This document shows, in pieces, positions 1 through 64,000 of a stretch of 64,000 bases of DNA (positions within the stretch are counted from its first letter, which is position 1; every line of letters begins with the position of its first letter). The position numbers and the translations under genes are program-made. Source of the stretch: an uncultured delta proteobacterium (GTDB taxonomy: Bacteria > Desulfobacterota > Binatia > Binatales > Binataceae); NCBI GenBank assembly GCA_963813785.1, contig CAWFAJ010000002.1, positions 7,654-71,653 of the forward strand, in the 5' to 3' direction. Below the pieces are notes generated by a model. The model did no database searches, had not been told where the DNA came from, and was given only the letters and a program-made list of their open reading frames with translations.

Positions 1-1
1 A

Positions 2-340
2 TGCCGCGTCACCTATCACGACGCTTGTCACCTCGTGCACGGACTCGGGGTGCGCGAAGCGCCGCGCAAATTGCTCGCCTCGATTCCGGGCGTGACGATC
101 GTCGAGATGACGGAGTCCGATCTCTGCTGCGGTTCGGCCGGATCCTACAATTTGACCGAGCCCGCGATGGCGCGCGAGTTGGCACGGCGCAAAGCCGACA
201 ATATTGTTGCGACAGGCGCGGACTACGTCGTGCTGGCGAATCCCGGATGCGAGTTCCAGATCGCGGCCGAACTTCGCCGTCGCGGTTCGAAAATCAAGGT
301 CGTCCACCTCGCGGACTTTCTCGCGATGGCGTCTCAGTGA
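2..340 (+). CDS. C-terminal portion of a CCG-domain Fe-S oxidoreductase (GlcF/GlpC/HdrD-like); 5' end lies outside the window
   Basis: Frame 2 is open from the window edge. YHDACHL and CCGSAGSYN motifs match the tandem CCG cysteine-rich domain signature. It is a paralog of the protein at 58193..59494. Confidence 0.7.
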   Translation, partial: CRVTYHDACHLVHGLGVREAPRKLLASIPGVTIVEMTESDLCCGSAGSYNLTEPAMARELARRKADNIVATGADYVVLANPGCEFQIAAELRRRGSKIKVVHLADFLAMASQ

Positions 341-349
341 TCAGGTCCG

Positions 350-955
350 ATGAACGGCAGCCCGCACGAAATCAAGCTCTACTTTGCATACACGAGTCCG
401 TACTCGTACCTCGCGATGCAGCCCGCCTACGACCTCGAGCTGTCTCATAGCGTGCGCGTACGCTTCATCCCTTACGGGGTGAGCATCCGAAAGGTTTACG
501 GTCCGCTTGATCGCGAGGACGCCGACCGTCGCAAGGTTCGCTACCTGTATCTCGACGCGCGCCGAATCGCGAAGGAACGCGGACTCGTCATCTACCCGCC
601 GAAAAAGATTTTCAGCGCGCGGCTGGCGTTCTATGGAGGTCTCTACGCCGCGAACAATCGACAGTTCCGGCCGTACTCGAATCGCGTGTTCGAGCGATTC
701 TGGAAACAGGAACTCGATGTCGAAAACCGCGACGCGATTTCAGCAATCGTTACTGAAGTCGGTCTCGATCCCGCCGAATTTCTTCGCTATGCCGACAGCG
801 GCGCGCGCGCCGACCTGGATGCATGCTTCACCGAGGCCGATCGCGACGAGGTCTTCGGCGTGCCGACCTTCATCGTGGACGGCGAACCGTTCTGGGGCGA
901 GGACCGAATTGAGTGGGTGATTCGCAAGCTCGACGCGATGGGTTTGCGCCGCTGA
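350..955 (+). CDS. DsbA-like thioredoxin-fold protein (2-hydroxychromene-2-carboxylate isomerase family)
   Basis: 201-aa ORF; DSBA-like architecture with a conserved C-terminal GVPTFIVDGEPFWGEDR segment. Confidence 0.55.
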   Translation: MNGSPHEIKLYFAYTSPYSYLAMQPAYDLELSHSVRVRFIPYGVSIRKVYGPLDREDADRRKVRYLYLDARRIAKERGLVIYPPKKIFSARLAFYGGLYAANNRQFRPYSNRVFERFWKQELDVENRDAISAIVTEVGLDPAEFLRYADSGARADLDACFTEADRDEVFGVPTFIVDGEPFWGEDRIEWVIRKLDAMGLRR

Positions 956-995
956 AATTCCCGGCCTCGTTCGTCCGCTCGCGGCTATGCAGCGA

Positions 996-2441
996 TCAGA
1001 GTTCGGGACTCGAGGGCAGGAAGGTCTCGCCCATCAGGTAGGCATCGACGGCGCGCGCCGCTTCGCGCCCCTCCCATATCGCCCACACCACCAGCGATTG
1101 CCCGCGATGTGTGTCTCCGGCGGCGAACACTCCGGGCACGCTCGACATGTAATTCTCGCACTGCACGTTGCTGCGCGGGTCGAGCTTGACGCCAAGCTGC
1201 GAGATTATGCCCTCGGGCTCGGGGCCGAGAAATCCCAGAGCGAGCAGCACGAGGTCGCACTCGATCTCGAAATCGGTGCCTGGAATTTGCTCCATCACCA
1301 TCCGCCCGTTGTCATGCTTCCAGTTGAGCCGCGCACCGTGGAGTTTTTTCACCACGCCGTTTTCGCCGGAAAACCTGCTCGTGTTTACGCTCCAGTCGCG
1401 CTGCACGCCCTCTTCGTGGGAGCTCGAGGTGCGCATGATCATCGGCCAGTCGGGCCACGGCATCTCGGCGGTACGCTTTTCAGGCGGCATCGGGAGCAGT
1501 TCGAACTGATGCACGACGATCGCACCCTGGCGATTTGAGGTGCCCAGGCAATCGGAACCGGTATCGCCGCCGCCGAGAATGACCACGCGCTTTCCGTTCG
1601 CAGTGATCTCGGCCGCCGGATCGAGCGCGTCGCCGAAGTTACGCTTGTTCTGTTGCGGCAGGAATTCCATGGCAAAATGGATTCCCTTGAGCTCCCGTCC
1701 CGGGATCGGCAGGTCACGCGGCTTGGTCGCGCCCATCGCGAGTACGATGGCGTCGTACTTCGCACGCATCTCGTCCGCATGGATGTCGAAGCCGACGCGG
1801 CAGTTGGTGACAATCTCCAGGCCCTCGGCCTTCATTTGCTCAACGCGCCGGTTGACGATCCACTTTTCCAGCTTGAAGTCTGGAATGCCGTAAGTAAGCA
1901 ATCCGCCCACGCGATCCGATCGCTCGTAGAGCGTGACCGAATGTCCGGCGCGCGTGAGTTGCTGCGCGCAGGCCAGCCCCGACGGTCCCGAGCCTACGAC
2001 CGCAACGCGCTTTCCCGACTTGCGCGCGGGCGGCTGCGGCACGATCCATTTTTCTCCCCAGGCGTGATCGATGATGTTCTTCTCGATCAGCTTGATCGTG
2101 ACAGGATCGTTGTTGATGCTGAGGACGCAGGCTTCTTCGCAGGGCGCGGGGCAAACTCTGCCGGTGAACTCCGGAAAATTGTTGGTCGCATGCAGCCGGT
2201 CGATCGCCTCGCGCCAGCGGCCGCGGTAGATGAGATCGTTCCAGTCGGGGATGATGTTCCCGAGCGGGCAACCCTTGTGGCAGAAGGGAATGCCGCAATC
2301 CATGCAGCGGGCACCCTGCGCGCGCAGTTTGTCTTCGGGCATCTTGAGATCGAATTCGCGCCAATCCTTCAGGCGCTCCCCGACCGGACGCCGCGAAGGA
2401 GTCTCGCGCTTGATCTCCATGAAGCCCGTAATCTTGCCCAT
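996..2441 (-). CDS. gltD: glutamate synthase small (beta) subunit, NADPH-dependent
   Basis: The N-terminus [13 protein letters not shown]...CMDCGIPFC carries the Fe-S cysteines. The dinucleotide-binding motif [14 protein letters not shown] is present. It sits directly downstream of gltB. Confidence 0.9.
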
Positions 2442-2500
2442 CGCAGCCGTGATCTCCGGAGTCAGGTCAATTCTGACTAGTCAGTCGATTACTCACTCGG

Positions 2501-5500
2501 CTAAACTGCGGCCAGCCGCGCGAGATCGGAATCCATGTTGAGATGCTGCCGTTCGAGCACCATCCGGTACTCAGTCGGCAATACTTTTACAAACTTCGCA
2601 GCATAGTCGTCCCACTTGTCGAGGACTCGCCGCGCGACCGTGCTCTGCGTGTACTGCAAGTGCCGCACTATCAGCGCATGCAACTGCTTGAGTTCGTCGC
2701 GATTGGCGATTGGACCCAACTCGACCATCCCGGGGTTGCAGCGCGACGGAAACGAGCCGTCTTCGTCAAGCACGTACGCGACGCCGCCGCTCATGCCGGC
2801 CGAGAAGTTGCGGCCGGTCTTGCCTAGAACCACGACCAACCCGCGCGTCATGTACTCGCATCCATGGTCGCCGACTCCCTCGACGACCGTGTGCGCGCCG
2901 CTGTTACGCACCGCGAATCGCTCGCCGGCTACGCCGCGGAAGAACGCTTCGCCGCCGGTGGCGCCATAGAGCGCGACGTTGCCGATAATGATGTTGTCCT
3001 CGGCCTTGAAGGTCGCTTCTTGCGGCGGCCGCACCGAGATAAATCCGCCCGAGAGTCCCTTGCCGCAATAGTCGTTCGCGTCGCCTTCGAGATGGAGCGC
3101 GATTCCCGGCGCGAGCCACGCGCCGAAACTCTGGCCGGCCGAACCTTTGAGATGAATCTGAACCGTGTAGGGCGGCAGTCCCTCCGCGCCGAAGCGCCGT
3201 GACACTTCCGCCGACAGCATCGTGCCGACGGTACGGTTCACGTTGCGGATGGGAAGATGGATTTCGACCGGCTTGCGATGCTCGAGCGCTTCTTTTGCAA
3301 GCTCGATGATCTGATTGTCGAGCGCGGCGCCAAGGCCGTGATCCTGGAGCTCGACACAATGCAGCGGTTCATCCGGCCCGACATCGGGACGGCGAAGAAT
3401 ATTGGCCAGATCGACGTTGCGTGCCTTCCAATGCGCGATCGCTTCGTTGGCGTCGAGGCATTCGACGTGGCCAACCATTTCGGCAACGGTGCGAAAGCCC
3501 AACTGCGCCATGTATTCGCGCAGTTCGTCCGCGATGAACATCATGAAGTTCACGACGTGCTCGGGCTTGCCCGAGAACTTCGCGCGGAGCACCGGATCCT
3601 GCGTCGCGATGCCGACCGGGCAGGTGTTGAGATGGCAAACGCGCATCATGATGCATCCCGAGGCAACCAGCGCGGCGCTGGCGAAACCGAATTCCTCGGC
3701 GCCGAGAAGGGCGGCGATGGCGATGTCGCGGCCGGTCTTGAGCTGGCCGTCGGTTTCGACGTGAATGCGTCCACGCAGACCGTTCATCACCAGGGTTTGC
3801 TGCGTCTCGGCGAGTCCCAGCTCCCACGGAACTCCCGCGTGCCTGATCGATTGCAGGGGAGACGCGCCGGTGCCGCCGTCGTAACCGCTGATCAGCACGA
3901 CGTCGGCCTTGGCCTTTGCGACTCCCGCGGCGATGGTGCCGACGCCGACCTCGGCGACCAGTTTGACACCGATGCGCGCGCGATTGTTGGAATTTTTGAG
4001 ATCGTGGATAAGCTGCGCAAGATCTTCGATCGAATAGATGTCGTGATGCGGGGGCGGAGAGATCAATCCCACGCCGGGCGTCGAGTAGCGAATCTTCGCG
4101 ATGAAATCGTCGACCTTGTGGCCGGGAAGCTGGCCGCCCTCGCCGGGCTTGGCGCCCTGCGCCATCTTGATCTGAAGTTCGTCGGCGTTGACCAGGTAAT
4201 GACTGGTGACGCCGAAGCGCGCCGAGGCCACCTGTTTGATCGCGCTGCGGCGCCAATCGCCGTTGGCATCGGGCACGAAGCGCGCCGGATCCTCGCCGCC
4301 CTCGCCGGTGTTGCTCTTGCCGCCTATCCGGTTCATGGCGATGGCGAGGTTTTCGTGCGCCTCTTTGCTGATCGATCCAAACGACATCGCGCCGGTTTTG
4401 AAACGTTTGACGATCTCGGTGGCCGGCTCGACTTCCTCGAGCGGCACGGGCGGCCGAACAGAATTGAACTTGAGCATCGAGCGAAGGGTGGTGAGCGAGC
4501 GACTCTGCTCGTCAACCGCCCTGGTGTAATCCTTAAACAGCCGGTAATTTCCCGAGCGCACGGAATGCTGCAGTCGGGCGATCGTGTTGGGGTTGTACAT
4601 GTGGAACTCGCCGGCGCGGCGCCACTGGTACTGGCCGCCGACATCGAGATCGCCATCGAGGTTCGCGGCCACCTTGAACGCGTAGGTGTGACGCGCAGCC
4701 GTCTCGCGCGCGATCGCGTCGAGGCCGACGCCTGCCACGCGCGACGGCGTCCAGGCGAAGTACTTGTCGATCACGTCCTTGGCCAACCCGATCGCCTCGA
4801 AGATCTGCGCGCCGCGATAACTCTGCGTCGTCGAGATCCCCATCTTGGACGCGACCTTGGTAATGCTTTTGGAGACGGCCTTGATGAAGTTGTGGACGGC
4901 GGTGTCTTCGTCGATGTCCCGGAGCTGGCCGTCGCGAATCATCCCCGCCATCGTCGCGTATGCGAGGTACGGATTGACGGCGCCCGCGCCGTAGCCGACC
5001 AGCAGGCAGAAATGCATCGCCTCGCGCGGTTCTCCCGACTCGACGACGAGGCCGGCCCGGGTGCGCGTCCCTTCGCGAATCAGATGATGATGCACGGCTC
5101 CGGTCGCGAGCAGCGCCGGAATGGCGGCGTAGTCCGCGTTCACGCCACGATCCGAAAGCACGATTATCGTGTAGCCGGATTCGATCGCGTCCGATGCGGC
5201 GCGGCAAAGCGCGTCGAGCGCGGCGCGAAGCCCGCCTTCGCCGTCATCAACGCGGTAGAGCGTGGGAAGCGTGACGGTGCGCAGGCCCGCGACGGCCAGC
5301 CGTTTTATCCTTTGAAGTTCCTGGTTGGTGAGAAGGGGCTGCTTGAGCTGGAGCTGGCGGCAATGGAGCGGCGATTCTTCGAACAGATTATCCTCGGCGC
5401 CGATTGTCGTTTCGGTCGAGGTCACCAGTTCCTCGCGAATCGGATCGATCGGCGGATTCGTCACCTGCGCGAACAATTGCTTGAAGTAGTTGTAAAGCAA

Positions 5501-7050
5501 CTGCGGTCTGTTCGAGAGGACGGCGAGCGGAGTGTCGGTGCCCATCGAGCCGACCGGCTCCTGGCCGTTGGTGGCCATCGGCGCGAGGATCATTTTGAGA
5601 TCCTCGATCGTATAGCCAAACGATTGCTGCTGTTTCAGCAGCTCGTGGCCTTCAAAGCAGTCAACCGCTGGCGCACCGCTTGCCTCGGGGAGCGACTCGA
5701 GTGCGACGAGATTGGCGTCGAGCCAGCTGCGATACGGCTGTCGCGCCGCCATCGAATTCTTGATTTCTTCGTCCTGCACAATTCGGCCAAGCGAGGTATC
5801 GACAAGAAACATTCGGCCCGGCTGCAGCCGCCCTTTGAGCGCGACGTTGCCCGGCGCGATGTCCAGGACGCCGGTCTCGGACGCCATCACGACCAATCCG
5901 TCCTTGGTCACCGTGTAGCGCGACGGACGAAGGCCGTTACGATCGAGCACCGCGCCGATTCTGATACCGTCAGTGAACGCGATCGACGCGGGGCCGTCCC
6001 ACGGTTCCATCATGCATGAATGAAAGCTGTAGAAAGCGCGCTTGCCGTCGCTCATCTGCGGGTCGTTCTGCCACGCTTCCGGAATCATCATCATCATGGC
6101 GTGCGGCAGCGAACGTCCGGTGCGAACCAGCAGCTCGAGACAATTGTCGAAGGTTGCGGAGTCGCTGCCGTTGGGCTCGACGATCGGCAACAGCTTCTTG
6201 ATGTCGTCGCCGAACAGCGGTGAAGAGAAAAGCTTCTCGCGCGCGTGCATCCAGTTGATATTGCCGCGCAGCGTGTTGATCTCGCCGTTGTGCGACATGA
6301 AGCGGTAGGGATGCGCCCGGTCCCAGCTCGGAAACGTGTTGGTCGAAAAGCGCTGATGGACCATCGCGAGCGCGGTCTTGATGGCGCCATTTAGCAAATC
6401 GGGGAAAAACTGCGGGATCTGCGTCGAGATGAGCTGACCCTTATAAACGATGGTCAGCGCCGAGAGGCTGCAGAAATAAAACAGTTCCGGATCGAAGAGG
6501 CCGAGTTTTCCCGCCTCTGAAGTGGCGCGCTTGCGAATTACGTACAGCTTGCGCTCGAGCGCCTCGGCGTCGGGCAAGTCCGGGCCGCGCGCAATGAAGA
6601 CCTGGCGGATTGCGGGCATCCCGCGCCGCGCGATATCGCCGCACGCCGATTGCACCACCGGCACGTCGCGCCATCCGAGCACACGCTGACCTTCCTCGTT
6701 GACGATTCTCTCGAACGCGTGCTCGCAATCTTTGCGCTTGACCGGGTCGAGCGGCAGGAAAACCTGGCCCACGCCGTATTCGCCGGGCGCGGGCAGTTCG
6801 AAGCCGAGCCGGGCCGCTTCGCTCGAGAAAAACTCGTGCGGAATCTGCAGCAGGATTCCAGCGCCGTCGCCCGTGCGCGGATCGCATCCGCACGCGCCGC
6901 GATGGGTCAGGTTGTCGAGCACCTGCAGCGCTTTAGCCACGATGTCATGCGAGCGCTCGCCCTTGATGTTGACGACGAAGCCGACGCCGCACGCGTCGCG
7001 CTCATGGGCGGGATCGTAGAGGCCCTGTGCCTTCGGAATGCTTCGGTAGT
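2501..7050 (-). CDS. gltB: glutamate synthase large subunit
   Basis: The ~1515-aa product begins MMHNYRS...[10 protein letters not shown], the Ntn amidotransferase catalytic Cys. FMN/Fe-S central domain and C-terminal GXGXG domain motifs are present throughout. The ORF track extends further upstream, but the homology starts at the ATGATG at 7050. Confidence 0.9.
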
Positions 7051-7056
7051 TGTGCA

Positions 7057-7620
7057 TCATGATACTCGTCTTGGTTCCGCGGGCGCAGGTTTCGCGGCGC
7101 CGTGGCGATGGCGCCTGCCGTTGGCAGGCTCGTACGAGTCGCCGTTGGGATGAACCGAGATCAGACCGCGCTCGGTATGCGTCGACAGCACCACCATCGT
7201 CTCCGTCCGCGCCACTCCCTCGATCGAGCGGATGGTACTGATAAGCCGCTCGAGCGACGAAGTGTTGTCGGTTTTGATTTTCAGCAGGAGGGTGTGCTGA
7301 CCGGTGACGTGATGGCATTCGAGCACGTCGTCGAGCAGTGCGACGGATTCCTTGAACAGCGAGATTGTTTTCGGATGCGAAATCGACACGCCGATAAACG
7401 CGGTGACGTCCTTGCCGAGGCGGGTCGCATCGACGGCGGCGTGATAGCCGGTGATAACTCCGCCGTCTTCGAGTTTTTTGACGCGTTCGTTGACCGACGG
7501 CGCCGAAAGCCCGACTTGCTCTCCGAGCTTGACGAACGGAATGCGTCCGTGTTCCTGCAGGAGGCCGATAATCTGCAGGTCAATGGCGTCGAGTTCGGGG
7601 GAATCTCCGCCGAATTTCAT
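7057..7620 (-). CDS. lrp: Lrp/AsnC family transcriptional regulator
   Basis: N-terminal HTH ([42 protein letters not shown]) followed by a RAM/AsnC_C effector domain. It lies immediately upstream of gltB. Confidence 0.8.
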
Positions 7621-7894
7621 AAGGTTATCCTCGTCGAGTGACGATGAAGATAGGCGAAAAGCGGGATTGTGTCAAGTGTTTATAAGGATTTGACGAAGTA
7701 AAACATGAGTTTGTTCAAGCCAACCTGACGAGGGCCGACGAAATATAGGCCGAAACGGTCGATTGCCGCTCACCTATGCTGCGATTCTTGGGGTGCAAGC
7801 GCGATCGCTCAGGCAACGCGCAGCTTGGGCCGAACCGTCGGCTAACATTGAAAGATGTTTTACGCAACTTTTACGCGGATTCGATATTTTCGCA

Positions 7895-9328
7895 CTACGA
7901 ATGTGGATAGGCGTCGCTTCCCATCTCAAGCGCATCCAGCCCCGACCATTCCACTTCCACCAGCACGCGGTTGCCCACCGTGCGCTCGACGATCTTGAAG
8001 AACAGGATCGCAAGGCCGAATACCACGACTATGTTCACCGTGACACCGATCAATTGGGCGAAAAATTGACCAGCGTCGCCGTAGAGCAGGCCGCGCACCG
8101 GACCCGCGACACCGTTCCATCCGTCGCCGTAGGTACCGTCGGCAAACAGACCAAGCGCCAGCGCGCCCCATATTCCGCACGCACCGTGCACGGCAACCGC
8201 GCCGACGGGATCGTCGATTCGAAAGCGGCGTTCGAGTTCAAGCACCGCCCACACGACCAGCAGTCCCGCGATCGCGCCAATCAGAACAGCCGCCGCGGGC
8301 GTTACGAATGCGCACGGGGCGGTGATTGCGACCAGTCCGCCCAGCAGACCGTTGCAGGCGATCGCGACGTCGGGTTTGTGATACTGATTCCACAAATAGA
8401 GCAGCGCCGCGAGCGCGCCGGCCGCCGAGGAGAGCATGGTGTTCACCGCGATGATCGCGATTCGCGGATCCGATGCGGCGAGCGTTGAGCCGGCGTTGAA
8501 GCCGAACCATCCGAACGCGAGAATCAACGTTCCGCTGATGGCCATGGGCAGGTTATGTCCAGGCAACGCGCCGATGGCGCCGTCGCGCCGGAACTTTCCG
8601 ATGCGCGGACCCACCATGTAAGCGCCGGCGAGACCGGCCATTCCGCCCGTCATGTGCACCACCGACGATCCGGCGAAATCCAGATGGCCGTGGCCCAGGC
8701 CCAGGTTCGCGCCGAGCTGCGAGAGCCATCCTCCGCCCCATACCCAGTTGCCGTACAACGGATACAGGAACATCGACATGAACAGTCCGTAGATAAAGAA
8801 CGCTTTGAACTTCCATCGCTCCGCCATCGCACCCGTCGGAATGGTCGCGGCGGTATCCATGAAAACAAGCGAGAATAGAAACATGCCCAGGCTGGCCGGA
8901 TCGCGACTGACACTGAGCAGCGCGAACTTGCTAAAGCCGATGATTCCATACGAATGCGCGCCGATCGTGATCGACAGCTCGTGATGGCCGATCGCGGCCA
9001 TGCCAAGCGAGGGCCAGTGCGCGACCCCGCCCATCATGAAGCCGTAGCCGGTGAGCCAGAAGCCGATGATGCCGATCGGGTAAATGATCAGGTTCATCGC
9101 CATGGTGTTGACCGCGTTCTTGGAGCGCGTGAACCCCGTCTCCACCATGGCGAATCCGAGCTGCATGAACATCACGAGGAACCCCGCGACCAGCAGCCAC
9201 GCGAGGTTCAGCGAATTGTCCAGCGGCGGCGACGACGCGGCGGTCTGCGCGCGCGCCAGCGACGAAAATAGCGTCAGCGCGGCGAAAGCGGCGGCGGCCA
9301 ATCCGAGTTGCGATCGTCTCGGCATCAT
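7895..9328 (-). CDS. amt: ammonium transporter (Amt family)
   Basis: Signal peptide and multiple TM segments; Amt signature regions such as FLVMFMQLGFAMVETG and DFAGSSVVHMTGG. Start placed at the ATGATG at 9328 (MMPRRSQ...). Confidence 0.9.
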   Translation of the reverse strand: MMPRRSQLGLAAAAFAALTLFSSLARAQTAASSPPLDNSLNLAWLLVAGFLVMFMQLGFAMVETGFTRSKNAVNTMAMNLIIYPIGIIGFWLTGYGFMMGGVAHWPSLGMAAIGHHELSITIGAHSYGIIGFSKFALLSVSRDPASLGMFLFSLVFMDTAATIPTGAMAERWKFKAFFIYGLFMSMFLYPLYGNWVWGGGWLSQLGANLGLGHGHLDFAGSSVVHMTGGMAGLAGAYMVGPRIGKFRRDGAIGALPGHNLPMAISGTLILAFGWFGFNAGSTLAASDPRIAIIAVNTMLSSAAGALAALLYLWNQYHKPDVAIACNGLLGGLVAITAPCAFVTPAAAVLIGAIAGLLVVWAVLELERRFRIDDPVGAVAVHGACGIWGALALGLFADGTYGDGWNGVAGPVRGLLYGDAGQFFAQLIGVTVNIVVVFGLAILFFKIVERTVGNRVLVEVEWSGLDALEMGSDAYPHS

Positions 9329-10341
9329 CTCACCTGCCCTCGATATGACCGGCGCGGGGGAGTCGGCGACGCCGGGTAACGGTTTGCAAGCCAAATCAGA
9401 AATACGAAAATTCCGATGAGCGATGTGAAAAACAGCACGTACCCTGCAGTACGACGCGCGCGTTGCAGCGCGAGGCTGCGTGGATGGAGGTCCTGCGCGC
9501 GTCCCTTGGGAACGACGCGCGACGGATCTTGCAGGTCCGCAAGCATCTCGGCTGCGCTCGCATAGCGGTCACGCGGAGAGCGCTCGATCGCGTGAAGGAT
9601 GATCTCCTCCAGACGCGGATCAAGATCGGGCTTGAATGCGGTTGGCGGCTGCGGATCTTCCGAAGTCTTCGCGCGCATCACGTTGTAAACGTTGGGCCCG
9701 GAGTGCGGCAGGTGGCCGGTCAGCATTTCGTAGAGAATCACGCCGAGCGAATAGATGTCGGTGCGAACGTCGCCGCGCCGGCCGCTGACCTGTTCGGGCG
9801 CCATGTAGTCGGGCGTGCCGATGGTCGATGACAGGCCGGACCACGTCAGCCGCCGCGCGGATTCGTCGAGTGCGATTCCGAAATCCATAACCTTGGTGCG
9901 GCCTTCGGCCGTCACCAGCACGTTTTCCGGCTTCAAATCGCGATGCACCACGCCTTCACCGTGCATGTACACCAGCGTCTCCGCCAACTGGCGTGCGAGA
10001 TCGAGCGCCTTTTCCACCGATAGCCCACCGGGTTCATGCATCATCGCGCGCAGCGAGGGACCCTCGACGTACTCCATCGCGATATACATGCGGCTTTTGC
10101 GCTTGGGTGCGAGGACCTTGATGATGCCGGGATGGTTGAGGCGGCGCCCGACTTCTTCTTCGCGCTGAAAGCGGCCGTAGAAGACCACGTCGCTCTCGAA
10201 CTGCATGTAGGGGACTTTGATCGCGACGGTCGCGCCGTCGACTTGATCGATAGCTTTGAAGATCGACGCCATCCCGCTGCGCGCGATCACCTCGATCAAT
10301 TTGTACTGATCGAGGTTTTCACCAACGCCGACCTCGCGCAT
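9325..10341 (-). CDS. eukaryotic-type Ser/Thr protein kinase with a C-terminal transmembrane anchor
   Basis: The HRDLKPENVL catalytic loop, DFG and APE motifs and the ATP-binding Lys (VAIKV) are present. A hydrophobic tail follows. The stop overlaps the amt start by 4 bp. Confidence 0.85.
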   Translation of the reverse strand: MREVGVGENLDQYKLIEVIARSGMASIFKAIDQVDGATVAIKVPYMQFESDVVFYGRFQREEEVGRRLNHPGIIKVLAPKRKSRMYIAMEYVEGPSLRAMMHEPGGLSVEKALDLARQLAETLVYMHGEGVVHRDLKPENVLVTAEGRTKVMDFGIALDESARRLTWSGLSSTIGTPDYMAPEQVSGRRGDVRTDIYSLGVILYEMLTGHLPHSGPNVYNVMRAKTSEDPQPPTAFKPDLDPRLEEIILHAIERSPRDRYASAAEMLADLQDPSRVVPKGRAQDLHPRSLALQRARRTAGYVLFFTSLIGIFVFLIWLANRYPASPTPPRRSYRGQVR

Positions 10342-10427
10342 TTTTCAGACCGTCTTGAGAAAAAGACGGTGAGCGGACGTTAACATCCGGCACGCAGGCA
10401 ATGGAAGGGGATGCGGCGTCAAACGCT

Positions 10428-11255
10428 TCATCGCCCGAACAGTCCTCGCAATCGATCGCGCCATCCGCCGGTGGCCGCCGTATGCCCGGTCGGCGACGTC
10501 ATTCTGAAGACCGCGCAGGTCAGATTGTCGGCAGTACCGCGCTTATTGGCCGTGTCGATCAAGTTGCGGCATCCCGTCTGGGGGTCAACGCCGCGCGTCA
10601 GTGATTCCAGCTCCTTGTCATCCAGGACATTGTACATCCCGTCGCTGCACAGTATCAGGCGATCGCGCTCCAGCAGCGGCATCGCGATCCGATCGATCGA
10701 CACGATCAACTCGTGTCCAAGACTGCGCAGAAGCATCCCGCGCTCCGGATGATTCTTCGCGCGCGCCGCCGACATCACGCCCATCCTGACCCGGTCGGCG
10801 ACCATCGTGTGATCTTTTGTGATTTGCGAGATTTGGCGGTGACGGATCAGATGCAGCCGGCAATCTCCGACGTGCACCGCCGACAGCATCCCCTTCTCCA
10901 CCGCAACCGCGGTCATCGTGGTCGCCATCCGGCCCAGCTCCGGGACGGTCAGCGCCTTGTCGTGAATCTCGATGTTGGCCCGGGTGATCGCGCGATGGAG
11001 CCGTTTGGCGGCGCCCCATGCTGGCGGACTCTCGCGGTAAGCCTCAAGAGTTATGTCGATCGCCATGCGGCTTGCGATTTCACCGCCTTCGTAGCCGCCG
11101 ACGCCGTCGGCAATCGCGAACACCACACTGTCGGGACTCTCGATGAAATGCCCGCACGAGTCTTCATTGTCGGGGCGGTCGGTGCCTACGTCGGACAACA
11201 GCGCCAATTCGAAAGCTTGCTCTACCGAAGCAGGAGCGGCGACCGACGAATCCAT
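10428..11255 (-). CDS. PP2C-family Ser/Thr protein phosphatase
   Basis: PP2C motifs: FAIADGVGG, metal-binding Asp residues, and DG near the C-terminus. Located upstream of the kinase on the same strand. Confidence 0.85.
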   Translation of the reverse strand: MDSSVAAPASVEQAFELALLSDVGTDRPDNEDSCGHFIESPDSVVFAIADGVGGYEGGEIASRMAIDITLEAYRESPPAWGAAKRLHRAITRANIEIHDKALTVPELGRMATTMTAVAVEKGMLSAVHVGDCRLHLIRHRQISQITKDHTMVADRVRMGVMSAARAKNHPERGMLLRSLGHELIVSIDRIAMPLLERDRLILCSDGMYNVLDDKELESLTRGVDPQTGCRNLIDTANKRGTADNLTCAVFRMTSPTGHTAATGGWRDRLRGLFGR

Positions 11256-11308
11256 TTGGATTGAGCTACCCGGCTAACGCTGAGGAGTAAAGTCGGTTCA
11301 ACGGCCAA

Positions 11309-11340
11309 GGGGCGGGCCGCGCTCCCACGCGGCCCGCCCC
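11309..11340 (-). terminator. perfect 13-bp-stem hairpin downstream of the permease pseudogene
   Basis: GGGGCGGGCCGCG-ctccca-CGCGGCCCGCCCC; located about 30 bp past the permease stop. Confidence 0.5.
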
Positions 11341-11370
11341 ACGGATTATTCGCCAAACCAGCGCCTGGGA

Positions 11371-13042
11371 TCAGGCCGGCTTGGTTACCAGAATCGTCTC
11401 TTTGCCCCGCTTCTTGGAATTACGCATGAAGTAAACCGCGCCGTAGATTCCCCAAATCGCGGCAGATCGCGACCGCCATCAGCGGTTCCTTCACGCTGCC
11501 GAGCCCCTCCAGCGGTCCGATGATGTAGAACGCGAGGCAGGCAAAGTTCGCGACCGCGCCGAACACCGGCACCACCATGTGCTTGAATCCATGGAACTCG
11601 TGACGCTCCGAGTAGGCCACGATGCACACGATGTTGGTCAGACCGTAGAGCAGGAAGGTTCCGAAGTTTGAAGTGAGAGTGACCAGCAGCAACCCGTTGG
11701 GCAACGACGAGAGCGACGCGTTGGAGCTCATTCCGAGCGCGTACCACAGGTTGTGCGGCAGCGTCGCAATCGTCTTGTCATCAGGCGCCGATCCGCCGGC
11801 GAAGTAGAACAGCGCGGCGTATGCGCCGAGGACTGCCGATATCGTTGCAAGCACCCAAATCGCGCGATGCGGCGTCAGGTTCTGGCCGTGCAGAAGACCG
11901 AAGTGCTCGGGCACTTCCTCGTCGCGGCCCATCGCGTAGGTCACGCGCGCGCCGGTGTTGATGCACGACAGCGTGGTGCCGATCAGCGCCAGAAAAACCG
12001 TCAGCGCTTCCATCAGCATGAACGCCTGCCGTGTCCGCCGAGCAGCGCGTTGCCGATGATCACCATCATGTCGCCGAGCGGAGCCGCCGAACCTTTGGCC
12101 TCCGCAAGACTGTAGGCGCTGTTCAGGAAATAGTTGGCCGCGAAGTATTCGATCAGGTAGCAGAACAACCCCTGGATCGTCAGCGACAGCAGAACGCCGC
12201 GCGGGATGTCCTTTTTGGGGTTCTTCGCTTCCTCGCCAAGCGCGGTCACCGACTCGAAGCCGACCAGCAGCAGAATCGCGACCGTTGCCTGCAGCATCAC
12301 CCAGTCAAACCGGTGCGGCAGGATGACCGAGAGTGCGCTGGCGTGCGACGGGTGGTCGCCGGTAATGCCGTAGGGCCCAGGGTCGCAGCGATCGTGTTGC
12401 CATTGGCGTCGAGCGCCAGGCCCGCCGAGCCTGCGGGATGCCCGGCACGGTAAGCGATCGCAAGCGCCGCAGAAGAACAGCAACGCGACGATCTGGACTC
12501 CGTTGATCCCGATATTGACGATGCGTGGAACCGTTGACTCCCCGGAACGCGATCCATGCCACGGCGTAAGCGAAAATTATCGCAATTATCGCCATGAATA
12601 CCGGGCCGGGGATTCCCGCGTTCATCGTGCTCGGCGCGACCGTGCCGACGATGTATCCGATCATGATGCCCATCGTGGCGACCATGACTCCGGGATACAT
12701 CCAGTAATACAGATGCGACGACCATCCGATTACGAACTTGGCCACGCGCGCGAACTTGTACGCGTGGGTTTTGCTCAGGAAGGCCTGCTCCGCAAACAGA
12801 TACGAACTGCCCGCGCCCGGATAGAGTTTGGCGAGCTCTGCGTACGAAATTGCGGTCGCGTACGCCAGCATCAGCGCGACGAAAATACCGGCCCACATCG
12901 CCATCCCCGACGGAAACGCGTAACCCGCCTGCTGGACGAATGTAATCCACAGGAAGGCTCCTGGGGCGATGAGCGCCATGGCGTTAACCGTGACCCCGGT
13001 CAAGCCCAGCGTCGGCACCATCTTTTTCTGTTCTTCAGCCAT
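11371..13042 (-). pseudogene. APC-superfamily amino-acid permease interrupted by at least 5 frameshifts
   Basis: Recognisable APC permease sequence is spread over three reading frames (ORFs 12305..13042, 12013..12483, 11420..12019). An authentic C-terminus (WGIYGAVYFMRNSKKRGKETILVTKPA*) sits in a fourth frame ending at 11371. Frame switches were traced by hand near 12524, 12470, 12385, 12020 and 11460. Confidence 0.7.
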
Positions 13043-13346
13043 CTTGCCTCCTTCAATTCATGGCGGAGCGGTTGTCCCCCGCGCGCACGCGTGGCTCCCG
13101 TTACGGGCGGGAGCATGAAGAAGGCTCAAAGCAGGAAAAGTGCCACTTCATAATCGAGTGAGTATTGATGAAAAATGCAACGTGCCTGCTCAAACGACAG
13201 GCATCCGCTTATCAGGCAGTCATCAGCGCCACGCCACGGCAGTCAACGGTCAATCCACCGATATTGACGCGCCGCGGGAAAAATGACTCTGCTATGCTGC
13301 GCCGCAGTTCAGTCTATACTTGACGATCCGTCCGCTGGAGGAATCT

Positions 13347-13931
13347 ATGCCGCGTCCGAGCGTCCGCCGCCACTGTTCACGAACGTTGACTGCCGCGAGT
13401 CCGTCGCCGGCGAGCGCGCGCCGCGTTGCCCTTGCGGCGCTGACGATTCTGCTCGCATGCGCGACCTCCTCTTGCAATTCGCAGTCGTTCCAACAATCTC
13501 CGGGGCCATCGATGCCGATGCTTCCGCCTGCTCCCGTGCAGCCGCCCGCGCAGCCGATGAACGTGGCGAGGTTGCTCAACGGAAACTGGATGGCCACCTA
13601 TCCGGGCGGCCCGCTTCGAGTGGTTATCGGTCTGGACCCGATGTTACGCGGCCGCAATTACGTCGCGACGCTGGTGGACGGCAACAAAGATATCCCGCCG
13701 GGCAATGTCGTGTGGCGCGGAACACTGGATCAGCACGTGCCGGGCATCGTGGTCGCCGATCAGATATGCGCCGAGCGTGGGTTCCAGCAGGCGCGATGGG
13801 TGAAGGCGCGAATTATCGTCAGTGACGCGAGCAATTTCCGCGAAGAACTCGTCAATCCAAGCGACTGCCACGGATTCCCGGTAAAGTTCACCCGCATCGG
13901 ACCCGCGCCGACAGCCCCGGTCAAAGATTGA
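13347..13931 (+). CDS. hypothetical secreted protein or lipoprotein
   Basis: GGAGG ribosome-binding site 4 bp upstream of the ATG. RR-containing N-region then a hydrophobic stretch LTILLAC. No recognisable domain. Confidence 0.5.
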   Translation: MPRPSVRRHCSRTLTAASPSPASARRVALAALTILLACATSSCNSQSFQQSPGPSMPMLPPAPVQPPAQPMNVARLLNGNWMATYPGGPLRVVIGLDPMLRGRNYVATLVDGNKDIPPGNVVWRGTLDQHVPGIVVADQICAERGFQQARWVKARIIVSDASNFREELVNPSDCHGFPVKFTRIGPAPTAPVKD

Positions 13932-13945
13932 CGGCGCCGTCGCGC

Positions 13946-15139
13946 TTACACGAGCATCCCGGCCTGCACCACGACGGGTCCGTCGCTCTTGGGAATATTC
14001 GGCTCGGGTTTGCGCTTCATCGCCTTTTCCAGGATCGGCGCCATCCGCTCGGCCTTCTGCCTGGCGCGCTTTTGTTCGCGCTCCTTGAACTCGGGCATGA
14101 CCTTTTCGGCGAACAGGCTGAGCGACGAGCAGATGTCCTCGTGCTTGTTGTTGCCCGCCTGCGAGATGAACACCACCTGGTCAACGCCGGCTTGCTCGAA
14201 TTCGCCAAGGCGCGTGCGAATCTGGTCGGGCGTTCCGACGCATGAGTTCGCCCCGTCCATACCCGGCAAATTGATCGGGCTGGTTTTGAAATTGTTCCAG
14301 ATACTCGTTTTGCCCGGCTGGTGCTGGCCAAACGCATAATGATGGCCAAGGGCGTACCCGAAAAACTTCAGCCCCTCTTCGCCCATCTTGCGCGCCCGCT
14401 CGGCGTCGTTGTCGCACATGAAGCCGGTGACGATCGCGATGTTCGCATTGACCGCGTATCCGATCGGCTCGCACTCATTCTCGAGCGTCGTGTAATAGTC
14501 GTTGACCCACTCCCGCGCCTCCTGCGGCGATACGAACGCGAACGTCAGCGCGCCGATTCCAAGCTTGGCCGCCAGATGAATCGTCTCGCGCCGCGAGCAT
14601 GCGACCCACAGCGGTGGATGCGGTTTCTGCACCGGCTTGGGCACCACGTTACGCACCGGCATCTTGAAGTACTTGCCCTCATGACCAAGAAACGGCTCCT
14701 CGACAAACATTCGCGCGATCGCACCCAGCGACTCCTGCCACATCGCGCGCTTGTCCGCGCGCGGGATGCAAAACCCGCCCAGCTCCAGCTCCGCCGACGA
14801 TTCACCGGTGCCGAACTCGACCCGCCCGCCGCTCACCAAATCCAGCGTCGCGATCCGCTCCGCGACGCGCGCCGGATGGTTGTAGCCCGGCGGCAGCAAC
14901 ACGATTCCGTGACCGAGCCGAATCTGCCTGGTGCGCTGACTCGCCGCGGCCAGGAAAATTTCGGGCGCCGACGAATGCGCGTACTCCTCGAGGAAGTGAT
15001 GCTCCACTTCCCACATATGGTCGAGGCCGAGCCGGTCCGCGAGTTCGACCTGATCGAGCGCATCCTGGAAGAGCTTCAGCTCCGCGCCCTCCTTCCATGG
15101 ACGCGGCAGCTGATGTTCATAAAAGGTTCCCAACTTCAT
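13946..15139 (-). CDS. LLM-class (luciferase-like) flavin/F420-dependent oxidoreductase
   Basis: 397 aa. Typical LLM N-terminus (MKLGTFYEHQLPRP...LGLDHMWEVEHHF) and a TIM-barrel-length sequence. Confidence 0.8.
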   Translation of the reverse strand: MKLGTFYEHQLPRPWKEGAELKLFQDALDQVELADRLGLDHMWEVEHHFLEEYAHSSAPEIFLAAASQRTRQIRLGHGIVLLPPGYNHPARVAERIATLDLVSGGRVEFGTGESSAELELGGFCIPRADKRAMWQESLGAIARMFVEEPFLGHEGKYFKMPVRNVVPKPVQKPHPPLWVACSRRETIHLAAKLGIGALTFAFVSPQEAREWVNDYYTTLENECEPIGYAVNANIAIVTGFMCDNDAERARKMGEEGLKFFGYALGHHYAFGQHQPGKTSIWNNFKTSPINLPGMDGANSCVGTPDQIRTRLGEFEQAGVDQVVFISQAGNNKHEDICSSLSLFAEKVMPEFKEREQKRARQKAERMAPILEKAMKRKPEPNIPKSDGPVVVQAGMLV

Positions 15140-15897
15140 AAGTGCAATTTTCTCCTTCGAGTTTTCGTCGATTCATTCTCCAAGCGCGTGCCACGCGCTC
15201 GCGTCTCTACTAACTCTAAGGACCGCTCGGCGCCGTCAACCGTGAAAAGCGTGCGCTCGACCATGTCGGTCAGTTCGTGCTTGCGCCGCTCAACCATCGC
15301 AGGCTCGAGCAGGTTCACGTCCCACAGCCGCCGGATCATCGACGCGATCGTGAAGTAGCCGATCGTGATCGCGTTGAGGCCCCACATGAAATGAAGCGGA
15401 TCTACATCGGTGCGGAATTCGCCGTCGCGCTGGCCGCGGAAAATAAAAGTGACCGCGGTGGCAAACAGCGGCGGCAGCCGCCGTTTGAGCACTTGCCGCC
15501 CGGTTCCGCTTTCGTCGGCCATCTCCTTCCACATGATTCGCACGAAATCGGGGTGGCCGGCGATAAAGTCGACCGTGTGCCCAACCGCCTGGCGCATCCG
15601 CTCCTGCCGGCTTTCGTGCTTCCAGGCGATTCCGTTGGCCGCATTCTCCAGACTCTCGAACATCTGGTCCAGCACCGCGAGATAGAGCTGTTGCTTGGAC
15701 GGAAAATGATGCAACAGCGACGGCGCCTTGACCCCGATTCGCCTGGCGATGTCTCGCAGGCTGGTGCCGCGATAGCCGCGCTCGGCGAACAGCGCCTGCG
15801 CCGCCTGCAGCACGCGCTCACGCGTATCGATGGGCCGTCGCAGGTCAACCACCCTGGCGCTGGCGCGCACGGCTGAATTTTTCGAAGCGCTTCGCAC
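15136..15897 (-). CDS. TetR/AcrR family transcriptional regulator
   Basis: TetR HTH (RERVLQAAQALFAERGYRGTSLRDIARRIGVKAPSLLHHFPSKQQL); overlaps the LLM start by 4 bp. Confidence 0.8.
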   Translation of the reverse strand: MRSASKNSAVRASARVVDLRRPIDTRERVLQAAQALFAERGYRGTSLRDIARRIGVKAPSLLHHFPSKQQLYLAVLDQMFESLENAANGIAWKHESRQERMRQAVGHTVDFIAGHPDFVRIMWKEMADESGTGRQVLKRRLPPLFATAVTFIFRGQRDGEFRTDVDPLHFMWGLNAITIGYFTIASMIRRLWDVNLLEPAMVERRKHELTDMVERTLFTVDGAERSLELVETRARGTRLENESTKTRRRKLHL

Positions 15898-16032
15898 TGA
15901 CTTTCCAAAAATTTATCTAACGTCTGTTAGGCTGTCAAACCGCGCCTGCGGACCGCCTTCATTTCGCTTTCGCTTTCTAACTTCGGGCGCATCGTAGTAA
16001 GTTCGGCTCGGCGGATTTCGCGTCCTCACATT

Positions 16033-16075
16033 TTACTGGGTGCAGGGGTCACCCCTGCCGCCAGTGAAAAAACCG
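16033..16075. repeat. REP/MITE-like palindromic element, copy 1 (module B, inverted orientation)
   Basis: TACTGGGTGCAGGGGTCACCCCTGCC is the reverse complement of GGGCAGGGGTGACCCCTGCACCCAGTA at 59565..59590; it contains a palindromic core. Confidence 0.6.
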
Positions 16076-16107
16076 CGCAGGTGATTATTCCTCGGGAGGT
16101 ATTCGCC

Positions 16108-17517
16108 ATGACCGAATTGTATTGGAAGCCGGCACACGAACTCGCCGCCATGATTCGCAAACGCGAAATCAAGCCCAGCGAATTGATGGAGCTGACCATC
16201 AGGAGAATCGAACAGACCAACCCCAAGCTCAACGCGTTTTGCGCGCTGCGCGCCGACGACGCGATGGCCGACGCGCGCGCGCTGGACGAAAAGGTCGCGC
16301 GGCGGGAAGAAGTCGGAGCGCTGGCGGGGTTGCCGCTCGGCGTCAAAGACCTCGAGGACGCCGTGGGCCTGCGGACCACCTACGGCTCGAAGCCGTTCAA
16401 GGACAACATGCCCAAGTCCGATTCGATCCAGGTCGCGCGGCTGAAAGCAGCCGGCGCAATCGTGATCGGCAAGACTAACGCGCCCGAGTTCGGCTACACC
16501 GCTTTCACCAAGAACCTGTTGTTCGGTGTCACCCGCAATCCATGGAATCTCGAGCGCACGCCCGGCGGATCGTCGGGCGGTAGCTCGGCCGCCATCGCCG
16601 GCGGCGTCGTACCGATCGCGACCGGCTCCGACGGCGGCGGGTCCGTGCGAATCCCTGCTTGTTATACTGGATGCTACGGGTTGAAACCGACCTTCGGCAG
16701 GATTCCGAACGACCCGACGCTCGGGATGCAACAATGGAACGACACCTCCGTGCATGGAGCGCTCACGCGCACCGTGCGCGACGCCGCGCTTTTCATGGAC
16801 GCAGTTGTCGGCTATCACCCGGCCGATCCCGACTCCGTACCGCATCCGGGAATTTCCTATCAGGCCATACTTGACCGCATCCCCAAAAAACTTCGCATCG
16901 CATTTCATCCCGACTTCGGCCAACTCGTGCAGCGCGACGTGGCGCGCGAAATCGCAAAAGCTGCCGCCGTGTTCAAGAACCTCGGCTACGATCTGACGAC
17001 CATCGATGACCCCGTGCCCGATACCGGCCGCGCCTGGATGCAAGTCGGCGCGACGCAAGGCTACGCGATGCTGCATGAATGGCTCGACAAGGATCGCGAG
17101 AATTTCGGGCGCGCGTTCACCACCGGCACCGAAGGCGCGCCTCGCGTTACGTGGAAGCATTATGGCGCGGCGTATCGACGCCGCCGCGAGTTCAACGATT
17201 GGTGCCAGCGCGTGTTCGAGCGCTTCGACTTGCTGCTGTGTCCCGTGCTTCCGACCGAGGCCTTTCCCGCGAAGGGTCCGATGCCGACCGAGATCAACGG
17301 CCAACCGCTCAAGGACCCGCTGAATGCCGTCGTGTTCACCTATCCATTCAACATGAGCGGCCATCCCGGCGCGTCGGTGCGCGCGGGACTCACCGACTCC
17401 GGCCTTCCCTGCGGATTGCAGATCGTTGCGGAGCGTTATCGCGAGGACCTTGTCCTGCAGGCTTCGTACGCGTACGAACAGGCGCGCCCCTGGAACAACA
17501 AATGGCCCGAGATCTAA
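16108..17517 (+). CDS. amidase (amidase signature family)
   Basis: GGAGG RBS. Signature stretch [14 protein letters not shown]...[12 protein letters not shown] with a Ser-cisSer-Lys triad context. Confidence 0.85.
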
Positions 17518-17584
17518 ACCCAGGAATAAGCTCTGAGGTCGGGTTCACGATCAGACACAACTTCCCCAAAAAAAGGAGGCCACC

Positions 17585-18076
17585 ATGGCGGATTTCAACG
17601 AGAAAGCGATGCCGGGACTCAGCGACAAACAGATGGAAGAGTTTCGCGCCAACGATAAGGCGCTGCGCGAATTCAACGATAAGCTGATCGAAGAGTTCCG
17701 CGCCAATGGCGGCAAGGTTCTCAGCGGCCCGTTCGTGGGCGCTCCGCTGCTTCTGCTGACTACGACCGGCGCGAAGAGCGGCCGTCCCACTACCACTCCG
17801 CTGGTGTACACCAGGGATGGCGATCGAATCGTTATAATCGCGTCGAAGGCCGGAGCGCCGACACATCCCGCCTGGTACCACAACCTCAAGGCTCACCCGA
17901 CGCCGACGATCGAGCTGGGGGTCGAACGCTTCCAGGCCAGGGCTGTCATTACCAGTGGCTCCGAGCGCGAGCGGCTGTTCAACGCCCAGGCCAAAGCGAT
18001 GCCCGCCTTTGTCGGCTACCAGAAGAACACCACCCGTCAAATCCCGGTCATCGTTCTGGAGCGTATCAAGTCGTAA
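17585..18076 (+). CDS. deazaflavin (F420)-dependent nitroreductase family protein (DUF385 / PNPOx-like)
   Basis: 163 aa; motifs LLLTTTGAKSGRPTTTPL, IIASKAGAPTHPAWYHNL and ITSGSERERLF are typical of this family. Confidence 0.75.
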   Translation: MADFNEKAMPGLSDKQMEEFRANDKALREFNDKLIEEFRANGGKVLSGPFVGAPLLLLTTTGAKSGRPTTTPLVYTRDGDRIVIIASKAGAPTHPAWYHNLKAHPTPTIELGVERFQARAVITSGSERERLFNAQAKAMPAFVGYQKNTTRQIPVIVLERIKS

Positions 18077-18095
18077 CCGATGTTCGCGCGACCGG

Positions 18096-19338
18096 CTATG
18101 CGCCGAATTGCTTGCGCACGGCCTCGAACGCTTGCTCGGTGACGGCCAACGTCTGCTCGATATCGCGCTCGGTATGCGCCGCCGAGATGAACCAGTTGTG
18201 ACGCGGCGCGAAGTACACTCCGCTGCGCGAGCATGCGCCGCAGAAAACCCTGGCGCGATCGAAATGACCCGCGTCGGCCTTGAACGTCATGTACGGCATC
18301 GCCGGCGGTCCGGAGTACGTCACCTCCAGTCCCGCGCTGCGCGCCTGCGCGAGCAGGCCGGTGCGCAGCTTCTCGCCGTTGGTGCGCATCCTCTCTATTC
18401 CGCCACCCGCCTGCAGCTCCTTGAGATTCGCCAGCGCCGCCGCCATCGGCACGGCGCTGGTGAAGTACGATCCCGTAAAGAACACTTCCTGCGCTGCCTG
18501 CTTGAGGCTGTCGCGCCCAAGGCATGCGGCAAGCGGATAGCCGTTGGCGATCGCCTTGCAGTAAGTCGTGAGATCCGGGCGCACTCCGAACAACTCGCCT
18601 GAGCCGCCCATGTGCAGGCGGAAGCCGGCGCGAACGTCGTCCAGGATGAAGACGATGCCGTTGTCGTCGCAGATTTTCCGCACACCGGACAGAAATCCTT
18701 CGACCGGCAACTCCGAGTCGTGTCCGGCGTCGTGTTTGAACGGCGACAGAATTACGCCCGCGATCTTGCCGCTGTTTTCCTCGACCGCGTGGCGCAGGCT
18801 CTCGAGATCGTTGAATCGAAAATAAACCATGTTCGCGCGATCTTCCGGCGTCACTCCGCCGGGAAGCGGCGTGCACCATGCATCGGTGCCGTGGTATGCG
18901 CCGGCACACATTGCGATCTTCGGCCGCCCCGTCGCTTGACGCGCGACTTCGGTCGCCCAGGTGCATACGTCGGACCCGTTTTTCGCGAACACCGTCCAGT
19001 CGGCGAACGGCGTGATCGAGACAAGATGCTCCGCGAGGTCGACCCACACCGGCCCCGGCGCGTTGAAGCAGTTGCCGAGTTCCATCTGGCGGCGCGCGGC
19101 TTCCTCGACTTTGGGATGCCGATGGCCGAGCACAATCGGGCCGTATGAACAAATGTAGTCGATGTACTCATTGCCATCGACGTCCCAAACGTGCGAACCC
19201 TCGCCGCGCGCGAAAAATGACGGATAGGCGCCTCGGGTAAGCAGCACAGGCGCCTGATGGCCGTAGATGCCGCCGGGAATAACTCTCTTGGCACGCTCCA
19301 TCAGCGCGTCGCTATGCTCAAATGTGTAGGGTTTCACA
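18096..19338 (-). CDS. class-III aminotransferase (glutamate-1-semialdehyde aminomutase-like)
   Basis: Start assigned to the GTG at 19338 (VKPYTFEHS...), preceded by AGGAG. PLP-fold motifs are present. The longer ORF in the track is an in-frame upstream extension. Confidence 0.8.
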
Positions 19339-19501
19339 GCAACTCCTGTGCGATGATTTTCGCCGCAGTGCAAGTCCTGTCTGCTCCCGGGCAGACCATC
19401 AGCGAGAATCCTATTTGCCGGCGCGAGCGTCAACCCTGCAAAATCGAACGGGCCGTGAGTTGCGCGACTCACAGCCCGTGTGCGAATGCGATCAAGCTTG
19501 A

Positions 19502-19978
19502 CTAGTGGCGATATTCCGGAGGGGCCGGCCGGTGCGATTGCGGCAGTGCGCCCACGCGCACCAGCTCGTCGCGCAGCTTGGCGCGCGACAGCGGCTTGCA
19601 CAGGACGGCAGACGCGCCGAGTTGGTAGCTCTCCGCAATATCGCGGTCGTAGAGCGAGCTCGTGATAACAAACATCGGCACCCCCGCCAGCGCCTCGTTC
19701 GCCCGCGTCGCCTGCAACACGGAGAAGCCGCCGTTGTCAGGCAAACGCAAATCCACCAAAAACAAATCCGGGCGATCGTGCTCGGTGAACTGCGCGATCA
19801 TTAGCAATGCCTCGTCGGCATTCGACGCATGCACCAATTCGATATCGTCGCCCAGCACCTGCCTTACCACGGTGAGCGCGATAAAAACGTGGTCCGGATT
19901 GTCTTCGACGAGAAAAATCCGGACCGCAGAGGTCAACAGAGTCGGTTCCTGGTCTTTTTCTTTCTCTTGGTCGCTCAT
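19502..19978 (-). CDS. single-domain response regulator (CheY-like receiver)
   Basis: Receiver-domain residues: acidic pocket (LVEDNPDH), phosphoacceptor Asp (LFLVDLRLPD), conserved T and K. No output domain and no adjacent kinase. Confidence 0.75.
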   Translation of the reverse strand: MSDQEKEKDQEPTLLTSAVRIFLVEDNPDHVFIALTVVRQVLGDDIELVHASNADEALLMIAQFTEHDRPDLFLVDLRLPDNGGFSVLQATRANEALAGVPMFVITSSLYDRDIAESYQLGASAVLCKPLSRAKLRDELVRVGALPQSHRPAPPEYRH

Positions 19979-20398
19979 AATCCCCCATCTGCTGACGAAT
20001 CGTCGGCAACCGGTTCTCAAAACATGGCGACTGGCGACGCCTGGGCAAAGCCGGATGAAATCCCTCGTCGATTAGTCATCCAATTGCCGTGCCATTTAGC
20101 CCGGCGGTGTATTCAAGTCGCGACATGACGAAGGACGACGTGTCTAATCGACCTATGATGCTGCCGAGCCAGTTGTAACTCTCAATGACCCGCAAATCTC
20201 CGATTTGGACGTTGAACATCACTTCCATCCCGCATACCGCTGCTGAATCATTGATGCGTCAACCTCCCGCAAGCGATTGGGTGTGGCAAATATGCTACAC
20301 TGCGTACCGCGACTGTGCCGAGCCGACACATGCTGCTAATCATTGATATTGCAGGGTGACTCGCCGAGCCGATTCCAGGCGGGGAAAGGATCGCAGCA

Positions 20399-22141
20399 TT
20401 GGGAATCTTCGCGAACTTCCTGGATTCGAAATTCCTTAAGCATCCCCTATTGCGAAAGTACACCGCTCTGGTCAATGAAGACCTGACGGCAACGTACTCG
20501 CGCGACATCCAGAAATGGCTTCTCGTCGCGCCTGTCATCGGTGTTTTGACCGGCCTCATCATCACTGGGATCGCCGTGCTCATTCTCGACATCCTCTGGG
20601 CGGCACTACTTCCCTACTACCTTGCCCATCATGGGGCAATCGTGGTCGGACTCGTCGCCGGCTTCTTCGTGACGGGGCTGATAATGCAGTTTCGAACGCC
20701 CGACCCCGACCAACACTCGACCGAGGAGATCGTTCGTTCCTACCACGAGCATCAGGGCGACATCGACATGCGCCCGTTCTGGTGGAAGTTGCTTGCCGCG
20801 GTGACCACCGTCGGTTCGGGCGGCAGCGCGGCGCTCGAAGGACCCAGCATTTACAGCGGCGGCGCGATCGGATCGTGGCTATGGACCAAGCTGCGCCGCT
20901 TCGGTCTGGAAACCCGCGACCGCCGCATCATGTTGATCAGCGGCGCAGCGGCGGGCATGTCGGCGGTCTTCCGCGCTCCCCTTACCGGCATCGTGTTCGC
21001 GCTCGAGATGCCGTACAAGGACGACCTCGCGCACGAAGCGCTGCTGCCGTCGCTGATCGCGTCGGTGGTTGCTTACGCAACGCTGGTGTCGATCGTCGGC
21101 GCCAAGCCGTTGTTCGGTTTCGCGGGCAGCACCAGCTTCCGGGCAATCGACGTTGCATGGTCGGCGCTGCTCGGCGCTGGAATCGGGCTCATCGCAATCG
21201 TCTTCGACATCACCTTTCGCCGCGTGCGCACGTTTTTCATCACTCGCAGGATACCGCATACGCTCAAGCTCACGATCGGCGGACTCGGTACCGCGCTGTG
21301 CGGCCTGGCGTTCGTGACGATTTACAACGGCCCGCTCATTCCGATCGGTCCCAACTACGAGGCCGTCCGCTACGTACTCAGGCATCCGATTCCGACCGAG
21401 GTGCTGCTGGCATTCGCCGCGTTGAAGTTGCTCGCGACGATTTTCTCGCTCGGCTCGGGCGGCGTCAGCGCGATGTTCGTGCCGCTGTTGCTGGTCGGCG
21501 GCGCGCTCGGCAACGCCTACGCGCAGTCTGTAGTTCACTCGCCGACGCACGATCTCTATGCCGCGGTCGGGATGGCGGCGTTCCTCGCGGCCGGATACAA
21601 AGCTCCGCTCACGGCAGTGGTCTTCGTCGCGGAAACCACCGGCGGTCATTCCTACATCATCCCGAGCCTCATCGGCGCCGCGGTCGCCTACGCAATCTCG
21701 GGCGAGGCGTCGGTCTCCGGCGATCAGCATCTTCACGAGACCGCCAAACTCGCCGAACTATCCGGGATGGCGGTGCGGGACGTGATGCAGCGTCGCGTCG
21801 TCGCCGTGCAGGCCGGGTCAACGATTCGCGAATTCGTCTCGGGGGTCGCGGCCCGTCATCGGCACACAATCTTCCCCGTGTACGAAGGCGAGCAGGTCGT
21901 GGGGACGATTTCAGTATCCGATCTCAGCCGAGTCGCGCCTGAGGATTGGGACAAAATCACCGTCGCCGAATTCGCCGACCGCGGCGCGATCCGCGTGACC
22001 GACGACTGCGACTTGAGCGAGGCACTGCGCCTGCTGGTGCGCGAGCGCGGCGCGCAAATGCTGCTGGTGACGGGCGGCGCCGGCGCTCTCAATGGAATCG
22101 TGACCAAGACCGACATCCTGCGCGCCGTCGTGAAACAGTGA
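20399..22141 (+). CDS. ClC-family voltage-gated chloride channel with a C-terminal CBS pair
   Basis: GSGGSAALEGPS and GxFxP-type selectivity segments in about 10 TM helices, followed by two CBS domains. Confidence 0.85.
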   Translation: MGIFANFLDSKFLKHPLLRKYTALVNEDLTATYSRDIQKWLLVAPVIGVLTGLIITGIAVLILDILWAALLPYYLAHHGAIVVGLVAGFFVTGLIMQFRTPDPDQHSTEEIVRSYHEHQGDIDMRPFWWKLLAAVTTVGSGGSAALEGPSIYSGGAIGSWLWTKLRRFGLETRDRRIMLISGAAAGMSAVFRAPLTGIVFALEMPYKDDLAHEALLPSLIASVVAYATLVSIVGAKPLFGFAGSTSFRAIDVAWSALLGAGIGLIAIVFDITFRRVRTFFITRRIPHTLKLTIGGLGTALCGLAFVTIYNGPLIPIGPNYEAVRYVLRHPIPTEVLLAFAALKLLATIFSLGSGGVSAMFVPLLLVGGALGNAYAQSVVHSPTHDLYAAVGMAAFLAAGYKAPLTAVVFVAETTGGHSYIIPSLIGAAVAYAISGEASVSGDQHLHETAKLAELSGMAVRDVMQRRVVAVQAGSTIREFVSGVAARHRHTIFPVYEGEQVVGTISVSDLSRVAPEDWDKITVAEFADRGAIRVTDDCDLSEALRLLVRERGAQMLLVTGGAGALNGIVTKTDILRAVVKQ

Positions 22142-22314
22142 AACACTGAAACGGTGAAGATGCCGTCAGCAGCGCCGCGCCCCGGCCATTAGCATGGTTT
22201 GACTGGCGGGCGGGGCGCTGTTAGAAACTTTTACGTTCCTCGGCTGTATTCCCGGGCAACCTCGTGTGTTTTCGGATTCAACCGATGCATCAACGAATGC
22301 GTGGAGTTTAGGCT

Positions 22315-23061
22315 TTGAAGATTCTAGTACCAATCAAGCGAGTTCCCGATCCCGCCACCACCATCCGCGTCCTCCCCGACGGCACCGGCATTGCCACCGA
22401 CAACGTGAAATGGGTCATCAACCCGTTTTGCGAAATCGCCATCGAAGAAGCGCTCCGCATCAAGGAGAAGCAGACCGGCGAGGTCGTCCTGGTCTCGGTC
22501 GGCCAGTCCACCTGGCAGGAGCAATTGCGCACCGGGCTGGCGATGGGCGCCGACCGCGCAATCCTGGTCAAGACCGACGCCGCGCTCGACTCGCTCGCAA
22601 TCGCGAGAATCCTCGCGAAAATTGCGGGCGACGAGAAGCCCGAGCTGATCATCCTGGGCAAGCAGGCGATCGACGACGACGCGAACCAGGTCGGGCAGAT
22701 GGTGGCCGAGCTGCTGGGATGGCCGCAGGCGACATTCGCATCCAAGGTTGAGATTGCGGCCGACAAGGTCTCGGTGGTGCGCGAGGTTGACGGCGGTCTG
22801 GAGACCATCGCGTTCAAAATCCCCGCCGTCATCACCGCCGATCTGCGCCTCAACGAGCCGCGCTATGCCTCGCTGCCGGGAATCATGAAGGCGCGTAAAA
22901 AAGAACTGAAAGAGATTGCGGCCGACAGCCTCGGCGTCGACCTCGCGCCGAAGCTCAAGATAAAGACTCTCGCCGCTCCACCCAAGCGCCAGGGCGGGCG
23001 CAAGGTCGCGTCGGCGCAGGAGATGGTGTCGCTGCTGCACACCGAAGCAAAAGTTATTTGA
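22315..23061 (+). CDS. etfB: electron-transfer flavoprotein beta subunit
   Basis: MKILVPIKRVPD...VSVGQ classic EtfB. Confidence 0.9.
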   Translation: MKILVPIKRVPDPATTIRVLPDGTGIATDNVKWVINPFCEIAIEEALRIKEKQTGEVVLVSVGQSTWQEQLRTGLAMGADRAILVKTDAALDSLAIARILAKIAGDEKPELIILGKQAIDDDANQVGQMVAELLGWPQATFASKVEIAADKVSVVREVDGGLETIAFKIPAVITADLRLNEPRYASLPGIMKARKKELKEIAADSLGVDLAPKLKIKTLAAPPKRQGGRKVASAQEMVSLLHTEAKVI

Positions 23062-23100
23062 TCGCGACTTTTACGATCGCGAACGCCGGAGTGAATTGAC

Positions 23101-24075
23101 ATGGGTGACGTTGTGATTTTCGCGGAGCATCAGGGGGGACATTTCCCCAAGGCCACGCTGACCGCCGTTCATGCGGGCCTCGAGCTGGCGAAAAAGCGCG
23201 GCGGCAAAGCTATCGCGGTCGTGGTGGGCGACGCGCCGGAGGCGGCCGCGGGCGAAATCGCCAAGTACGGCGTCGCCAAGGTGATCGCGCTGGCGCATCC
23301 CGCGTTGAAGAACTATCTCGCCGACGCACACGCGCAGGCGCTTGCCGCAATCGTGAAAAAGGAAGGCGCGGAATTTGTAATCGCGACGGCGACTGCGATG
23401 GGCAAGGACCTGTTTCCGCGGCTGGCCGCCCGCCTCGGCGCCGGGATGGCGTCGGAAATCACCGCCATCAACGACGACCAGACCTTCGTGCGCCCCACTT
23501 ACGCGGGCAACGTGATGGCGACGGTCGAGATCGACGGTCCGATCAAAGTATTGACGGTGCGCGGCACCGCCTTCGACGCCGCCAAGCCGGGCGACAGCGC
23601 CGCGCCGGTCGAAAAGCAAAATGCCGAGATCGACGCCGGCGCTCTCAAGATGGAATTTGTTTCGTTCAACGCGACCAAGAGCGATCGCCCGCAACTCACC
23701 GAGGCGCGCATAATCGTTTCGGGCGGACGCGGCCTCAAGGCCGGCGAAAACTTCAAGACCGTGCTCGAGCCGCTCGTCGACGAGCTCGGCGCCGCGATGG
23801 GCGCGTCGCGCGCGGCGGTCGATGCGGGCTTCGTGCCCAACGACCTGCAGGTTGGACAGACGGGCAAGGTGGTTGCGCCTGAACTTTACATCGCAGTGGG
23901 AATATCAGGCGCGATACAGCATCTGGCCGGGATGAAGGACTCGAAGATCATCTGCGCGATCAACAAGGACGAAGAGGCGCCGATTTTCGCGGTCGCCGAC
24001 TACGGCCTGGTCGCCGATCTGTTCAAAGCGGTGCCCGAGATGACCGAGGAAATCAAAAAGCTCAAGCATTCTTAG
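23101..24075 (+). CDS. etfA: electron-transfer flavoprotein alpha subunit
   Basis: FAD-binding C-terminal region (IVSGGRG...[34 protein letters not shown]). Confidence 0.9.
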
Positions 24076-24102
24076 TCCGCGCACGAGGCAAGAATCATTT
24101 CG

Positions 24103-25062
24103 ATGCCCGAACTGCAGCACAAATTCGTCAACAGCAACGGCATCCGCATGCACTACGTCGAGTCGGGCGCGGGTCCGCTGGTGATCCTGTGCCACGGATG
24201 GCCCGAATCCTGGTACTCGTGGCGCCATCAGATTCCGGCGCTCGCAGCCGCGGGCTTCCGCGTCGTCGCGCCCGACCAGCGCGGCTACGGGCAGACCGAC
24301 GCGCCCGAGCCGATCGAGTCGTACAACATATTCAACCTGGTCGGCGATATCGTCGGGCTGGTCAACAGCCTCGGCGTCGAGACGGCAGTGATTGTCGGCC
24401 ACGATTGGGGCGCGCCGGTGGCGTGGAACTCCGCGCTTCTGCGCCCCGACATCTTTCGCGCGATCGCACTGCTCAGCGTTCCTTATTTTCCGCGCTCTCC
24501 GATGCGTCCGACCGACGCGATGAAGGCCCTGGCCGGCGACCAGCATTTCTACCAGCTCTATTTCCAGGAGCCGGGCAAGGTCGAGAAGGAACTCGACGCC
24601 GATCCGCGCCGCTCGATGGCGATGATCCTCTATTCGGCGTCGGGCGATGCGCCGCGGACCGGCGAGTTCTCGTTCCTGTTCCCCAAGACGAAAAAGTTTA
24701 TCGAGACCGGCGTCGTGCCGGATAAACTGCCGCCGTGGCTGACGGAAGCCGACCTGGATTTTTTTGCCGGCGAGTTCAAGCGGGCTGGCTTTCGCGGCGG
24801 CGTCAACTGGTATCGCAACTTCGATCGCAACTGGGAGCTGACGCCCTTCCTCGACGGCGCCAAGCTGCGCCAGACCGCCGTGTTCGCCGCCGGTGAGCAT
24901 GACCTGGTAGGCAAAATGATCCCTGGCGGATACGCGATGGCGGGGGCGTTCACTCCGAATCTGAAAAAGAAAGTGATCATCCCCGGCGCCGGCCATTGGG
25001 TGCAGCAGGAACGTCCCAAAGAGATCAACGAGATCCTGATCGAGTTCTTGAAGAGTCTCTAA
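24103..25062 (+). CDS. alpha/beta-hydrolase, epoxide-hydrolase-like
   Basis: HGWPESWYSWRHQ motif, nucleophile elbow GHDWGA, and C-terminal His region. Confidence 0.8.
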   Translation: MPELQHKFVNSNGIRMHYVESGAGPLVILCHGWPESWYSWRHQIPALAAAGFRVVAPDQRGYGQTDAPEPIESYNIFNLVGDIVGLVNSLGVETAVIVGHDWGAPVAWNSALLRPDIFRAIALLSVPYFPRSPMRPTDAMKALAGDQHFYQLYFQEPGKVEKELDADPRRSMAMILYSASGDAPRTGEFSFLFPKTKKFIETGVVPDKLPPWLTEADLDFFAGEFKRAGFRGGVNWYRNFDRNWELTPFLDGAKLRQTAVFAAGEHDLVGKMIPGGYAMAGAFTPNLKKKVIIPGAGHWVQQERPKEINEILIEFLKSL

Positions 25063-25237
25063 CGGCGGGCAGCGTATTTTGATCCGGTTGATTCGCGGTT
25101 ATCGCGCGGATAGTTTCGATATATCCCTCACTGGAGAGACTGCAGGCGTGCGGAAGTAACTACTCCATAGTTCGGGTCTTCGGACAATCGCTCGCGCGGC
25201 GAGATCAGCGCGCGGGCATTTTTGTGGAGCAGTTACG

Positions 25238-26758
25238 ATGTTCGTGCGAGTATCAGGTCTCTCTTTTTCGTATACCGATTCCGTTTCCATTCTGACCGAC
25301 GTCACTCTCACGCTCGCGACGGGCTGGACGGGAGTGGTCGGGCCTAACGGCGCCGGCAAGACTACACTGGTCCGCCTTATCGCGGGCGACCTCGAGCCGG
25401 CGGCAGGCCATGTGCATCTCGATCCGCCCCGCGGCGTCATTCGAACGTGTGCGCAGACCGTCGAGCTGATGACGCAGGAAATTGCCGCATTTGCGCGCTC
25501 GACCGACGGCGTTGCGCGGCGAATCCATGGCGAGTTGCGCCTCGACGCTTCGTCACTGGCGCGATGGCCGACGTTGTCGCCGGGCGAGCGCAAGCGATGG
25601 CAGGTTGGCGCAGCGCTCGGCGCGGAGCCGGCGGTGCTGATGCTCGACGAACCGACCGACCATCTTGATGCGGAGGCGCGCGAGCTGCTGATCGCGGGCC
25701 TCGAACGCTTTGGCGGCGTCGGAATCGTTGTCTCGCACGATCGCGCGATCCTCGATCGTCTCACGAGCCACACCGTGCGCGTGCATGATGGCGCCGCACG
25801 CCTCTGGCGCAATTCCTACAGCGGCGCAAAGCGCGCGTGGGAGGCCGAGGAGCGCGAGCGTCACGCGGAATACGAGCGCCTGAAGCACCATCGCGAGAAC
25901 CTCGCGCGCCGGCTCGCCGACAAACGGCGCCTGGCAACGTCGGCCGAAGCGCAGTCAAACGCGGGCACCCGAAAACGCATGAAGTTCCGGGGTGACCATG
26001 ACGCCACCAGCGCGCGCGCGAAGGGCAAAGCCGAGATGGCCTCGCGCAGAATTTCCCGCGACGCGGCGGTGCTGCGTGCAAACGTTGACCGCGTCTCGGA
26101 AAAACTCGGCGAGTACAAATTTCGCAGGGCGAAGGGACGCTCGATTTTTGTCAATTTCACCCCCGCGCCGGTGGCCAAGGTTTTCACGCTCGACGAGGCC
26201 GCAATATTCGCGGGCGATGCGCGGCTGCTGGAAGACGTTCATCTCGCGGTGCTGCGAGACGCGAAAATTCGCGTCGCCGGCCCCAATGGAATCGGCAAGA
26301 GCACGCTGCTTGCCGCGATGATCCGCGGATCCCACGTCGCCGCCTCGCGCATTCTTTATCTCCCGCAGGAACTCACCGCGCGCGACGGTACCCTGATGCT
26401 CGACAAGGTCCGCGAGCTCAACGCCGACGAGCGCGGGCGCGTGCTCACGCTGGTCGCGGCGCTCGGCGTCGATCCCGACCACCTGCTCGAGTCCGCGGCA
26501 CCGTCGCCCGGCGAGGCGCGCAAGCTCGCGATGGCGTACGGGCTGGGGCGGCAGGTGTGGGCGATGGTGCTCGACGAGCCGACCAATTATCTGGACATGC
26601 CGGCAATCGAACGGCTGGAGGATGCGCTCGTCGAGTATCCAGGCGCGATGATGATCGTGACGCATGACGACACACTCGCGCGAAGGTGCGCATCGATCGA
26701 GTGGCGGCTCGACGCGGGAAGAGTAGAAGTGTCAGGAACCCTGGTTCCTGCACCTTGA
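25238..26758 (+). CDS. ABC-F-type double-NBD ATPase (no transmembrane domain)
   Basis: Two Walker A motifs (GPNGAGKTTL, GPNGIGKSTL), two degenerate signature motifs (LSPGERKR, PSPGEARK), and a coiled-coil/Arg-rich linker between the NBDs. Confidence 0.7.
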   Translation: MFVRVSGLSFSYTDSVSILTDVTLTLATGWTGVVGPNGAGKTTLVRLIAGDLEPAAGHVHLDPPRGVIRTCAQTVELMTQEIAAFARSTDGVARRIHGELRLDASSLARWPTLSPGERKRWQVGAALGAEPAVLMLDEPTDHLDAEARELLIAGLERFGGVGIVVSHDRAILDRLTSHTVRVHDGAARLWRNSYSGAKRAWEAEERERHAEYERLKHHRENLARRLADKRRLATSAEAQSNAGTRKRMKFRGDHDATSARAKGKAEMASRRISRDAAVLRANVDRVSEKLGEYKFRRAKGRSIFVNFTPAPVAKVFTLDEAAIFAGDARLLEDVHLAVLRDAKIRVAGPNGIGKSTLLAAMIRGSHVAASRILYLPQELTARDGTLMLDKVRELNADERGRVLTLVAALGVDPDHLLESAAPSPGEARKLAMAYGLGRQVWAMVLDEPTNYLDMPAIERLEDALVEYPGAMMIVTHDDTLARRCASIEWRLDAGRVEVSGTLVPAP

Positions 26759-26775
26759 GACGTCGCGAAAGTGCC

Positions 26776-26803
26776 GACGGCGGGCCCGTAAGGGCCCGCC
26801 GTC
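26776..26803. terminator. bidirectional hairpin between the convergent ABC-F and secreted-protein genes
   Basis: GACGGCGGGCCC-gtaa-GGGCCCGCCGTC, a perfect 12-bp stem. Confidence 0.6.
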
Positions 26804-26914
26804 CCGATCCGGAGTTATAGGTTCCAACTCACATTTAGTTCTGGCAGGTCACCGGACTCGAGGTATCCCCGACCAACTGGCAAGCCATGCTGCATCTAGG
26901 CGGACTCATTTTAG

Positions 26915-28102
26915 TCACAGTACTGGCCCTAGTGGCGAGCCTGGTGCCGGAGGCACGGCTAGAAAGGTGCAAGTCGACATTTCGCCTGGTGGAATGAATG
27001 GTAACTCTGTTTCAGTAAGTCCGGTCACCGTGGCATAGGCGTTCTGATCGGAGCTGCCCCAGGCCACCTGGCTGGATTCGAATCCGGCGCCGGCGTTCGC
27101 CGCATTGGTGCATCTCGGGTCGGTGGGAGAGTTGGTGATGCTGGTCCAGAGGTTGCTGGTACCGTCTGCGAATGCGGCGGGGCCATCATAAGGATCAAGA
27201 ATCGCCGTGAAGTTGCAGGCCGTGTTGTTGGACGGAGGTACCGGGACCCCGGGGGTAACCTGGAGGTTATCATTGCTATTGAAGCTGAGGATTCCGGTGG
27301 CTGGGCCGCTCAGGGGGATTTGCACCGACCCAACAGCCGTGCCGTAGCCTCCCGTGACTCCGCCGGAGAGCTCATTTTCGATGTAGGCGATGACGTCGTC
27401 TTCGTTGGCGCTGTACCCATTGCAAATGATTCCAAAACTGCCGAAATACGGTGGGCGGCCAAAGGTGGTAGGTATCCCGTGGGGACCTGGCGACTGCTGC
27501 TGCATCGTCAAAGTGAGAACCGGTGCAGTCGGTGATGGGACCGTGTTGCCGACCAGCGTGGAGTCGCCGGCCGTCTCATGGATAGTGAATGCGAATGGCA
27601 TACTGCCCGTGAGGGTGGGGCCAAGGGTTAAGTCGTAGTAGTTGAAGTTGGCAGTGAATTTCAGTAGCGCCATCCCCGGCGGCTCTCCCGCGGTCGTGAC
27701 ACTTGCAGCGGTGAAGTGGTTGCCACCGTCGAAGCACGGCAGAGCTCCTGTTATCACCGATTGTGCCGAGTAGCAGGTAGCGGGGGCGCCAGTGACGCCG
27801 ACGCCAGTCTCGAGGAATTGGATGTCGCCGTCGTTGTAGATCAATTCGCCGCTGATCTTACTACAGCCTGCGGAGAACTGGAGGACGCCAACGCCAACGA
27901 TGGCGGTGAGCGCCCCGTTGTATCCCCCCGGCGGGGCTAGCCCCCCCGATCCACTCGCTGGAAGGAGGCTGGGTTCGGCTCCCTGCATCAGCATCGCGTA
28001 GTTGTGTCCGCAAAAGCCGGGTGGCGTGGCCGCACTCGCAATGGGCGCCATCATGAGTGCCAGGCCACCAGCCAGGATTAGAAACAGAAGCTGCCTTTTC
28101 AT
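26915..28102 (-). CDS. hypothetical secreted Gly/Thr/Pro-rich protein
   Basis: Clear signal peptide (MKRQLLFLILAGGLALMMAPIASAA). Low-complexity but cysteine-containing mature region. No recognisable domain. Confidence 0.5.
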   Translation of the reverse strand: MKRQLLFLILAGGLALMMAPIASAATPPGFCGHNYAMLMQGAEPSLLPASGSGGLAPPGGYNGALTAIVGVGVLQFSAGCSKISGELIYNDGDIQFLETGVGVTGAPATCYSAQSVITGALPCFDGGNHFTAASVTTAGEPPGMALLKFTANFNYYDLTLGPTLTGSMPFAFTIHETAGDSTLVGNTVPSPTAPVLTLTMQQQSPGPHGIPTTFGRPPYFGSFGIICNGYSANEDDVIAYIENELSGGVTGGYGTAVGSVQIPLSGPATGILSFNSNDNLQVTPGVPVPPSNNTACNFTAILDPYDGPAAFADGTSNLWTSITNSPTDPRCTNAANAGAGFESSQVAWGSSDQNAYATVTGLTETELPFIPPGEMSTCTFLAVPPAPGSPLGPVL

Positions 28103-28479
28103 ACATCCTCCCTAATCTAACCGTCGATGCCGAACTAATTTCCTATAGCTTCCCACCACTGAGATTCAGGGCTTATCTCGAACCGAAGGAAAACCTCCTC
28201 TCTGGCGGCGCGCGGCCACAGACGGAGCGGGCGCGGCACCGAAATCTGCTCGTTTGCGGACGATTAGCCTCCCGGTCGATACTCGCGATCGGTCGATCGG
28301 TGAAATCAGGCACGCTCGCTGCTCAATCTACCTACCGACCGGTAGCTTCGACGACGCATAATAGTTACGGTTCCGGCGAAGGTCAAATGCTCCGCGAACT
28401 TGATGCGTTGAAGGCTGCCCTGGCGTCGATAGGCGCCGTCCGCGGCGAGAGCGAACGGCGCCGCACGCGTGAGCAAATT

Positions 28480-29138
28480 TCAGCTAGGGCTCAAGAGTAT
28501 CTCCATCCGGCGCAGCACTTGACTTCGAATAACCGCGATACTGTCGGGCGAGAACACCTCGATGCCAGTGCAGGCTTCGACCACCGGCGCAAAGGAGTAC
28601 GCGAGGATCGGCATTGCAAGTGCGATAAGCGTCAGACTTATAGGACCTTCGCCATCGCGGATGATCCCCATCTCGGCGCCGCGGATCACCAGTTGAGCCA
28701 TCTCGATCACCAGCGGCTTGATGAACACCTCGGATGAGCCGCGCACGCTGGCCGGGTCTTCAAGCACGCGATGCATCAATAGGCGCGCGTGGTTCGGATG
28801 GCTCGCGATGAAATCGTGCAGGCGCAAGATGATCGCGAGCATGTGTTCCTTTGGATTCTCGATTGCGGCGGTCTCGCTCCTGATGGAGACGAGCTGATCA
28901 AAAATTCGCCGGACGACCGCGTCGAAAATCGTGCGCTTGCTGTCGAAGTGATGGAACAGCGACGCCTTGCGAATGCCGGTGCGGCGGGCGATCACCTCCA
29001 GCGAGGTGCCGTTGTATCCGCGGTTGGCGAACTCTTGCTCGGCGACGGCGAGAATCTGTTCATAGGTGTCGGAGATCGCGTGAGTCACGCGCCGGGTGCG
29101 CACGCCCTTTAGTTTGCTCTTGCGTAATTGCCTGGGCA
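28480..29138 (-). CDS. TetR/AcrR family transcriptional regulator
   Basis: Start set at MPRQLRK (29138). HTH motif ILAVAEQEFANRGYNGTSLEVIARRTGIRKASLFHHFDSKRTIF. Confidence 0.75.
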
Positions 29139-29360
29139 TGTTCGCTGTTGTTGGGTTTCCTCGGGGGCGCAATATCAGACTGCCGTTGCGGGCTCGGCAA
29201 GGGTCTGGGTGATTCGATTCAGACCGCCTACCGGCCGCTTGGTAGGGAGAATAACGATCGTTCACCTTAGTGTAAACGACATTCGAGTCCACCCTATGCG
29301 GTTTCGGCGCAACTCCCTCGCAGCCGCGTCTCATGCTGAAATGACGGGCGAGGTAAGTCG

Positions 29361-30551
29361 TTAGGCGATCGTCCCGGAGGTGCGCAGGCGCTTGAGATCA
29401 TCGGGCGTGTAGCCGTGCGCGGCGAGGACTTCGTCGGTGTGCTCGCCAGCCAGCGGCGGGCGCGTGACCTTGCCCGGCGTCGCCTCGAGCTTGGCGGCCA
29501 GCCCGGTCGTCAGGTACTCGCCGAGTTCGGGATGCGGCATCCTGAGCAGCATCTCGCGGGCTGCGGTCTGCGGATGCTTGAACATTTCCTCGACGGTGAG
29601 TATCGGGCCCGACGGGATGCCTTCGCGGTTGAACAATTGGATCCAATGCTCCGCGCGATGCGGGGCGAGCGCGCGATTTATTTCCAAGGTCAACGCCGCG
29701 CGATTTTTCAGCCGCCCGCCGCTGCTCTTGAATCGATCGTCGGCGGCGAGTTCCGGCCGTCCAATTGCGGCGACGAGGTTTTGCCACATCGTCTCGTTCC
29801 CGCATGCGATGTTGAACGGCCGATCCGATGCCTCGAACGTGCCGTAGGGCGACACCAGCGGATGATGGTTGCCGGCGGGCGCAGGAGTCTTTCCGGTTTC
29901 GAAATAAATTCCCGCCGACCAGGTCAGGATGCTGACGATGGATTCGAGCAGCGAAGTCTCGACGCGCTGGCCGCGACCGTCGCGATGGCGCGCCTCGAGT
30001 GCGAGCAGGATGCCTTGCGCGGAAAAAATTCCGCCGAGCAGATCGCAGATGGCGATGCCGACGCGGGTCGGCCCGCTCTCGACGGTTCCCGTCACGCTCA
30101 TCAGTCCCGACATCCCCTGCGCTATCTGATCGAAGCCGGGGAAATCGCGCAGCGGCCCGGTCGAACCGAAGCCCGAGATCGAGCAGGTGATGATGCGCGG
30201 ATTGCGAATCGCAAGCGTTGCGTAGTCCAGCTCGAGCGCTTGCATCACGCCGGGCCGGAAGTTGTCCACGACCACGTCGGCGGCGTCGATCAGGCGCATC
30301 AGGATTTCGCGCCCCTCGGGCTTTTTGATGGCGACTCTTAAACTTTTCTTGGATCGATTGGCGGAGAGAAAGAAGTAGTTGTCGGGACCCTTGCTGGCGC
30401 CCAGCTCGCCGCGCGGATTTTCGACCGGTTCGATCTTGAGAATCTCGGCGCCGTAATCGCCGAGGATTTGCGTGCAGAACGGACCGGCGAAATACCTCGT
30501 CAGATCGACGACCTTTATTCCCGCCAAGGGCGGCGGCTGCTGTTCGGCCAT
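29361..30551 (-). CDS. CoA-transferase family III (CaiB/BaiF-like)
   Basis: KVVDLTRYFAGPFCTQILGDYGAEILKIE N-terminal signature and conserved Asp region. Confidence 0.85.
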   Translation of the reverse strand: MAEQQPPPLAGIKVVDLTRYFAGPFCTQILGDYGAEILKIEPVENPRGELGASKGPDNYFFLSANRSKKSLRVAIKKPEGREILMRLIDAADVVVDNFRPGVMQALELDYATLAIRNPRIITCSISGFGSTGPLRDFPGFDQIAQGMSGLMSVTGTVESGPTRVGIAICDLLGGIFSAQGILLALEARHRDGRGQRVETSLLESIVSILTWSAGIYFETGKTPAPAGNHHPLVSPYGTFEASDRPFNIACGNETMWQNLVAAIGRPELAADDRFKSSGGRLKNRAALTLEINRALAPHRAEHWIQLFNREGIPSGPILTVEEMFKHPQTAAREMLLRMPHPELGEYLTTGLAAKLEATPGKVTRPPLAGEHTDEVLAAHGYTPDDLKRLRTSGTIA

Positions 30552-30678
30552 GGCGGTAACCCTACTCGAAACTTCCGCGGCGGAGCTACGTCTAAGAAGC
30601 GATGGTCCACTTTTCGTTTTCGTTTTCCGTTTCCCGTTGGAAAGCGATTAGCAACGGGATAATAATTGAGCACCACCC

Positions 30679-31905
30679 ATGAAATTGTCCAGCATGAAAA
30701 ATAGCGCGTGGATGCTCGCGATCGCCGTGATCATCGTAGTCGCAGGCGTTTGGTATTTCCTTGGCGGGAGTTCGTCCGGGACAAGAATTGTTACGGCCAA
30801 GGTCACAGCAGGGCCGATCGTGCGGTCGGTCACGGCGACTGGAACGGTCAATCCGGTCATCACGGTGCAGCTCGGCACCTATGTGTCGGGACCGATCATC
30901 GCAATTTATAGAGACTACAATGCGGCTGTGAAAAAAGGCGAGCTGATCGCGAAAATTGACCCGAGCAGCTACCAGGTGACGGTCGATATTGCGCGTGCGA
31001 CGCTGGCGAACTCGATAGCGCAACTTGGCAAGGATACCGCCGACCTCAACTACAAGAAAGTCACCTACGGTCGCAACTTGGCGCTGTACAAGGCGGACTC
31101 GGTCTCGAAGGACACGCTGGATTCGTCGTACAGCGCATGGCAGATGGATGTCGCGCAGATCAAGCTCGATCACGCCAATATCCAGCAGCAAACGGCCAAC
31201 GTGAAAGCGGCCGAGGTCAACCTGAATTACACCAATATCGTGTCGCCGGTTGACGGCACGGTGGTCTCGCGCAACGTGGACGTGGGACAGACCGTGGCGG
31301 CGAGCTTTCAGACGCCGACGCTGTTTCTGATCGCGAAGGACCTGACCAAGATGCAGGTGGACTCCAACGTCAGCGAGTCCGATATCGGCTACGTGCAGCA
31401 GGGACAGAAGGCGACGTTTCGAGTGGACGCGTTTCCCGACCGCGATTTCGACGGCGTGGTTGCCCAGGTTCGGCAGGCGCCGATCACGGTTCAGAACGTG
31501 GTGACCTACGACGTGGTGGTGAGCGTGGAAAATCCCGAGCTGCTGCTCAAGCCCGGGATGACGGCGAATGTGACTATCGTGACCGCGTCAAAAGCCAACG
31601 CCGTGCGCGTTCCGGTCGACGCGCTGCGCTTTGCGCCGCCCGGAGAACCGCCGGCGGATTCCGCGGCGCTCGATGGAACGCCGGGCCGCCAGACTCGAGT
31701 CTGGGTTCTCGACAATGGCAAAGTCACACCGGTCACGATCACCACCGGGCTGAGCGACGGAACCTGGGTCGAAGTCGCCGAGGGCGACGTGCACGCGGGC
31801 GAACGCGTGGTGACCGACGAAGTTCGCAGCGCGGGATCGCATGGCGGAGGATCGGGGTCGCACAGCGGCAGCCCTATGACCGGAATGGTGCACATGCCCC
31901 ACTAG
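30679..31905 (+). CDS. macA: periplasmic adaptor (membrane-fusion protein) of a MacAB-type ABC exporter
   Basis: N-terminal TM anchor, coiled-coil/lipoyl/beta-barrel order (HlyD-family); immediately upstream of macB. Confidence 0.8.
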   Translation: MKLSSMKNSAWMLAIAVIIVVAGVWYFLGGSSSGTRIVTAKVTAGPIVRSVTATGTVNPVITVQLGTYVSGPIIAIYRDYNAAVKKGELIAKIDPSSYQVTVDIARATLANSIAQLGKDTADLNYKKVTYGRNLALYKADSVSKDTLDSSYSAWQMDVAQIKLDHANIQQQTANVKAAEVNLNYTNIVSPVDGTVVSRNVDVGQTVAASFQTPTLFLIAKDLTKMQVDSNVSESDIGYVQQGQKATFRVDAFPDRDFDGVVAQVRQAPITVQNVVTYDVVVSVENPELLLKPGMTANVTIVTASKANAVRVPVDALRFAPPGEPPADSAALDGTPGRQTRVWVLDNGKVTPVTITTGLSDGTWVEVAEGDVHAGERVVTDEVRSAGSHGGGSGSHSGSPMTGMVHMPH

Positions 31906-31920
31906 GCGCGCCGTTATCCG

Positions 31921-34062
31921 ATGAAAAGCGTGATTGAATTGGTCGATTTGACCAAGACCTACGTGCTCGGCGAGGTCGAGGTTAACGCGCTGCGCGGCGT
32001 CAACCTGAAGATCGAGCGGGGCGAGTTCGTCGCGGTGATGGGGTCGTCGGGCTCGGGCAAATCAACCCTGATGAACATGCTGGGATGCCTGGACCGGCCC
32101 ACCAGCGGACGCTACATGCTCGAGGGCGAGGATGTCGCGCGGCTGAACGAGTCGGAGTTGGCGACGATTCGCAGCCGTCGAGTCGGGTTCGTCTTCCAGA
32201 ACTTCAACCTGCTGTCGCGAACCTCGGCGCTGGAGAACGTCGAGTTGCCGCTGTTCTATTCAGCGTGGACTTCGGACGGAGAGAGTCGCGCCACTGAACT
32301 GGTGAAACTGGTCGGGCTGGCGGGCCGCGAGCAGAGCCATCCCAATCAACTCTCGGGCGGGCAGCAGCAACGCGTGGCGATCGCGCGCGCGCTGGTCAAT
32401 CGCCCGTCGATCCTGCTAGCCGACGAGCCCACCGGCAATCTCGACTCGACCAACTCGGCCGAGATAATGGAGGTGCTCAGCAAGCTCAATCGCGAACAGG
32501 ACCTGACGGTGATCGTGGTGACGCACGATCCGGATGTGGCGGCTTACGCGGACCGGACCGTCACGTTCCGCGACGGCGTGATCATCTCGGATACGCGAAA
32601 AGACGGCGCCGGCGCGCGTGCTGGCGCCGGCGGCAACGCGGCTGCGCCGGCCACAGTGGCGGAGGATCAAGCGGCGTCGCTGGTGGACGAGGTGTGGACG
32701 TTTGGCAGCATGGCGATGGTGGCGGCGGGTCGCGCGATCAAGCGCAACAAGCTGCGCGCAGCGCTCACGATGCTGGGCATTTTCATCGGCGTCGCGGCAG
32801 TGATCACGATGGTGGCGGTGGGCGACGGGGCGCGATCGTCGGTCGAGGCGCAAATCAACAGCCTCGGCACCAACCTGCTGATAGTGGTGCCGGGCGCGAC
32901 GACCGCCAACGGCGCACGCGCGGGGCTGGGCAGCAATTCCACCCTTACGGTCGGCGATGCGCAGGCGCTTGCGCATAGCGGAGGCGCGGTCGCGCTGGTG
33001 ACGTACATGGATCGGCAGGTAGCGCAGGTGGTCTCGGGAAATCGCAACTGGAGCACCAACATCCAGGGGACGACGCCGAGTTATTTTGCGATCCGAGACT
33101 GGCCGCCATCGATCGGACGCATCTTCACCGACGCGGAAGAAAAGGCGGGCGCGCCAGTATGCCTGCTCGGACAGACGGTGGTGAACAATCTGTTCGGCGA
33201 GGGACAGAATCCGGTCGGCGCGACCATCAGGGTGAAAAACTCCCCGATGAAAGTAATCGGCGTGCTCAGCCTCAAGGGACAGTCGAGTTACGGACAGGAC
33301 CAGGACGACGTGGTAATCGTCCCGTTCAACACCGCCGAGCGCAAAGTGCTGGGCGTGTCGGCACCGTCGGCAGCAGCGTCGTCCGCGGCGGTCGCCACGG
33401 CGAGTTCGACCAACCCTTACGCGTCGGTGCCGACGACCAATTCGGTTTACAGCTCGACCACCGAATCGACCAGCCCCTTCGGCAGTGCGCCAAAAATCGC
33501 CGGCATCGTTAATGTGATGTTTATCAAGGCGAGCGGTTCCGACCAGATGGACAACGCGGTTACGCAAATCACGCGCATGTTGCACGAGCGCCATCACATC
33601 CAGCCCAAACAGGACGACGACTTCACGGTGCGCGATCTAAGCGAAATAGCGGCGGCGTCCGAGGGCGCCACGCAGGTGATGACGATGTTGCTTTTAGCAG
33701 TGGCGTCGATTTCGCTGCTGGTGGGCGGAATCGGAATCATGAACATCATGTTCGTGTCGGTGACCGAGCGCACGCGCGAGATAGGAATTCGCATGGCGGT
33801 CGGCGCGCGCCGCATCCACATCATGCTGCAGTTCCTGGTCGAGGCGATGCTGCTATCGGCGATGGGCGGGCTGGCGGGGGTGATCCTGGGAATACTCGTG
33901 TCGAAGCTGATTTCAGCGCTGGCGGACTGGCCGACGGTGGTTTCGCCGACGGCGGTGGTGGGCGGTTTCGTCTTTTCGGCGGCAGTGGGAGTTTTCTTTG
34001 GCTATTACCCGGCGCGCAAAGCGAGTCTGCTACATCCGATCGAAGCTCTGCGCTACGAATAG
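31921..34062 (+). CDS. macB: MacB-type ABC transporter, fused ATPase plus FtsX-like permease
   Basis: Walker [10 protein letters not shown], signature [15 protein letters not shown], Walker [12 protein letters not shown]. Then a MacB periplasmic domain and four C-terminal TM helices. Confidence 0.85.
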
Positions 34063-34095
34063 TTCAGAAGCGATCACGGTTTCGGGCATTACCCC

Positions 34096-34198
34096 GCCCG
34101 GGCAGAACACGCCCGAGCGCGAGTGCTGGTACATCTATACGGGCGCGGTGGACAAAGATTTCTTCACCGCCGACGCAATCGTAAAGGCCACCAATTAG
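34096..34198 (+). pseudogene. 3' relic of a third DUF1329 paralog abutting the macB stop codon
   Basis: Translates to PGQNTPERECWYIYTGAVDKDFFTADAIVKATN*, homologous to the last ~35 aa of the two intact copies (PGQHTPERECWYVNMGAVDKDFCSVKAMVAAAP*). It is followed by the same conserved intergenic unit. Confidence 0.6.
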
Positions 34199-34413
34199 CA
34201 AATTAGCTAGATAAATCAGGAGGCTTTGCGTCCATCCAATAGCTCGAACGGGGCGACGCAGCGAAAAAGCTGCGCCGCCCCACGCTCTTCCGCCTCGGCA
34301 AATCAGCCTGTAGAGTTAAAAAACAATTCGATAATATGATGGATATATCCTTGACTTCAGAAAATCTCGCGATTATGAATTAGAGCTCTAAAGACGGATA
34401 GGAGATTATATTA

Positions 34414-35706
34414 ATGGCCAAGCATGCACTGGGGAAGATATTGCTGGGCGTGGGAATGTTAATGCTCTTATGTCTCAGCGTGGCATCAACAAATGCGGCG
34501 GTGAAGCCAGGTGACACCATAACACCTGAAAACGCGGCGCAGGTCAAAGATCTGGTTTCGCCCGGCGTGTATTACGCGGTGACTCATGGAATGCACATGG
34601 AGATCGTGCCCCCCGAGCGGATCGACTGGCCACCGCCTTACAGGGAGGCGACAGAAAAATATTCCTCGCAGGCGCGGCTCAGTAACGATCATCGCAGCTT
34701 GGTCGGCTACGTCGCCGGCCAGCCGTTTCCGTTGATCGATCCTAACGACCCCTATGTGGGGTCGAAAGTCATGTGGAACAACGTGTTTCGGCCCATGTCG
34801 AGCGATGACTACGACCTGCGCTTCTACGATTGCCAGAGCCAGTACGTTCGTCCGGGCCAGGACCAGAACGTGATCGAGGACTTGGAGATCGGTCATTACG
34901 CCGGATACAACCTGTTCGGACGGACCGAGGTCGAGCCGATGCCGGTCGATCCCGACTTTAAACAGTCGGGGCGGATGTGGCTATTCAGTCTATACCCCGT
35001 GCTTTCGCCGGCGGACCAACGCGGCGTCGGAATAGTCCGCTATCGCTACGTGGATCCGAACCGCGGCGACGACACCTGGGATTGGCAGCCCGGCACCCGT
35101 CGCGTGCGGCGCCTGAACGAGGCGATAAACAGCAGCGCGACGGGAGCGCAGAGCTTCGACCCCGACCATTATGCAGGCTTCAACCCCAAGACCGAGCAGT
35201 ACAACTACAAGTTCCTGGGTGAGAGGCAGATGCTCGCGAGCGTGCATGCGCAGCATTCGCCCGAAGATACTTGCCCCTACGATGGCGGTGCGACCGCATG
35301 CCCCGAGGCTTGGGAGATGCGCGACGTATACATCGTCGAGGCGCTGCCCCGGCGCGATTCGAACAATCCGGGTGCGCTCGACAAGTTGACCAACGTCTAT
35401 GTGGACACCGAATTAGGCTTCAACCCGTATATCGACACTTACGACCAGAAAGGTCGTTTGTGGCGCTCGCACATCTACTGGCTGACCTATCGCGACCGCC
35501 CGGTGCCCGATGCCCGCGTGGCGATCTACCCGTTCAAGCGGGAGTTCATAGTGGGTGCGGCCTCGATCGACATGCAGGCCAACTTCTCGACAATGTGTTA
35601 CCTGCCCGGCCAGCACACGCCTGAGCGCGAATGCTGGTACGTCAACATGGGGGCGGTCGATAAGGATTTCTGCTCGGTGAAGGCGATGGTGGCCGCAGCT
35701 CCTTGA
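34414..35706 (+). CDS. DUF1329 family periplasmic protein (LolA-like fold), copy 1
   Basis: Signal peptide, then the motif block QPFPLIDPNDPYVGSKVMWNNVFRP that I recall from DUF1329; 430 aa. Confidence 0.65.
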   Translation: MAKHALGKILLGVGMLMLLCLSVASTNAAVKPGDTITPENAAQVKDLVSPGVYYAVTHGMHMEIVPPERIDWPPPYREATEKYSSQARLSNDHRSLVGYVAGQPFPLIDPNDPYVGSKVMWNNVFRPMSSDDYDLRFYDCQSQYVRPGQDQNVIEDLEIGHYAGYNLFGRTEVEPMPVDPDFKQSGRMWLFSLYPVLSPADQRGVGIVRYRYVDPNRGDDTWDWQPGTRRVRRLNEAINSSATGAQSFDPDHYAGFNPKTEQYNYKFLGERQMLASVHAQHSPEDTCPYDGGATACPEAWEMRDVYIVEALPRRDSNNPGALDKLTNVYVDTELGFNPYIDTYDQKGRLWRSHIYWLTYRDRPVPDARVAIYPFKREFIVGAASIDMQANFSTMCYLPGQHTPERECWYVNMGAVDKDFCSVKAMVAAAP

Positions 35707-35923
35707 GCGAGTTGGCTATATAAATCAGGGGCTTTACGTCCCTCTAAATTGCTCGAACGGGGCGGTGCAGCGAAAAGCTGCGCCGCCTCGCGCTTTTCTT
35801 CCGTCCGCAGATCAGATTGTAGAATTAAGGAACAATCTGATAATATTTGCAGTCGCATACTTGACTTGGGAAAATTTCGGGGGCCAAAATTAGAATTCCT
35901 AAGACGAACAGGAGGTTGTACTA

Positions 35924-37219
35924 ATGGCCAGGCATGCTTTGGGGAAGATATTGCCGGGCGTGGCGACGCTAACACTCTTGTGTCTCATCGTGGCGCCAGC
36001 AAATGCGACAGTGAAGCCGGGGGACACCATAACGCCCGAAAACGCGGCGCAGGTCAAAGACCTGGTTTCGCCCGGGGTGTATTACGCGGTGGCTCATGGA
36101 ATGCACATGGAAATCATACCTACCGAGCGGATCGATTGGCCGCCGCCTTACAGAGAGGCGACGGAAAAGTATTCCTCGCAGGTACGGCTCACTAACGATC
36201 ATCGCAGCATGGTCGGCTACGTCGCCGGCCAGGCATTTCCGCTGATCGATCCGAACGACCCTTATGTAGCGACGAAAATCATGTGGAACAACGTGTTCCG
36301 TCCGATCAGCACTGACGACTACGATCTGCGCTTCTACGATTGCCAGAGCCAGTACGTTCGTCCCGGCCAGGAACAGAACATCATCAACGACATCGAGATC
36401 GGTCATTACGCCGGGTACAACCTCTTCGGACGGACCGAAGTCGAGCCAATGCCGGTCGATCCGGACTTCAAGCAGTCGGGGCGCATGTGGTTGTTCGCTC
36501 TCTATCCGCTGCTCGCGCCGCAGGAATCGCGCGGCCAAGGCCTGATCCGCTATCGCTACGCGGATCCGAAACGCGGCGACGACAGCTGGGATTGGCAGCC
36601 CGGCACCCGTCGTGTGCGGCGCCTGAACGAGGCGATGCTCTCCACCGCGACCGGTGCGCAGAGCTACGATCCTGATCACTATTCAGGCTTCAACCCCAAG
36701 ACCGAGCAGTACAACTACAAATTCCTGGGTGAGCGGCAGATGCTCGCGACCGTGCATGCGCAGCATTCGCCCGAACAGACTTGCGCTTATGATGGCGGTG
36801 CAACCGCATGCCCCGAGGCTTGGGAGCTGCGTCACATGTACATCGTCGAGGCGACACCCCGGCGCGATATCGGCGAGGCAGGCAGCGCGCTCGACAAGTT
36901 GACCGACGTCTATCTGGACACCGAATTATGTTTCGAGCCGTACGTCGACACCTACGACCAGAAGGGTCATTTGTGGCGCGCGCACATCTACTGGCTGGCC
37001 TATCGTGACCGCCCGGTGCCCGATGCCCGCGTGGCGATCTACCCGTTCAAGCGGGAGTTCGTGGTCGGCGCAGCTTCGATCGACACGCAGGCTAATTTCT
37101 CGACAATGTGTTACCTGCCCGGCCAGCACACGCCTGAGCGCGAATGCTGGTACATCAACATGGGGGCGGTCGATAAGGATTTCTGCTCGGTGAAGGCGAT
37201 GGTGGCCGCAGCTCCTTGA
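35924..37219 (+). CDS. DUF1329 family periplasmic protein, copy 2 (tandem paralog, about 80% identical to copy 1)
   Basis: Colinear with copy 1 over its full length. The upstream intergenic region is also duplicated. Confidence 0.65.
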   Translation: MARHALGKILPGVATLTLLCLIVAPANATVKPGDTITPENAAQVKDLVSPGVYYAVAHGMHMEIIPTERIDWPPPYREATEKYSSQVRLTNDHRSMVGYVAGQAFPLIDPNDPYVATKIMWNNVFRPISTDDYDLRFYDCQSQYVRPGQEQNIINDIEIGHYAGYNLFGRTEVEPMPVDPDFKQSGRMWLFALYPLLAPQESRGQGLIRYRYADPKRGDDSWDWQPGTRRVRRLNEAMLSTATGAQSYDPDHYSGFNPKTEQYNYKFLGERQMLATVHAQHSPEQTCAYDGGATACPEAWELRHMYIVEATPRRDIGEAGSALDKLTDVYLDTELCFEPYVDTYDQKGHLWRAHIYWLAYRDRPVPDARVAIYPFKREFVVGAASIDTQANFSTMCYLPGQHTPERECWYINMGAVDKDFCSVKAMVAAAP

Positions 37220-37512
37220 GCCCGCGCTTCAAGCTGCCTGATTGATTGCTGAAACAGGCGCGGAGCAGAGCGGTCAGTCGCCGTGGCGCTCCGCGCTCTG
37301 GTTTTTCCACAGCGCGCGAAGGCAAGTCGTTTACATACGCCGGCTCCCGCAATATATTCCGCGTATCGCGCGATTGCGGTCTTTGCACCACAAGCGCGAT
37401 CGCAGCAAAGGTCCCGTGTCCGAAGCCGGCGCGGATACGCCTCGCAGGTCCAACGAGTCGTTCTGCGCCGGCAACTTTCCCGCCCCACCAGGCGCATCGC
37501 CGCGCCGCCGGG

Positions 37513-38559
37513 TCAGACCTTGAAGCGGATGTGAATCATGTCGCCGTCGCGCATCACGTAGTCGCGGCCCTCGAGTCTGAGCTTGCCGGCTTCCTTGACC
37601 TTCGCGTCGGACTTGTGGATGGCAAAATCCTCGTAGCTGACAACTTCGGCCCGGATGAATCCGCGCGCGATATCTGTGTGGATTACGCCGGCGGCATCGA
37701 GCGCCGACTCGCCGCGGCGCAGCGGCCATGCATGCGCCTCGGGTTCGCCGGCGGTGTAGAAAGTGATCAGCCCGAGATGGTTGAAGAGCGCGCCGATCAG
37801 CCGATCGCGCGCGGGCGCGTCGAGTCCCGCGTCCTTGAGCATCTCCTTCTGGCCGGCCTCGTCGAGTTCCCACAATTCCGACTCGAAAGCGGCCGCGAGC
37901 CTGAACACCTCGAATCCGTGCGCGCGGACCGCGGCGCGCTCGGCGTCGGTGACATCGGCGGCCGCGCGTTCCATCTCGCAGTTGACGGTGACCAGCGCGG
38001 GCTTTCGCGAAAGAAACCCGAAGCTCGAAAATGCCTGCGCTTCCTGCGCCGTCAGTTCGAGCAGTCGCAGCGCTTTGCCGTCGCCGAGCCATGCGATCAC
38101 TTTCTCGAGCGCCGCGCGTTCGAAGTCGCTGCCGCCCTTCTCCTTCTTCAGCCGCTCGAGGCGGCGTTCGGCTTGATCGAAGTCGGCGAACACCAGCTCG
38201 CCCTCGATGCTTTCGAGCGTCGCGACCAGATCTTTTTCCATGCCGGCGAATTGCGGAATCACGATCAGCAGCGCGTCCATGTCGCGCACCAGCGGCAGCA
38301 GACTCGGATCGAGCGCAGCGCCCTCCTTCTGCTCTTTGGGATTTGGCGCGAAGTCGAGGATGGTGAGCTCGACCGGAATCTTTTTCTTCGAACCGTACGC
38401 CGATTCAAGAAAATCCAGACGCGGATCCGCGACCTTGATTTGTCCCGGGCGCGCACGATTGCGGCCCTCGGCCGCGCCCGCAATCGGCGCGAGTCCTGTC
38501 AGTGCGTGAAATACGGTTGATTTCCCGGCGCCGCGTGCGCCGATGATCCCGGTCTTCAA
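37513..38559 (-). CDS. ychF: YchF/Obg-family GTP/ATP-binding protein with a C-terminal TGS domain
   Basis: P-loop GARGAGKST. C-terminal block (IHTDIARGFIRAEVVSYEDF...EAGKLRLEGRDYVMRDGDMIHIRFKV) aligns with E. coli YchF. The G1 motif is divergent. Confidence 0.75.
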   Translation of the reverse strand: MKTGIIGARGAGKSTVFHALTGLAPIAGAAEGRNRARPGQIKVADPRLDFLESAYGSKKKIPVELTILDFAPNPKEQKEGAALDPSLLPLVRDMDALLIVIPQFAGMEKDLVATLESIEGELVFADFDQAERRLERLKKEKGGSDFERAALEKVIAWLGDGKALRLLELTAQEAQAFSSFGFLSRKPALVTVNCEMERAAADVTDAERAAVRAHGFEVFRLAAAFESELWELDEAGQKEMLKDAGLDAPARDRLIGALFNHLGLITFYTAGEPEAHAWPLRRGESALDAAGVIHTDIARGFIRAEVVSYEDFAIHKSDAKVKEAGKLRLEGRDYVMRDGDMIHIRFKV

Positions 38560-38764
38560 TTGCTCCCACCTCGATCCCGGGGATTCTACACCACCGCAAT
38601 TCGCGAGTAAGCCCTTCGCCCACCAGCGTCGAGGCGTGTCGCGCTCGGCGCAAATGCGCCTGAATCGAGATCGCGTTCCCGCCCGCCCCCGCCCGCCGAG
38701 TCTTTCTCGGCAGCGCCGGCTTCGCTAATCTGCTATTCCCGTCGGCGGAGCAGCGCGATGGAGA

Positions 38765-38840
38765 GCCACCCTAGCTCAGTTGGTAGAGCAGCTGATTCGT
38801 AATCAGCAGGTCGCCGGTTCGAATCCGGCGGGTGGCTCCA
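38765..38840 (+). tRNA. tRNA-Thr (anticodon CGT)
   Basis: 76-nt cloverleaf. Acceptor stem GCCACCC/GGGTGGC, D-arm GCTCAGTTGGTAGAGC, anticodon loop TTCGTAA, T-arm GCCGGTTCGAATCCGGC, CCA end encoded. Confidence 0.85.
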
Positions 38841-39187
38841 AACAAAACCCCACGCGCAGAGCCACAATCTGAATCCGGCCGGTTTCCGGCGTAGCTCTGA
38901 ATCAGCTCTTAGGCAACCCCTAGGCAACCGACCGGCGTTGCCGGCACCGGCGGGATAGGCGGAAGGTTGATTGCGGAAAAACTTGGTCGGTGGGAAGCAG
39001 AGCGGGGAGCGGTGCGTCGAGAATCTCCTGCAAGAGCCGCCGAACCGTCTTGGAAAGCGTCCGGGACGGCTTGCAGTGGGCCACCGCTACCACCGCGAGG
39101 GGCCACGACGGTCAGACTGGGACCGAGTTGACGCTGGAGCGGCTATCCGGCTAAAACTCTCGTGGTTGCAGAGTCAAAATCGAAATT

Positions 39188-39235
39188 CCGGCTGAGACGC
39201 GGCAGAACTTCGGCGCCGAACCCGGTCGAGCGACC
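39188..39235. repeat. direct repeat A (LLM-family gene C-terminal relic) flanking the cytochrome gene
   Basis: CTGAGACGCGGCAGaACTTCGGCGCCGAAcccGGTCGAGCGA. The minus strand encodes ...GFGAEVLPRLS. Confidence 0.6.
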
Positions 39236-39312
39236 GCCACGCCGGCGAATGACGACTACGTTGCGTCCCAAATGTGCGGATTGGCCTGCTTGTCTTTACG
39301 TGAGGATTTGCG

Positions 39313-41511
39313 ATGAAACTGCAGCATCGACTGATTTCCTGCCGCGAGCGAGTCGCAAGACAAAGCACCTGGCGGTCAATCCTAAGAATCCATGCCTTGG
39401 CACTGCTGGCGTGGGGGTTTGCTGGCTCGCCGAGCGCATTGGCGTTCGACGTAAAGAGCGCAAAGCTGATCGATAAGGGTTTCAAGCTTTTCACCCAGGA
39501 AACATTCAAGGGCAACGGCCGTACCTGCTCAACCTGCCATATACCCAAGGACGACTACACGATCAGCCCGGCGGATTTTCCCACGCTGAGCGCCCATGAC
39601 AGGAACCTCGTGCTGGCGACACACAATTCGCAGCTCGAAAACCAGAACTTGGTAAATCAATTCGCCCTGTTCAACATCACTAACGAAACGCCGGCCGCGA
39701 GCGGAAATGGTACCACGCCGACCGGTCCGTTCCGCGCCTCGATGCAGCTAAGCGGATTGGCGCTCACCACGCTGAACGACTGCCCGAATGCGACATTGAT
39801 TGCGGCGGCCACCGACACCGGCGCGACCGCCGAGATCACAACCGTCACGCCTCCCCTCTTCCCGTTTGTGGTAAACGAACTCGTAAGAATCGAGGGAGTC
39901 AGCGTCGCCGGCTACAATGGCAGTACTTTTGAGATCTCCAGCGTAATCAGCCCCACCACATTCCAGTACACGACGTTGACTGGAGCCGATATCACCGGAC
40001 TCCCCTCGGCAGGGCCCGGCGGCGGTGTCAGCGGGCTGCCCACTCCACCGACTACTACTACCGGGTCGGGAGTGTGTTCCACTGCGCCTAATTTCGTGAC
40101 ATCCCCAACCACCACAGGCACCCGGTTCATAGAGCTCGGTTGGGCGGGAGACGGCGCACCCGTCGACCCCACGCTTTTCGAAGTTGGCAAACCTCGCGAC
40201 TACGCGGATTGCGTAACCTCCGTCAACAACGCTAATTCTAACCCCAACGTCCTCGGCCCGGTGTTGAATGCGTTCTCGACCGGAGCCGTCAGGCACCATT
40301 TCACGCGCACCAATTCCCGCGTGCCTGGAAAGGATTTCCGCTGCCCGACCTCCGCTGAGTTGAATGCGCTGGCGGCATTTCAAGAGTACCTCGGGCGCCA
40401 ATTCCCATCTGGTACACCTCTCGAACTCGCCTTGGAAGGAGGAACAACTTTCCCGGGAACACAAGTCAGCTCGTTGCAGCCCGTGATCACCTTTAACGAT
40501 TCCACGGCGGAGACGGGCAAGGCGATATTCTTGAATCCGAGCGCGGCTTGCAATTTCTGCCACTTCAATGGCGGCGCGAGCATGAGTACAACCCAGGTAA
40601 AAACGGAGCCGTTAGGAGACCCGCCGCTGCCGTTTCCCGGTCGCAACGAGAACAACTCGCAACTCGTGAACGTCTTAACCGACACCACCTTTATTATTCC
40701 GTCAACCGGACAGACGGTCACTGGCGGGCTTGACGGCTTGACGCCGGTGACCATTGGCAATGATCCCGGCGACGGAACTCCTTTCAGCGACAAGCATGGC
40801 GGGTTCATACCCATATTCAACGTCCAGTCAATTATAGAAGCGCCGCGCAAAAAGAGTTTTTTCCACAATGGTTCCTTCACTACCAGCGTGGAGGACGCGG
40901 CGTCGTTCTACTTTGGTAACCCTACGGTCAATATTTCGGGCAGCACACTCATCACGCCCGGTTTCGACCTCGCCAACGGCAATTTCGCGGTTGGCACCAA
41001 CCAGGACGGCTCACTAGTTACCGTCGCGTCAGGGTTGCCAAACCCACTGCCAAGAGCAGCCGGGGGAGAAACCGGCACCCAAGCCCTTGTGCAACTTGCC
41101 GGCACCTACTTTCCTTCCGATTCGGTGGCCGGCAACGTGCTGACTTCGCCGGGTGGGCAGGACGTGCTCAACACGCTTGGGTTCTTCCTGAGGGCGCTCA
41201 ACGTGGTTTACAGCATCGCCGATTGCGAGCGGCTGGTGGACGATACGGTCAGCCGTCTCCATGCGGGCTTGCCGACACAGGTGCCGGTCCTCAACTGCAC
41301 CACGGACTTGGGCGATGTGGACCGCGTCATTGCGGGCGCGCGTGTGACCGTGCCGGACAACTACCTCGCCGTCCAGACGCAGGCGCAGGAACTCCAGGGC
41401 CAGTTGAAGAAGTATGCCAAGCATGGCAATCGCGTGAAGTTGATAGGGATTACTAACCAGCTGAAAGCCATGAGGGAGTCGATTGCATCGATCTCGCCAG
41501 ACCTGCCGTGA
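39313..41511 (+). CDS. di-haem c-type cytochrome, CCP/MauG-like, with a large Thr/Gly-rich insertion
   Basis: Signal peptide. First CxxCH sits in the CCP-type context FKGNGRTCSTCHIP. A second CxxCH (AACNFCHFNGG) lies about 370 aa later, against about 145 aa in canonical CCPs. 732 aa in total. Confidence 0.55.
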   Translation: MKLQHRLISCRERVARQSTWRSILRIHALALLAWGFAGSPSALAFDVKSAKLIDKGFKLFTQETFKGNGRTCSTCHIPKDDYTISPADFPTLSAHDRNLVLATHNSQLENQNLVNQFALFNITNETPAASGNGTTPTGPFRASMQLSGLALTTLNDCPNATLIAAATDTGATAEITTVTPPLFPFVVNELVRIEGVSVAGYNGSTFEISSVISPTTFQYTTLTGADITGLPSAGPGGGVSGLPTPPTTTTGSGVCSTAPNFVTSPTTTGTRFIELGWAGDGAPVDPTLFEVGKPRDYADCVTSVNNANSNPNVLGPVLNAFSTGAVRHHFTRTNSRVPGKDFRCPTSAELNALAAFQEYLGRQFPSGTPLELALEGGTTFPGTQVSSLQPVITFNDSTAETGKAIFLNPSAACNFCHFNGGASMSTTQVKTEPLGDPPLPFPGRNENNSQLVNVLTDTTFIIPSTGQTVTGGLDGLTPVTIGNDPGDGTPFSDKHGGFIPIFNVQSIIEAPRKKSFFHNGSFTTSVEDAASFYFGNPTVNISGSTLITPGFDLANGNFAVGTNQDGSLVTVASGLPNPLPRAAGGETGTQALVQLAGTYFPSDSVAGNVLTSPGGQDVLNTLGFFLRALNVVYSIADCERLVDDTVSRLHAGLPTQVPVLNCTTDLGDVDRVIAGARVTVPDNYLAVQTQAQELQGQLKKYAKHGNRVKLIGITNQLKAMRESIASISPDLP

Positions 41512-41577
41512 CACAGAATTGTGAGATCGAGAGCCCTCGGGCAACTCCGGGGGGTTTCTTTTTCCCGCATCGCGGCT

Positions 41578-41625
41578 ACCTGAGACGCGGCAGGACTTCG
41601 GCGCCGAAGCGGTCGAGCGAGCGTC
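41578..41625. repeat. direct repeat B (second LLM C-terminal relic)
   Basis: About 42 of 45 nt identical to repeat A. The minus strand encodes MIELIVVPQLPGLDPAKARRSLDRFGAEVLPRLR*. Confidence 0.6.
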
Positions 41626-41990
41626 GCGCCTTGGCGGGATCGAGCCCCGGCAACTGCGGCACGACGATAAGCTCGATCATTGGGGTAATTGAAGCTGCCG
41701 GTGATGACGGTCGCACCGTTGACGACCATGACCTTGTTGTGCATCAGACCCGGCACAAAGTATCCACGAGGTCAGGTACGCCGGCTGAAACAAGGCGCCC
41801 CACGGCCTAAGTCTCGCCTTAGGATAACCGCAATCCCGATAATCGCGAAAAGGACTGGACGTAGCAGAAACCCGGTAACGACAACAAGCAAGATTACACC
41901 CGCCCAGATCACAAGAATCTCGTGGCGCACTAAGGTCCACCAGAAGTGGTGGGCAATCAGTAAGACGGGCTTGTCAGAAGAGATCACGTA
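41580..41990 (-). pseudogene. possible internally deleted relic of a phospholipase-D / cardiolipin-synthase-like gene
   Basis: ORF 41772..41987 encodes two hydrophobic helices typical of a Cls N-terminus. Fifteen bp downstream, in another frame, is an HKD-like motif: HNKVMVVNGATVITGSFNY. Confidence 0.35.
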
Positions 41991-42392
41991 GAGGCCAGGC
42001 GGTGTACCGCCTCCGGGCCGATATGTCGCCTCAAGCCGAACACAACCGCGTGGATTCAGATTTAGCTTTCAAACGAGAGTCCGCCATTGTCCGCACCGTA
42101 GAAGAGTCCCGCTCTAATAGCCTTCTTCAAGTGAGAAGAAAATTCCGGTTAGGTTGATAATATCCCGCGTAAGCAAAAAGCGTGAGTTTCTCATATCCGC
42201 AGCGATCCGGCGCTTCGAATCGCTGCCAATCGGCTTCCGACTCGTCGAGGAAGTCCGCGTAGCTCTGATCGACGAGAAGGCGGCGGTGAGGTGTTTGCGC
42301 CGCTTTCGAAGTTTTGAGAAGGCACAGGTCAACATATTCAACAAGGATTTACGCTGCGCGGGCAAAATGCGGTGCGATCCGGGGCGCCTTCC

Positions 42393-43366
42393 TCAGGCCG
42401 TGCGCACCGCCCAGAAGATGCCGTAGTCGATCATTCCCAGGCGCAGTGCGCGATAGGACCGCGTCACGTGCTCGTGGACGTTGTCCAAGTCCACTCCCGC
42501 GCGCGCCCTCACGTACCCTTTGTACATCCGGTAGAGCGGCGGGGTCTCAAAGAAGAGCGCGAAGATGCGGCAGTACTGTTCGAAGTAGCGCAGATTCTTC
42601 GCGGTGCAGATCTCCGCTTCGCGAAGCGTGAAGCCGGCCTTGGTGATCTTCGCACGATAGCTGTGGATCGTCTCCAGATAGGGCACGTCCCATGCCTCGA
42701 GGAAGCTCCTGTAGATCCGGCGATTTCTCTCCGAAGCGTTGACGACCCGATCTACCACCAGCAGATCGGCGAATGCGAATGCTCCGCCCGGTTTGAGCAC
42801 CCGCGCAGCTTCTTTTAGGAACTGGCCCTTGTCCTTGAAGTGCGCGGGAGCCTCGATTGACCACGCAAGCGAGTATTCTCGATTGCGCACTGGTAGCTTC
42901 AGCGCGTCTCCTTCGGTGAATCCGACGTGCCCTGGCGAAATCTTCCGGGTGGCGCTGTTGCGGTTCGCACGCCGAACGTTGAATGGAGTGAAGTCGAGGC
43001 CGAGTACGTCCAACCCGTATTTTTTGTGCGCACGAATCGCGGGACCACCACGCCCCGAGGCGATATCGAGGAGACGCGGGGGATCGTCACCCTTGTAGGG
43101 GCCGGTGTTGTGAAGAGCGAGCAGTCCCTCAGCAATCCGATCGATCAGGCGAAGATGAGCCCTTTTGCTCCAGTGACGCTGGCGCGAATCTGAGTATCCT
43201 ATGTTCAGGTAGGTACCGAGATCCGACCACTGGCCCAGGAATCGATATAGATCCGAGTGCGAATTACCATAGCTGTAGTGCCGGCGGACGTCATCATCGA
43301 CCCAATGCTCGTTCCTTATCGCGGACGCGTCCGGGGCGCCGGCGGGGCTATTCCTTGCGCGCATTG
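42393..43366 (-). CDS. class-I SAM-dependent methyltransferase (cyclopropane-fatty-acyl-phospholipid / mycolic-acid synthase-like)
   Basis: SAM motif I LLDIASGRGGP; CMAS-family C-terminal region. Start chosen at MRARNSP (43366); the track ORF extends further upstream. Confidence 0.7.
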
Positions 43367-44793
43367 CCAATCTGCCAGTGGCGGGCCAGTTTCGTAGGAA
43401 TTTGAAAGGGTGGCCGATCGCCCCCGCGCTCCGACAGATGCAGGCCTTCCGCCATCCTGCGAAACAGCCATTCCGCCGCGAGCCGGATCGGCGGTAGCTG
43501 ATCGATGTCTTCGGCATCGAGATGGCGCAGGCCTCCGGCCTTCAGTAAATCCTGGAAAACGGTTGCAGCCCAGTCGAGGTCGATTCCGGCCAGGCCCGCG
43601 ACGCCGGTGCCGATCCGATGTGCATGGGTGAGACCGCGGAGCATCTGCAGGCCAAGGGTGTCTTTCCAGTCAAGGCGCAGCCCAATTGCGCCCGCGATCT
43701 TCGAGCTAACCAGTTCGCGGGTGATTATACGCGGGATGCGGCGCAACGGCTCGAAGGTCTCGGGAACAAAGTCCTCCATGTACTCGAGCAGCGCCTTCTC
43801 CAACGATCTGCCCTCGTTGGTTCTGGCGATGACGCCGGGCCTCAGCCAGATGCGCTCGTATAGCTCCTGCGCCTCCTCCATCGACTCTTGGCCCTTGGGA
43901 AGGAGCATTCTGTCATCGACACCCATGATCGCGCCCACGACGTTCCAGCAGTGAAGATATGCTTTTTCTTCGAAGTGGGTGAGATCGACCCCCAACTTGC
44001 GAAGACTGCGAAGCACTACGTAGGAGAAACTCAGGATCGCCATGCTCATGGCAACTTGGTTAGCCGGCTCGCCCCACTCTTGTTCGTGCCAGCGCATCTG
44101 CAGGAAGGCGTTTCCGAGTTCAGATCCCGGTTTGCCGTTGGCGGGCATTTTGGTGGGCTGCTGCTTGATCAGATATCTGATCGCGGCGTGCATCAGGCGC
44201 ACCTTTTGCGCCGCCTCGACGCCTTCGTCGCTCAAGCCTTGCACGTTGTCTTCGCGCTCTTGCATCAGGTTGACCACAAACAGGGATGTTTCCCACAGGC
44301 GGCGCTGGGTGTGACTCAGGAGTTGCTGCGTCATTCCCAAAACCTTTGCGCCATAGGAGGTGGCGTAGGATTCCGGCAGACTGGCGCATCCCAAGATTGC
44401 AAAGGCAATCATACCGTTTTGTCTAAAGACGCGCTGGCCGGTCGCAATCAGCTCTGGCTCAGCCCAAGGTACTATTCTTGTGTCGTCGAGGTATTTGTCC
44501 AGGAGTTCGCCAACTTTCTTGCGATCGCCGGGACTAGAGCCTTTAAAGGCGTCGGTCAGCTTGCTTCTGAAATGTCCGATTCTCTCATGTTGAATCATGT
44601 TGCGCAGTAGGTCCGCGAGCAGTGGCAGTCCACCTTGAGTCTGCTGCGCGACCTTGGTCACCAAAGCGTCTGCCAGGTCGTCCCCCTTCCGACACATCTC
44701 GTCAATAAGATTTTCGCTCCATCCTTGTGTCTGCTCGATTTCCTGCCTTCCTCTCCCTCTTGCTTTTGCTCGATCGCGGGCTCTTTTTGGCAT
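43348..44793 (-). CDS. DUF2236 (MpaB/oxygenase-like) family protein
   Basis: 481 aa, all-helical, with a central block VRLMHAAIRYLI that I recall as the DUF2236 core; the family assignment is tentative. Confidence 0.45.
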   Translation of the reverse strand: MPKRARDRAKARGRGRQEIEQTQGWSENLIDEMCRKGDDLADALVTKVAQQTQGGLPLLADLLRNMIQHERIGHFRSKLTDAFKGSSPGDRKKVGELLDKYLDDTRIVPWAEPELIATGQRVFRQNGMIAFAILGCASLPESYATSYGAKVLGMTQQLLSHTQRRLWETSLFVVNLMQEREDNVQGLSDEGVEAAQKVRLMHAAIRYLIKQQPTKMPANGKPGSELGNAFLQMRWHEQEWGEPANQVAMSMAILSFSYVVLRSLRKLGVDLTHFEEKAYLHCWNVVGAIMGVDDRMLLPKGQESMEEAQELYERIWLRPGVIARTNEGRSLEKALLEYMEDFVPETFEPLRRIPRIITRELVSSKIAGAIGLRLDWKDTLGLQMLRGLTHAHRIGTGVAGLAGIDLDWAATVFQDLLKAGGLRHLDAEDIDQLPPIRLAAEWLFRRMAEGLHLSERGGDRPPFQIPTKLARHWQIGNARKE

Positions 44794-44805
44794 CCTCGAT
44801 TCCCT

Positions 44806-47800
44806 CTACATGGTTGCCGATTCCGTCAGGAGCGCCTTGGCGTCCTTAAGATCGGGCGTATCGAATCCCTCGGTGAACCAACCGTAAACCGACTCCAAAG
44901 TCTTGCGAGCCGATTGCGGATTGCATTGTTTGCGCTTGAGACGGTAAAGGCTCATCGCGGTCCGCAGCTCCCATGACTTCGCGCTCTGGCGCCGCGCGAC
45001 TTCCAGGCTCTTCATGAAGGCTGCTTCCGCACTCGCCTCCTGCGGACGGGTCAGCGCGAGCAAAAGCGCGCCTTTAAGCCGGTACAACTCGGCTTCGTAG
45101 TATTCCTCGCGGGTGCTGGCAACCTCGGCGAGACCCTCGCTGATGGCTTCGAGGCCTTGCTCAGGGTGGCCGGACTTCGCCAGCGCGTCGGCCAGCAGTC
45201 CTTGCTGATGAGGGCCTGTCACGGGGGCTCCCAAGGCGCGACATGCGTCCTTCGCGCCACGCAGTACAGCTACAGCCTCCTCAGACTGCCCGAGCTGGTT
45301 CAGCGCCCATCCGAGGCTGAATCGAGTAGCCAACAAGAGGAAGGCGAATCCATGCTCCGTCGAGAGGGCGAGACCTTCATCAGCGAGTTGTTTGCCCAAT
45401 GGAATGTCGCGGAGCAACTGGCAGAGGGCGGCCCCGTACGTCTTGGCGTACGCAAGACTGAATTTGTGAGACAGCCCGCTAGCCAGCATGAAGCAGTCGC
45501 GCTGCCTTGAAAGCGCTTGTTCAGGATAGCCTTGAAACCACAAGATCCAAGGCAGAACGGAGCCCGCGACGATACCGGGGTCCTGACCGTAGGCCAGCGC
45601 ATGGCCTTGGTGACTGCGCGGATCGTAAATCGACAACACTTTCTCGAAATGGGAGCGCGCCCGGGCAAGATCGCAGCCTCCGTAGAATGCGTTCTGTCCG
45701 CTCACTGCATGCGCTTCCAGAAGCAGATCCGGGTCGCGCTGACGTTCGGCCAGACTCAGAAGCTGACGGCCGATTTCCTGGGAGTCTCGATACTCGGCGC
45801 GGACGAGATAATAGCCCCACAAGCCATAAAGCACCGGGTAAAGCTGCGGAGTATCTCCGAATCCGGCGCATAGTTCGCGCGCGCGGCTGAACGCGCCCTC
45901 CACATCCGGCGACGAGTAACCCTTCGCGAACATCAACGATTGCCCAAGGTTTAACTGCAGACCAAGTTCCAACTGATCGCGCTGCGGGCCGGCGGCGATC
46001 GCCGGCAGCAATTCCAGACCTGAAGTGAAATGAGCTATTGCGTCGGCATAGGCGGAGCGTGCTGCTACCTTCTGCCCGGCCAGGTAAAAGTACGGTGCGG
46101 CTTTGTTCGCGTCGGACCCGCGTGAGTAGTGGCGCGCGAGCTCTTCGACGTAATCGTCTAAGTGATTGGCAAACGTCGCCTCGATCGCTTCACCGATGCG
46201 GAGGTGTAGCGCCTTGCGCCGTTCGGCAAGCACCGAGCCGTAGGCCACTTCCTGCGTCAGCGCGTGTTTGAAGACGTATGCGGCATCGGGGAACGTCGGC
46301 AGCTCGTGGATGAACTCCGCCAATTGCAGGCTGGCGAGCATTCGCTGGAGATCCTCACCGTCCGTCGCCGCGACCTGCTCGATCAGGGCGAGTGGAATTT
46401 CCTTGCCAATCACCGCGAGCGTTTGCAGCAATTCCTTTTCCCTGGGGACACGCCGGTCGATGCGCGAGGCAAGTATTCCCCGAACGGTCGGCGGGATACG
46501 CAACTCCGCCAGCGGCTTCGCGAGTCTCACGGCGCCATCGCGCACCAGTGCGCTCTCTTCGAACATCGATTGGACGATCTCCTCCATGAAAAACGGATTG
46601 CCATCGGTCTTTTCGACGATGAGCCGTTTCAGTCCGGACAGGTCGTCGTCGCCGTGCTTTGCAGGGGCGGATCGGGAACCGTCCGCCGCCGCGAACACGC
46701 GCGCGTGTCGGGCGTCTTCGCGTTCGCCACTGTGCTCCTGGTCAGGCAGAGGAAAGGAAGTGTCGAGCAGCGCGGACAGCATCTCCTCGGCGCTGTCCTT
46801 GCCGAGCGGATCGAGCCGCAGCTGCGTGTAGTAGGTCTTGCTTCCCCATTCGTGGTGATACTCGGGGCGATAGTTGACCAGCAGCAGAATCCGCGTGTTG
46901 GCGATTGCCTCTGCCAACATGTTCAACAGTGCCTGGCTCTCGCCGTCTATCCAGTGCAGGTCTTCGAAGATCAGCATCATCGGCTGCTCGCGGCTCTCGC
47001 GCAGCAGCAGGTTCTTCACCGCTTCCAGGGTTCGCCGTCGTTTGAGCTGCGGTTCCATCCCCGCGAGCGTGTTGCTCTCGTCCGTCACGCCGATAAGCGC
47101 AAACAGATAAGGGAGGGTTGTTTCCAGGGCGCGGTCCAGGGTCATCACCCTGCCGCTGACCTTCTCACGGCGCTTGCCATGGTCGTCTTCGGGCGTGATT
47201 TCGAAATAATCTCTGAGCAAATCAACCACCGGCAGATACGCCGGAGCCTTTGCGTGGGAGACCGAGAAGGTTTCGAGCAGCATCCAGCCCGACTGATTCC
47301 TGGCTTTGAACTCGTGGAACAGGCGCGATTTGCCGACTCCGGGCTCGGCCATCGCCGCCACGATTTGTCCGCGCCCTTGCTTTGCAAGCTCCGCGGCATG
47401 CGTCATCGCCTCGATCTCGCGCTCGCGTCCGACGAACTTCGTGAGTCCGCGTCCCGCTGACCGCTGCAGTCGGGTGCGCAGCGGTCCCAGCCCGGTAACT
47501 TCGTATACCTCGACCGGCTCGCTGATGCCCTTGATGCGCGCGGGGCCAAGCGCCTTCAGCGTGAAGTACCCCTCGACCAGCTTGCGGGTCGCCTCGGTGA
47601 TCGCAGTTGCACCAGGATGGGCCAGGGTCTGCATTCGCGCGGCGAGATTGGCGGTGTGTCCAATCGGCGTGTACTCGACATTGCCGCCGCCGGTGGCAAT
47701 CGAGCGCACCACGACCTCGCCGGTGTTGATTCCAATCCTGATCAGCAAGGGCGCGCGGCCCTCTCCCTGGAGCCTCTCTCCGTAGCGGCGCAGCTCTTCC

Positions 47801-48300
47801 TGAATGCGCAGCGCCGCATAAAGCGCACGCTGCGGATGGTCCTCGTCCGCGATCGGTGCGCCGAACAGCGCGAAGATGCCGTCGCCCGTGGACTGCACTA
47901 CGTAACCGTCGTACCGATGGACCGCATCGATCATGAGCTTCAACGCTGGGTCAATAATCGCGCGCGCCTCTTCCGGATCGAGGTCTTCCTCCAGTGCGGT
48001 GGAGCCCTTGATGTCGGCGAACAGCGCCGTCACGGTCTTGCGCTCGCCGTCGACGACGAGCGAGGAATCCGATTGCTCCTGCGTAACAAGGATGCCGGAC
48101 GCGGCGGGTTCGGTTATAGAAGCTTTAGGCGCATTCGCTGCAGCCGTGTCGACGAGAGTGGCTCCGCATTCTCCGCAGAACTTCTCGCCGGGTTCGTTGG
48201 ATGCGCCGCAGCGCGTACAGCTGGTCGAAATCGGAGCGCCGCATTGCGCACAGAATTTGCGCCCTCCCCGGTTCTCACCTCCGCATTTCGTGCAACGCAT
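44806..48300 (-). CDS. multidomain signalling protein: double zinc-ribbon, class-III adenylate/guanylate cyclase, STAND/AAA ATPase and TPR repeats
   Basis: N-terminal CxxC x4. Cyclase-domain motifs FADIKGSTAL, VQSTGDGIFALFGAP, IRIGINTGEVVV. P-loop AEPGVGKSRL. A long helical TPR-like C-terminus. 1164 aa. Confidence 0.85.
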   Translation of the reverse strand: MRCTKCGGENRGGRKFCAQCGAPISTSCTRCGASNEPGEKFCGECGATLVDTAAANAPKASITEPAASGILVTQEQSDSSLVVDGERKTVTALFADIKGSTALEEDLDPEEARAIIDPALKLMIDAVHRYDGYVVQSTGDGIFALFGAPIADEDHPQRALYAALRIQEELRRYGERLQGEGRAPLLIRIGINTGEVVVRSIATGGGNVEYTPIGHTANLAARMQTLAHPGATAITEATRKLVEGYFTLKALGPARIKGISEPVEVYEVTGLGPLRTRLQRSAGRGLTKFVGREREIEAMTHAAELAKQGRGQIVAAMAEPGVGKSRLFHEFKARNQSGWMLLETFSVSHAKAPAYLPVVDLLRDYFEITPEDDHGKRREKVSGRVMTLDRALETTLPYLFALIGVTDESNTLAGMEPQLKRRRTLEAVKNLLLRESREQPMMLIFEDLHWIDGESQALLNMLAEAIANTRILLLVNYRPEYHHEWGSKTYYTQLRLDPLGKDSAEEMLSALLDTSFPLPDQEHSGEREDARHARVFAAADGSRSAPAKHGDDDLSGLKRLIVEKTDGNPFFMEEIVQSMFEESALVRDGAVRLAKPLAELRIPPTVRGILASRIDRRVPREKELLQTLAVIGKEIPLALIEQVAATDGEDLQRMLASLQLAEFIHELPTFPDAAYVFKHALTQEVAYGSVLAERRKALHLRIGEAIEATFANHLDDYVEELARHYSRGSDANKAAPYFYLAGQKVAARSAYADAIAHFTSGLELLPAIAAGPQRDQLELGLQLNLGQSLMFAKGYSSPDVEGAFSRARELCAGFGDTPQLYPVLYGLWGYYLVRAEYRDSQEIGRQLLSLAERQRDPDLLLEAHAVSGQNAFYGGCDLARARSHFEKVLSIYDPRSHQGHALAYGQDPGIVAGSVLPWILWFQGYPEQALSRQRDCFMLASGLSHKFSLAYAKTYGAALCQLLRDIPLGKQLADEGLALSTEHGFAFLLLATRFSLGWALNQLGQSEEAVAVLRGAKDACRALGAPVTGPHQQGLLADALAKSGHPEQGLEAISEGLAEVASTREEYYEAELYRLKGALLLALTRPQEASAEAAFMKSLEVARRQSAKSWELRTAMSLYRLKRKQCNPQSARKTLESVYGWFTEGFDTPDLKDAKALLTESATM

Positions 48301-48558
48301 TACCTAGCCCATCAACTGACTTCGGGCGCGCCCACCCGAATTATTAATTCGAAATTTCCGATTTAACGCCTCGGGTCTGAATACTCATAGCTTGCCGCGC
48401 GCGCTTTAGCGCAAAGGGCTGGGCCTTACACGCAGTTTAGGTCCGGGCTCGGCCACGCCGGGTCCGATTCCGCCATTCCGACCTGGCCGAAACCTTGCTA
48501 CGATGCATGCGCGGCCGACCTGCAGCGACACACACTCTGCGAGTGCGAGGCGATCGAA

Positions 48559-49233
48559 GTGGCGCCATTTCTGACAATCAAGCGTGAGACAGACCTCATT
48601 GCACTTGCTGCCTTTATTCTTGCATTCGGAGCGGTGACCTATCAGGTCACGGCGTATTTTCGCGGCGCGAACGTAAAGCTATTTGGACCTGAGCAGATAT
48701 TGATCCATGGCGATAAATATCCTGACGGCGAAACCTACGTCCGGTTCGCGGCTCGAATGTCGTATCTAAACTCCGGCGACATCGGCTACAACGCTGTAGT
48801 CGGTCATGAGTCACTACAGATCCAGATTGATAAGGGCCTTTACAGGCAGACATGGCAATATTTCATTCACTCTAGTTCTCCGGACGGTCAGACGCTGAGT
48901 TTGGGAGATCAGGTTGAAGCCGTCCCGACTCCGATAAATGGGGGAGATGCCAAATCACATGAGACTTACTTTGCTCCATGGCCTATCGACTGCAAAAGCA
49001 CCGTCGGCGCCGATTGCAGACCCGGCGCGAATTTCCTGCCGTGGGACACCTTCCTGAATTCGATAAAGTCAGGGGACGTTCTCAAATTTGAACTCATAGC
49101 CGACATTTTTGGAAGCAAGGCTCAAATGGTTACTTGCACGGTCGATGTAGATGATGCACTGATCGCGCAGCTAAAGACTACGCCGAACAAGTGGAGTGCT
49201 CCTGCCTGCCGGGAAGCTTTGTCCTCTCAGTAG
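48559..49233 (+). CDS. hypothetical membrane-anchored protein in a lower-GC islet
   Basis: One N-terminal TM helix and a 190-aa Cys-containing ectodomain. Local GC is about 50-53%, against about 65% in the flanks. Confidence 0.45.
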   Translation: MAPFLTIKRETDLIALAAFILAFGAVTYQVTAYFRGANVKLFGPEQILIHGDKYPDGETYVRFAARMSYLNSGDIGYNAVVGHESLQIQIDKGLYRQTWQYFIHSSSPDGQTLSLGDQVEAVPTPINGGDAKSHETYFAPWPIDCKSTVGADCRPGANFLPWDTFLNSIKSGDVLKFELIADIFGSKAQMVTCTVDVDDALIAQLKTTPNKWSAPACREALSSQ

Positions 49234-49591
49234 GACTCGATTCGACCCTCATTCAGTCGCGCTCGAATCCGCGTTTGACCCGCTTTCCATGCAACGACGG
49301 ATAGTCCGCAGGGCTCAGAATCGACTGCCAAACGACTGCCGATCACGACCGAACAGGACCGATCACCACCGACCTCGATTCTGACAAAATCCCCGTGTCG
49401 CGCGGGTGTTGCTGCGTCGTGATCGATGGTGATCGCCCCGGGACTCGTTGCTGGTCAGCGGCGCCATGTGAATCCCCTGTCGTACAAGGGGTTCAACGTC
49501 AATTATGATCGTCTATGATCGAAACCACCGGGAAATAGCCTATGACCGATCTGTCATAGACAGGTGACACACGATTTGAGATAAGCGCAGT

Positions 49592-50701
49592 ATGACACCG
49601 CTCGAACGCGTACACGTTGGTCTGATTGGTTGCGGGCGCATCGCCAGCCTGCAGGTCCTGGGCTATCGCGATCACCCGCGCGCGGAGCTGACAGCAATCT
49701 GTGACAACGACGAAGCGCTACTAGGTCAGCGACAGCAGGAGTGGCAACCAAAGAAGACCTATCGTGACTATCACCAGCTTCTCGCCGACTCCGACGTGAA
49801 CGCCGTGGAGATCCTGATACCACACCACTTGCATCGCGAGGTCGCCATCGCCGCGTTGCAAGCAGGCAAGCATGTGTCGTTGCAGAAGCCGCCGGCGTTG
49901 ACGCTCCGCGAACTCGGCGACGTGAATGAAGCGGCGAAACGTGCGGGACGCCGGCTGCGTGTCTTCGAGAACTTCATGTACTATCCGCCGCACGTCAAGG
50001 CGCGCGCGCTGATCCAGGAAGGCGCAATCGGTGAGCCCATCTCGGTGCGTATCAAGACGGCGGCCGGACGTTTCGATGACGGCTGGCGGGTGCCGGCCAC
50101 GTCGCTGGCGTGGCGCATGAATCCGGAAACCTGCGGTGGCGGCCCAACCTGCTTCGACCACGGCTACCATTGCTACAACATGGCGCGCTTCTTCGTCGCC
50201 GAGCCGGTCGAACGCGTGCACGCGTGGATTCACGTCAACCGGTTTGGATCGGACGCTTTCTACGACGGGCCCGCTTTGATCAGTTGGAAGTACGCCGGCG
50301 TACCCAAGTTCGGCAGCTGGGAAGTGATCGCGTCGGTGGGCATGCGGGTACGCTCGAAGTACTACGCCAGTGACGACCGCATCGAAATCCACGGGACCGA
50401 GGGCATCATCTGGATCAACCGCTGTACCGGTTCGCTTCTCGACGAGCCTGCGCTGGTCCTGTATCGGGACGGCCAGACGCGCGCCTGGCACGACATTCCA
50501 AACGACTGGTCGGAAAGTTTTCGCCTCGGCGTGCACGATTTCATCGACGCGTTGATTGAAGGCCGCCAACCCCCACAGGATGCCGGCGATGCAGCGGCAA
50601 CGCTCGGCTTCGCCATAGCAGCCCACGTCTCGGCCTGCGAGCACCGCGAAGTGCGTCTCGACGAGATCGGGCCGGACACCAGAGCGCGACTCCCGATCTG
50701 A
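49592..50701 (+). CDS. Gfo/Idh/MocA family oxidoreductase
   Basis: N-terminal Rossmann motif VGLIGCGRIA. Confidence 0.85.
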   Translation: MTPLERVHVGLIGCGRIASLQVLGYRDHPRAELTAICDNDEALLGQRQQEWQPKKTYRDYHQLLADSDVNAVEILIPHHLHREVAIAALQAGKHVSLQKPPALTLRELGDVNEAAKRAGRRLRVFENFMYYPPHVKARALIQEGAIGEPISVRIKTAAGRFDDGWRVPATSLAWRMNPETCGGGPTCFDHGYHCYNMARFFVAEPVERVHAWIHVNRFGSDAFYDGPALISWKYAGVPKFGSWEVIASVGMRVRSKYYASDDRIEIHGTEGIIWINRCTGSLLDEPALVLYRDGQTRAWHDIPNDWSESFRLGVHDFIDALIEGRQPPQDAGDAAATLGFAIAAHVSACEHREVRLDEIGPDTRARLPI

Positions 50702-50786
50702 CTGGCTGTCCGTCCCGAGAACTCGTGCGGGTGCTTTTTTCCGGGACGATATCCGCCAGTCTCGCGTCCAGCCGCGTGAGGATCGG

Positions 50787-51617
50787 CTATCGCGCTGCCG
50801 GCGCCAGCATCGCGAGCGCGATTTTGTGCAGCTCGCGGTCGCCGGCGGCGACTATCTGCCCGCCGTCATATGGCGGCCCGCCCGACCAGCTCGTCACGAT
50901 TCCGCCTGCGGCCTCGATGATCGGGATGAGCGGTTGGATATCGTAAGGCTGGAGGCTCGATTCGATCACCAGATCGATGAAGCCCGCGGCGAGCAGGCAG
51001 TACGAATAGCAATCGCCGCCGTAGCGCCTCATCCGCGCCTTGGACGCGAGCCGGCGAAACGCGTCGCGTTCGCCCGGACCCGAGAACATCGCCGGATCGG
51101 TTGCGCAGACGATCGCGTCTTCCAGCCGCCGGCATTCGCGCACCCGCAGCGTGGTGCTTGGGCCGCGACCCCTCAGTTCGGCGCCCAGCCGTGAACCGAC
51201 GAACGTCTCGCCCGTGTACGGCTGATGCATCACGCCGATCACCGGTCGCGCGCCGTCGTTGAGTGCGATCAAAACGCCCCAATGCAGTTGTCCGATAATG
51301 AAGGCGCGCGTGCCGTCGATCGGATCGATGATCCAGGTCAGCGCCTCGCTGCCGGGCGCGAAGCCGTGCTCCTCGCCGAGGATTCCGTGGCCGGGATGGA
51401 CGCGGTGAATCTCGTCGCGGATCGCTCGCTCGGCCCCGCGATCGGCGAGCGTCACCGGGTCGTAGCCGCTGCCGCCTGCCTTATTCTCGACCGCGAGGCG
51501 CACGCGAAAATACGGCAGGATCGTGCGTCCCGCCAGATCCGCCAGATGGCAGGCAAAGGCGGCGTACTCTTCGATCGCGCGATCGTTCATCGTCGGCATA
51601 GGCTGCTCTGCTCGCAA
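50787..51617 (-). CDS. inositol-monophosphatase family protein (possibly histidinol-phosphatase HisN-like)
   Basis: Metal-binding motifs WIIDPIDGT and GGDCYSYCLLAAGFID. Confidence 0.7.
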   Translation of the reverse strand: MRAEQPMPTMNDRAIEEYAAFACHLADLAGRTILPYFRVRLAVENKAGGSGYDPVTLADRGAERAIRDEIHRVHPGHGILGEEHGFAPGSEALTWIIDPIDGTRAFIIGQLHWGVLIALNDGARPVIGVMHQPYTGETFVGSRLGAELRGRGPSTTLRVRECRRLEDAIVCATDPAMFSGPGERDAFRRLASKARMRRYGGDCYSYCLLAAGFIDLVIESSLQPYDIQPLIPIIEAAGGIVTSWSGGPPYDGGQIVAAGDRELHKIALAMLAPAAR

Positions 51618-51627
51618 GCCGGCCCGG

Positions 51628-53055
51628 TTACGGGACTTCGGTGCTCGCGTCGAGCCACGCGAACATCATTTCCTTCACCATCGATGGATCGAGCGAGACT
51701 GCGCCGCCGCCGTACACCGCGCCGCTGCGCGCGGGCGTCGCGGGCGGATGCTTGGCGTACTCGACGCCGGCCGCGATGTCCCTGACGAAACGCGTCGCCA
51801 CTCCCGGAAGCGTCTGCGGCAAGGTGACGCACAGGTGAAAGCCCGCGGGCCGTTGCAGCCCGTTAAGCCGCCATCCACGCTCCGCCAGATAATCGTTGAC
51901 GTGGAAGATGTCCACGACCTCGGACGTAATCGCGATGCAGTAGGTCGGCTTGCCGATAATCTTGAGCTCCGGGATTTTTGCGACGCCCGACTTGATCGTG
52001 TCCGCCGCCTTCATGATGCGGCGGGTCGCCTTCAGGTAGCCCTCCTCGCCGAGCGTGACCATCGCCGCCCATGTCGATGCGCTGATTCCCTCCGAGCGGC
52101 TGCCCGCCACCGTCGGCGACGCATACAACCCGCCCTGCCAGTCGGTTATCGCGAAGTACATGCGCCGGCGCAACGCGCGATTGCGATAGAGCACCACCGA
52201 CGCGCCCTTGAGCCCGTAGCCCCATTTGTGCGTATCGCAGGACATCGAGGTGACGCCCGGCAGGCGGAAGTCGAACGCCGGAACGTCGTAGCCGAGCTTT
52301 GCGATCCACGGCAGGATGAAACCGCCGAAGCAGCTATCGACGTGCAGACCGACGCCGGCTTCAAGCGCGAGCGCGGACAACTTCTCGATCGGATCGATCA
52401 GTCCGTGCGGATAATTTGCCGCCGAGCCCGCGATCGCGATGGTGTTGGGCCCGATCGCGAGCCGCATCGCGTTCACGTCGGCCAGGTAATCGGCTCCGAC
52501 CGGCACGCGAATCAGCTTGATGCCGAAAAAATGCGCGCCCTTGGAAAATGCCGGATGAATCGTCTCCGGCACCACCATCTCGGGCGCCGTGATTCCGCGC
52601 TCGGCCCTGGCTTTTTCCCGATACGCCAGCATCGGCAAAATGATGCTCTCGGTGCCGCCCGAAGTGATCGCTCCGCATACCTCGGCCTGCGGATCCTTTT
52701 CGCGCGCCAGCTCCGCGCCCAGCATCCGCGCCGTCATCGCGATTATCTCGCCCTCGAATTTGGTGCCGCTCGGGCACATGTCGCGCTGCAGCAGGTTGAC
52801 GTGCGAGAACAGCGAGAACACGCGGTTGAGGTACGCGTAGTGCTCCATCCCGCCGTGGTAGTAGGTGCCCGAGATCTGGCCGGTCTGCCAGCGCGCGTTC
52901 TCCTGGCGCGCGATACTGCGCAACTCGCGCATGACCTCCTCGGGCTGGCGGCTTTTCGTCGGCAGCTCGTGGTAGGTCTCGAAGGTTTCGCGATAGGGGA
53001 ACATATCTCCGAACGGTCCGGAGGGCGCTGGCTGTTTCTTCGCTGCCTTGGGCAT
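51628..53055 (-). CDS. PLP-dependent group-II decarboxylase (sphingosine-1-phosphate-lyase / glutamate-decarboxylase-like)
   Basis: Start at MPKAAKK (53055) preceded by AAGGAG. PLP-Lys motif SMSCDTHKWGY. Confidence 0.8.
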   Translation of the reverse strand: MPKAAKKQPAPSGPFGDMFPYRETFETYHELPTKSRQPEEVMRELRSIARQENARWQTGQISGTYYHGGMEHYAYLNRVFSLFSHVNLLQRDMCPSGTKFEGEIIAMTARMLGAELAREKDPQAEVCGAITSGGTESIILPMLAYREKARAERGITAPEMVVPETIHPAFSKGAHFFGIKLIRVPVGADYLADVNAMRLAIGPNTIAIAGSAANYPHGLIDPIEKLSALALEAGVGLHVDSCFGGFILPWIAKLGYDVPAFDFRLPGVTSMSCDTHKWGYGLKGASVVLYRNRALRRRMYFAITDWQGGLYASPTVAGSRSEGISASTWAAMVTLGEEGYLKATRRIMKAADTIKSGVAKIPELKIIGKPTYCIAITSEVVDIFHVNDYLAERGWRLNGLQRPAGFHLCVTLPQTLPGVATRFVRDIAAGVEYAKHPPATPARSGAVYGGGAVSLDPSMVKEMMFAWLDASTEVP

Positions 53056-53171
53056 GAAACGACTCCTTGGGAATTGCGGCGCCCGGATAATCCGGCGCCG
53101 GGGCCAAATATAACTTATTGTCCGGCGCTTTCCGAATTCCCCGGACAGGCCCTGTCCGCCAAGGGTACTTC

Positions 53172-53200
53172 TTGACAAATGTAAATTGTCATTTTACAAT
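53172..53200 (+). promoter_or_regulatory. near-consensus sigma-70 promoter of higBA with an embedded inverted repeat (candidate HigA operator)
   Basis: TTGACA-17 bp-TACAAT. The palindrome TGTAAA-ttgtca-TTTACA spans the spacer and -10 element. The -10 ends 7 bp before the higB GTG start. Confidence 0.55.
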
Positions 53201-53206
53201 GAGCAG

Positions 53207-53485
53207 GTGATAACGGGCTTTCGCCACCGTGGCCTAAGGCGGCTCTACGAAAAGGACGACCCCGCCAAGGTTCCGGCCGGGGACTTAACCCGCATCCGCC
53301 TCATCCTCGCCGCGCTTGATGCGGCGCAGAGCGCAAAGGACGTGGACATACATGCGTTCCATCTCCACCCGCTCAAAGGTGACCTGAAAGGCTTCTGGGC
53401 CATTACCGTGCGGGCCAACTGGCGGATTATTTTTCGCTTCGAAAGAGGCAGCGTTTGCGAGGTCGATCTCGTGGACTATCACTGA
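53207..53485 (+). CDS. higB: HigB toxin (RelE/ParE superfamily, plasmid-killer type)
   Basis: 92 aa from the GTG start. C-terminal signature WRIIFRFERGSVCEVDLVDYH. Followed by the antitoxin 20 bp downstream. Confidence 0.75.
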   Translation: MITGFRHRGLRRLYEKDDPAKVPAGDLTRIRLILAALDAAQSAKDVDIHAFHLHPLKGDLKGFWAITVRANWRIIFRFERGSVCEVDLVDYH

Positions 53486-53504
53486 ACGACAGGAGTGCCA
53501 GACC

Positions 53505-53795
53505 ATGCCAATGAAGAATCCGCCCCATCCCGGAGAACTGATACGGGAAAATCTCGAGGACCTTGGCCTATCGGTGGCCGATGCCGCCGCGGGACTCGGT
53601 GTAACGCGCCAGCAGCTCTACAACGTCATCAACGGCAAGAGCGGTATAACGCCAGAAATGGCACTGCGCCTTGAAAAGGCTTTCGGCGGTTCCGCCGATA
53701 TCTGGCTTCGGATGCAGGTTAACTATGACCTTGCCGCGGTCCGCCGGCGCGCCTCGGAAATCACCGTCGTACGCCTGAGTCCGAGGCTGGCGTAG
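53505..53795 (+). CDS. higA: HigA antitoxin (XRE-family HTH)
   Basis: HPGELIRE...GLSVADAAAGLGVTRQQLYNVINGKSGITPEMALRLEKAFGGSADIWLRMQ. Confidence 0.75.
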   Translation: MPMKNPPHPGELIRENLEDLGLSVADAAAGLGVTRQQLYNVINGKSGITPEMALRLEKAFGGSADIWLRMQVNYDLAAVRRRASEITVVRLSPRLA

Positions 53796-53882
53796 ACCGC
53801 TCCTCTAGCCAGAACAACCTGTCGGGTTCCGGTTCCCAAGAATCCCGCGGCGGAGCTCTCGTTCGTGCCTCCGGCGGCGGAA

Positions 53883-55466
53883 CTAAAGCAAGGCGGCCGG
53901 GTTGAGGCGCCGGTAGATCGCGCGGTTGCGCTTATAGAACTCGAGGAACTCGCGGAACTGCCGATCGTACAGGCGCCGGTTGATATCGATCGGCCGATAC
54001 TCGGCGGCGATCTTCACCCGTGCGGAGATTTCCTCGACTGCGATCTCGCCCAGTGCGGCAAACGCCGCCATCGCGGCGCCCACCGCGTTGGCATTGCGCG
54101 GATTGGCCACTTGCCGCACCGTGCATCCGAGCACGTCGGCCTGGATCTGGCACCACAGATCGGAGCTCGCGCCGCCGCCGATGAAATTAAGCTGCTCGAA
54201 CGGCCGCCCGATGAACTTCTCGACGTGAGCCTTGAGCCATCGCAGGTTGTACGCGACCCCTTCCATCACTGCGCGCACGTAATGGCCGCGGCTGGTGCGC
54301 GCGTTCTGATTGAAGAAGGCGCTATGCGTCGCTGCGTCCTCGTGCGGCGCGAGCACGCCGTTGATCCATGGCGTGAAGATCAATCCGTCGCTCCCCGGCG
54401 CAACCTCCGCGGCAAGCCGGTTCATGTCGGCGTAAACGTCGATGGGAGAATTCGCGCCGCCGGCGGGATAAAGGATGTCTTTCAGGAACTCGAGACTGCG
54501 CCCCGCCGCGCCCTGCTCCGCACTGACCATGTATCGGCCCGGCAGCGCGGCCGGCATCGCGCTCAACATGTGGAGCGGGTCGGTCTTCTTCGCCGGCACG
54601 TGGCAGCTCATCCACGCCGTGGTGCCGATATAGAAGTAGCCCTCGTAGTTGCCCACCGTGCCCGCGCCCAAGGTCGCCGAATGGCCGTCGCACGAGCCCA
54701 TCACGACGCGAGTGGATGGCGCCAGGCCCAGGTCCGCTGCGACTTCGGGCTTGAGGGTGCCGAGGACGGCGTTAACCGGACGCAAGTCGGGCAATTTGGC
54801 GCGATCGACGCCGGCCATCGCAAGCAGCTCAGGCACGTAGTCAATCCTGTTGGGGTTGCGATTATCGGTCAGCCAGTAGGTGAACATCGTCGCATACGAA
54901 GCCGCGAATTGGCCGGTGAGCCGCAGATTGAGGTAATCCATCGGCTCGAGAAACTTGAAGGTCCGCGCATATATCTCGGGGCGCTCATTCTTGAAGAACA
55001 GGATATGCCCCAGGCCATCGACGCCCGATTGAACCGGCGCGCCGCCGGTGAAGCGCAGCCATTTGAGCAGCTTGAACAAGCCGTAGCCCTGCACTCGCGG
55101 CCATCCGCCGGCGACCGCGCGATTGTATTTCGCGCCGCGGGTGTCCATCCACGAGATCGCGTTGCCGATTGCGGCGCCGTCCTTGTCAACGGCCACCGTG
55201 ACGGCCCACAGCGTGGTGCATGCGACGGCGATGATTTGCGCCGCAGGCACGCCCGAGGCCGCGATCGCCTCCTTCGCCGCGTCGCACACGGCCCGCCACC
55301 ATTGCTCGGGATCCTGCTCGACCGCGCCGCCCTCCATCATCATGGTGGTCGTGTGCCGCAATGCCGACGCGACGACCTCGCCTGCGCTCGAGACGACTGC
55401 GGCCTTGGTGCTGCCGGAGCCCATATCGATGGCGAGCACGTACTTAAGCGGATCGGAGGAAGGCAT
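53883..55466 (-). CDS. FGGY-family carbohydrate kinase
   Basis: N-terminal LAIDMGSGSTKAAV, FGGY_N/FGGY_C architecture, 527 aa. Confidence 0.85.
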   Translation of the reverse strand: MPSSDPLKYVLAIDMGSGSTKAAVVSSAGEVVASALRHTTTMMMEGGAVEQDPEQWWRAVCDAAKEAIAASGVPAAQIIAVACTTLWAVTVAVDKDGAAIGNAISWMDTRGAKYNRAVAGGWPRVQGYGLFKLLKWLRFTGGAPVQSGVDGLGHILFFKNERPEIYARTFKFLEPMDYLNLRLTGQFAASYATMFTYWLTDNRNPNRIDYVPELLAMAGVDRAKLPDLRPVNAVLGTLKPEVAADLGLAPSTRVVMGSCDGHSATLGAGTVGNYEGYFYIGTTAWMSCHVPAKKTDPLHMLSAMPAALPGRYMVSAEQGAAGRSLEFLKDILYPAGGANSPIDVYADMNRLAAEVAPGSDGLIFTPWINGVLAPHEDAATHSAFFNQNARTSRGHYVRAVMEGVAYNLRWLKAHVEKFIGRPFEQLNFIGGGASSDLWCQIQADVLGCTVRQVANPRNANAVGAAMAAFAALGEIAVEEISARVKIAAEYRPIDINRRLYDRQFREFLEFYKRNRAIYRRLNPAALL

Positions 55467-55677
55467 CTTGGTGAGTTCCGCTCTTGGTAGATTTACCTGA
55501 TGCGTCGGCCGAGTTTGATGCGTCGCGCGAGTTCTTCAGAATGACCGCATCACGAAAAATAATCCAGCAGTTTGGAACTCGTCGCGGAGAGCGCAACGGT
55601 TTCGCAGGCTCGCCCCCGCGCTTGCGCGGCGATGCGACGGCGGTGTAATCGAAGCGTCGAGGTCGGAGAATTCTCAG

Positions 55678-56970
55678 ATGGCCAAAGCTGACTCCATTGT
55701 CACATTGGGCGTCGATGCGGCTCGGGCGCGTCGTCCCGCGATCATCGATCGTTTCGCGCGCGGCGCGGTTCTGAGCCGTCTGGCGGGAATCAAAACCGGC
55801 CGCATCGTGATCGAAGATGGCGACGAGCGCATCCCGTTCGGCCAGGACATCGAGGACGCCGATTTGCGCGCCACCATCCGCGTCAAGGACCGCCGCTTCT
55901 ATTCCGACATCGCGCTCGCGGGCAGCATCGGCGCCGGTGAAGCGTACATGGCCGGCTCGTGGACGACCGATGATCTGACCGCGCTCGCCCAAATCATGAT
56001 CCGCAACCGCGAAGTGATGGAGGGCATGGATGGCGGCCTGGCGCGGCTGGCCAATCCCGTCCGCCGCTTCATCCACTATCTCAATCGCAACACCAAAGCC
56101 GGGAGCCAACGCAACATCGCGGCGCATTACGACCTCGGCAACGATTTTTTCGAGCTGATGCTGGATCGCACGCTGATGTACTCGTGCGCGATCTTCGAGC
56201 GCGCCGGCGCGACGCTGGAAGAGGCGGCGACGGCCAAGGTCGATCGCATTTGCCGCAAGCTCGATCTTCGCGCCCACGATCAGCTGGTCGAGATCGGCAC
56301 GGGATGGGGCGGGTTTGCGATTCACGCGGCCAAAAACTACGGATGCCGCGTCACGACCATCACGATTTCGCGAGCGCAGCACGACTACGCCGTCAAAAGA
56401 ATCGCCGCCGAGGGCCTGGCGGATCGCATCACCGTGCTGCTCAAGGATTACCGCGACCTCAGCGGCCAGTTCGACAAGGCCGTCTCGATCGAGATGATCG
56501 AAGCGGTCGGGCATCAGTTCGTCGATTCATATTTCCGCAAATGCGGCGAGCTGTTGAAGCCCGACGGCATGATGCTGTTGCAGGCGATTACGATCACCGA
56601 CCGCGAGTATGCGGGCGCGCTCAAGCGCGTCGATTTCATCAAGAAGTACATTTTCCCGGGCAGCTTCATTCCGTCGGTCACCGCGCTGTGCGATTCGATC
56701 ACGCGCGCGAGCGACCTGCGGCTGTTCCATCTCGAAGATCTCACGCCCAATTACGCCGAGACCTTGAAGAACTGGCGAACCCGGATGTTCAACAACATCG
56801 AACGCGTGCGCGCGCTCGGATATCCGGAAGAATTCATCCGGATGTGGGAGTTCTACCTTTGCTACTGCGAGGCCGGCTTTCGCGAGCGTTATATCGGCGA
56901 CGTGCAGATGATCCTGACCAAGCCCGATTCAAGACGCGCCCCAATTCTTCCAATTCTGCCCCGGCTGTAA
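55678..56970 (+). CDS. cfa: cyclopropane-fatty-acyl-phospholipid synthase
   Basis: SAM motif LVEIGTGWGGFAIHAAKNYGCRVTTITIS; CFA-synthase C-terminal YLCYCEAGF. Confidence 0.85.
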   Translation: MAKADSIVTLGVDAARARRPAIIDRFARGAVLSRLAGIKTGRIVIEDGDERIPFGQDIEDADLRATIRVKDRRFYSDIALAGSIGAGEAYMAGSWTTDDLTALAQIMIRNREVMEGMDGGLARLANPVRRFIHYLNRNTKAGSQRNIAAHYDLGNDFFELMLDRTLMYSCAIFERAGATLEEAATAKVDRICRKLDLRAHDQLVEIGTGWGGFAIHAAKNYGCRVTTITISRAQHDYAVKRIAAEGLADRITVLLKDYRDLSGQFDKAVSIEMIEAVGHQFVDSYFRKCGELLKPDGMMLLQAITITDREYAGALKRVDFIKKYIFPGSFIPSVTALCDSITRASDLRLFHLEDLTPNYAETLKNWRTRMFNNIERVRALGYPEEFIRMWEFYLCYCEAGFRERYIGDVQMILTKPDSRRAPILPILPRL

Positions 56971-57012
56971 GCGAGCGGCCGGTCAATTTGCGCGAGCGCG
57001 GGTACATCCCGC

Positions 57013-57046
57013 TTGACAACAGCGATAACCAGATGATAATTATTAT
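57013..57046 (+). promoter_or_regulatory. promoter with a Fur/PerR-box overlapping the -10 element (autoregulation candidate)
   Basis: TTGACA (57013-57018) is followed by a 17-bp spacer. The near-palindrome GATAATTATTATC (57034-57046) then overlaps the candidate -10 element ATAATT. Confidence 0.5.
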
Positions 57047-57053
57047 CACCTAG

Positions 57054-57560
57054 GTGATGGAACTACAGCTGGTAAACGAACGACGACGCGGCCCCTATGC
57101 CGCCAAGCGCCTGTCCGAGTTCGCGGCGCGATGCCGCCACGGCGGGCTGGCGGTTACGCCGCAGCGCCTGGCGATCATCAAGGCGCTGCTCGGCTCCGGC
57201 GAGCATCCGCGCGCCGACGCGATCTTTGCCGCGGTCCGAGTGCAGCATCCTTATATTTCGCTGGCGACCGTGCATCGCACCCTGGAAACGCTGTGCGACA
57301 TCGGCGAGGCGCGCAAGGTCACGATGCTGCACGACAGCGCGCGCTACGACGGGAATGTCACCCCGCACCATCATGTGGTATGCGTCAAGTGCCGGCGCAT
57401 CCGCGATATCGAGATTCCGCAGCTTGACCGCCTGCTCGCCGGGCAATCGGAGCTGGGCGAGTTCACGGTGCTCGGCTCGTCGCTGGAGATTCACGCGCTG
57501 TGCGAGGAATGCGGGGCCAAACGCGCCAGCGCGAATCGGACAAGGAAGCCGCGGCGTTGA
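57054..57560 (+). CDS. Fur-family metalloregulator (PerR-like by context)
   Basis: DNA-binding helix LAVTPQRLAIIKAL; HHHVVCVKC...CEEC metal-site cysteines. Upstream of rubrerythrin. Confidence 0.8.
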   Translation: MMELQLVNERRRGPYAAKRLSEFAARCRHGGLAVTPQRLAIIKALLGSGEHPRADAIFAAVRVQHPYISLATVHRTLETLCDIGEARKVTMLHDSARYDGNVTPHHHVVCVKCRRIRDIEIPQLDRLLAGQSELGEFTVLGSSLEIHALCEECGAKRASANRTRKPRR

Positions 57561-57615
57561 TTTTTTAAGTCAGCTCAATCAAACCAATTGAAGTCAGACA
57601 CGGGAGAAACAAAAA

Positions 57616-58032
57616 ATGGCAAATCTCAAAGGAACCAAAACCCATCAGAACCTCAAGGATGCGTTCGCAGGCGAGAGCCAGGCTAATCGCCGCTATCTGT
57701 ATTTCGCCAAGATCGCCGACGTCGAAGGCCAGCCGGAAATCGCGGGCCTGTTTCGCGATACGGCCGAAGGCGAGACCGGACACGCCCACGGCCATCTCGA
57801 CTATCTGAAATCGGTCGGCGATCCGGCCACCGGCTTGCCGATCGGCGATTCGATGACGAACCTCAAGTCCGCGGTTCATGGCGAGACTCACGAGTACACC
57901 GACATGTACCCGGGGATGGCGAAGACGGCGCGCGAAGAGGGCTTCGCGGAAATTGCCGATTGGTTCGAAACTCTCGCCAAGGCCGAGAAGTCCCACGCGG
58001 GACGCTTCGCCAAGGCGCAGGGCACGCTCTAA
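57616..58032 (+). CDS. rubrerythrin-family di-iron protein (erythrin domain only, no rubredoxin domain)
   Basis: ExxH di-iron ligands ([17 protein letters not shown]) in a 138-aa ferritin-like fold. Confidence 0.85.
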
Positions 58033-58192
58033 GAGGGTATCGCAAACATCGCCAGCGGGCGGGCCTCCGAGAAGCCCGCCCGCTATTTCAACGGCGACGC
58101 CGCGCCGGACTGCGGTACGCGCGGTATCACGCCAGGCACGCACGAGCGCGCGCGCGCCCATATCGAAAAGTCCGCAGCCAGGATTTTTCCCG

Positions 58193-59494
58193 ATGGCCAA
58201 CCGAATCGAGGCCAGGCCGAGCGACGGCCTTTCCTACAATTCCACAGAAGCGAAGTACTGGGACCGCGCCGGACTGGACAAGGAAGTCGAGCGGGTGTTC
58301 GACATCTGTCACACCTGCCGCCTGTGCTTCAATCTTTGCCCGTCGTTCCCGGCGCTGTTCGACGCGACCGATCGCAACGACGGCGACGTGAGAGGGCTGA
58401 CGGCGGCCGAGAAAGAGCGCGTGATCGAGCTCTGCTACGGATGCAAACTGTGCGAGATCAAATGTCCCTACACGCCGCGCGACGGTCATGAGTTCCAGCT
58501 GGATTTCCCGCGCCTGATCCTTCGCGCCAAGGCGGTGAGCGCCAAGGAAGACGGCGTCAAGCTGCGCGAGCGGATCCTGGCCCGTCCCGATCAACTCGGC
58601 AAGGCGGGGGCGATGGCGCCGGCGCTGGCAAACTGGGGATGCCATCGGAAGTTTCAGCGCGTGATGATGGAAAAGCTGCTCGGGATCGATCGCGGCAAGC
58701 TGCTTCCCGACTTCGCCGCCGAGACTTTCGACCAGTGGCTCAGGCGCACCGGCCTGCCCGCAATCCCGGCGGAGCCGGCGGCGAAGGTCGCGATTTTCCC
58801 GACCTGTTTTGTCAATTACTACAACCCCGGGCCGGGCAAGGCGGCGGTCGAGGTATTTGCGAAAAACGGATGCGCGGTGAAATGCCCGAAGCAGAACTGC
58901 TGCGGGATGCCGGCGCTGGACGGCGGCGACGTCGAGTTCGCGCGCAAGGAAGCACGGGCGAATATCGATTCGATGCTGCCGCTGGTGCGCGAGGGCTACA
59001 AAATCGCGGCGATCAATCCGACCTGCTCGCTGATGATGCGCGCGGAATATCCCAACCTGCTCAGCGGCGACGAGGTCAGGGAGTTCGCCGCGGCGGTGGT
59101 CGATTCGCACGAGCTGCTCTACGAGCTGCATCGCGCCGGCAAGTTCAACAAGGAGTTTCTGTCCACGCCCGGCACTATCGCGTATCACGTCCCGTGCCAT
59201 CTCAAGGCCCAGGGTATCGGATTGCGCTCGCGCGACCTGATGCGCCAGATTCCAGGCGTGGAAGTAACCACAGTCGATGCATGCACGGCGCATGACGGGA
59301 CGTGGGCAATGAAAAAAGAGTTCTTCGCGCTCTCGATGAAATGGGGCGAGAAGGCCTTCACCGGGATGCGCGAAGCGGGAGCGCGAGTGATGGCGACCGA
59401 CTGTCCGCTGGCGGCAGTGCAAATCGAGCAGGCGACGGGAGTGCGTCCGCTTCATCCGCTGGAGGTGCTAGCGCGCGCGTACCAGCAGGGGTGA
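58193..59494 (+). CDS. Fe-S oxidoreductase with 2x[4Fe-4S] ferredoxin motifs and two CCG domains (heterodisulfide-reductase-related / GlpC-like)
   Basis: Start at MANRIEARP. CxxCxxCxxxCP x2, then two CCG domains (CCGMPALDGG; HVPCHL). The longer track ORF from 57878 overlaps rubrerythrin out of frame. Confidence 0.75.
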   Translation: MANRIEARPSDGLSYNSTEAKYWDRAGLDKEVERVFDICHTCRLCFNLCPSFPALFDATDRNDGDVRGLTAAEKERVIELCYGCKLCEIKCPYTPRDGHEFQLDFPRLILRAKAVSAKEDGVKLRERILARPDQLGKAGAMAPALANWGCHRKFQRVMMEKLLGIDRGKLLPDFAAETFDQWLRRTGLPAIPAEPAAKVAIFPTCFVNYYNPGPGKAAVEVFAKNGCAVKCPKQNCCGMPALDGGDVEFARKEARANIDSMLPLVREGYKIAAINPTCSLMMRAEYPNLLSGDEVREFAAAVVDSHELLYELHRAGKFNKEFLSTPGTIAYHVPCHLKAQGIGLRSRDLMRQIPGVEVTTVDACTAHDGTWAMKKEFFALSMKWGEKAFTGMREAGARVMATDCPLAAVQIEQATGVRPLHPLEVLARAYQQG

Positions 59495-59530
59495 CGATAC
59501 GCCGGAGCGTATGACGGGAGAACTTGATTA

Positions 59531-59590
59531 TATGCGGAACCCACCGTGGGTTCCGCACCTCCTTGGGCAGGGGTGACCCCTGCACCCAGT
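59531..59590. repeat. REP/MITE-like element, copy 2 (modules A+B)
   Basis: Palindrome TGCGGAACCCACCGTGGGTTCCGCA followed by the palindrome-containing GGGCAGGGGTGACCCCTGCACCCAGTA. Confidence 0.6.
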
Positions 59591-59737
59591 AGTAAGAAGA
59601 CGCGAAAATCTGCGCAGCGCATCTTTTCGCGACTACGCAATGGCAGGGCTGAGCCTCTGGGCGCAGTGAAAAGAGAAGAGAGAAGATGCGGGACTGCGTC
59701 CCGGTTAGAATTTCATCTGCTGCAAGGAGAATGACAA

Positions 59738-60319
59738 TTGAAGAGGATCACTTTTGAGGAAATACTTTCGCTGGGCGATTACGGACGCGTGCGCGAGCGG
59801 CTGCGGCCCTTGTTTATTCATGAGAAGGAACGGCGCCGGCTCCACGTCGGGTCGCATCTGACGCTGCTGTTCGAGAACCCGCAGACCGCGTGGTACCAGA
59901 TCGAGGAGATGATCAGGGCCGAGAAAATGACGGAGCGCGAGGCGATCGAGCACGAAATCGACACTTACAACGATCTGCTTCCGGCCGCGGGCGAAATTGC
60001 CGCGACGCTGTTAATTGAATACGCCGAGGCGCAGGAACGCGACGCCGCGTTGATCCGGCTGGTCGGCCTGGAACGCCATCTGTGGCTCAAGGCGGGCACC
60101 CAAAGGATCGCGGCCAGATTCGACGATCGCCAGATGTCAGAGGAAAGAATCAGCGCGGTGCAATTTGTCAGGTTCAGGCTGGAGGGCGTGGACGCATCCC
60201 GGTTTCTCGAACTCGCCGGCAAAGGCGAGGTATCGGTCCAGGCGGACCATCCGAGCCTGGCGGCACAGGGCGCGATCGAGGGATTGCTGGCAACCTCGCT
60301 CGCGGAGGATCTGCGCTAG
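59738..60319 (+). CDS. DUF3501-like conserved hypothetical protein
   Basis: 193 aa, acidic, no signal peptide. I recall DUF3501 genes commonly sitting next to rubrerythrin plus HdrD-like Fe-S oxidoreductase pairs. Confidence 0.45.
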   Translation: MKRITFEEILSLGDYGRVRERLRPLFIHEKERRRLHVGSHLTLLFENPQTAWYQIEEMIRAEKMTEREAIEHEIDTYNDLLPAAGEIAATLLIEYAEAQERDAALIRLVGLERHLWLKAGTQRIAARFDDRQMSEERISAVQFVRFRLEGVDASRFLELAGKGEVSVQADHPSLAAQGAIEGLLATSLAEDLR

Positions 60320-60335
60320 CGGGAGGGAGATTGAA

Positions 60336-60412
60336 TGTGAAACCCACCGTGGGTTTCACGCTTCCTTGGGCAGGGGTAACCCCTGCACCGCAGGGCTGAG
60401 CCCTGCACCCAC
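60336..60412. repeat. REP/MITE-like element, copy 3 (modules A+B plus an extra hairpin)
   Basis: GTGAAACCCACCGTGGGTTTCAC, GGGCAGGGGTAACCCCTGCACC and GCAGGGCTGAGCCCTGC. Same orientation as copy 2. Confidence 0.6.
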
Positions 60413-60418
60413 CGTTAA

Positions 60419-60690
60419 GGCCGCCCGCCGATGGCGGGCGGTCGTTGGCACGACGGGCCGTGCGATGGTCTTGGTCCAGTGCCCTCTCCTTGTCCGAGGA
60501 GAGGGTTAGGGAGAGGTGCCACGATCGAAAGAGAATGGCGACGCGGGCGTTGAACCTCTCCCGGCGCGCTAGGAATCGCGCCGACCTCTCCTCGGACAAG
60601 GAGAGGTTAGGTCGTGTCTCCCCCGGTACAAACCGGCGTCCGGTTATGCAGAGCTCTCCCTGAGAGGCGAGGAAAATACAGACGCGATGG
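60419..60690. repeat. array of at least 6 short GC-rich hairpins built around GGAGAGG/CCTCTCC motifs
   Basis: GCCGCCCGCC-gat-GGCGGGCGG; CCTCTCC-ttgtccga-GGAGAGG (60483-60504) and its exact reverse complement at 60586-60607; GGCGCG-ctaggaat-CGCGCC; AACCGG-cgt-CCGGTT; additional CCTCTC/GAGAGG copies. Confidence 0.5.
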
Positions 60691-60700
60691 GGCACAAAGA

Positions 60701-60735
60701 GGAACACCGAATCCGGCAATCCGGATTCGGTGTTC
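60701..60735 (-). terminator. perfect 15-bp-stem hairpin downstream of the NHL pseudogene
   Basis: GAACACCGAATCCGG-caa-CCGGATTCGGTGTTC, about 35 bp past the stop at 60770. Confidence 0.6.
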
Positions 60736-60769
60736 GCTGTTCGCGTTTAGTTCGTGTGGCTAGCGGCTG

Positions 60770-62368
60770 TTATTCGCAGGCTCCGTCAGCACGTACCCCG
60801 GCGTACGTGCAGGTAGGTTCCGGCGTGGGGGTAAACGCCGGCAAGGCAACGCCGACCGGCAAGTTCATTTTCGCCCCGGGATTTGCAATGACCAGCGTCG
60901 GGGGAATGTCGCCGCCTGACGTCGGGAAATCGGTAAACATCTCGAGCGAATTGTTGCCGTTGCTTACGACGTAAAGAGCCGAGTTGTCCGCGTCGATCGC
61001 GATGCCCTTGGGAGTTTTGAGTTTCGTGTGTTTGCCGGAAATCGTGCCCAGCAGTTCGCCATCGAAAGCGAAGATATTGATCATCGAAATTGGTGAAGGG
61101 ATAGAAGATTTTGATGCTGTTATCGCCCATGTCTGTCACGTACAAGTTGTCATCGAAGTCAACCGCATCACCGATCGGTTGATTCAATGAGTCCACTGTC
61201 GGACTTTCAGCGCATCTAGCGCCGCAATTACCGATGAGGGTGGTCGGAAATTGGTCGCCAACCGCGCCAGGAGGATACACGGTTACGTATCGAGGGGCAC
61301 ACGAGAGGTCGAAGGCGAGGGTGCCGGCGTTGTTGACGACAAACAGGTAGCCAATGTCGTCAAACGTGAGGTTTGCCGGCCCCGCCAGTAGAGTAAAGCA
61401 TCCGCCGATGGTGGAGTTCTGGCTATATGGCTGCAAGGGTCAACGGGTTGATCGCGTCCACCACCCATCCGCCGTAGGGAAACGAGGGCGGAATGTTGTT
61501 GAGGCCGGGAACCAAGGTCGAGCGATCATACTCGGTAATCGTGCCCAAGCTCGCGCCAGGCCCAACCGGGCCGCCGCCGCATACTCCGGGGTGTCCCGGG
61601 CTAGGTTCAATGTTCGTGGGCGCGTCCGCGCAGGCGGCCAGGCCGCACTCTCCCCCGGGGCAGTCAGGAGAACCATATACCTCGGGGAACATGTTCGCGA
61701 CGGCTAACTCATCGTGGCCGGGGTCGATTGATCCCATCGTAGGGGCTTTCAAATGCGACGCCCTGGGGGAAGAAGATGCCGGTAGTGTTGGGGAAACCGT
61801 ACGCGAAAAGGGGTGAGCAAATTATGTTTTCCGGCGCCGAGTTGCCATTGGCTTCAGGAGAGAAGATTTCGACCAAGCCAGTGCCATATAACAACGGACT
61901 CACGGTGCCGGGTGCGGGCTGTCCAAAAGGACCGCAGAGAACGCTATCGAGATCGAAAAAGTCGATCGGCATCGAGACCGCGACGTGAGCGTCCATCGAG
62001 CTCACCGAGTCGAAAGCCGCACCGGTGCTGGCGCCCAAATTGGTGTTGGTGCCGTGGACAAAAAATTTGGGCTTGGAACTGTGTCCGGCACCGGCGACAA
62101 AGGTCTCGAGGCTGCCGTCGAAAACAGCGCCATAACTCGAGACGACGACCGTGTCTTGGAGACGGCGGGCCGGGGGGGTGTTTTTAATCTTCTTCTTGGA
62201 TTTCGCGTAGCTGGTGCCCGCTGTACCCACGAGGAGCGCAGCGATCACGAACGCCACGGCCACGAGCGAAAGCCGACGAGCGACGGCGGTAAGCTTGAGC
62301 GCCCGCGCGTGCGCCAACGAGATCCCATCCCTGCCCTGAGTCATCGCCTGCATCCTTCCATGCGTCAT
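60770..62368 (-). pseudogene. NHL-repeat beta-propeller secreted protein split into four frames by at least 3 frameshifts
   Basis: Four ORFs (61709..62368 with signal peptide/TM, 61423..61752, 60786..61436, 60770..61084) form one colinear protein. NHL-like repeats LNQPIGDAVDFDDNLYVTDMGDNSIKIF and LKTPKGIAIDADNSALYVVSNGNNSLEMF are present. Confidence 0.6.
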
Positions 62369-62925
62369 TGTATCTAACCCCCGCCGAGTCGAATCGGTGT
62401 TCCGTGTGCTGACCCAATCAGCCTAGAAAACCCACGCAGCCGTCGGTTCGTTCCACTCCCCGCAAAGCCAACGGAAGCCCCGCCAAGGTCCGGAAATCGC
62501 CCCGGACGCGTATTCGGTCGTGGTACTTACACGGATCGGATGACAAATTCAAGTGCTACGTAACTCTTCGTTAATGAGCCGGAGATGACGGCGAATCGAG
62601 AATCGACTATGCGGAATGGATCGAAGCGCGAGGGAGCTTTAATGATGTGGCCGGGAGGGAGGCAAGCGACGGGCGGCCGGCGATGCGGGCGCGAATGGAA
62701 TTGCAACCGGCGGATTGGGGATGGGCAAAATCACGCGGCGCTTAACGGACTGTTGCGAGGGCATTACCGGCGCGTGCAAGCTTCTTGACAAGGTACGGGG
62801 GGTAATGATAGCTAAGCCGCGTTCGTAGATTGTTGCGCACGAACGGGGAATGAGTGTCGGACGCTTGCCTGGTGGACAATCGGGCGAGGAGTCGTAACCA
62901 CGAGGGCTCCAGCTTGGGGGTGACT

Positions 62926-64000
62926 ATGCAGAACGGGAATGAAGGAATCGGCGGAACGCGGTGGCGGAGTCTATTGGTGGCCGCCGTGGCAGCGGTCGGG
63001 ACGCTATGGGCATCGGCCGCAATGGCGACGATCACGCAGGGCGATTTTTCAGTTTTTGGATTTTTCGAAACTCGCGAGGCCGGTCACTGGGGCGCAGGCA
63101 GCTCGAGTATCGACTCAACGCCGACGAGGCTGGTTCAATCCGCCGGACAGACGTACGCGCTTCCCGGGCAGTCGTTCGGGATGACGGGCGGCAGTTTCGA
63201 TTTCAATCATTGGGATCTGGCGGAGCAGCGCAACCTGGCGGACGTGCGGCCCGATTACCACATGATCAAGAACTACAAGCTGCTGGGCCGCTTCGACACG
63301 CTGTTTATCAAGGATGCGGACTTCTTCGCGTACTACCGGCCGTGGTACGACTCGTACGGCTCGCTCAAGAACGACGGGCGGCAGAGGCCGAACACGGATG
63401 TGGTTCCGTACTCCTCGCAAGGAATGCAGGCGATCCAGCAGCAATACATCAAGGATGATCTGCGCGAGTATTATGCGCAGTTGAACTTTACCGACAACTT
63501 CTCGGCACGAATCGGCAAGCAGCAGGTGATCTGGACGGAAGCCGACGCGCTGTCAGGAACCGAAGTCACCAACCCGGTTAATGCGACCTGGCACGGAGTA
63601 TATGGAGCAGAGTCGCCCGAAGACCAGCGCACCAACGTGCGGATGATCAAGCTGAACTACATCCTGCCCGACTACTTCAAGACCGCCAACAACGAGATCG
63701 AAGCCTTCATCATCCCCGGCGACTTCCAGGGCGCCGGGATTAAAGTCCAACAAGACCCGCGCAATCCGTGGGTGGCGCCGGCGGCCCTGTTCGGTGGCTG
63801 CCCGATCAAGACCTGCCCATCTACGACCGCTGGCCTCGGCGGCATCGACTCGCCGTTTCCGTTCAACTTCAACCAGAACGGGCAGATGATAAACGTCAGC
63901 GAACTGCCCAACGCGGGTGGATGGAACTTTGCACAGTCGATGATCGCGCTGCCCTTCGGATCGTATAAAGGGAAGCCCGCGTATCAATTTTACGATGTCA
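62926..64000 (+). CDS. partial (3'-truncated by the window) secreted outer-membrane-type protein, possibly DUF1302-like
   Basis: Not in the supplied ORF track because no stop is reached. The frame was checked by hand and is open from the ATG at 62926 to the window end (358 codons). Signal peptide LLVAAVAAVGTLWASAAMA; aromatic-rich beta-strand-like sequence; an IGKQQVIWTE motif. The DUF1302 assignment is from memory only. Confidence 0.4.
   Translation, partial: MQNGNEGIGGTRWRSLLVAAVAAVGTLWASAAMATITQGDFSVFGFFETREAGHWGAGSSSIDSTPTRLVQSAGQTYALPGQSFGMTGGSFDFNHWDLAEQRNLADVRPDYHMIKNYKLLGRFDTLFIKDADFFAYYRPWYDSYGSLKNDGRQRPNTDVVPYSSQGMQAIQQQYIKDDLREYYAQLNFTDNFSARIGKQQVIWTEADALSGTEVTNPVNATWHGVYGAESPEDQRTNVRMIKLNYILPDYFKTANNEIEAFIIPGDFQGAGIKVQQDPRNPWVAPAALFGGCPIKTCPSTTAGLGGIDSPFPFNFNQNGQMINVSELPNAGGWNFAQSMIALPFGSYKGKPAYQFYDV

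What the first reader, a model, noticed from the sequence alone, without database searches (positions are those of the whole stretch)
57013..60319. Autoregulated Fur/PerR-rubrerythrin-CCG Fe-S oxidoreductase-DUF3501 peroxide-stress module
A Fur-box-like palindrome, GATAATTATTATC, sits on the -10 of the fur-family gene. It is followed co-directionally by rubrerythrin, a ferredoxin/CCG-domain oxidoreductase and a DUF3501 protein.
- I recall the rubrerythrin-HdrD-like-DUF3501 triad being conserved across several phyla, but its function is uncharacterised.
- Here it is explicitly tied to a PerR-like regulator. That supports a role in peroxide detoxification with electrons delivered through the CCG Fe-S protein.
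- A paralogous CCG protein sits at the left window edge (2..340).
Basis: partly seen in the sequence, partly recalled or inferred. Interest (0 to 1): 0.5.

Follow-up and report, generated by a model that had tools for sequence, protein, structure and literature searches.

The report
PerR-controlled aerobic-type rubrerythrin operon
This is a real, well conserved four-gene peroxide-defence operon of an uncultured soil bacterium (Candidatus Binatus): a peroxide-sensor-type repressor sits on its own promoter and is followed by the already described rubrerythrin, iron-sulfur oxidoreductase and DUF3501 trio, so it is a new combination of known parts rather than a new kind of system.

Summary
TGATAATTATTATCA (57034-57048) matches the 7-1-7 Fur-box consensus perfectly (1.7e-5 expected by composition). 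It overlaps the -10 of a TTGACA-16-GATAAT promoter, 8 nt before the ATG of a Fur-family gene. Rubrerythrin without a rubredoxin domain, a 2x[4Fe-4S]+CCG protein and DUF3501 follow on the same strand.

Comparative evidence:
- In 48 distinct loci the -35 and the box are the only conserved upstream blocks, and the central base is free.
- All 39 matches with at most one mismatch in 831 kb of related loci lie at this promoter.
- The regulator keeps all five PerR regulatory-metal ligands and the Cys4 site. It has Arg where PerR has Asn61, the change reported to switch PerR to Fur boxes, which fits the operator.
- The same arrangement occurs in Binataceae, Eremiobacterota and half of the Acidobacteriota loci.
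- Four species have katG between regulator and rubrerythrin.

The trio was published in 2016 as the "aerobic-type rubrerythrin system" (RBR, RFO, DUF3501), with co-occurrence statistics and the electron-donor hypothesis. The new points are the PerR link and the PerR-sensor/Fur-box hybrid. Peroxide response, autoregulation and the electron path remain inferred. Interest is modest.

The parts
57013..57018 (+). -35 hexamer TTGACA of the operon promoter
   Evidence: Promoter scan, 11 of 12 positions. TTGAC is at a fixed distance from the box in 48 loci, and conservation begins exactly here.
57034..57048 (.). 7-1-7 Fur-family operator TGATAAT-T-ATTATCA, overlapping the -10 hexamer GATAAT (57035-57040)
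   Evidence: Only perfect match in the window, with 1.7e-5 expected. In 48 loci the half-sites are conserved and the central base varies (T21, A15, G7, C5). The symmetric variant TGGTAATAATTACCA occurs. Of 39 matches with at most one mismatch in 831 kb of related loci, 37 lie directly upstream of the regulator start.
57057..57560 (+). PerR-type Fur-family repressor gene (167 aa). The ATG lies 8 nt after the box, so the leader is very short or absent.
   Evidence: Pfam FUR. Best NCBIfam models are PerR, though below their cut-offs. Best solved relative is B. subtilis PerR 2FE3; H50, D98, H104, H106, D117 correspond to PerR H37, D85, H91, H93, D104; Cys 109, 112, 149, 152 are present; Arg74 stands at the Asn61 position.
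57616..58032 (+). Aerobic-type rubrerythrin (138 aa, no rubredoxin domain), the peroxide-reducing di-iron enzyme
   Evidence: Pfam Rubrerythrin. E 1e-68 to B. pseudomallei Rbr (4DI0, 9ONM) and E 1e-53 to sulerythrin 1J30.
58054..58084 (+). GC-rich stem-loop just after the rubrerythrin stop codon: a possible partial terminator or mRNA-stability element that would set the Rbr:RFO ratio
   Evidence: Inverted repeat I9. Folding energy -32.5 kcal/mol, z -4.45. Conserved in 4 of 5 close loci. A hairpin of -20 kcal/mol or stronger is present in the rbr-RFO spacer of 61 of 67 loci, without a control for GC content.
58193..59494 (+). [quoted passage not shown]
   Evidence: Pfam CCG and Fer4. GlpC-like by NCBIfam. 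The start is fixed by conservation of the ATGGCCAACCGAATCGAG sequence. There are 15 invariant Cys in 67 orthologues: 8 in the ferredoxin motifs, plus C205, C236, C237, C278 and C335, C364, C404.
59495..59737 (.). 243-nt spacer carrying a REP-like repeat (59526-59586): a lineage-specific insertion inside the operon
   Evidence: Repeat family D1/D2. The gap is 3 nt in Ca. Binatus soli and roughly 45-60 nt in most loci.
59738..60319 (+). DUF3501 protein (193 aa, TTG start, AAGGAG 8 nt upstream, no cysteine)

Best explanation
This is a self-repressed peroxide-stress operon, perR-rbr-rfo-duf3501, transcribed from one promoter at 57013-57040.

Proposed mechanism:
- The encoded dimeric PerR-type repressor, loaded with Fe(II) or Mn(II), binds the 7-1-7 palindrome that overlaps the -10 hexamer and blocks RNA polymerase.
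- H2O2 oxidises a metal-ligand histidine by metal-catalysed oxidation, as in B. subtilis PerR. The repressor falls off and the operon is transcribed as an mRNA with almost no leader.
- The rubredoxin-less rubrerythrin reduces H2O2 (and probably organic hydroperoxides) to water at its di-iron site.
- RFO, with its two ferredoxin-type [4Fe-4S] clusters and CCG domains, most likely supplies the electrons in place of the missing rubredoxin domain.
- DUF3501, which has no cysteines, most likely acts as a docking or accessory subunit bound to rubrerythrin.
- A stem-loop after rbr probably keeps rubrerythrin in excess over its partners.

Shown here: the genes, the promoter and operator footprint, the residue signatures and the gene linkage.

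Inferred: which protein binds the box, the response to H2O2, co-transcription, the direction and source of electron flow, and the role of DUF3501.
For: Operator:
- Perfect 7-1-7 match, unique in the window, with 1.7e-5 expected, overlapping the -10.
- Sequence upstream of TTGACA cannot be aligned between relatives. In Ca. Binatus soli an R-M gene pair is inserted there, yet the stretch from TTGACA to the ATG is nearly invariant.
- In 48 distinct loci the information peaks are the -35 and the two half-sites, and the central base is free.
- Of 39 matches with at most one mismatch in 831 kb of related loci, 37 lie directly upstream of the regulator start. The other two are at the same promoter: in L041 the regulator gene is deleted, and L062 has an uncertain start.
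- The 250 nt upstream of rbr in the same loci give only 5-8 mismatches at best.

Regulator:
- PerR ligands H37, D85, H91, H93, D104 and both CxxC pairs are conserved in the window protein, in 19 Binatus homologues and in distant operon-linked homologues (32-38% identical in the tblastn) from Acidobacteriota and Myxococcota.
- Asp at position 104 marks PerR/Irr as opposed to Fur. Arg instead of Asn in helix H4 marks Fur-box readers (Parent 2013 and Caux-Thang 2015, as cited in PMC8638967). This matches the TGATAAT-type half-site.

Linkage:
- The regulator is directly upstream on the same strand in 41 of 46 Binataceae-like loci, 2 of 2 Eremiobacterota and 7 of 14 Acidobacteriota.
- rbr and RFO are upstream of DUF3501 in 67 of 71 loci.

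Peroxide function:
- katG lies between the regulator and rbr in L015, L017, L018 and L052.
- An aerobic-type rubrerythrin (ferriperoxin) is a proven peroxidase that is essential for aerobic growth (PMC3317640).

Rbr-DUF3501 contact:
- A natural Rubrerythrin-DUF3501 fusion exists (P0304).
- A DUF3501-RFO fusion is reported in Nitrosomonas (PMC5114695).
Against: - There is no experimental datum for this organism: no mapped transcription start, no binding assay, no expression data.
- The box is the Fur-type consensus, so the cell's housekeeping Fur could also bind it.
- The regulator scores below the cut-offs of all NCBIfam PerR equivalog models (106 bits against 180).
- In this window a strong hairpin (58054-58084) and a 243-nt insertion lie between promoter and distal genes. 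They could uncouple rfo and duf3501 from the promoter.
- The only biochemically shown electron donor for an aerobic-type rubrerythrin is FNR with NADPH, not RFO.
- The second CCG domain of RFO has lost the CCG triad (C-T-A).
- The fold of DUF3501 gives no functional hint.
Confidence: 0.72

Rival explanations
1. The palindrome is an ordinary Fur box bound by the cell's housekeeping iron-sensing Fur. The operon would then respond to iron and not to peroxide, and the encoded regulator would act elsewhere.
For: The box equals the Fur 7-1-7 consensus rather than the B. subtilis PerR box TTATAAT-N-ATTATAA (both consensus sequences are from my own knowledge; the match is). Loci that lack a cis regulator still carry Fur-like palindromes upstream of rbr.
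Against: - Box and regulator gene are inherited together at a fixed 6-9 nt spacing across three phyla.
- The regulator itself carries the Arg or Lys that is reported to read Fur-type boxes.
- Repression by iron-loaded Fur would express an iron-demanding enzyme only under iron starvation, which makes little physiological sense.
- katG inserted in the operon points to peroxide.
- No second Fur-family gene lies in the window, but the rest of the genome was not seen.
Confidence: 0.1
2. The regulator is a metal sensor (Fur, Mur or Zur-like) with no special peroxide sensitivity. The operon would serve iron storage or metal homeostasis, with rubrerythrin acting as a ferritin-like protein.
For: - Rubrerythrin belongs to the ferritin-like superfamily (weak Pfam Ferritin hit).
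- B. pseudomallei Rbr binds several metals promiscuously (bioRxiv 10.1101/2025.06.01.657255).
- The regulator scores below the PerR equivalog cut-offs.
Against: - Asp at both acidic ligand positions (D85, D104) is the PerR/Irr signature and is invariant here. Fur, Zur, Mur and Nur have Glu at position 104.
- Ferriperoxin and sulerythrin are peroxidases.
- katG co-insertion.
Confidence: 0.07
3. RFO and DUF3501 are not the electron donors. They would be maturation or repair factors, for example loading or re-reducing the di-iron site or protecting it in air, while electrons come from a general reductase such as FNR.
For: - FNR with NADPH suffices in vitro for ferriperoxin.
- Thermoproteales have rubrerythrin plus DUF3501 without RFO (PMC5114695).
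- In L053 an intact DUF3501 follows perR-katG without rbr or RFO.
Against: - RFO has the full cofactor set of an electron-transfer subunit: 8 invariant Cys in two ferredoxin motifs plus conserved CCG cysteines.
- It appears precisely where the rubredoxin domain is missing.
- The genome of L053 also holds a complete operon (L056).
Confidence: 0.15
4. The CCG protein is GlpC, the subunit C of anaerobic glycerol-3-phosphate dehydrogenase, and merely happens to lie next to rubrerythrin.
For: It scores 289.7 bits, above the 278-bit cut-off of NCBIfam NF008369 (GlpC).
Against: - It scores below the cut-off of the TIGR03379 GlpC model (194 against 280).
- It lies between rbr and DUF3501 in 67 of 71 loci across phyla.
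- In the published phylogeny GlpC is the outgroup of the RFO clade.
Confidence: 0.02

Closest known systems
Aerobic-type rubrerythrin system RBR / RFO / DUF3501 (Cardenas, Quatrini and Holmes 2016, PMC5114695; also found in mitochondria of protists, PMC7050145)
   Same: The same three proteins in the same order. The rubrerythrin lacks the rubredoxin domain and is close to B. pseudomallei Rbr and sulerythrin. RFO has two ferredoxin motifs plus CCG domains. DUF3501 is PF12007. The published co-occurrence (185 genomes with all three) is reproduced here: 67 of 71 loci.
   Different: The published descriptions I found name no regulator ('PerR' occurs 0 times in PMC5114695). Here a PerR-type gene and its operator head the operon in Binatota, Eremiobacterota and part of the Acidobacteriota. 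Binatota were not in the 2016 genome set as far as I can tell.
Bacillus subtilis PerR and its autoregulated regulon
   Same: Fur-family fold, the five regulatory-site ligands, the Cys4 zinc site, a 7-1-7 inverted-repeat operator over the promoter, and control of peroxide-scavenging genes including katG-type catalase in some relatives.
   Different: Arg74 replaces Asn61 in the DNA-reading helix, and the operator is TGATAAT-N-ATTATCA (Fur type) instead of TTATAAT-N-ATTATAA. The protein has a 13-residue N-terminal extension and a basic C-terminal tail. It scores below the PerR equivalog cut-offs.
Fur-like (perR)-rbr-rdl operon of Nitratidesulfovibrio (Desulfovibrio) vulgaris, and PerR-controlled rubrerythrins of clostridia
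   Same: A Fur-family regulator gene placed directly upstream of, and co-oriented with, a rubrerythrin gene (mentions it; Lumppio 1997 is cited).
   Different: Those are classical or reverse rubrerythrins that carry a rubredoxin domain, in anaerobes, with rubredoxin-like partners. Here the rubrerythrin is the aerobic type, with RFO and DUF3501.
Engineered B. subtilis PerR N61R (Caux-Thang et al. 2015, as cited in PMC8638967)
   Same: PerR sensor chemistry combined with Fur-box recognition through an Arg in helix H4.
   Different: Here the combination is natural, conserved in a whole clade (Arg in Binatota, Eremiobacterota and Myxococcota; Lys in Acidobacteriota), and paired with a matching operator.
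Ferriperoxin of Hydrogenobacter thermophilus (PMC3317640)
   Same: A rubredoxin-less rubrerythrin with demonstrated peroxidase activity and an essential role in aerobic growth.
   Different: Its tested electron donor was FNR with NADPH. [quoted passage not shown]
GlpC / HdrD-type CCG iron-sulfur subunits
   Same: The domain plan of two ferredoxin-type [4Fe-4S] motifs followed by two CCG domains. GlpC is the best-scoring named family.
   Different: There is no dehydrogenase or cytochrome partner in the operon. The second CCG domain lacks the CC pair. No solved structure is detectable by sequence.

Membership tests
PerR (peroxide-sensing Fur-family repressor) | Fur-family domain | tested here: met
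   PF01475, E 1e-22, covering residues 31-146.
PerR (peroxide-sensing Fur-family repressor) | Regulatory metal site made of His37, Asp85, His91, His93 and Asp104 (B. subtilis numbering), with Asp rather than Glu at position 104 | tested here: met
   H50, D98, H104, H106 and D117 align to these residues. They are invariant in 20 Binatus sequences and in 17 operon-linked homologues from other lineages. The Asp-versus-Glu criterion is taken from PMC8638967.
PerR (peroxide-sensing Fur-family repressor) | Structural Zn(Cys)4 site made of two CxxC motifs | tested here: met
   C109, C112, C149 and C152 are invariant.
PerR (peroxide-sensing Fur-family repressor) | Asn in DNA-binding helix H4 (Asn61) and a PerR-type box TTATAAT-N-ATTATAA | tested here: not met
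   Arg74 occupies the position. The operator is TGATAAT-N-ATTATCA. This is a Fur-type DNA-reading head on a PerR-type sensor.
PerR (peroxide-sensing Fur-family repressor) | Score above a curated PerR equivalog cut-off | tested here: not met
   The best model, NF052545, gives 106 bits against a cut-off of 180; NF047406 gives 85 against 200. PerR models still outrank the Fur, Irr and Zur models.
PerR (peroxide-sensing Fur-family repressor) | H2O2-triggered histidine oxidation and loss of DNA binding | not testable with these tools
   This needs purified protein with EMSA or mass spectrometry, or in vivo induction data.
Aerobic-type rubrerythrin system (RBR/RFO/DUF3501) | Rubrerythrin that lacks the rubredoxin domain and belongs to the sulerythrin/BpRbr/ferriperoxin group | tested here: met
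   138 aa with only PF02915. E 1e-68 to 4DI0 and 9ONM, and E 1e-53 to sulerythrin 1J30.
Aerobic-type rubrerythrin system (RBR/RFO/DUF3501) | RFO: a COG0247-type Fe-S oxidoreductase with CCG domain(s) | tested here: met
   PF02754 found twice, plus Fer4 motifs. 15 invariant Cys.
Aerobic-type rubrerythrin system (RBR/RFO/DUF3501) | DUF3501 (PF12007) gene co-localised with rbr and RFO | tested here: met
   PF12007, E 2e-56. The three genes are linked in 67 of 71 loci.
Aerobic-type rubrerythrin system (RBR/RFO/DUF3501) | Peroxidase activity that depends on the partner proteins | not testable with these tools
   I found no published biochemical reconstitution with RFO or DUF3501.
Fur-family 7-1-7 operator | Inverted heptamers separated by one unconstrained base, overlapping a promoter element | tested here: met
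   Perfect palindrome over the -10. The half-sites are conserved and the centre is free in 48 loci.
GlpC (anaerobic G3P dehydrogenase subunit C) | Score above curated cut-offs, and glpA/glpB partners in the operon | tested here: not met
   The protein passes NF008369 (289.7 against 278) but fails TIGR03379 (194 against 280). Its operon neighbours are perR, rbr and DUF3501, not glpAB.

The most novel reading that the evidence does not exclude
RFO together with DUF3501 is the long-missing dedicated reductase of rubredoxin-less rubrerythrins. RFO would draw electrons from a thiol or from the quinol pool through its CCG domain and pass them through two [4Fe-4S] clusters to the di-iron site, with DUF3501 as the docking subunit. 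The clade of PerR sensors that naturally read Fur-type boxes would show how a cell runs a peroxide regulon and an iron regulon on near-identical operators. The compact self-regulated operon found here would be a ready-made handle for heterologous, H2O2-inducible reconstitution of the whole system.
Probability: 0.35. Interest if true: 0.55.

Novelty: new member of a known kind. Interest (0 to 1): 0.3.

Why it matters
The aerobic-type rubrerythrin trio is widespread. At least 590 species-level genomes matched in one scan, and it also occurs in protist mitochondria. Its electron supply and the role of DUF3501 have never been tested.

- Finding it under a cis-encoded, clearly footprinted PerR-type switch in several soil phyla gives independent regulatory evidence that the whole trio, not only rubrerythrin, belongs to peroxide defence.
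- It also gives a defined promoter and operator for experiments.
- The regulator clade is a natural example of PerR sensing chemistry joined to Fur-box recognition. This bears on how Fur paralogues avoid cross-talk.
- For annotation, RFO crosses the GlpC cut-off of one NCBIfam model and is likely to be mis-named in genomes.

None of this overturns current understanding. It extends known modules to uncultured Binatota.

Tried and rejected
- Rfam search of 56900-60800 at E up to 1 gave no RNA family, so there is no evidence for a riboswitch or sRNA in the spacers.
- Sequence search of RFO against the PDB gave nothing.
- A second Fur-family gene or a second Fur-type box in the 64-kb window: none found. 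No other regulon member can be named from this window.
- The first genome scan, with a 48-sequence DUF3501 alignment, failed for lack of conserved stretches. It succeeded with 13 sequences.
- I considered whether rbr has its own operator. The best match in the 250 nt upstream of rbr has 5-8 mismatches in loci that have the cis regulator, so I rejected this.
- I considered GTG 57054 as the start codon. I rejected it because it is not conserved.
- A literature search for a described PerR link to the aerobic-type system found none in the held library. This is not proof that none exists elsewhere.

Full report
**What is in the sequence**

Region 57013-60319 holds four co-directional genes on the + strand (ORFs, Pfam):
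- a Fur-family gene at 57057-57560 (PF01475, E 1e-22);
- a 138-aa rubrerythrin without a rubredoxin domain at 57616-58032 (PF02915, E 3e-29);
- a 433-aa protein with two ferredoxin-type 4Fe-4S motifs and two CCG domains at 58193-59494;
- a 193-aa DUF3501 protein at 59738-60319 (PF12007, E 2e-56).

The upstream gene is a cyclopropane-fatty-acid-synthase-like methyltransferase that ends at 56970. In the 86-nt gap lies TTGACA (57013-57018), then 16 nt, then GATAAT (57035-57040). This is the only strong sigma-70-like site in 56800-60800, matching 11 of 12 positions.

That is a zero-mismatch match to the 7-1-7 Fur-box consensus TGATAAT-N-ATTATCA (consensus from my own knowledge of the B. subtilis work). 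It is the only such match in the window. Composition predicts 1.7e-5 such matches in 64 kb of 61% G+C DNA.

**Organism and close relatives**

The closest homologues of the regulator (82-98% identical) and of DUF3501 (76-100% identical) come from metagenomes and from MAGs named Candidatus Binatus or Binataceae, phylum Binatota. In Ca. Binatus soli and other contigs the same four genes occur in the same order.

Three details are fixed by comparison with these relatives:
- The regulator starts at ATG 57057, because the preceding GTG is lost in L004 and L009.
- RFO starts at 58193, where conservation begins.
- The 243-nt gap between RFO and DUF3501 in this window is a lineage-specific insertion. 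It carries a REP-like repeat that recurs just after DUF3501. In B. soli the gap is 3 nt.

**The operator is phylogenetically footprinted**

In B. soli a restriction-modification gene pair is inserted between the methyltransferase gene and the regulator. The sequence becomes alignable with the window exactly at TTGACA and stays almost invariant up to the ATG.

A scan of one genome per species (GTDB representatives) with a DUF3501 alignment matched at least 590 genomes and returned 80 loci. The results were as follows.
- In 48 distinct loci anchored on the box, the only information-rich upstream columns are TTGAC and the two heptamers. The centre base is free (T21, A15, G7, C5). The spacer and everything further 5' are random. 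Symmetric double changes occur, for example TGGTAATAATTACCA.
- The ATG follows the box by 3-10 nt everywhere. The mRNA therefore has a very short leader or none. This is inferred; no transcription start has been mapped.
- Over the 831 kb of these loci there are 39 matches with at most one mismatch. Of these, 37 lie directly before the regulator start. The other two are at the same promoter: in L041 the regulator gene has been lost, and in L062 my start estimate is uncertain.
- As an internal control, the best match in the 250 nt upstream of rbr in the same loci has 5-8 mismatches.

**What kind of Fur-family protein it is**

The best solved relative is B. subtilis PerR (2FE3, E 6e-22), ahead of the Fur structures. 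The alignment places H50, D98, H104, H106 and D117 on the PerR regulatory-site ligands H37, D85, H91, H93 and D104. It places C109, C112, C149 and C152 on the structural zinc cysteines. All are invariant in 20 Binatus sequences.

They are also conserved in operon-linked homologues from Eremiobacterota, Acidobacteriota and Myxococcota that are only 32-64% identical.

According to work cited in PMC8638967:
- Asp rather than Glu at position 104 separates PerR/Irr from Fur, Zur, Mur and Nur, and confers H2O2 sensitivity (Parent et al. 2013).
- Asn versus Arg in helix H4 separates PerR-box readers from Fur-box readers (Caux-Thang et al. 2015).

Here the H4 position is Arg74 (Lys in Acidobacteriota). 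That agrees with the Fur-type half-site TGATAAT found on the protein's own promoter. The protein is thus a PerR-type sensor with a Fur-type DNA-reading head. It scores best against the NCBIfam PerR models but below their equivalog cut-offs. I file it as PerR-like by mechanism, and not as an orthologue of a characterised PerR.

**The downstream trio is already described**

- They counted 185 genomes with all three genes and 25 with RBR plus DUF3501, against two exceptions among 4461 genomes.
- They proposed that RFO compensates for the lost rubredoxin domain.

Later papers treat the trio as a functional module, including in protist mitochondria (PMC7050145; PMC7760498; bioRxiv 10.1101/2025.06.01.657255).

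The window's proteins fit this description:
- The rubrerythrin is close to B. pseudomallei Rbr and to sulerythrin.
- RFO has no solved relative by sequence.

In my loci, rbr and RFO precede DUF3501 in 67 of 71 evaluable cases.

**What is added here**

- None of the papers I could find links the aerobic-type system to a regulator ('PerR' occurs 0 times in PMC5114695; searches).
- The PerR-type gene is directly upstream on the same strand in 41 of 46 Binataceae-like loci, 2 of 2 Eremiobacterota and 7 of 14 Acidobacteriota. It is divergent in 2 further Acidobacteriota, and it is present in one Myxococcota locus.
- In four Binataceae species (L015, L017, L018, L052) a catalase-peroxidase gene, katG (1318 bits to the NCBIfam model), sits between the regulator and rbr. 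In L024 and L053 the arrangement is regulator-katG-DUF3501. A second peroxide scavenger recruited into the same transcription unit is strong contextual evidence for peroxide control.
- Loci without a cis regulator (SAR324, a Lambdaproteobacteria MAG and others) carry TTGACA followed by a Fur-like palindrome of the GAGAATCATTCTC type upstream of rbr. This suggests control by a Fur-family protein encoded elsewhere.
- Natural fusions exist: Rubrerythrin-DUF3501 (P0304) and DUF3501-ferritin-like (P0275). The published DUF3501-RFO fusion argues in the same direction, for physical association of the three proteins.

**Likely mechanism and its weak points**

The best-supported reading is a self-repressed operon.
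- The metal-loaded PerR-type dimer occupies the palindrome over the -10.
- H2O2 inactivates it by metal-catalysed histidine oxidation.
- The operon is then transcribed. Rubrerythrin reduces peroxide, RFO delivers electrons, and DUF3501 (which has no cysteine) acts as an accessory or docking subunit.

A stable stem-loop follows rbr (58054-58084, -32.5 kcal/mol, z -4.45). A comparable hairpin is present in the rbr-RFO spacer of 61 of 67 loci, although I did not control for G+C content. It may attenuate read-through or stabilise the rbr message.

RFO keeps 8 invariant Cys in two CxxCxxCxxxCP motifs. In the first CCG domain it keeps C205, C236, C237 and C278. In the second it keeps only C335, C364 and C404, where the CCG triad reads C-T-A.

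The source of electrons (thiol, quinol or a reductase) cannot be told from sequence. The only donor shown in vitro for an aerobic-type rubrerythrin is FNR with NADPH (PMC3317640).

Binding of the box by the operon's own product, the response to H2O2 and co-transcription are all inferences.

**Rivals**

- A housekeeping Fur could bind the Fur-type box. Co-inheritance of box and gene, the Arg or Lys reading head and the katG insertion make this the less likely primary regulator.
- A pure metal-sensing role is disfavoured by the invariant Asp/Asp ligand signature.
- RFO being GlpC is an annotation artefact. It passes one NCBIfam GlpC cut-off (289.7 against 278) but fails the TIGR model, and it never has glpAB neighbours.
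- A role for RFO and DUF3501 in maturation or repair rather than electron supply stays open. Thermoproteales lack RFO, and L053 has DUF3501 without rbr or RFO.

**The left-edge CCG fragment**

The fragment at 2-340 is the C-terminal CCG domain of an LdhH/GlcF/TfrB-like protein with a canonical CCG triad. It is 27% identical to the second CCG domain of RFO and was not detected by tblastn at E 0.01 or better. It is a superfamily relative with no evident connection to the operon.

**Verdict**

- The parts are known: PerR-type repressors, Fur-family 7-1-7 operators, and the aerobic-type RBR/RFO/DUF3501 trio.
- Their combination appears not to have been described: a PerR sensor that reads a Fur-type box and heads the aerobic-type rubrerythrin operon, conserved across Binatota, Eremiobacterota and Acidobacteriota, with katG variants.
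- I rate it as a new member of a known kind with modest interest. Its main value is as a clean experimental handle on the still untested biochemistry of RFO and DUF3501.

Noticed in passing
window 59526-59586, 60329-60389 and 16034-16059: A REP-like GC-rich palindromic element (core CAGGGGTGACCCCTG, with GCAGGGCTGAGCCCTGCACCCA variants) flanks DUF3501 on both sides, and a partial third copy lies at about 16 kb. It accounts for the unusual 243-nt RFO-DUF3501 spacer. A copy also follows the RFO stop codon in L009.
   Followed up: partly
window 60483-60504 and 60585-60606: A perfect 22-nt inverted repeat, CCTCTCCTTGTCCGAGGAGAGG, with 80 nt between the arms, lies in the gap downstream of DUF3501. 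Its nature is unknown, and no Rfam family matches it.
   Followed up: no
window 48337-48351: A second AT-rich perfect 7-1-7 palindrome, CGAATTATTAATTCG, in an otherwise GC-rich window. It is not a Fur-type box.
   Followed up: no
L015 1277-3496; L017, L018, L052; L024 3726-5891; L053 3526-5742: The catalase-peroxidase gene katG is inserted between the PerR-type gene and rbr in four Binataceae species. In two further loci the order is regulator-katG-DUF3501 with rbr and RFO missing; the DUF3501 is intact in L053 and degraded in L024.
   Followed up: partly
L041 3936-3950; L020 6001-6519: Natural decay variants. In L041 the regulator gene is missing, but a perfect box TGATAATAATTATCA remains 98 nt upstream of rbr. 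In L020 only a 5'-truncated DUF3501 is left next to the methyltransferase gene.
   Followed up: partly
L065, L067, L074, L079, L089 (40-75 nt upstream of rbr): Loci without a cis regulator (SAR324, Lambdaproteobacteria and unclassified MAGs) carry TTGACA followed by a Fur-like palindrome of the GAGAATCATTCTC type in front of rbr. This suggests control by a Fur/PerR protein encoded elsewhere.
   Followed up: partly
proteins P0304, P0275, P0282, P0268 and similar: DUF3501 occurs fused to rubrerythrin (P0304), to a ferritin-like domain (P0275) and to an Rce1-like domain (P0282). A class of about 300 aa carries a conserved C-terminal extension of about 100 aa that matches no Pfam family.
   Followed up: partly
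window 58193-59494: RFO scores above the curated cut-off of NCBIfam NF008369 (GlpC, 289.7 against 278 bits) although it has no glpAB context. It is therefore likely to be mis-named 'anaerobic glycerol-3-phosphate dehydrogenase subunit C' in automatic annotations.
   Followed up: partly
L001-L003 3290-5736: In Ca. Binatus soli an Eco57I-like and BsuBI/PstI-like restriction-modification gene pair is inserted between the methyltransferase gene and the operon promoter. This conveniently marks the 5' edge of the conserved promoter.
   Followed up: no
L030 3454-3807: One Binataceae genome has, in place of the usual regulator, a 38%-identical Fur-family gene that lacks both CxxC motifs and has Asn at the helix-H4 position (Irr-like or PerRA-like). 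It has no recognisable box upstream.
   Followed up: no

Follow-up and report, generated by a model that had tools for sequence, protein, structure and literature searches.

The 64-kb stretch of DNA analysed here (hereafter the window) derives from a Candidatus Binatus-like bacterium that has not been cultured, and it contains a hairpin-rich intergenic region that separates two convergent genes. The upstream neighbour of this region is a DUF3501 gene on the plus strand (59738-60319; Pfam, E = 2e-56), and the downstream neighbour is a minus-strand gene whose stop lies at 60770. The original prediction, which had been made from the letters alone, described the stretch as non-coding, and this is borne out by L001, a near-identical contig in which no gene has been called at this place. 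When the segment 60320-60770 was folded and compared with shuffled sequences, z-scores of -9.2 and -11.3 were obtained for the plus and minus strand, respectively. Two close relatives of the locus could be compared with it, i.e. L001 and the strain L002, the contig of which ends 190 bp past the stop codon. L001 (98-99% identical) retains the same intergenic region with one substitution, placed outside the element described below, whereas in L002 (~97% identical) the repeat modules that follow the corresponding stop codon are arranged in another order.

The 22-mer CCTCTCCTTGTCCGAGGAGAGG, which forms an 8-bp stem with a 6-nt loop, occupies positions 60483-60504 on the plus strand, and its exact reverse complement, a second 22-nt stem-loop, is found at 60585-60606 (minus strand). 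The number of matches expected for such a pair in shuffled windows is 0. The identity of the two copies had been recognised correctly, but the second had been placed one base off, at 60586-60607. Similarly, both copies had been reported to be followed by TTAGG; this applies to the second, which runs directly into this sequence, but after the first a G precedes it. Additional CCTCTC/GAGAGG copies had also been noticed in the vicinity; they represent the third block of the arms, which repeats the purine half of the hairpin as a mirror image. Of the eight GGAGAGG/CCTCTCC heptamers in the 64-kb window, six are indeed located within 60483-60606. The stem of the 22-mer is itself palindromic, and the 6-nt loop alone (TGTCCG versus CGGACA) distinguishes an inverted copy from a direct one. 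The inverted reading of the window pair is correct, since close pairs of the family to which it belongs are always arranged plus then minus, and never minus then plus.

The two hairpins lie within a miniature, gene-less inverted-repeat element of 137 bp (60475-60611), the canonical orientation of which corresponds to the minus strand of the window. Its limits were defined (i) by BLAST of the region against 119 loci of Candidatus Binatus, in which the matches stop at 60611 and at 60475-60482, and (ii) by the end consensus of the family, which reads TCCAGTGC/22-mer on one side and 22-mer/TTAGGAT on the other. The left arm (60482-60517, plus strand), as read from the sequence, is a motif of the BoxC/PIT/TM type and of the subtype that we call B. 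It is composed, on the plus strand throughout, of a pyrimidine block CCCTCTCCT (60482-60490), the loop TGTCCG (60491-60496), a purine block AGGAGAGGG (60497-60505), the linker TTA (60506-60508) and a mirrored purine block GGGAGAGGT (60509-60517), and a motif scan identified it as the sole perfect hairpin-plus-mirror motif of the 64-kb window. The right arm (60555-60611, minus strand), recognised with an nhmmer arm model and by BLAST, is of subtype A. On the minus strand it proceeds from a terminal CCTAA (60611-60607) through the 22-mer hairpin (60606-60585) and a 21-nt linker hairpin (60583-60563) to a purine block GGGAGAGG (60562-60555). The arm model matches 60545-60612 on the minus strand with 56.5 bits, and about 70 arm copies match over 60538-60611 in BLAST. 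Between the arms, family alignment delimits an unstranded interior remnant of 37 bp (60518-60554), which at its two ends (TGCCACG... and ...GCGTTGAA) agrees with the consensus TGCAACGC/GCGTTGCA for the inner part of the arms. In the place of this remnant longer relatives carry ~70 nt extra or a DUF559 gene. The short architecture of the window copy is also present in L071, L079, L026, L095 and L027.

Two other repeat modules lie upstream of the element. The 60-bp double-hairpin module at 60330-60389 on the plus strand (GTGAAACCCACCGTGGGTTTCAC ... GCAGGGGTAACCCCTGCACC), which is unrelated to the element, has ~81 copies in 0.9 Mb of Binatus loci, and additional copies were found in the window at 59537-59586 and near 16039. 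This module lies outside the segment covered by the original prediction, within the same hairpin-rich intergenic mosaic. It is followed by a third, rarer module (60390-60459, plus strand), which is 93% identical over 70 nt to positions 5358-5427 of L100 and has a few other copies; this module contains the hairpin CCGCCCGCC-GAT-GGCGGGCGG at 60421-60441 and is also located downstream of the same gene in strain L002. On the other side of the element, the sequence 60612-60770 is unique and has no copies in the Binatus loci. A terminator scan of the minus strand detected here a perfect 15-bp hairpin with a 4-nt loop (60702-60716/60721-60735) and the tail CTCTTTGTGC, situated 35 nt past the stop of the convergent gene. 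No copies of this hairpin were found in the Binatus loci and it is not part of any repeat. It had been regarded as a terminator that closes the array; the hairpin is real, but it looks like a terminator of the minus-strand gene, separate from the repeats. What was seen as an "array" is a patchwork of repeats in the intergenic space of a convergent gene pair and is unremarkable as a feature of the window. Of the three readings offered by the original prediction, a nest of decayed mobile elements comes closest to this picture, with the correction that the 22-mers are the ends of one miniature repeat and that the upstream hairpins belong to the two other modules.

When each species was represented by one genome, a scan for the exact 22-mer revealed at least 119 stretches. 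Essentially all of these stretches come from Binatus/Binataceae MAGs, and the one "Gemmataceae" contig among the matches is 97-98% identical to Binatus contigs. In ~0.9 Mb of Binatus loci an arm profile detected 236 arms, which form 94 inward-facing pairs. The spans of the pairs fall into several classes: ~72 pairs of 226-281 bp, ~16 of 129-205 bp, four of 495-643 bp and one of 1.4 kb, and in 43 pairs both ends are the exact 22-mer. The 1.4-kb pair (in L027) was considered as a possible autonomous parent and rejected, since it proved to be a copy of the short variant of the window into which an unrelated IS3-family element has inserted, with duplication of 3 bp (AAC). Membership of the window copy in this dispersed family is observed directly, and the family data rule out both chance and a local duplication-inversion as the origin of the pair.

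The arms obey a common grammar, which can be read directly from the copies. The common type A is built, from outside to inside, as (G)ATCC-TAA / CCTCTCCT-TGTCCG-AGGAGAGG / TCGGCG-hairpin-CGCCG / GGAGAGG-TGCAACGC, and type B as TCCAGTGC / CCTCTCCT-TGTCCG-AGGAGAGG / GTTA / GGGAGAGG-TGC. Conservation of the family columns is at least 90% in the arms and 40-80% in the interiors, the apparent conservation of the 22-mer being inflated by the choice of loci with this exact sequence. The sole common variant of the 22-mer is the compensated double change T5C+A18G (CCTCCCCTTGTCCGAGGGGAGG), which is fully paired and occurs 20 times; neither of the single intermediates was seen among the variant 22-mers of the loci. 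Judged by these comparisons, the hairpin is under constraint. The copies are only 75-90% identical to their nearest relative, a level that does not point to very recent transposition. In 40 of 72 cases, the nearest neighbour of a copy resides within the same genome. The copies are frequently located just past stop codons.

All four pairs of 495-643 bp (L015, L065, L088 and L100) enclose a DUF559 ORF of 118-119 aa (Pfam, E = 1e-40), which is frameshifted in L065. These ORFs have a constant orientation relative to the interior, and the arm downstream may belong to type A or to type B. The genes that surround the four sites are unrelated to one another. In L038 we identified a fifth gene-bearing copy, which encodes a 40%-identical protein and adjoins a type B end. 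No DUF559 homolog (PF04480) is present in the 64-kb window. The original statement that the array is not explained by any flanking gene holds for the window, and it is within longer relatives elsewhere that DUF559 resides. The 250-bp and the gene-bearing forms match in the arms and in part of the leader, the junction between matching and non-matching parts being fuzzy, and this comparison suits a loss of the gene from the longer form as well as its insertion into the 250-bp form. With its interior of 37 bp, the window copy would fit a deletion derivative of the longer relatives.

Comparison of orthologous sites revealed a turnover of these elements. At one site past a stop codon, a DUF559 copy in L100 corresponds to a 153-bp gene-less copy in L079, and at a second site a DUF559 copy in L088 corresponds to a short copy in L019. 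At a third site, full elements are present in L111 and L094, and TAA-22mer-TTA alone (a solo hairpin) in L030. Moreover, L048, L014 and L094 lack the element in orthologous intergenic regions. Replacement among four states at orthologous sites is thus a matter of direct observation. Exact empty-site junctions were not recovered among the orthologous loci of Binatus species, whose intergenic regions are too diverged; as neither a clean empty site nor a clear target-site duplication was obtained, the turnover data fit gain and loss alike.

The association of DUF559 with such arms extends well beyond Binatus. A search with the Binatus DUF559 yielded 930 homologs at E <= 1e-10, mostly on contigs of 1-2 kb. 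In four of four further DUF559 loci, including those of Caulobacteraceae and Sphingomonadales MAGs, the gene lies between inverted arms of the same grammar. Flanking arms were also found in Deinococcus, Azospirillum, Sinorhizobium meliloti (arms of 114 nt, 96% complementary), Sphingomonas and a plasmid of the cyanobacterium Picosynechococcus, and none were detected at the DUF559 gene of Neisseria (L135). A metagenome scan with a DUF559 protein alignment provided 80 loci (44-74% identity), 60 of them with both flanks. A flanking inverted repeat with a score of at least 14 was present in 45 of these 60 loci versus none of 65 shifted controls, and about one quarter of the metagenomic loci had no detectable arms. 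The metagenomic arms are true inverted repeats, the asymmetric third block included, and they are often identical within a locus (e.g. 62/62 and 66/66 positions) and differ between loci. The density of perfect motifs is 1.96 per kb at up to 230 bp from DUF559 versus 0.081 per kb at more than 400 bp, i.e. a 24-fold difference. The link between DUF559 and the arms is therefore directly observed both in Binatus and across phyla. The same applies to the three-way covariation of the arm blocks: the third block perfectly mirrors the purine block of its own arm in 88 of 124 hairpins, versus 5.7% when blocks are swapped between loci; for the formation of a triple helix by the single strand, this offers indirect support only. 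An arm identical to the left arm of the window was found in L138. The nuclease looks intact: the alignment of DUF559 proteins shows no exception to D, E, D and H in the Vsr-like site, and a homologous structure exists in the PDB (3HRL).

The grammar of the arms is that of the BoxC/PIT/TM triplex-motif repeats, which have been described in E. coli and in >260 other bacterial genomes (Holder et al. 2015, PMC4666352, with reference to earlier reports on BoxC and PIT). Their E. coli TMECO consensus is CCCTCNCCC N3-6 GGGNGAGGG N3 GGGNGAGGG, and K-12 has 23 motif copies and five inverted A+B pairs, each of which combines the TTA-linker type with another type; in the ITxF definition the stem has 6-15 nt and the loops 1-6 nt (PMC4666352). 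No promoter or terminator activity of the E. coli motifs was observed, nor did they form a stable triplex in vivo; the same study reported neither an associated gene function nor a link with mobile elements (PMC4666352). The Binatus arms have in common with these repeats the succession of pyrimidine block, loop, complementary purine block, linker and mirrored purine block, and GGAGAGGGTTAGGGAGAGG is present in both the left arm of the window and TMECO no. 21. Moreover, both kinds of repeats are multi-copy, intergenic and arranged in inverted pairs of two subtypes (TTA linker versus other), and both are locally unstable, being reduced to a single hairpin in places. Unlike the strict E. coli consensus, the Binatus blocks have 8-9 nt and the loop 6 nt, and in one arm type a 21-nt hairpin replaces the 3-4-nt linker. 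A further difference from the published repeats is that the Binatus pairs constitute ~250-bp elements with a conserved interior, and that their arms flank DUF559.

The left arm of the window agrees with the ITxF definition (9 of 9 mirrored positions, loops of 6 and 3 nt). The right arm is a variant, which agrees with it only if the 21-nt hairpin is taken as the second loop (7 of 8 mirrored positions). In the first two blocks the window sequence departs from the TMECO consensus next to the loop, and in the third at the last position. The window arms have the BoxC/PIT/TM grammar, but do not belong to the enterobacterial sequence family. In E. coli K-12 the DUF559 gene is ycjD, and BoxC/TMECO no. 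9 is located ~170 bp downstream of it; E. coli genomes contain a median of 13 occurrences of the region downstream of ycjD. Between hrpB and mrcB, K-12 has a pair, strain 07_3337 one hybrid hairpin and an APEC O1 strain neither. At this site ~15 flanking bp differ as well and no duplication was seen, and the turnover mirrors the Binatus pattern of pair, solo hairpin and absence.

REP sequences are short palindromic hairpins, whose inverted doublet (REPIN) is the replicative unit and which decay to singlets. Hairpins in inverted orientation flank the gene of RAYT, an IS200/IS605-like tyrosine transposase present in single or low copy. The Binatus family resembles the REP/REPIN-RAYT system in its palindromic hairpins, inverted doublets, decay to singlets and flanked gene of a nuclease type. 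In contrast to that system, the flanked gene is DUF559, with a Vsr-like fold, and not an HUH/Y1 enzyme; the conserved 5' GTAG of REPs is missing from the Binatus arms, which have a third, mirrored block instead. No RAYT-like gene was found between the arm pairs of the sampled ~0.9 Mb of loci. DUF559 forms part of a "VSR, DUF559, DUF2726" clade of the PD-(D/E)xK superfamily, some members of which are listed as group I intron homing endonucleases (PMC3424549) and are thus selfish nucleases. Vsr, the Vsr-like homing endonucleases and DUF559 thus share a fold family. However, homing endonuclease genes reside in introns or inteins and have one cognate site, and they are not known with hairpin arms or with hundreds of gene-less miniatures.

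The segment 60475-60611 is a miniature gene-less member of a Binatus inverted-repeat family whose full-length relatives encode a DUF559 (Vsr-like PD-(D/E)xK) endonuclease between their arms. The account that we build on this is, in our view, probable, although far from certain. The DUF559 nuclease would recognise the structured arms (as a hairpin, cruciform or triplex) and then cut or nick them, and this cutting would allow both the cassette and its gene-less derivatives to be propagated or maintained. A protein-binding-site array had been among the readings put forward originally. Part of this idea may survive in the recognition of the arms by DUF559, but there is no operator array tied to the flanking genes. 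The window copy itself would be non-autonomous and probably has no dedicated function, apart from the strong structure that it may confer on the 3' region of the DUF3501 transcript. Alternatively, the DUF559 gene may travel with the arms as a passenger, or it may invade arm pairs that already exist, in the manner of a homing gene.

The element also fits an ordinary MITE, being small, non-coding and abundant and having inverted ends. In this case a DDE transposase encoded elsewhere (e.g. an IS630/Tc1-like, TA-duplicating enzyme) would bind the 22-bp ends and move the element, and DUF559 would be an occasional passenger, as in mobile insertion cassettes. MITEs such as Correia of Neisseria and ERIC/IRU of enterobacteria are likewise small, non-coding, high-copy and intergenic, with inverted ends that fold into long hairpins, and mobile insertion cassettes resemble the Binatus family in that a gene lies between these ends in the longer relatives (review PMC3184786). 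A scan for target-site duplications at all offsets and for lengths of 2-9 produced one signal only, TA within TAA/TTA. Type A ends are TAA...TTA in most copies, and 30 of 43 pairs would be compatible with the duplication of TA in a target resembling CCTAGG. However, TAA and TTA are mutually reverse complementary, so that they may equally be part of the inverted repeat, and no duplication adjoins the arms of the related cassettes in other phyla. Membership among MITEs would be indicated by a transposase-bearing relative with the same ends, and none of the 94 pairs in ~0.9 Mb encloses a transposase, the sole IS being the unrelated IS3 insertion. The gene found repeatedly between such arms across phyla is DUF559, i.e. 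a PD-(D/E)xK nuclease and not a known transposase. Furthermore, a self-palindromic arm, compensatory changes and a covarying third block are not what would be expected of a plain transposase site. For the window element we regard a MITE origin as unlikely.

Quite unlikely, in our opinion, is a host-maintained structural element that is not currently mobile and that would serve in mRNA 3'-end protection, pausing or termination, nucleoid-protein binding, or as a non-B-DNA recombination hotspot. It would account for the far better conservation of the hairpins than of the interiors, for the compensated stem, and for the location of copies just past stop codons and, in the window, between convergent genes; the E. 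coli motifs have also been tied to local genome variability (PMC4666352). On the other hand, it is at odds with the above-mentioned inactivity of the PIT/BoxC motifs as promoters or terminators in E. coli (PMC4666352) and with the patchy presence at orthologous sites. The clustering of copies within genomes and the DUF559 cassettes at four unrelated sites point to spread, and the nuclease gene between the arms in many phyla would be left unexplained. A host role is compatible with a DUF559-linked inverted-repeat family and does not exclude it. Finally, a locus-specific structured small RNA gene or cis-regulatory RNA, also proposed originally, is highly improbable. Both strands are predicted to fold very strongly, but this is expected of any inverted-repeat element, and hundreds of repeat copies occupy unrelated sites. 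The right arm gave a sub-threshold Rfam match to whalefall-1 (RF01762; 23 bits versus a gathering score of 37), which the other arms do not share. No Rfam family reached its gathering score in searches of the whole window, of the region at an E-value threshold, or of 30 related loci, and no promoter-like site was found for the array; a small RNA is not upheld by these results.

The motif grammar itself is already known from BoxC/PIT/TM repeats. What is new is the Binatus variant, with its 8-9-nt blocks, hairpin-bridged arm, ~250-bp body and gene-bearing relatives. Our literature search found no report that links DUF559/YcjD with BoxC or triplex motifs, within a coverage that is thin for subscription journals, so that a prior description is possible, and nothing relevant on repeats in Binatota. 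As a tentative generalisation, which we hold to be possible but less than an even prospect, the BoxC/PIT/TM repeats across bacteria may be the arms of DUF559 (YcjD-family) cassettes, an unrecognised class of selfish elements in which the nuclease acts on its own hairpin- or triplex-forming arms and of which the hundreds of gene-less pairs and solo hairpins, the window copy among them, are miniature or decayed derivatives. Such an account would offer a common, testable answer to two puzzles, i.e. the origin of the BoxC/PIT/TM repeats, known in E. coli since the 1990s and present in >260 genomes, and the role of DUF559/YcjD. As a lead, the link between DUF559 and the arms is worth following up. 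If the nuclease does work on its own arms, a PD-(D/E)xK nuclease and structured DNA ends would together make up a mobile or selfish element outside the recognised types of insertion sequences. The local genome instability reported around these motifs would then be explained, as would the breaking of metagenome assemblies at such regions, where most DUF559 contigs are only 1-2 kb long.

The hairpin-rich intergenic stretch downstream of the DUF3501 gene contains, beside the 137-bp inverted-repeat element (60475–60611), two further repeat modules. The nearest to the gene is a separate 60-bp double-hairpin repeat (GTGAAACCCACCGTGGGTTTCAC ... GCAGGGGTNACCCCTGCACC; positions 60330–60389), of which additional copies were found in the window at 59537–59586 and around 16039–16061. 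Approximately 81 copies of this repeat were detected across the 0.9 Mb of Binatus loci, i.e. about one copy per 11 kb. These loci were not chosen for the 60-bp repeat; at this density it is commoner than the inverted-repeat element.

The third module (GCAGGGCTGAGCCCTGCACC ... CCGCCCGCCGATGGCGGGCGG ...) occupies positions 60390–60459 and displays 93% identity to positions 5358–5427 of another Binatus locus (L100). It is also carried by the strain represented by L002, where it is located 3' of the same gene as in the window, and the order of the repeat modules varies between these two strains. The near-identical contig L001 contains, at approximately 9700–9845 (corresponding to window position ~59577), a 144-bp intergenic insertion upstream of the DUF3501 gene, which is partly a duplicate of the adjacent repeat module.

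Comparison with Rfam revealed a resemblance between one arm of the inverted-repeat element (60553–60609, minus strand) and the whalefall-1 motif (RF01762). The match extends over the full length of the model, with a sub-threshold score of 23 bits (gathering score 37), and the layout of the whalefall-1 consensus is that of the arm: a CUCUCC hairpin and a second hairpin, followed by GGGUGAGG. Whalefall-1, an orphan metagenomic "RNA" motif, may be an arm of a related element. No whalefall-1 match was obtained for other arms.

In the hrpB-mrcB intergenic region of Escherichia coli the state of the BoxC pair differs between strains (compared sites: L218, L219 and L220). The pair is intact in K-12 (L218, 390–480) and in an O157-like strain. 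In strain 07_3337 it has collapsed into a single hybrid hairpin. An APEC O1:K1:H7 strain lacks it, and there the flanking ~15 bp differ as well. No duplication was visible at this site. At another K-12 site, downstream of the DUF559 gene ycjD (L137, 4340–4480), a degenerate repeat of the gene's final ~50 bp (GGAGACGGTGCTGGAGAATATTC...) lies ~70 bp further on, with a partial hairpin at the stop codon on one side of it and BoxC copy no. 9 on the other; the end of the gene seems to have been partially duplicated in tandem.

Among the Binatus loci, L027 carries an IS3-family insertion sequence (1906–3187) within an element copy of the short type found in the window. This IS contains two ORFs and is of the DDE type by sequence, with a 3-bp duplication, AAC, at its borders. 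Contig L057 (CAVVHZ010000049.1), labelled as uncultured Gemmataceae, has probably been mis-binned, because it shares 97–98% identity over 0.65–1.4 kb with the Binatus contigs L059 and L084.

In the window, the gene convergent on the array (60770–62368, minus strand) is broken up into four or more ORFs, which overlap and lie in different frames; its counterpart in L001 (11033–12604) is a single intact gene of 523 aa, with no Pfam match on record. The window copy would therefore be either a pseudogene or the product of assembly indel errors; alignment of the window with L001 required 6 gap openings in 4.4 kb. L001, elsewhere 94–99% identical, also lacks a segment of ~11.9 kb (window 38841–50777) that begins directly after a tRNA-Thr gene (38765–38840). 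The large ORFs of this segment, among which no integrase was seen, include those for a methyltransferase, an MpaB-like oxygenase, an adenylate-cyclase/AAA/TPR protein and a GFO/IDH/MocA oxidoreductase.
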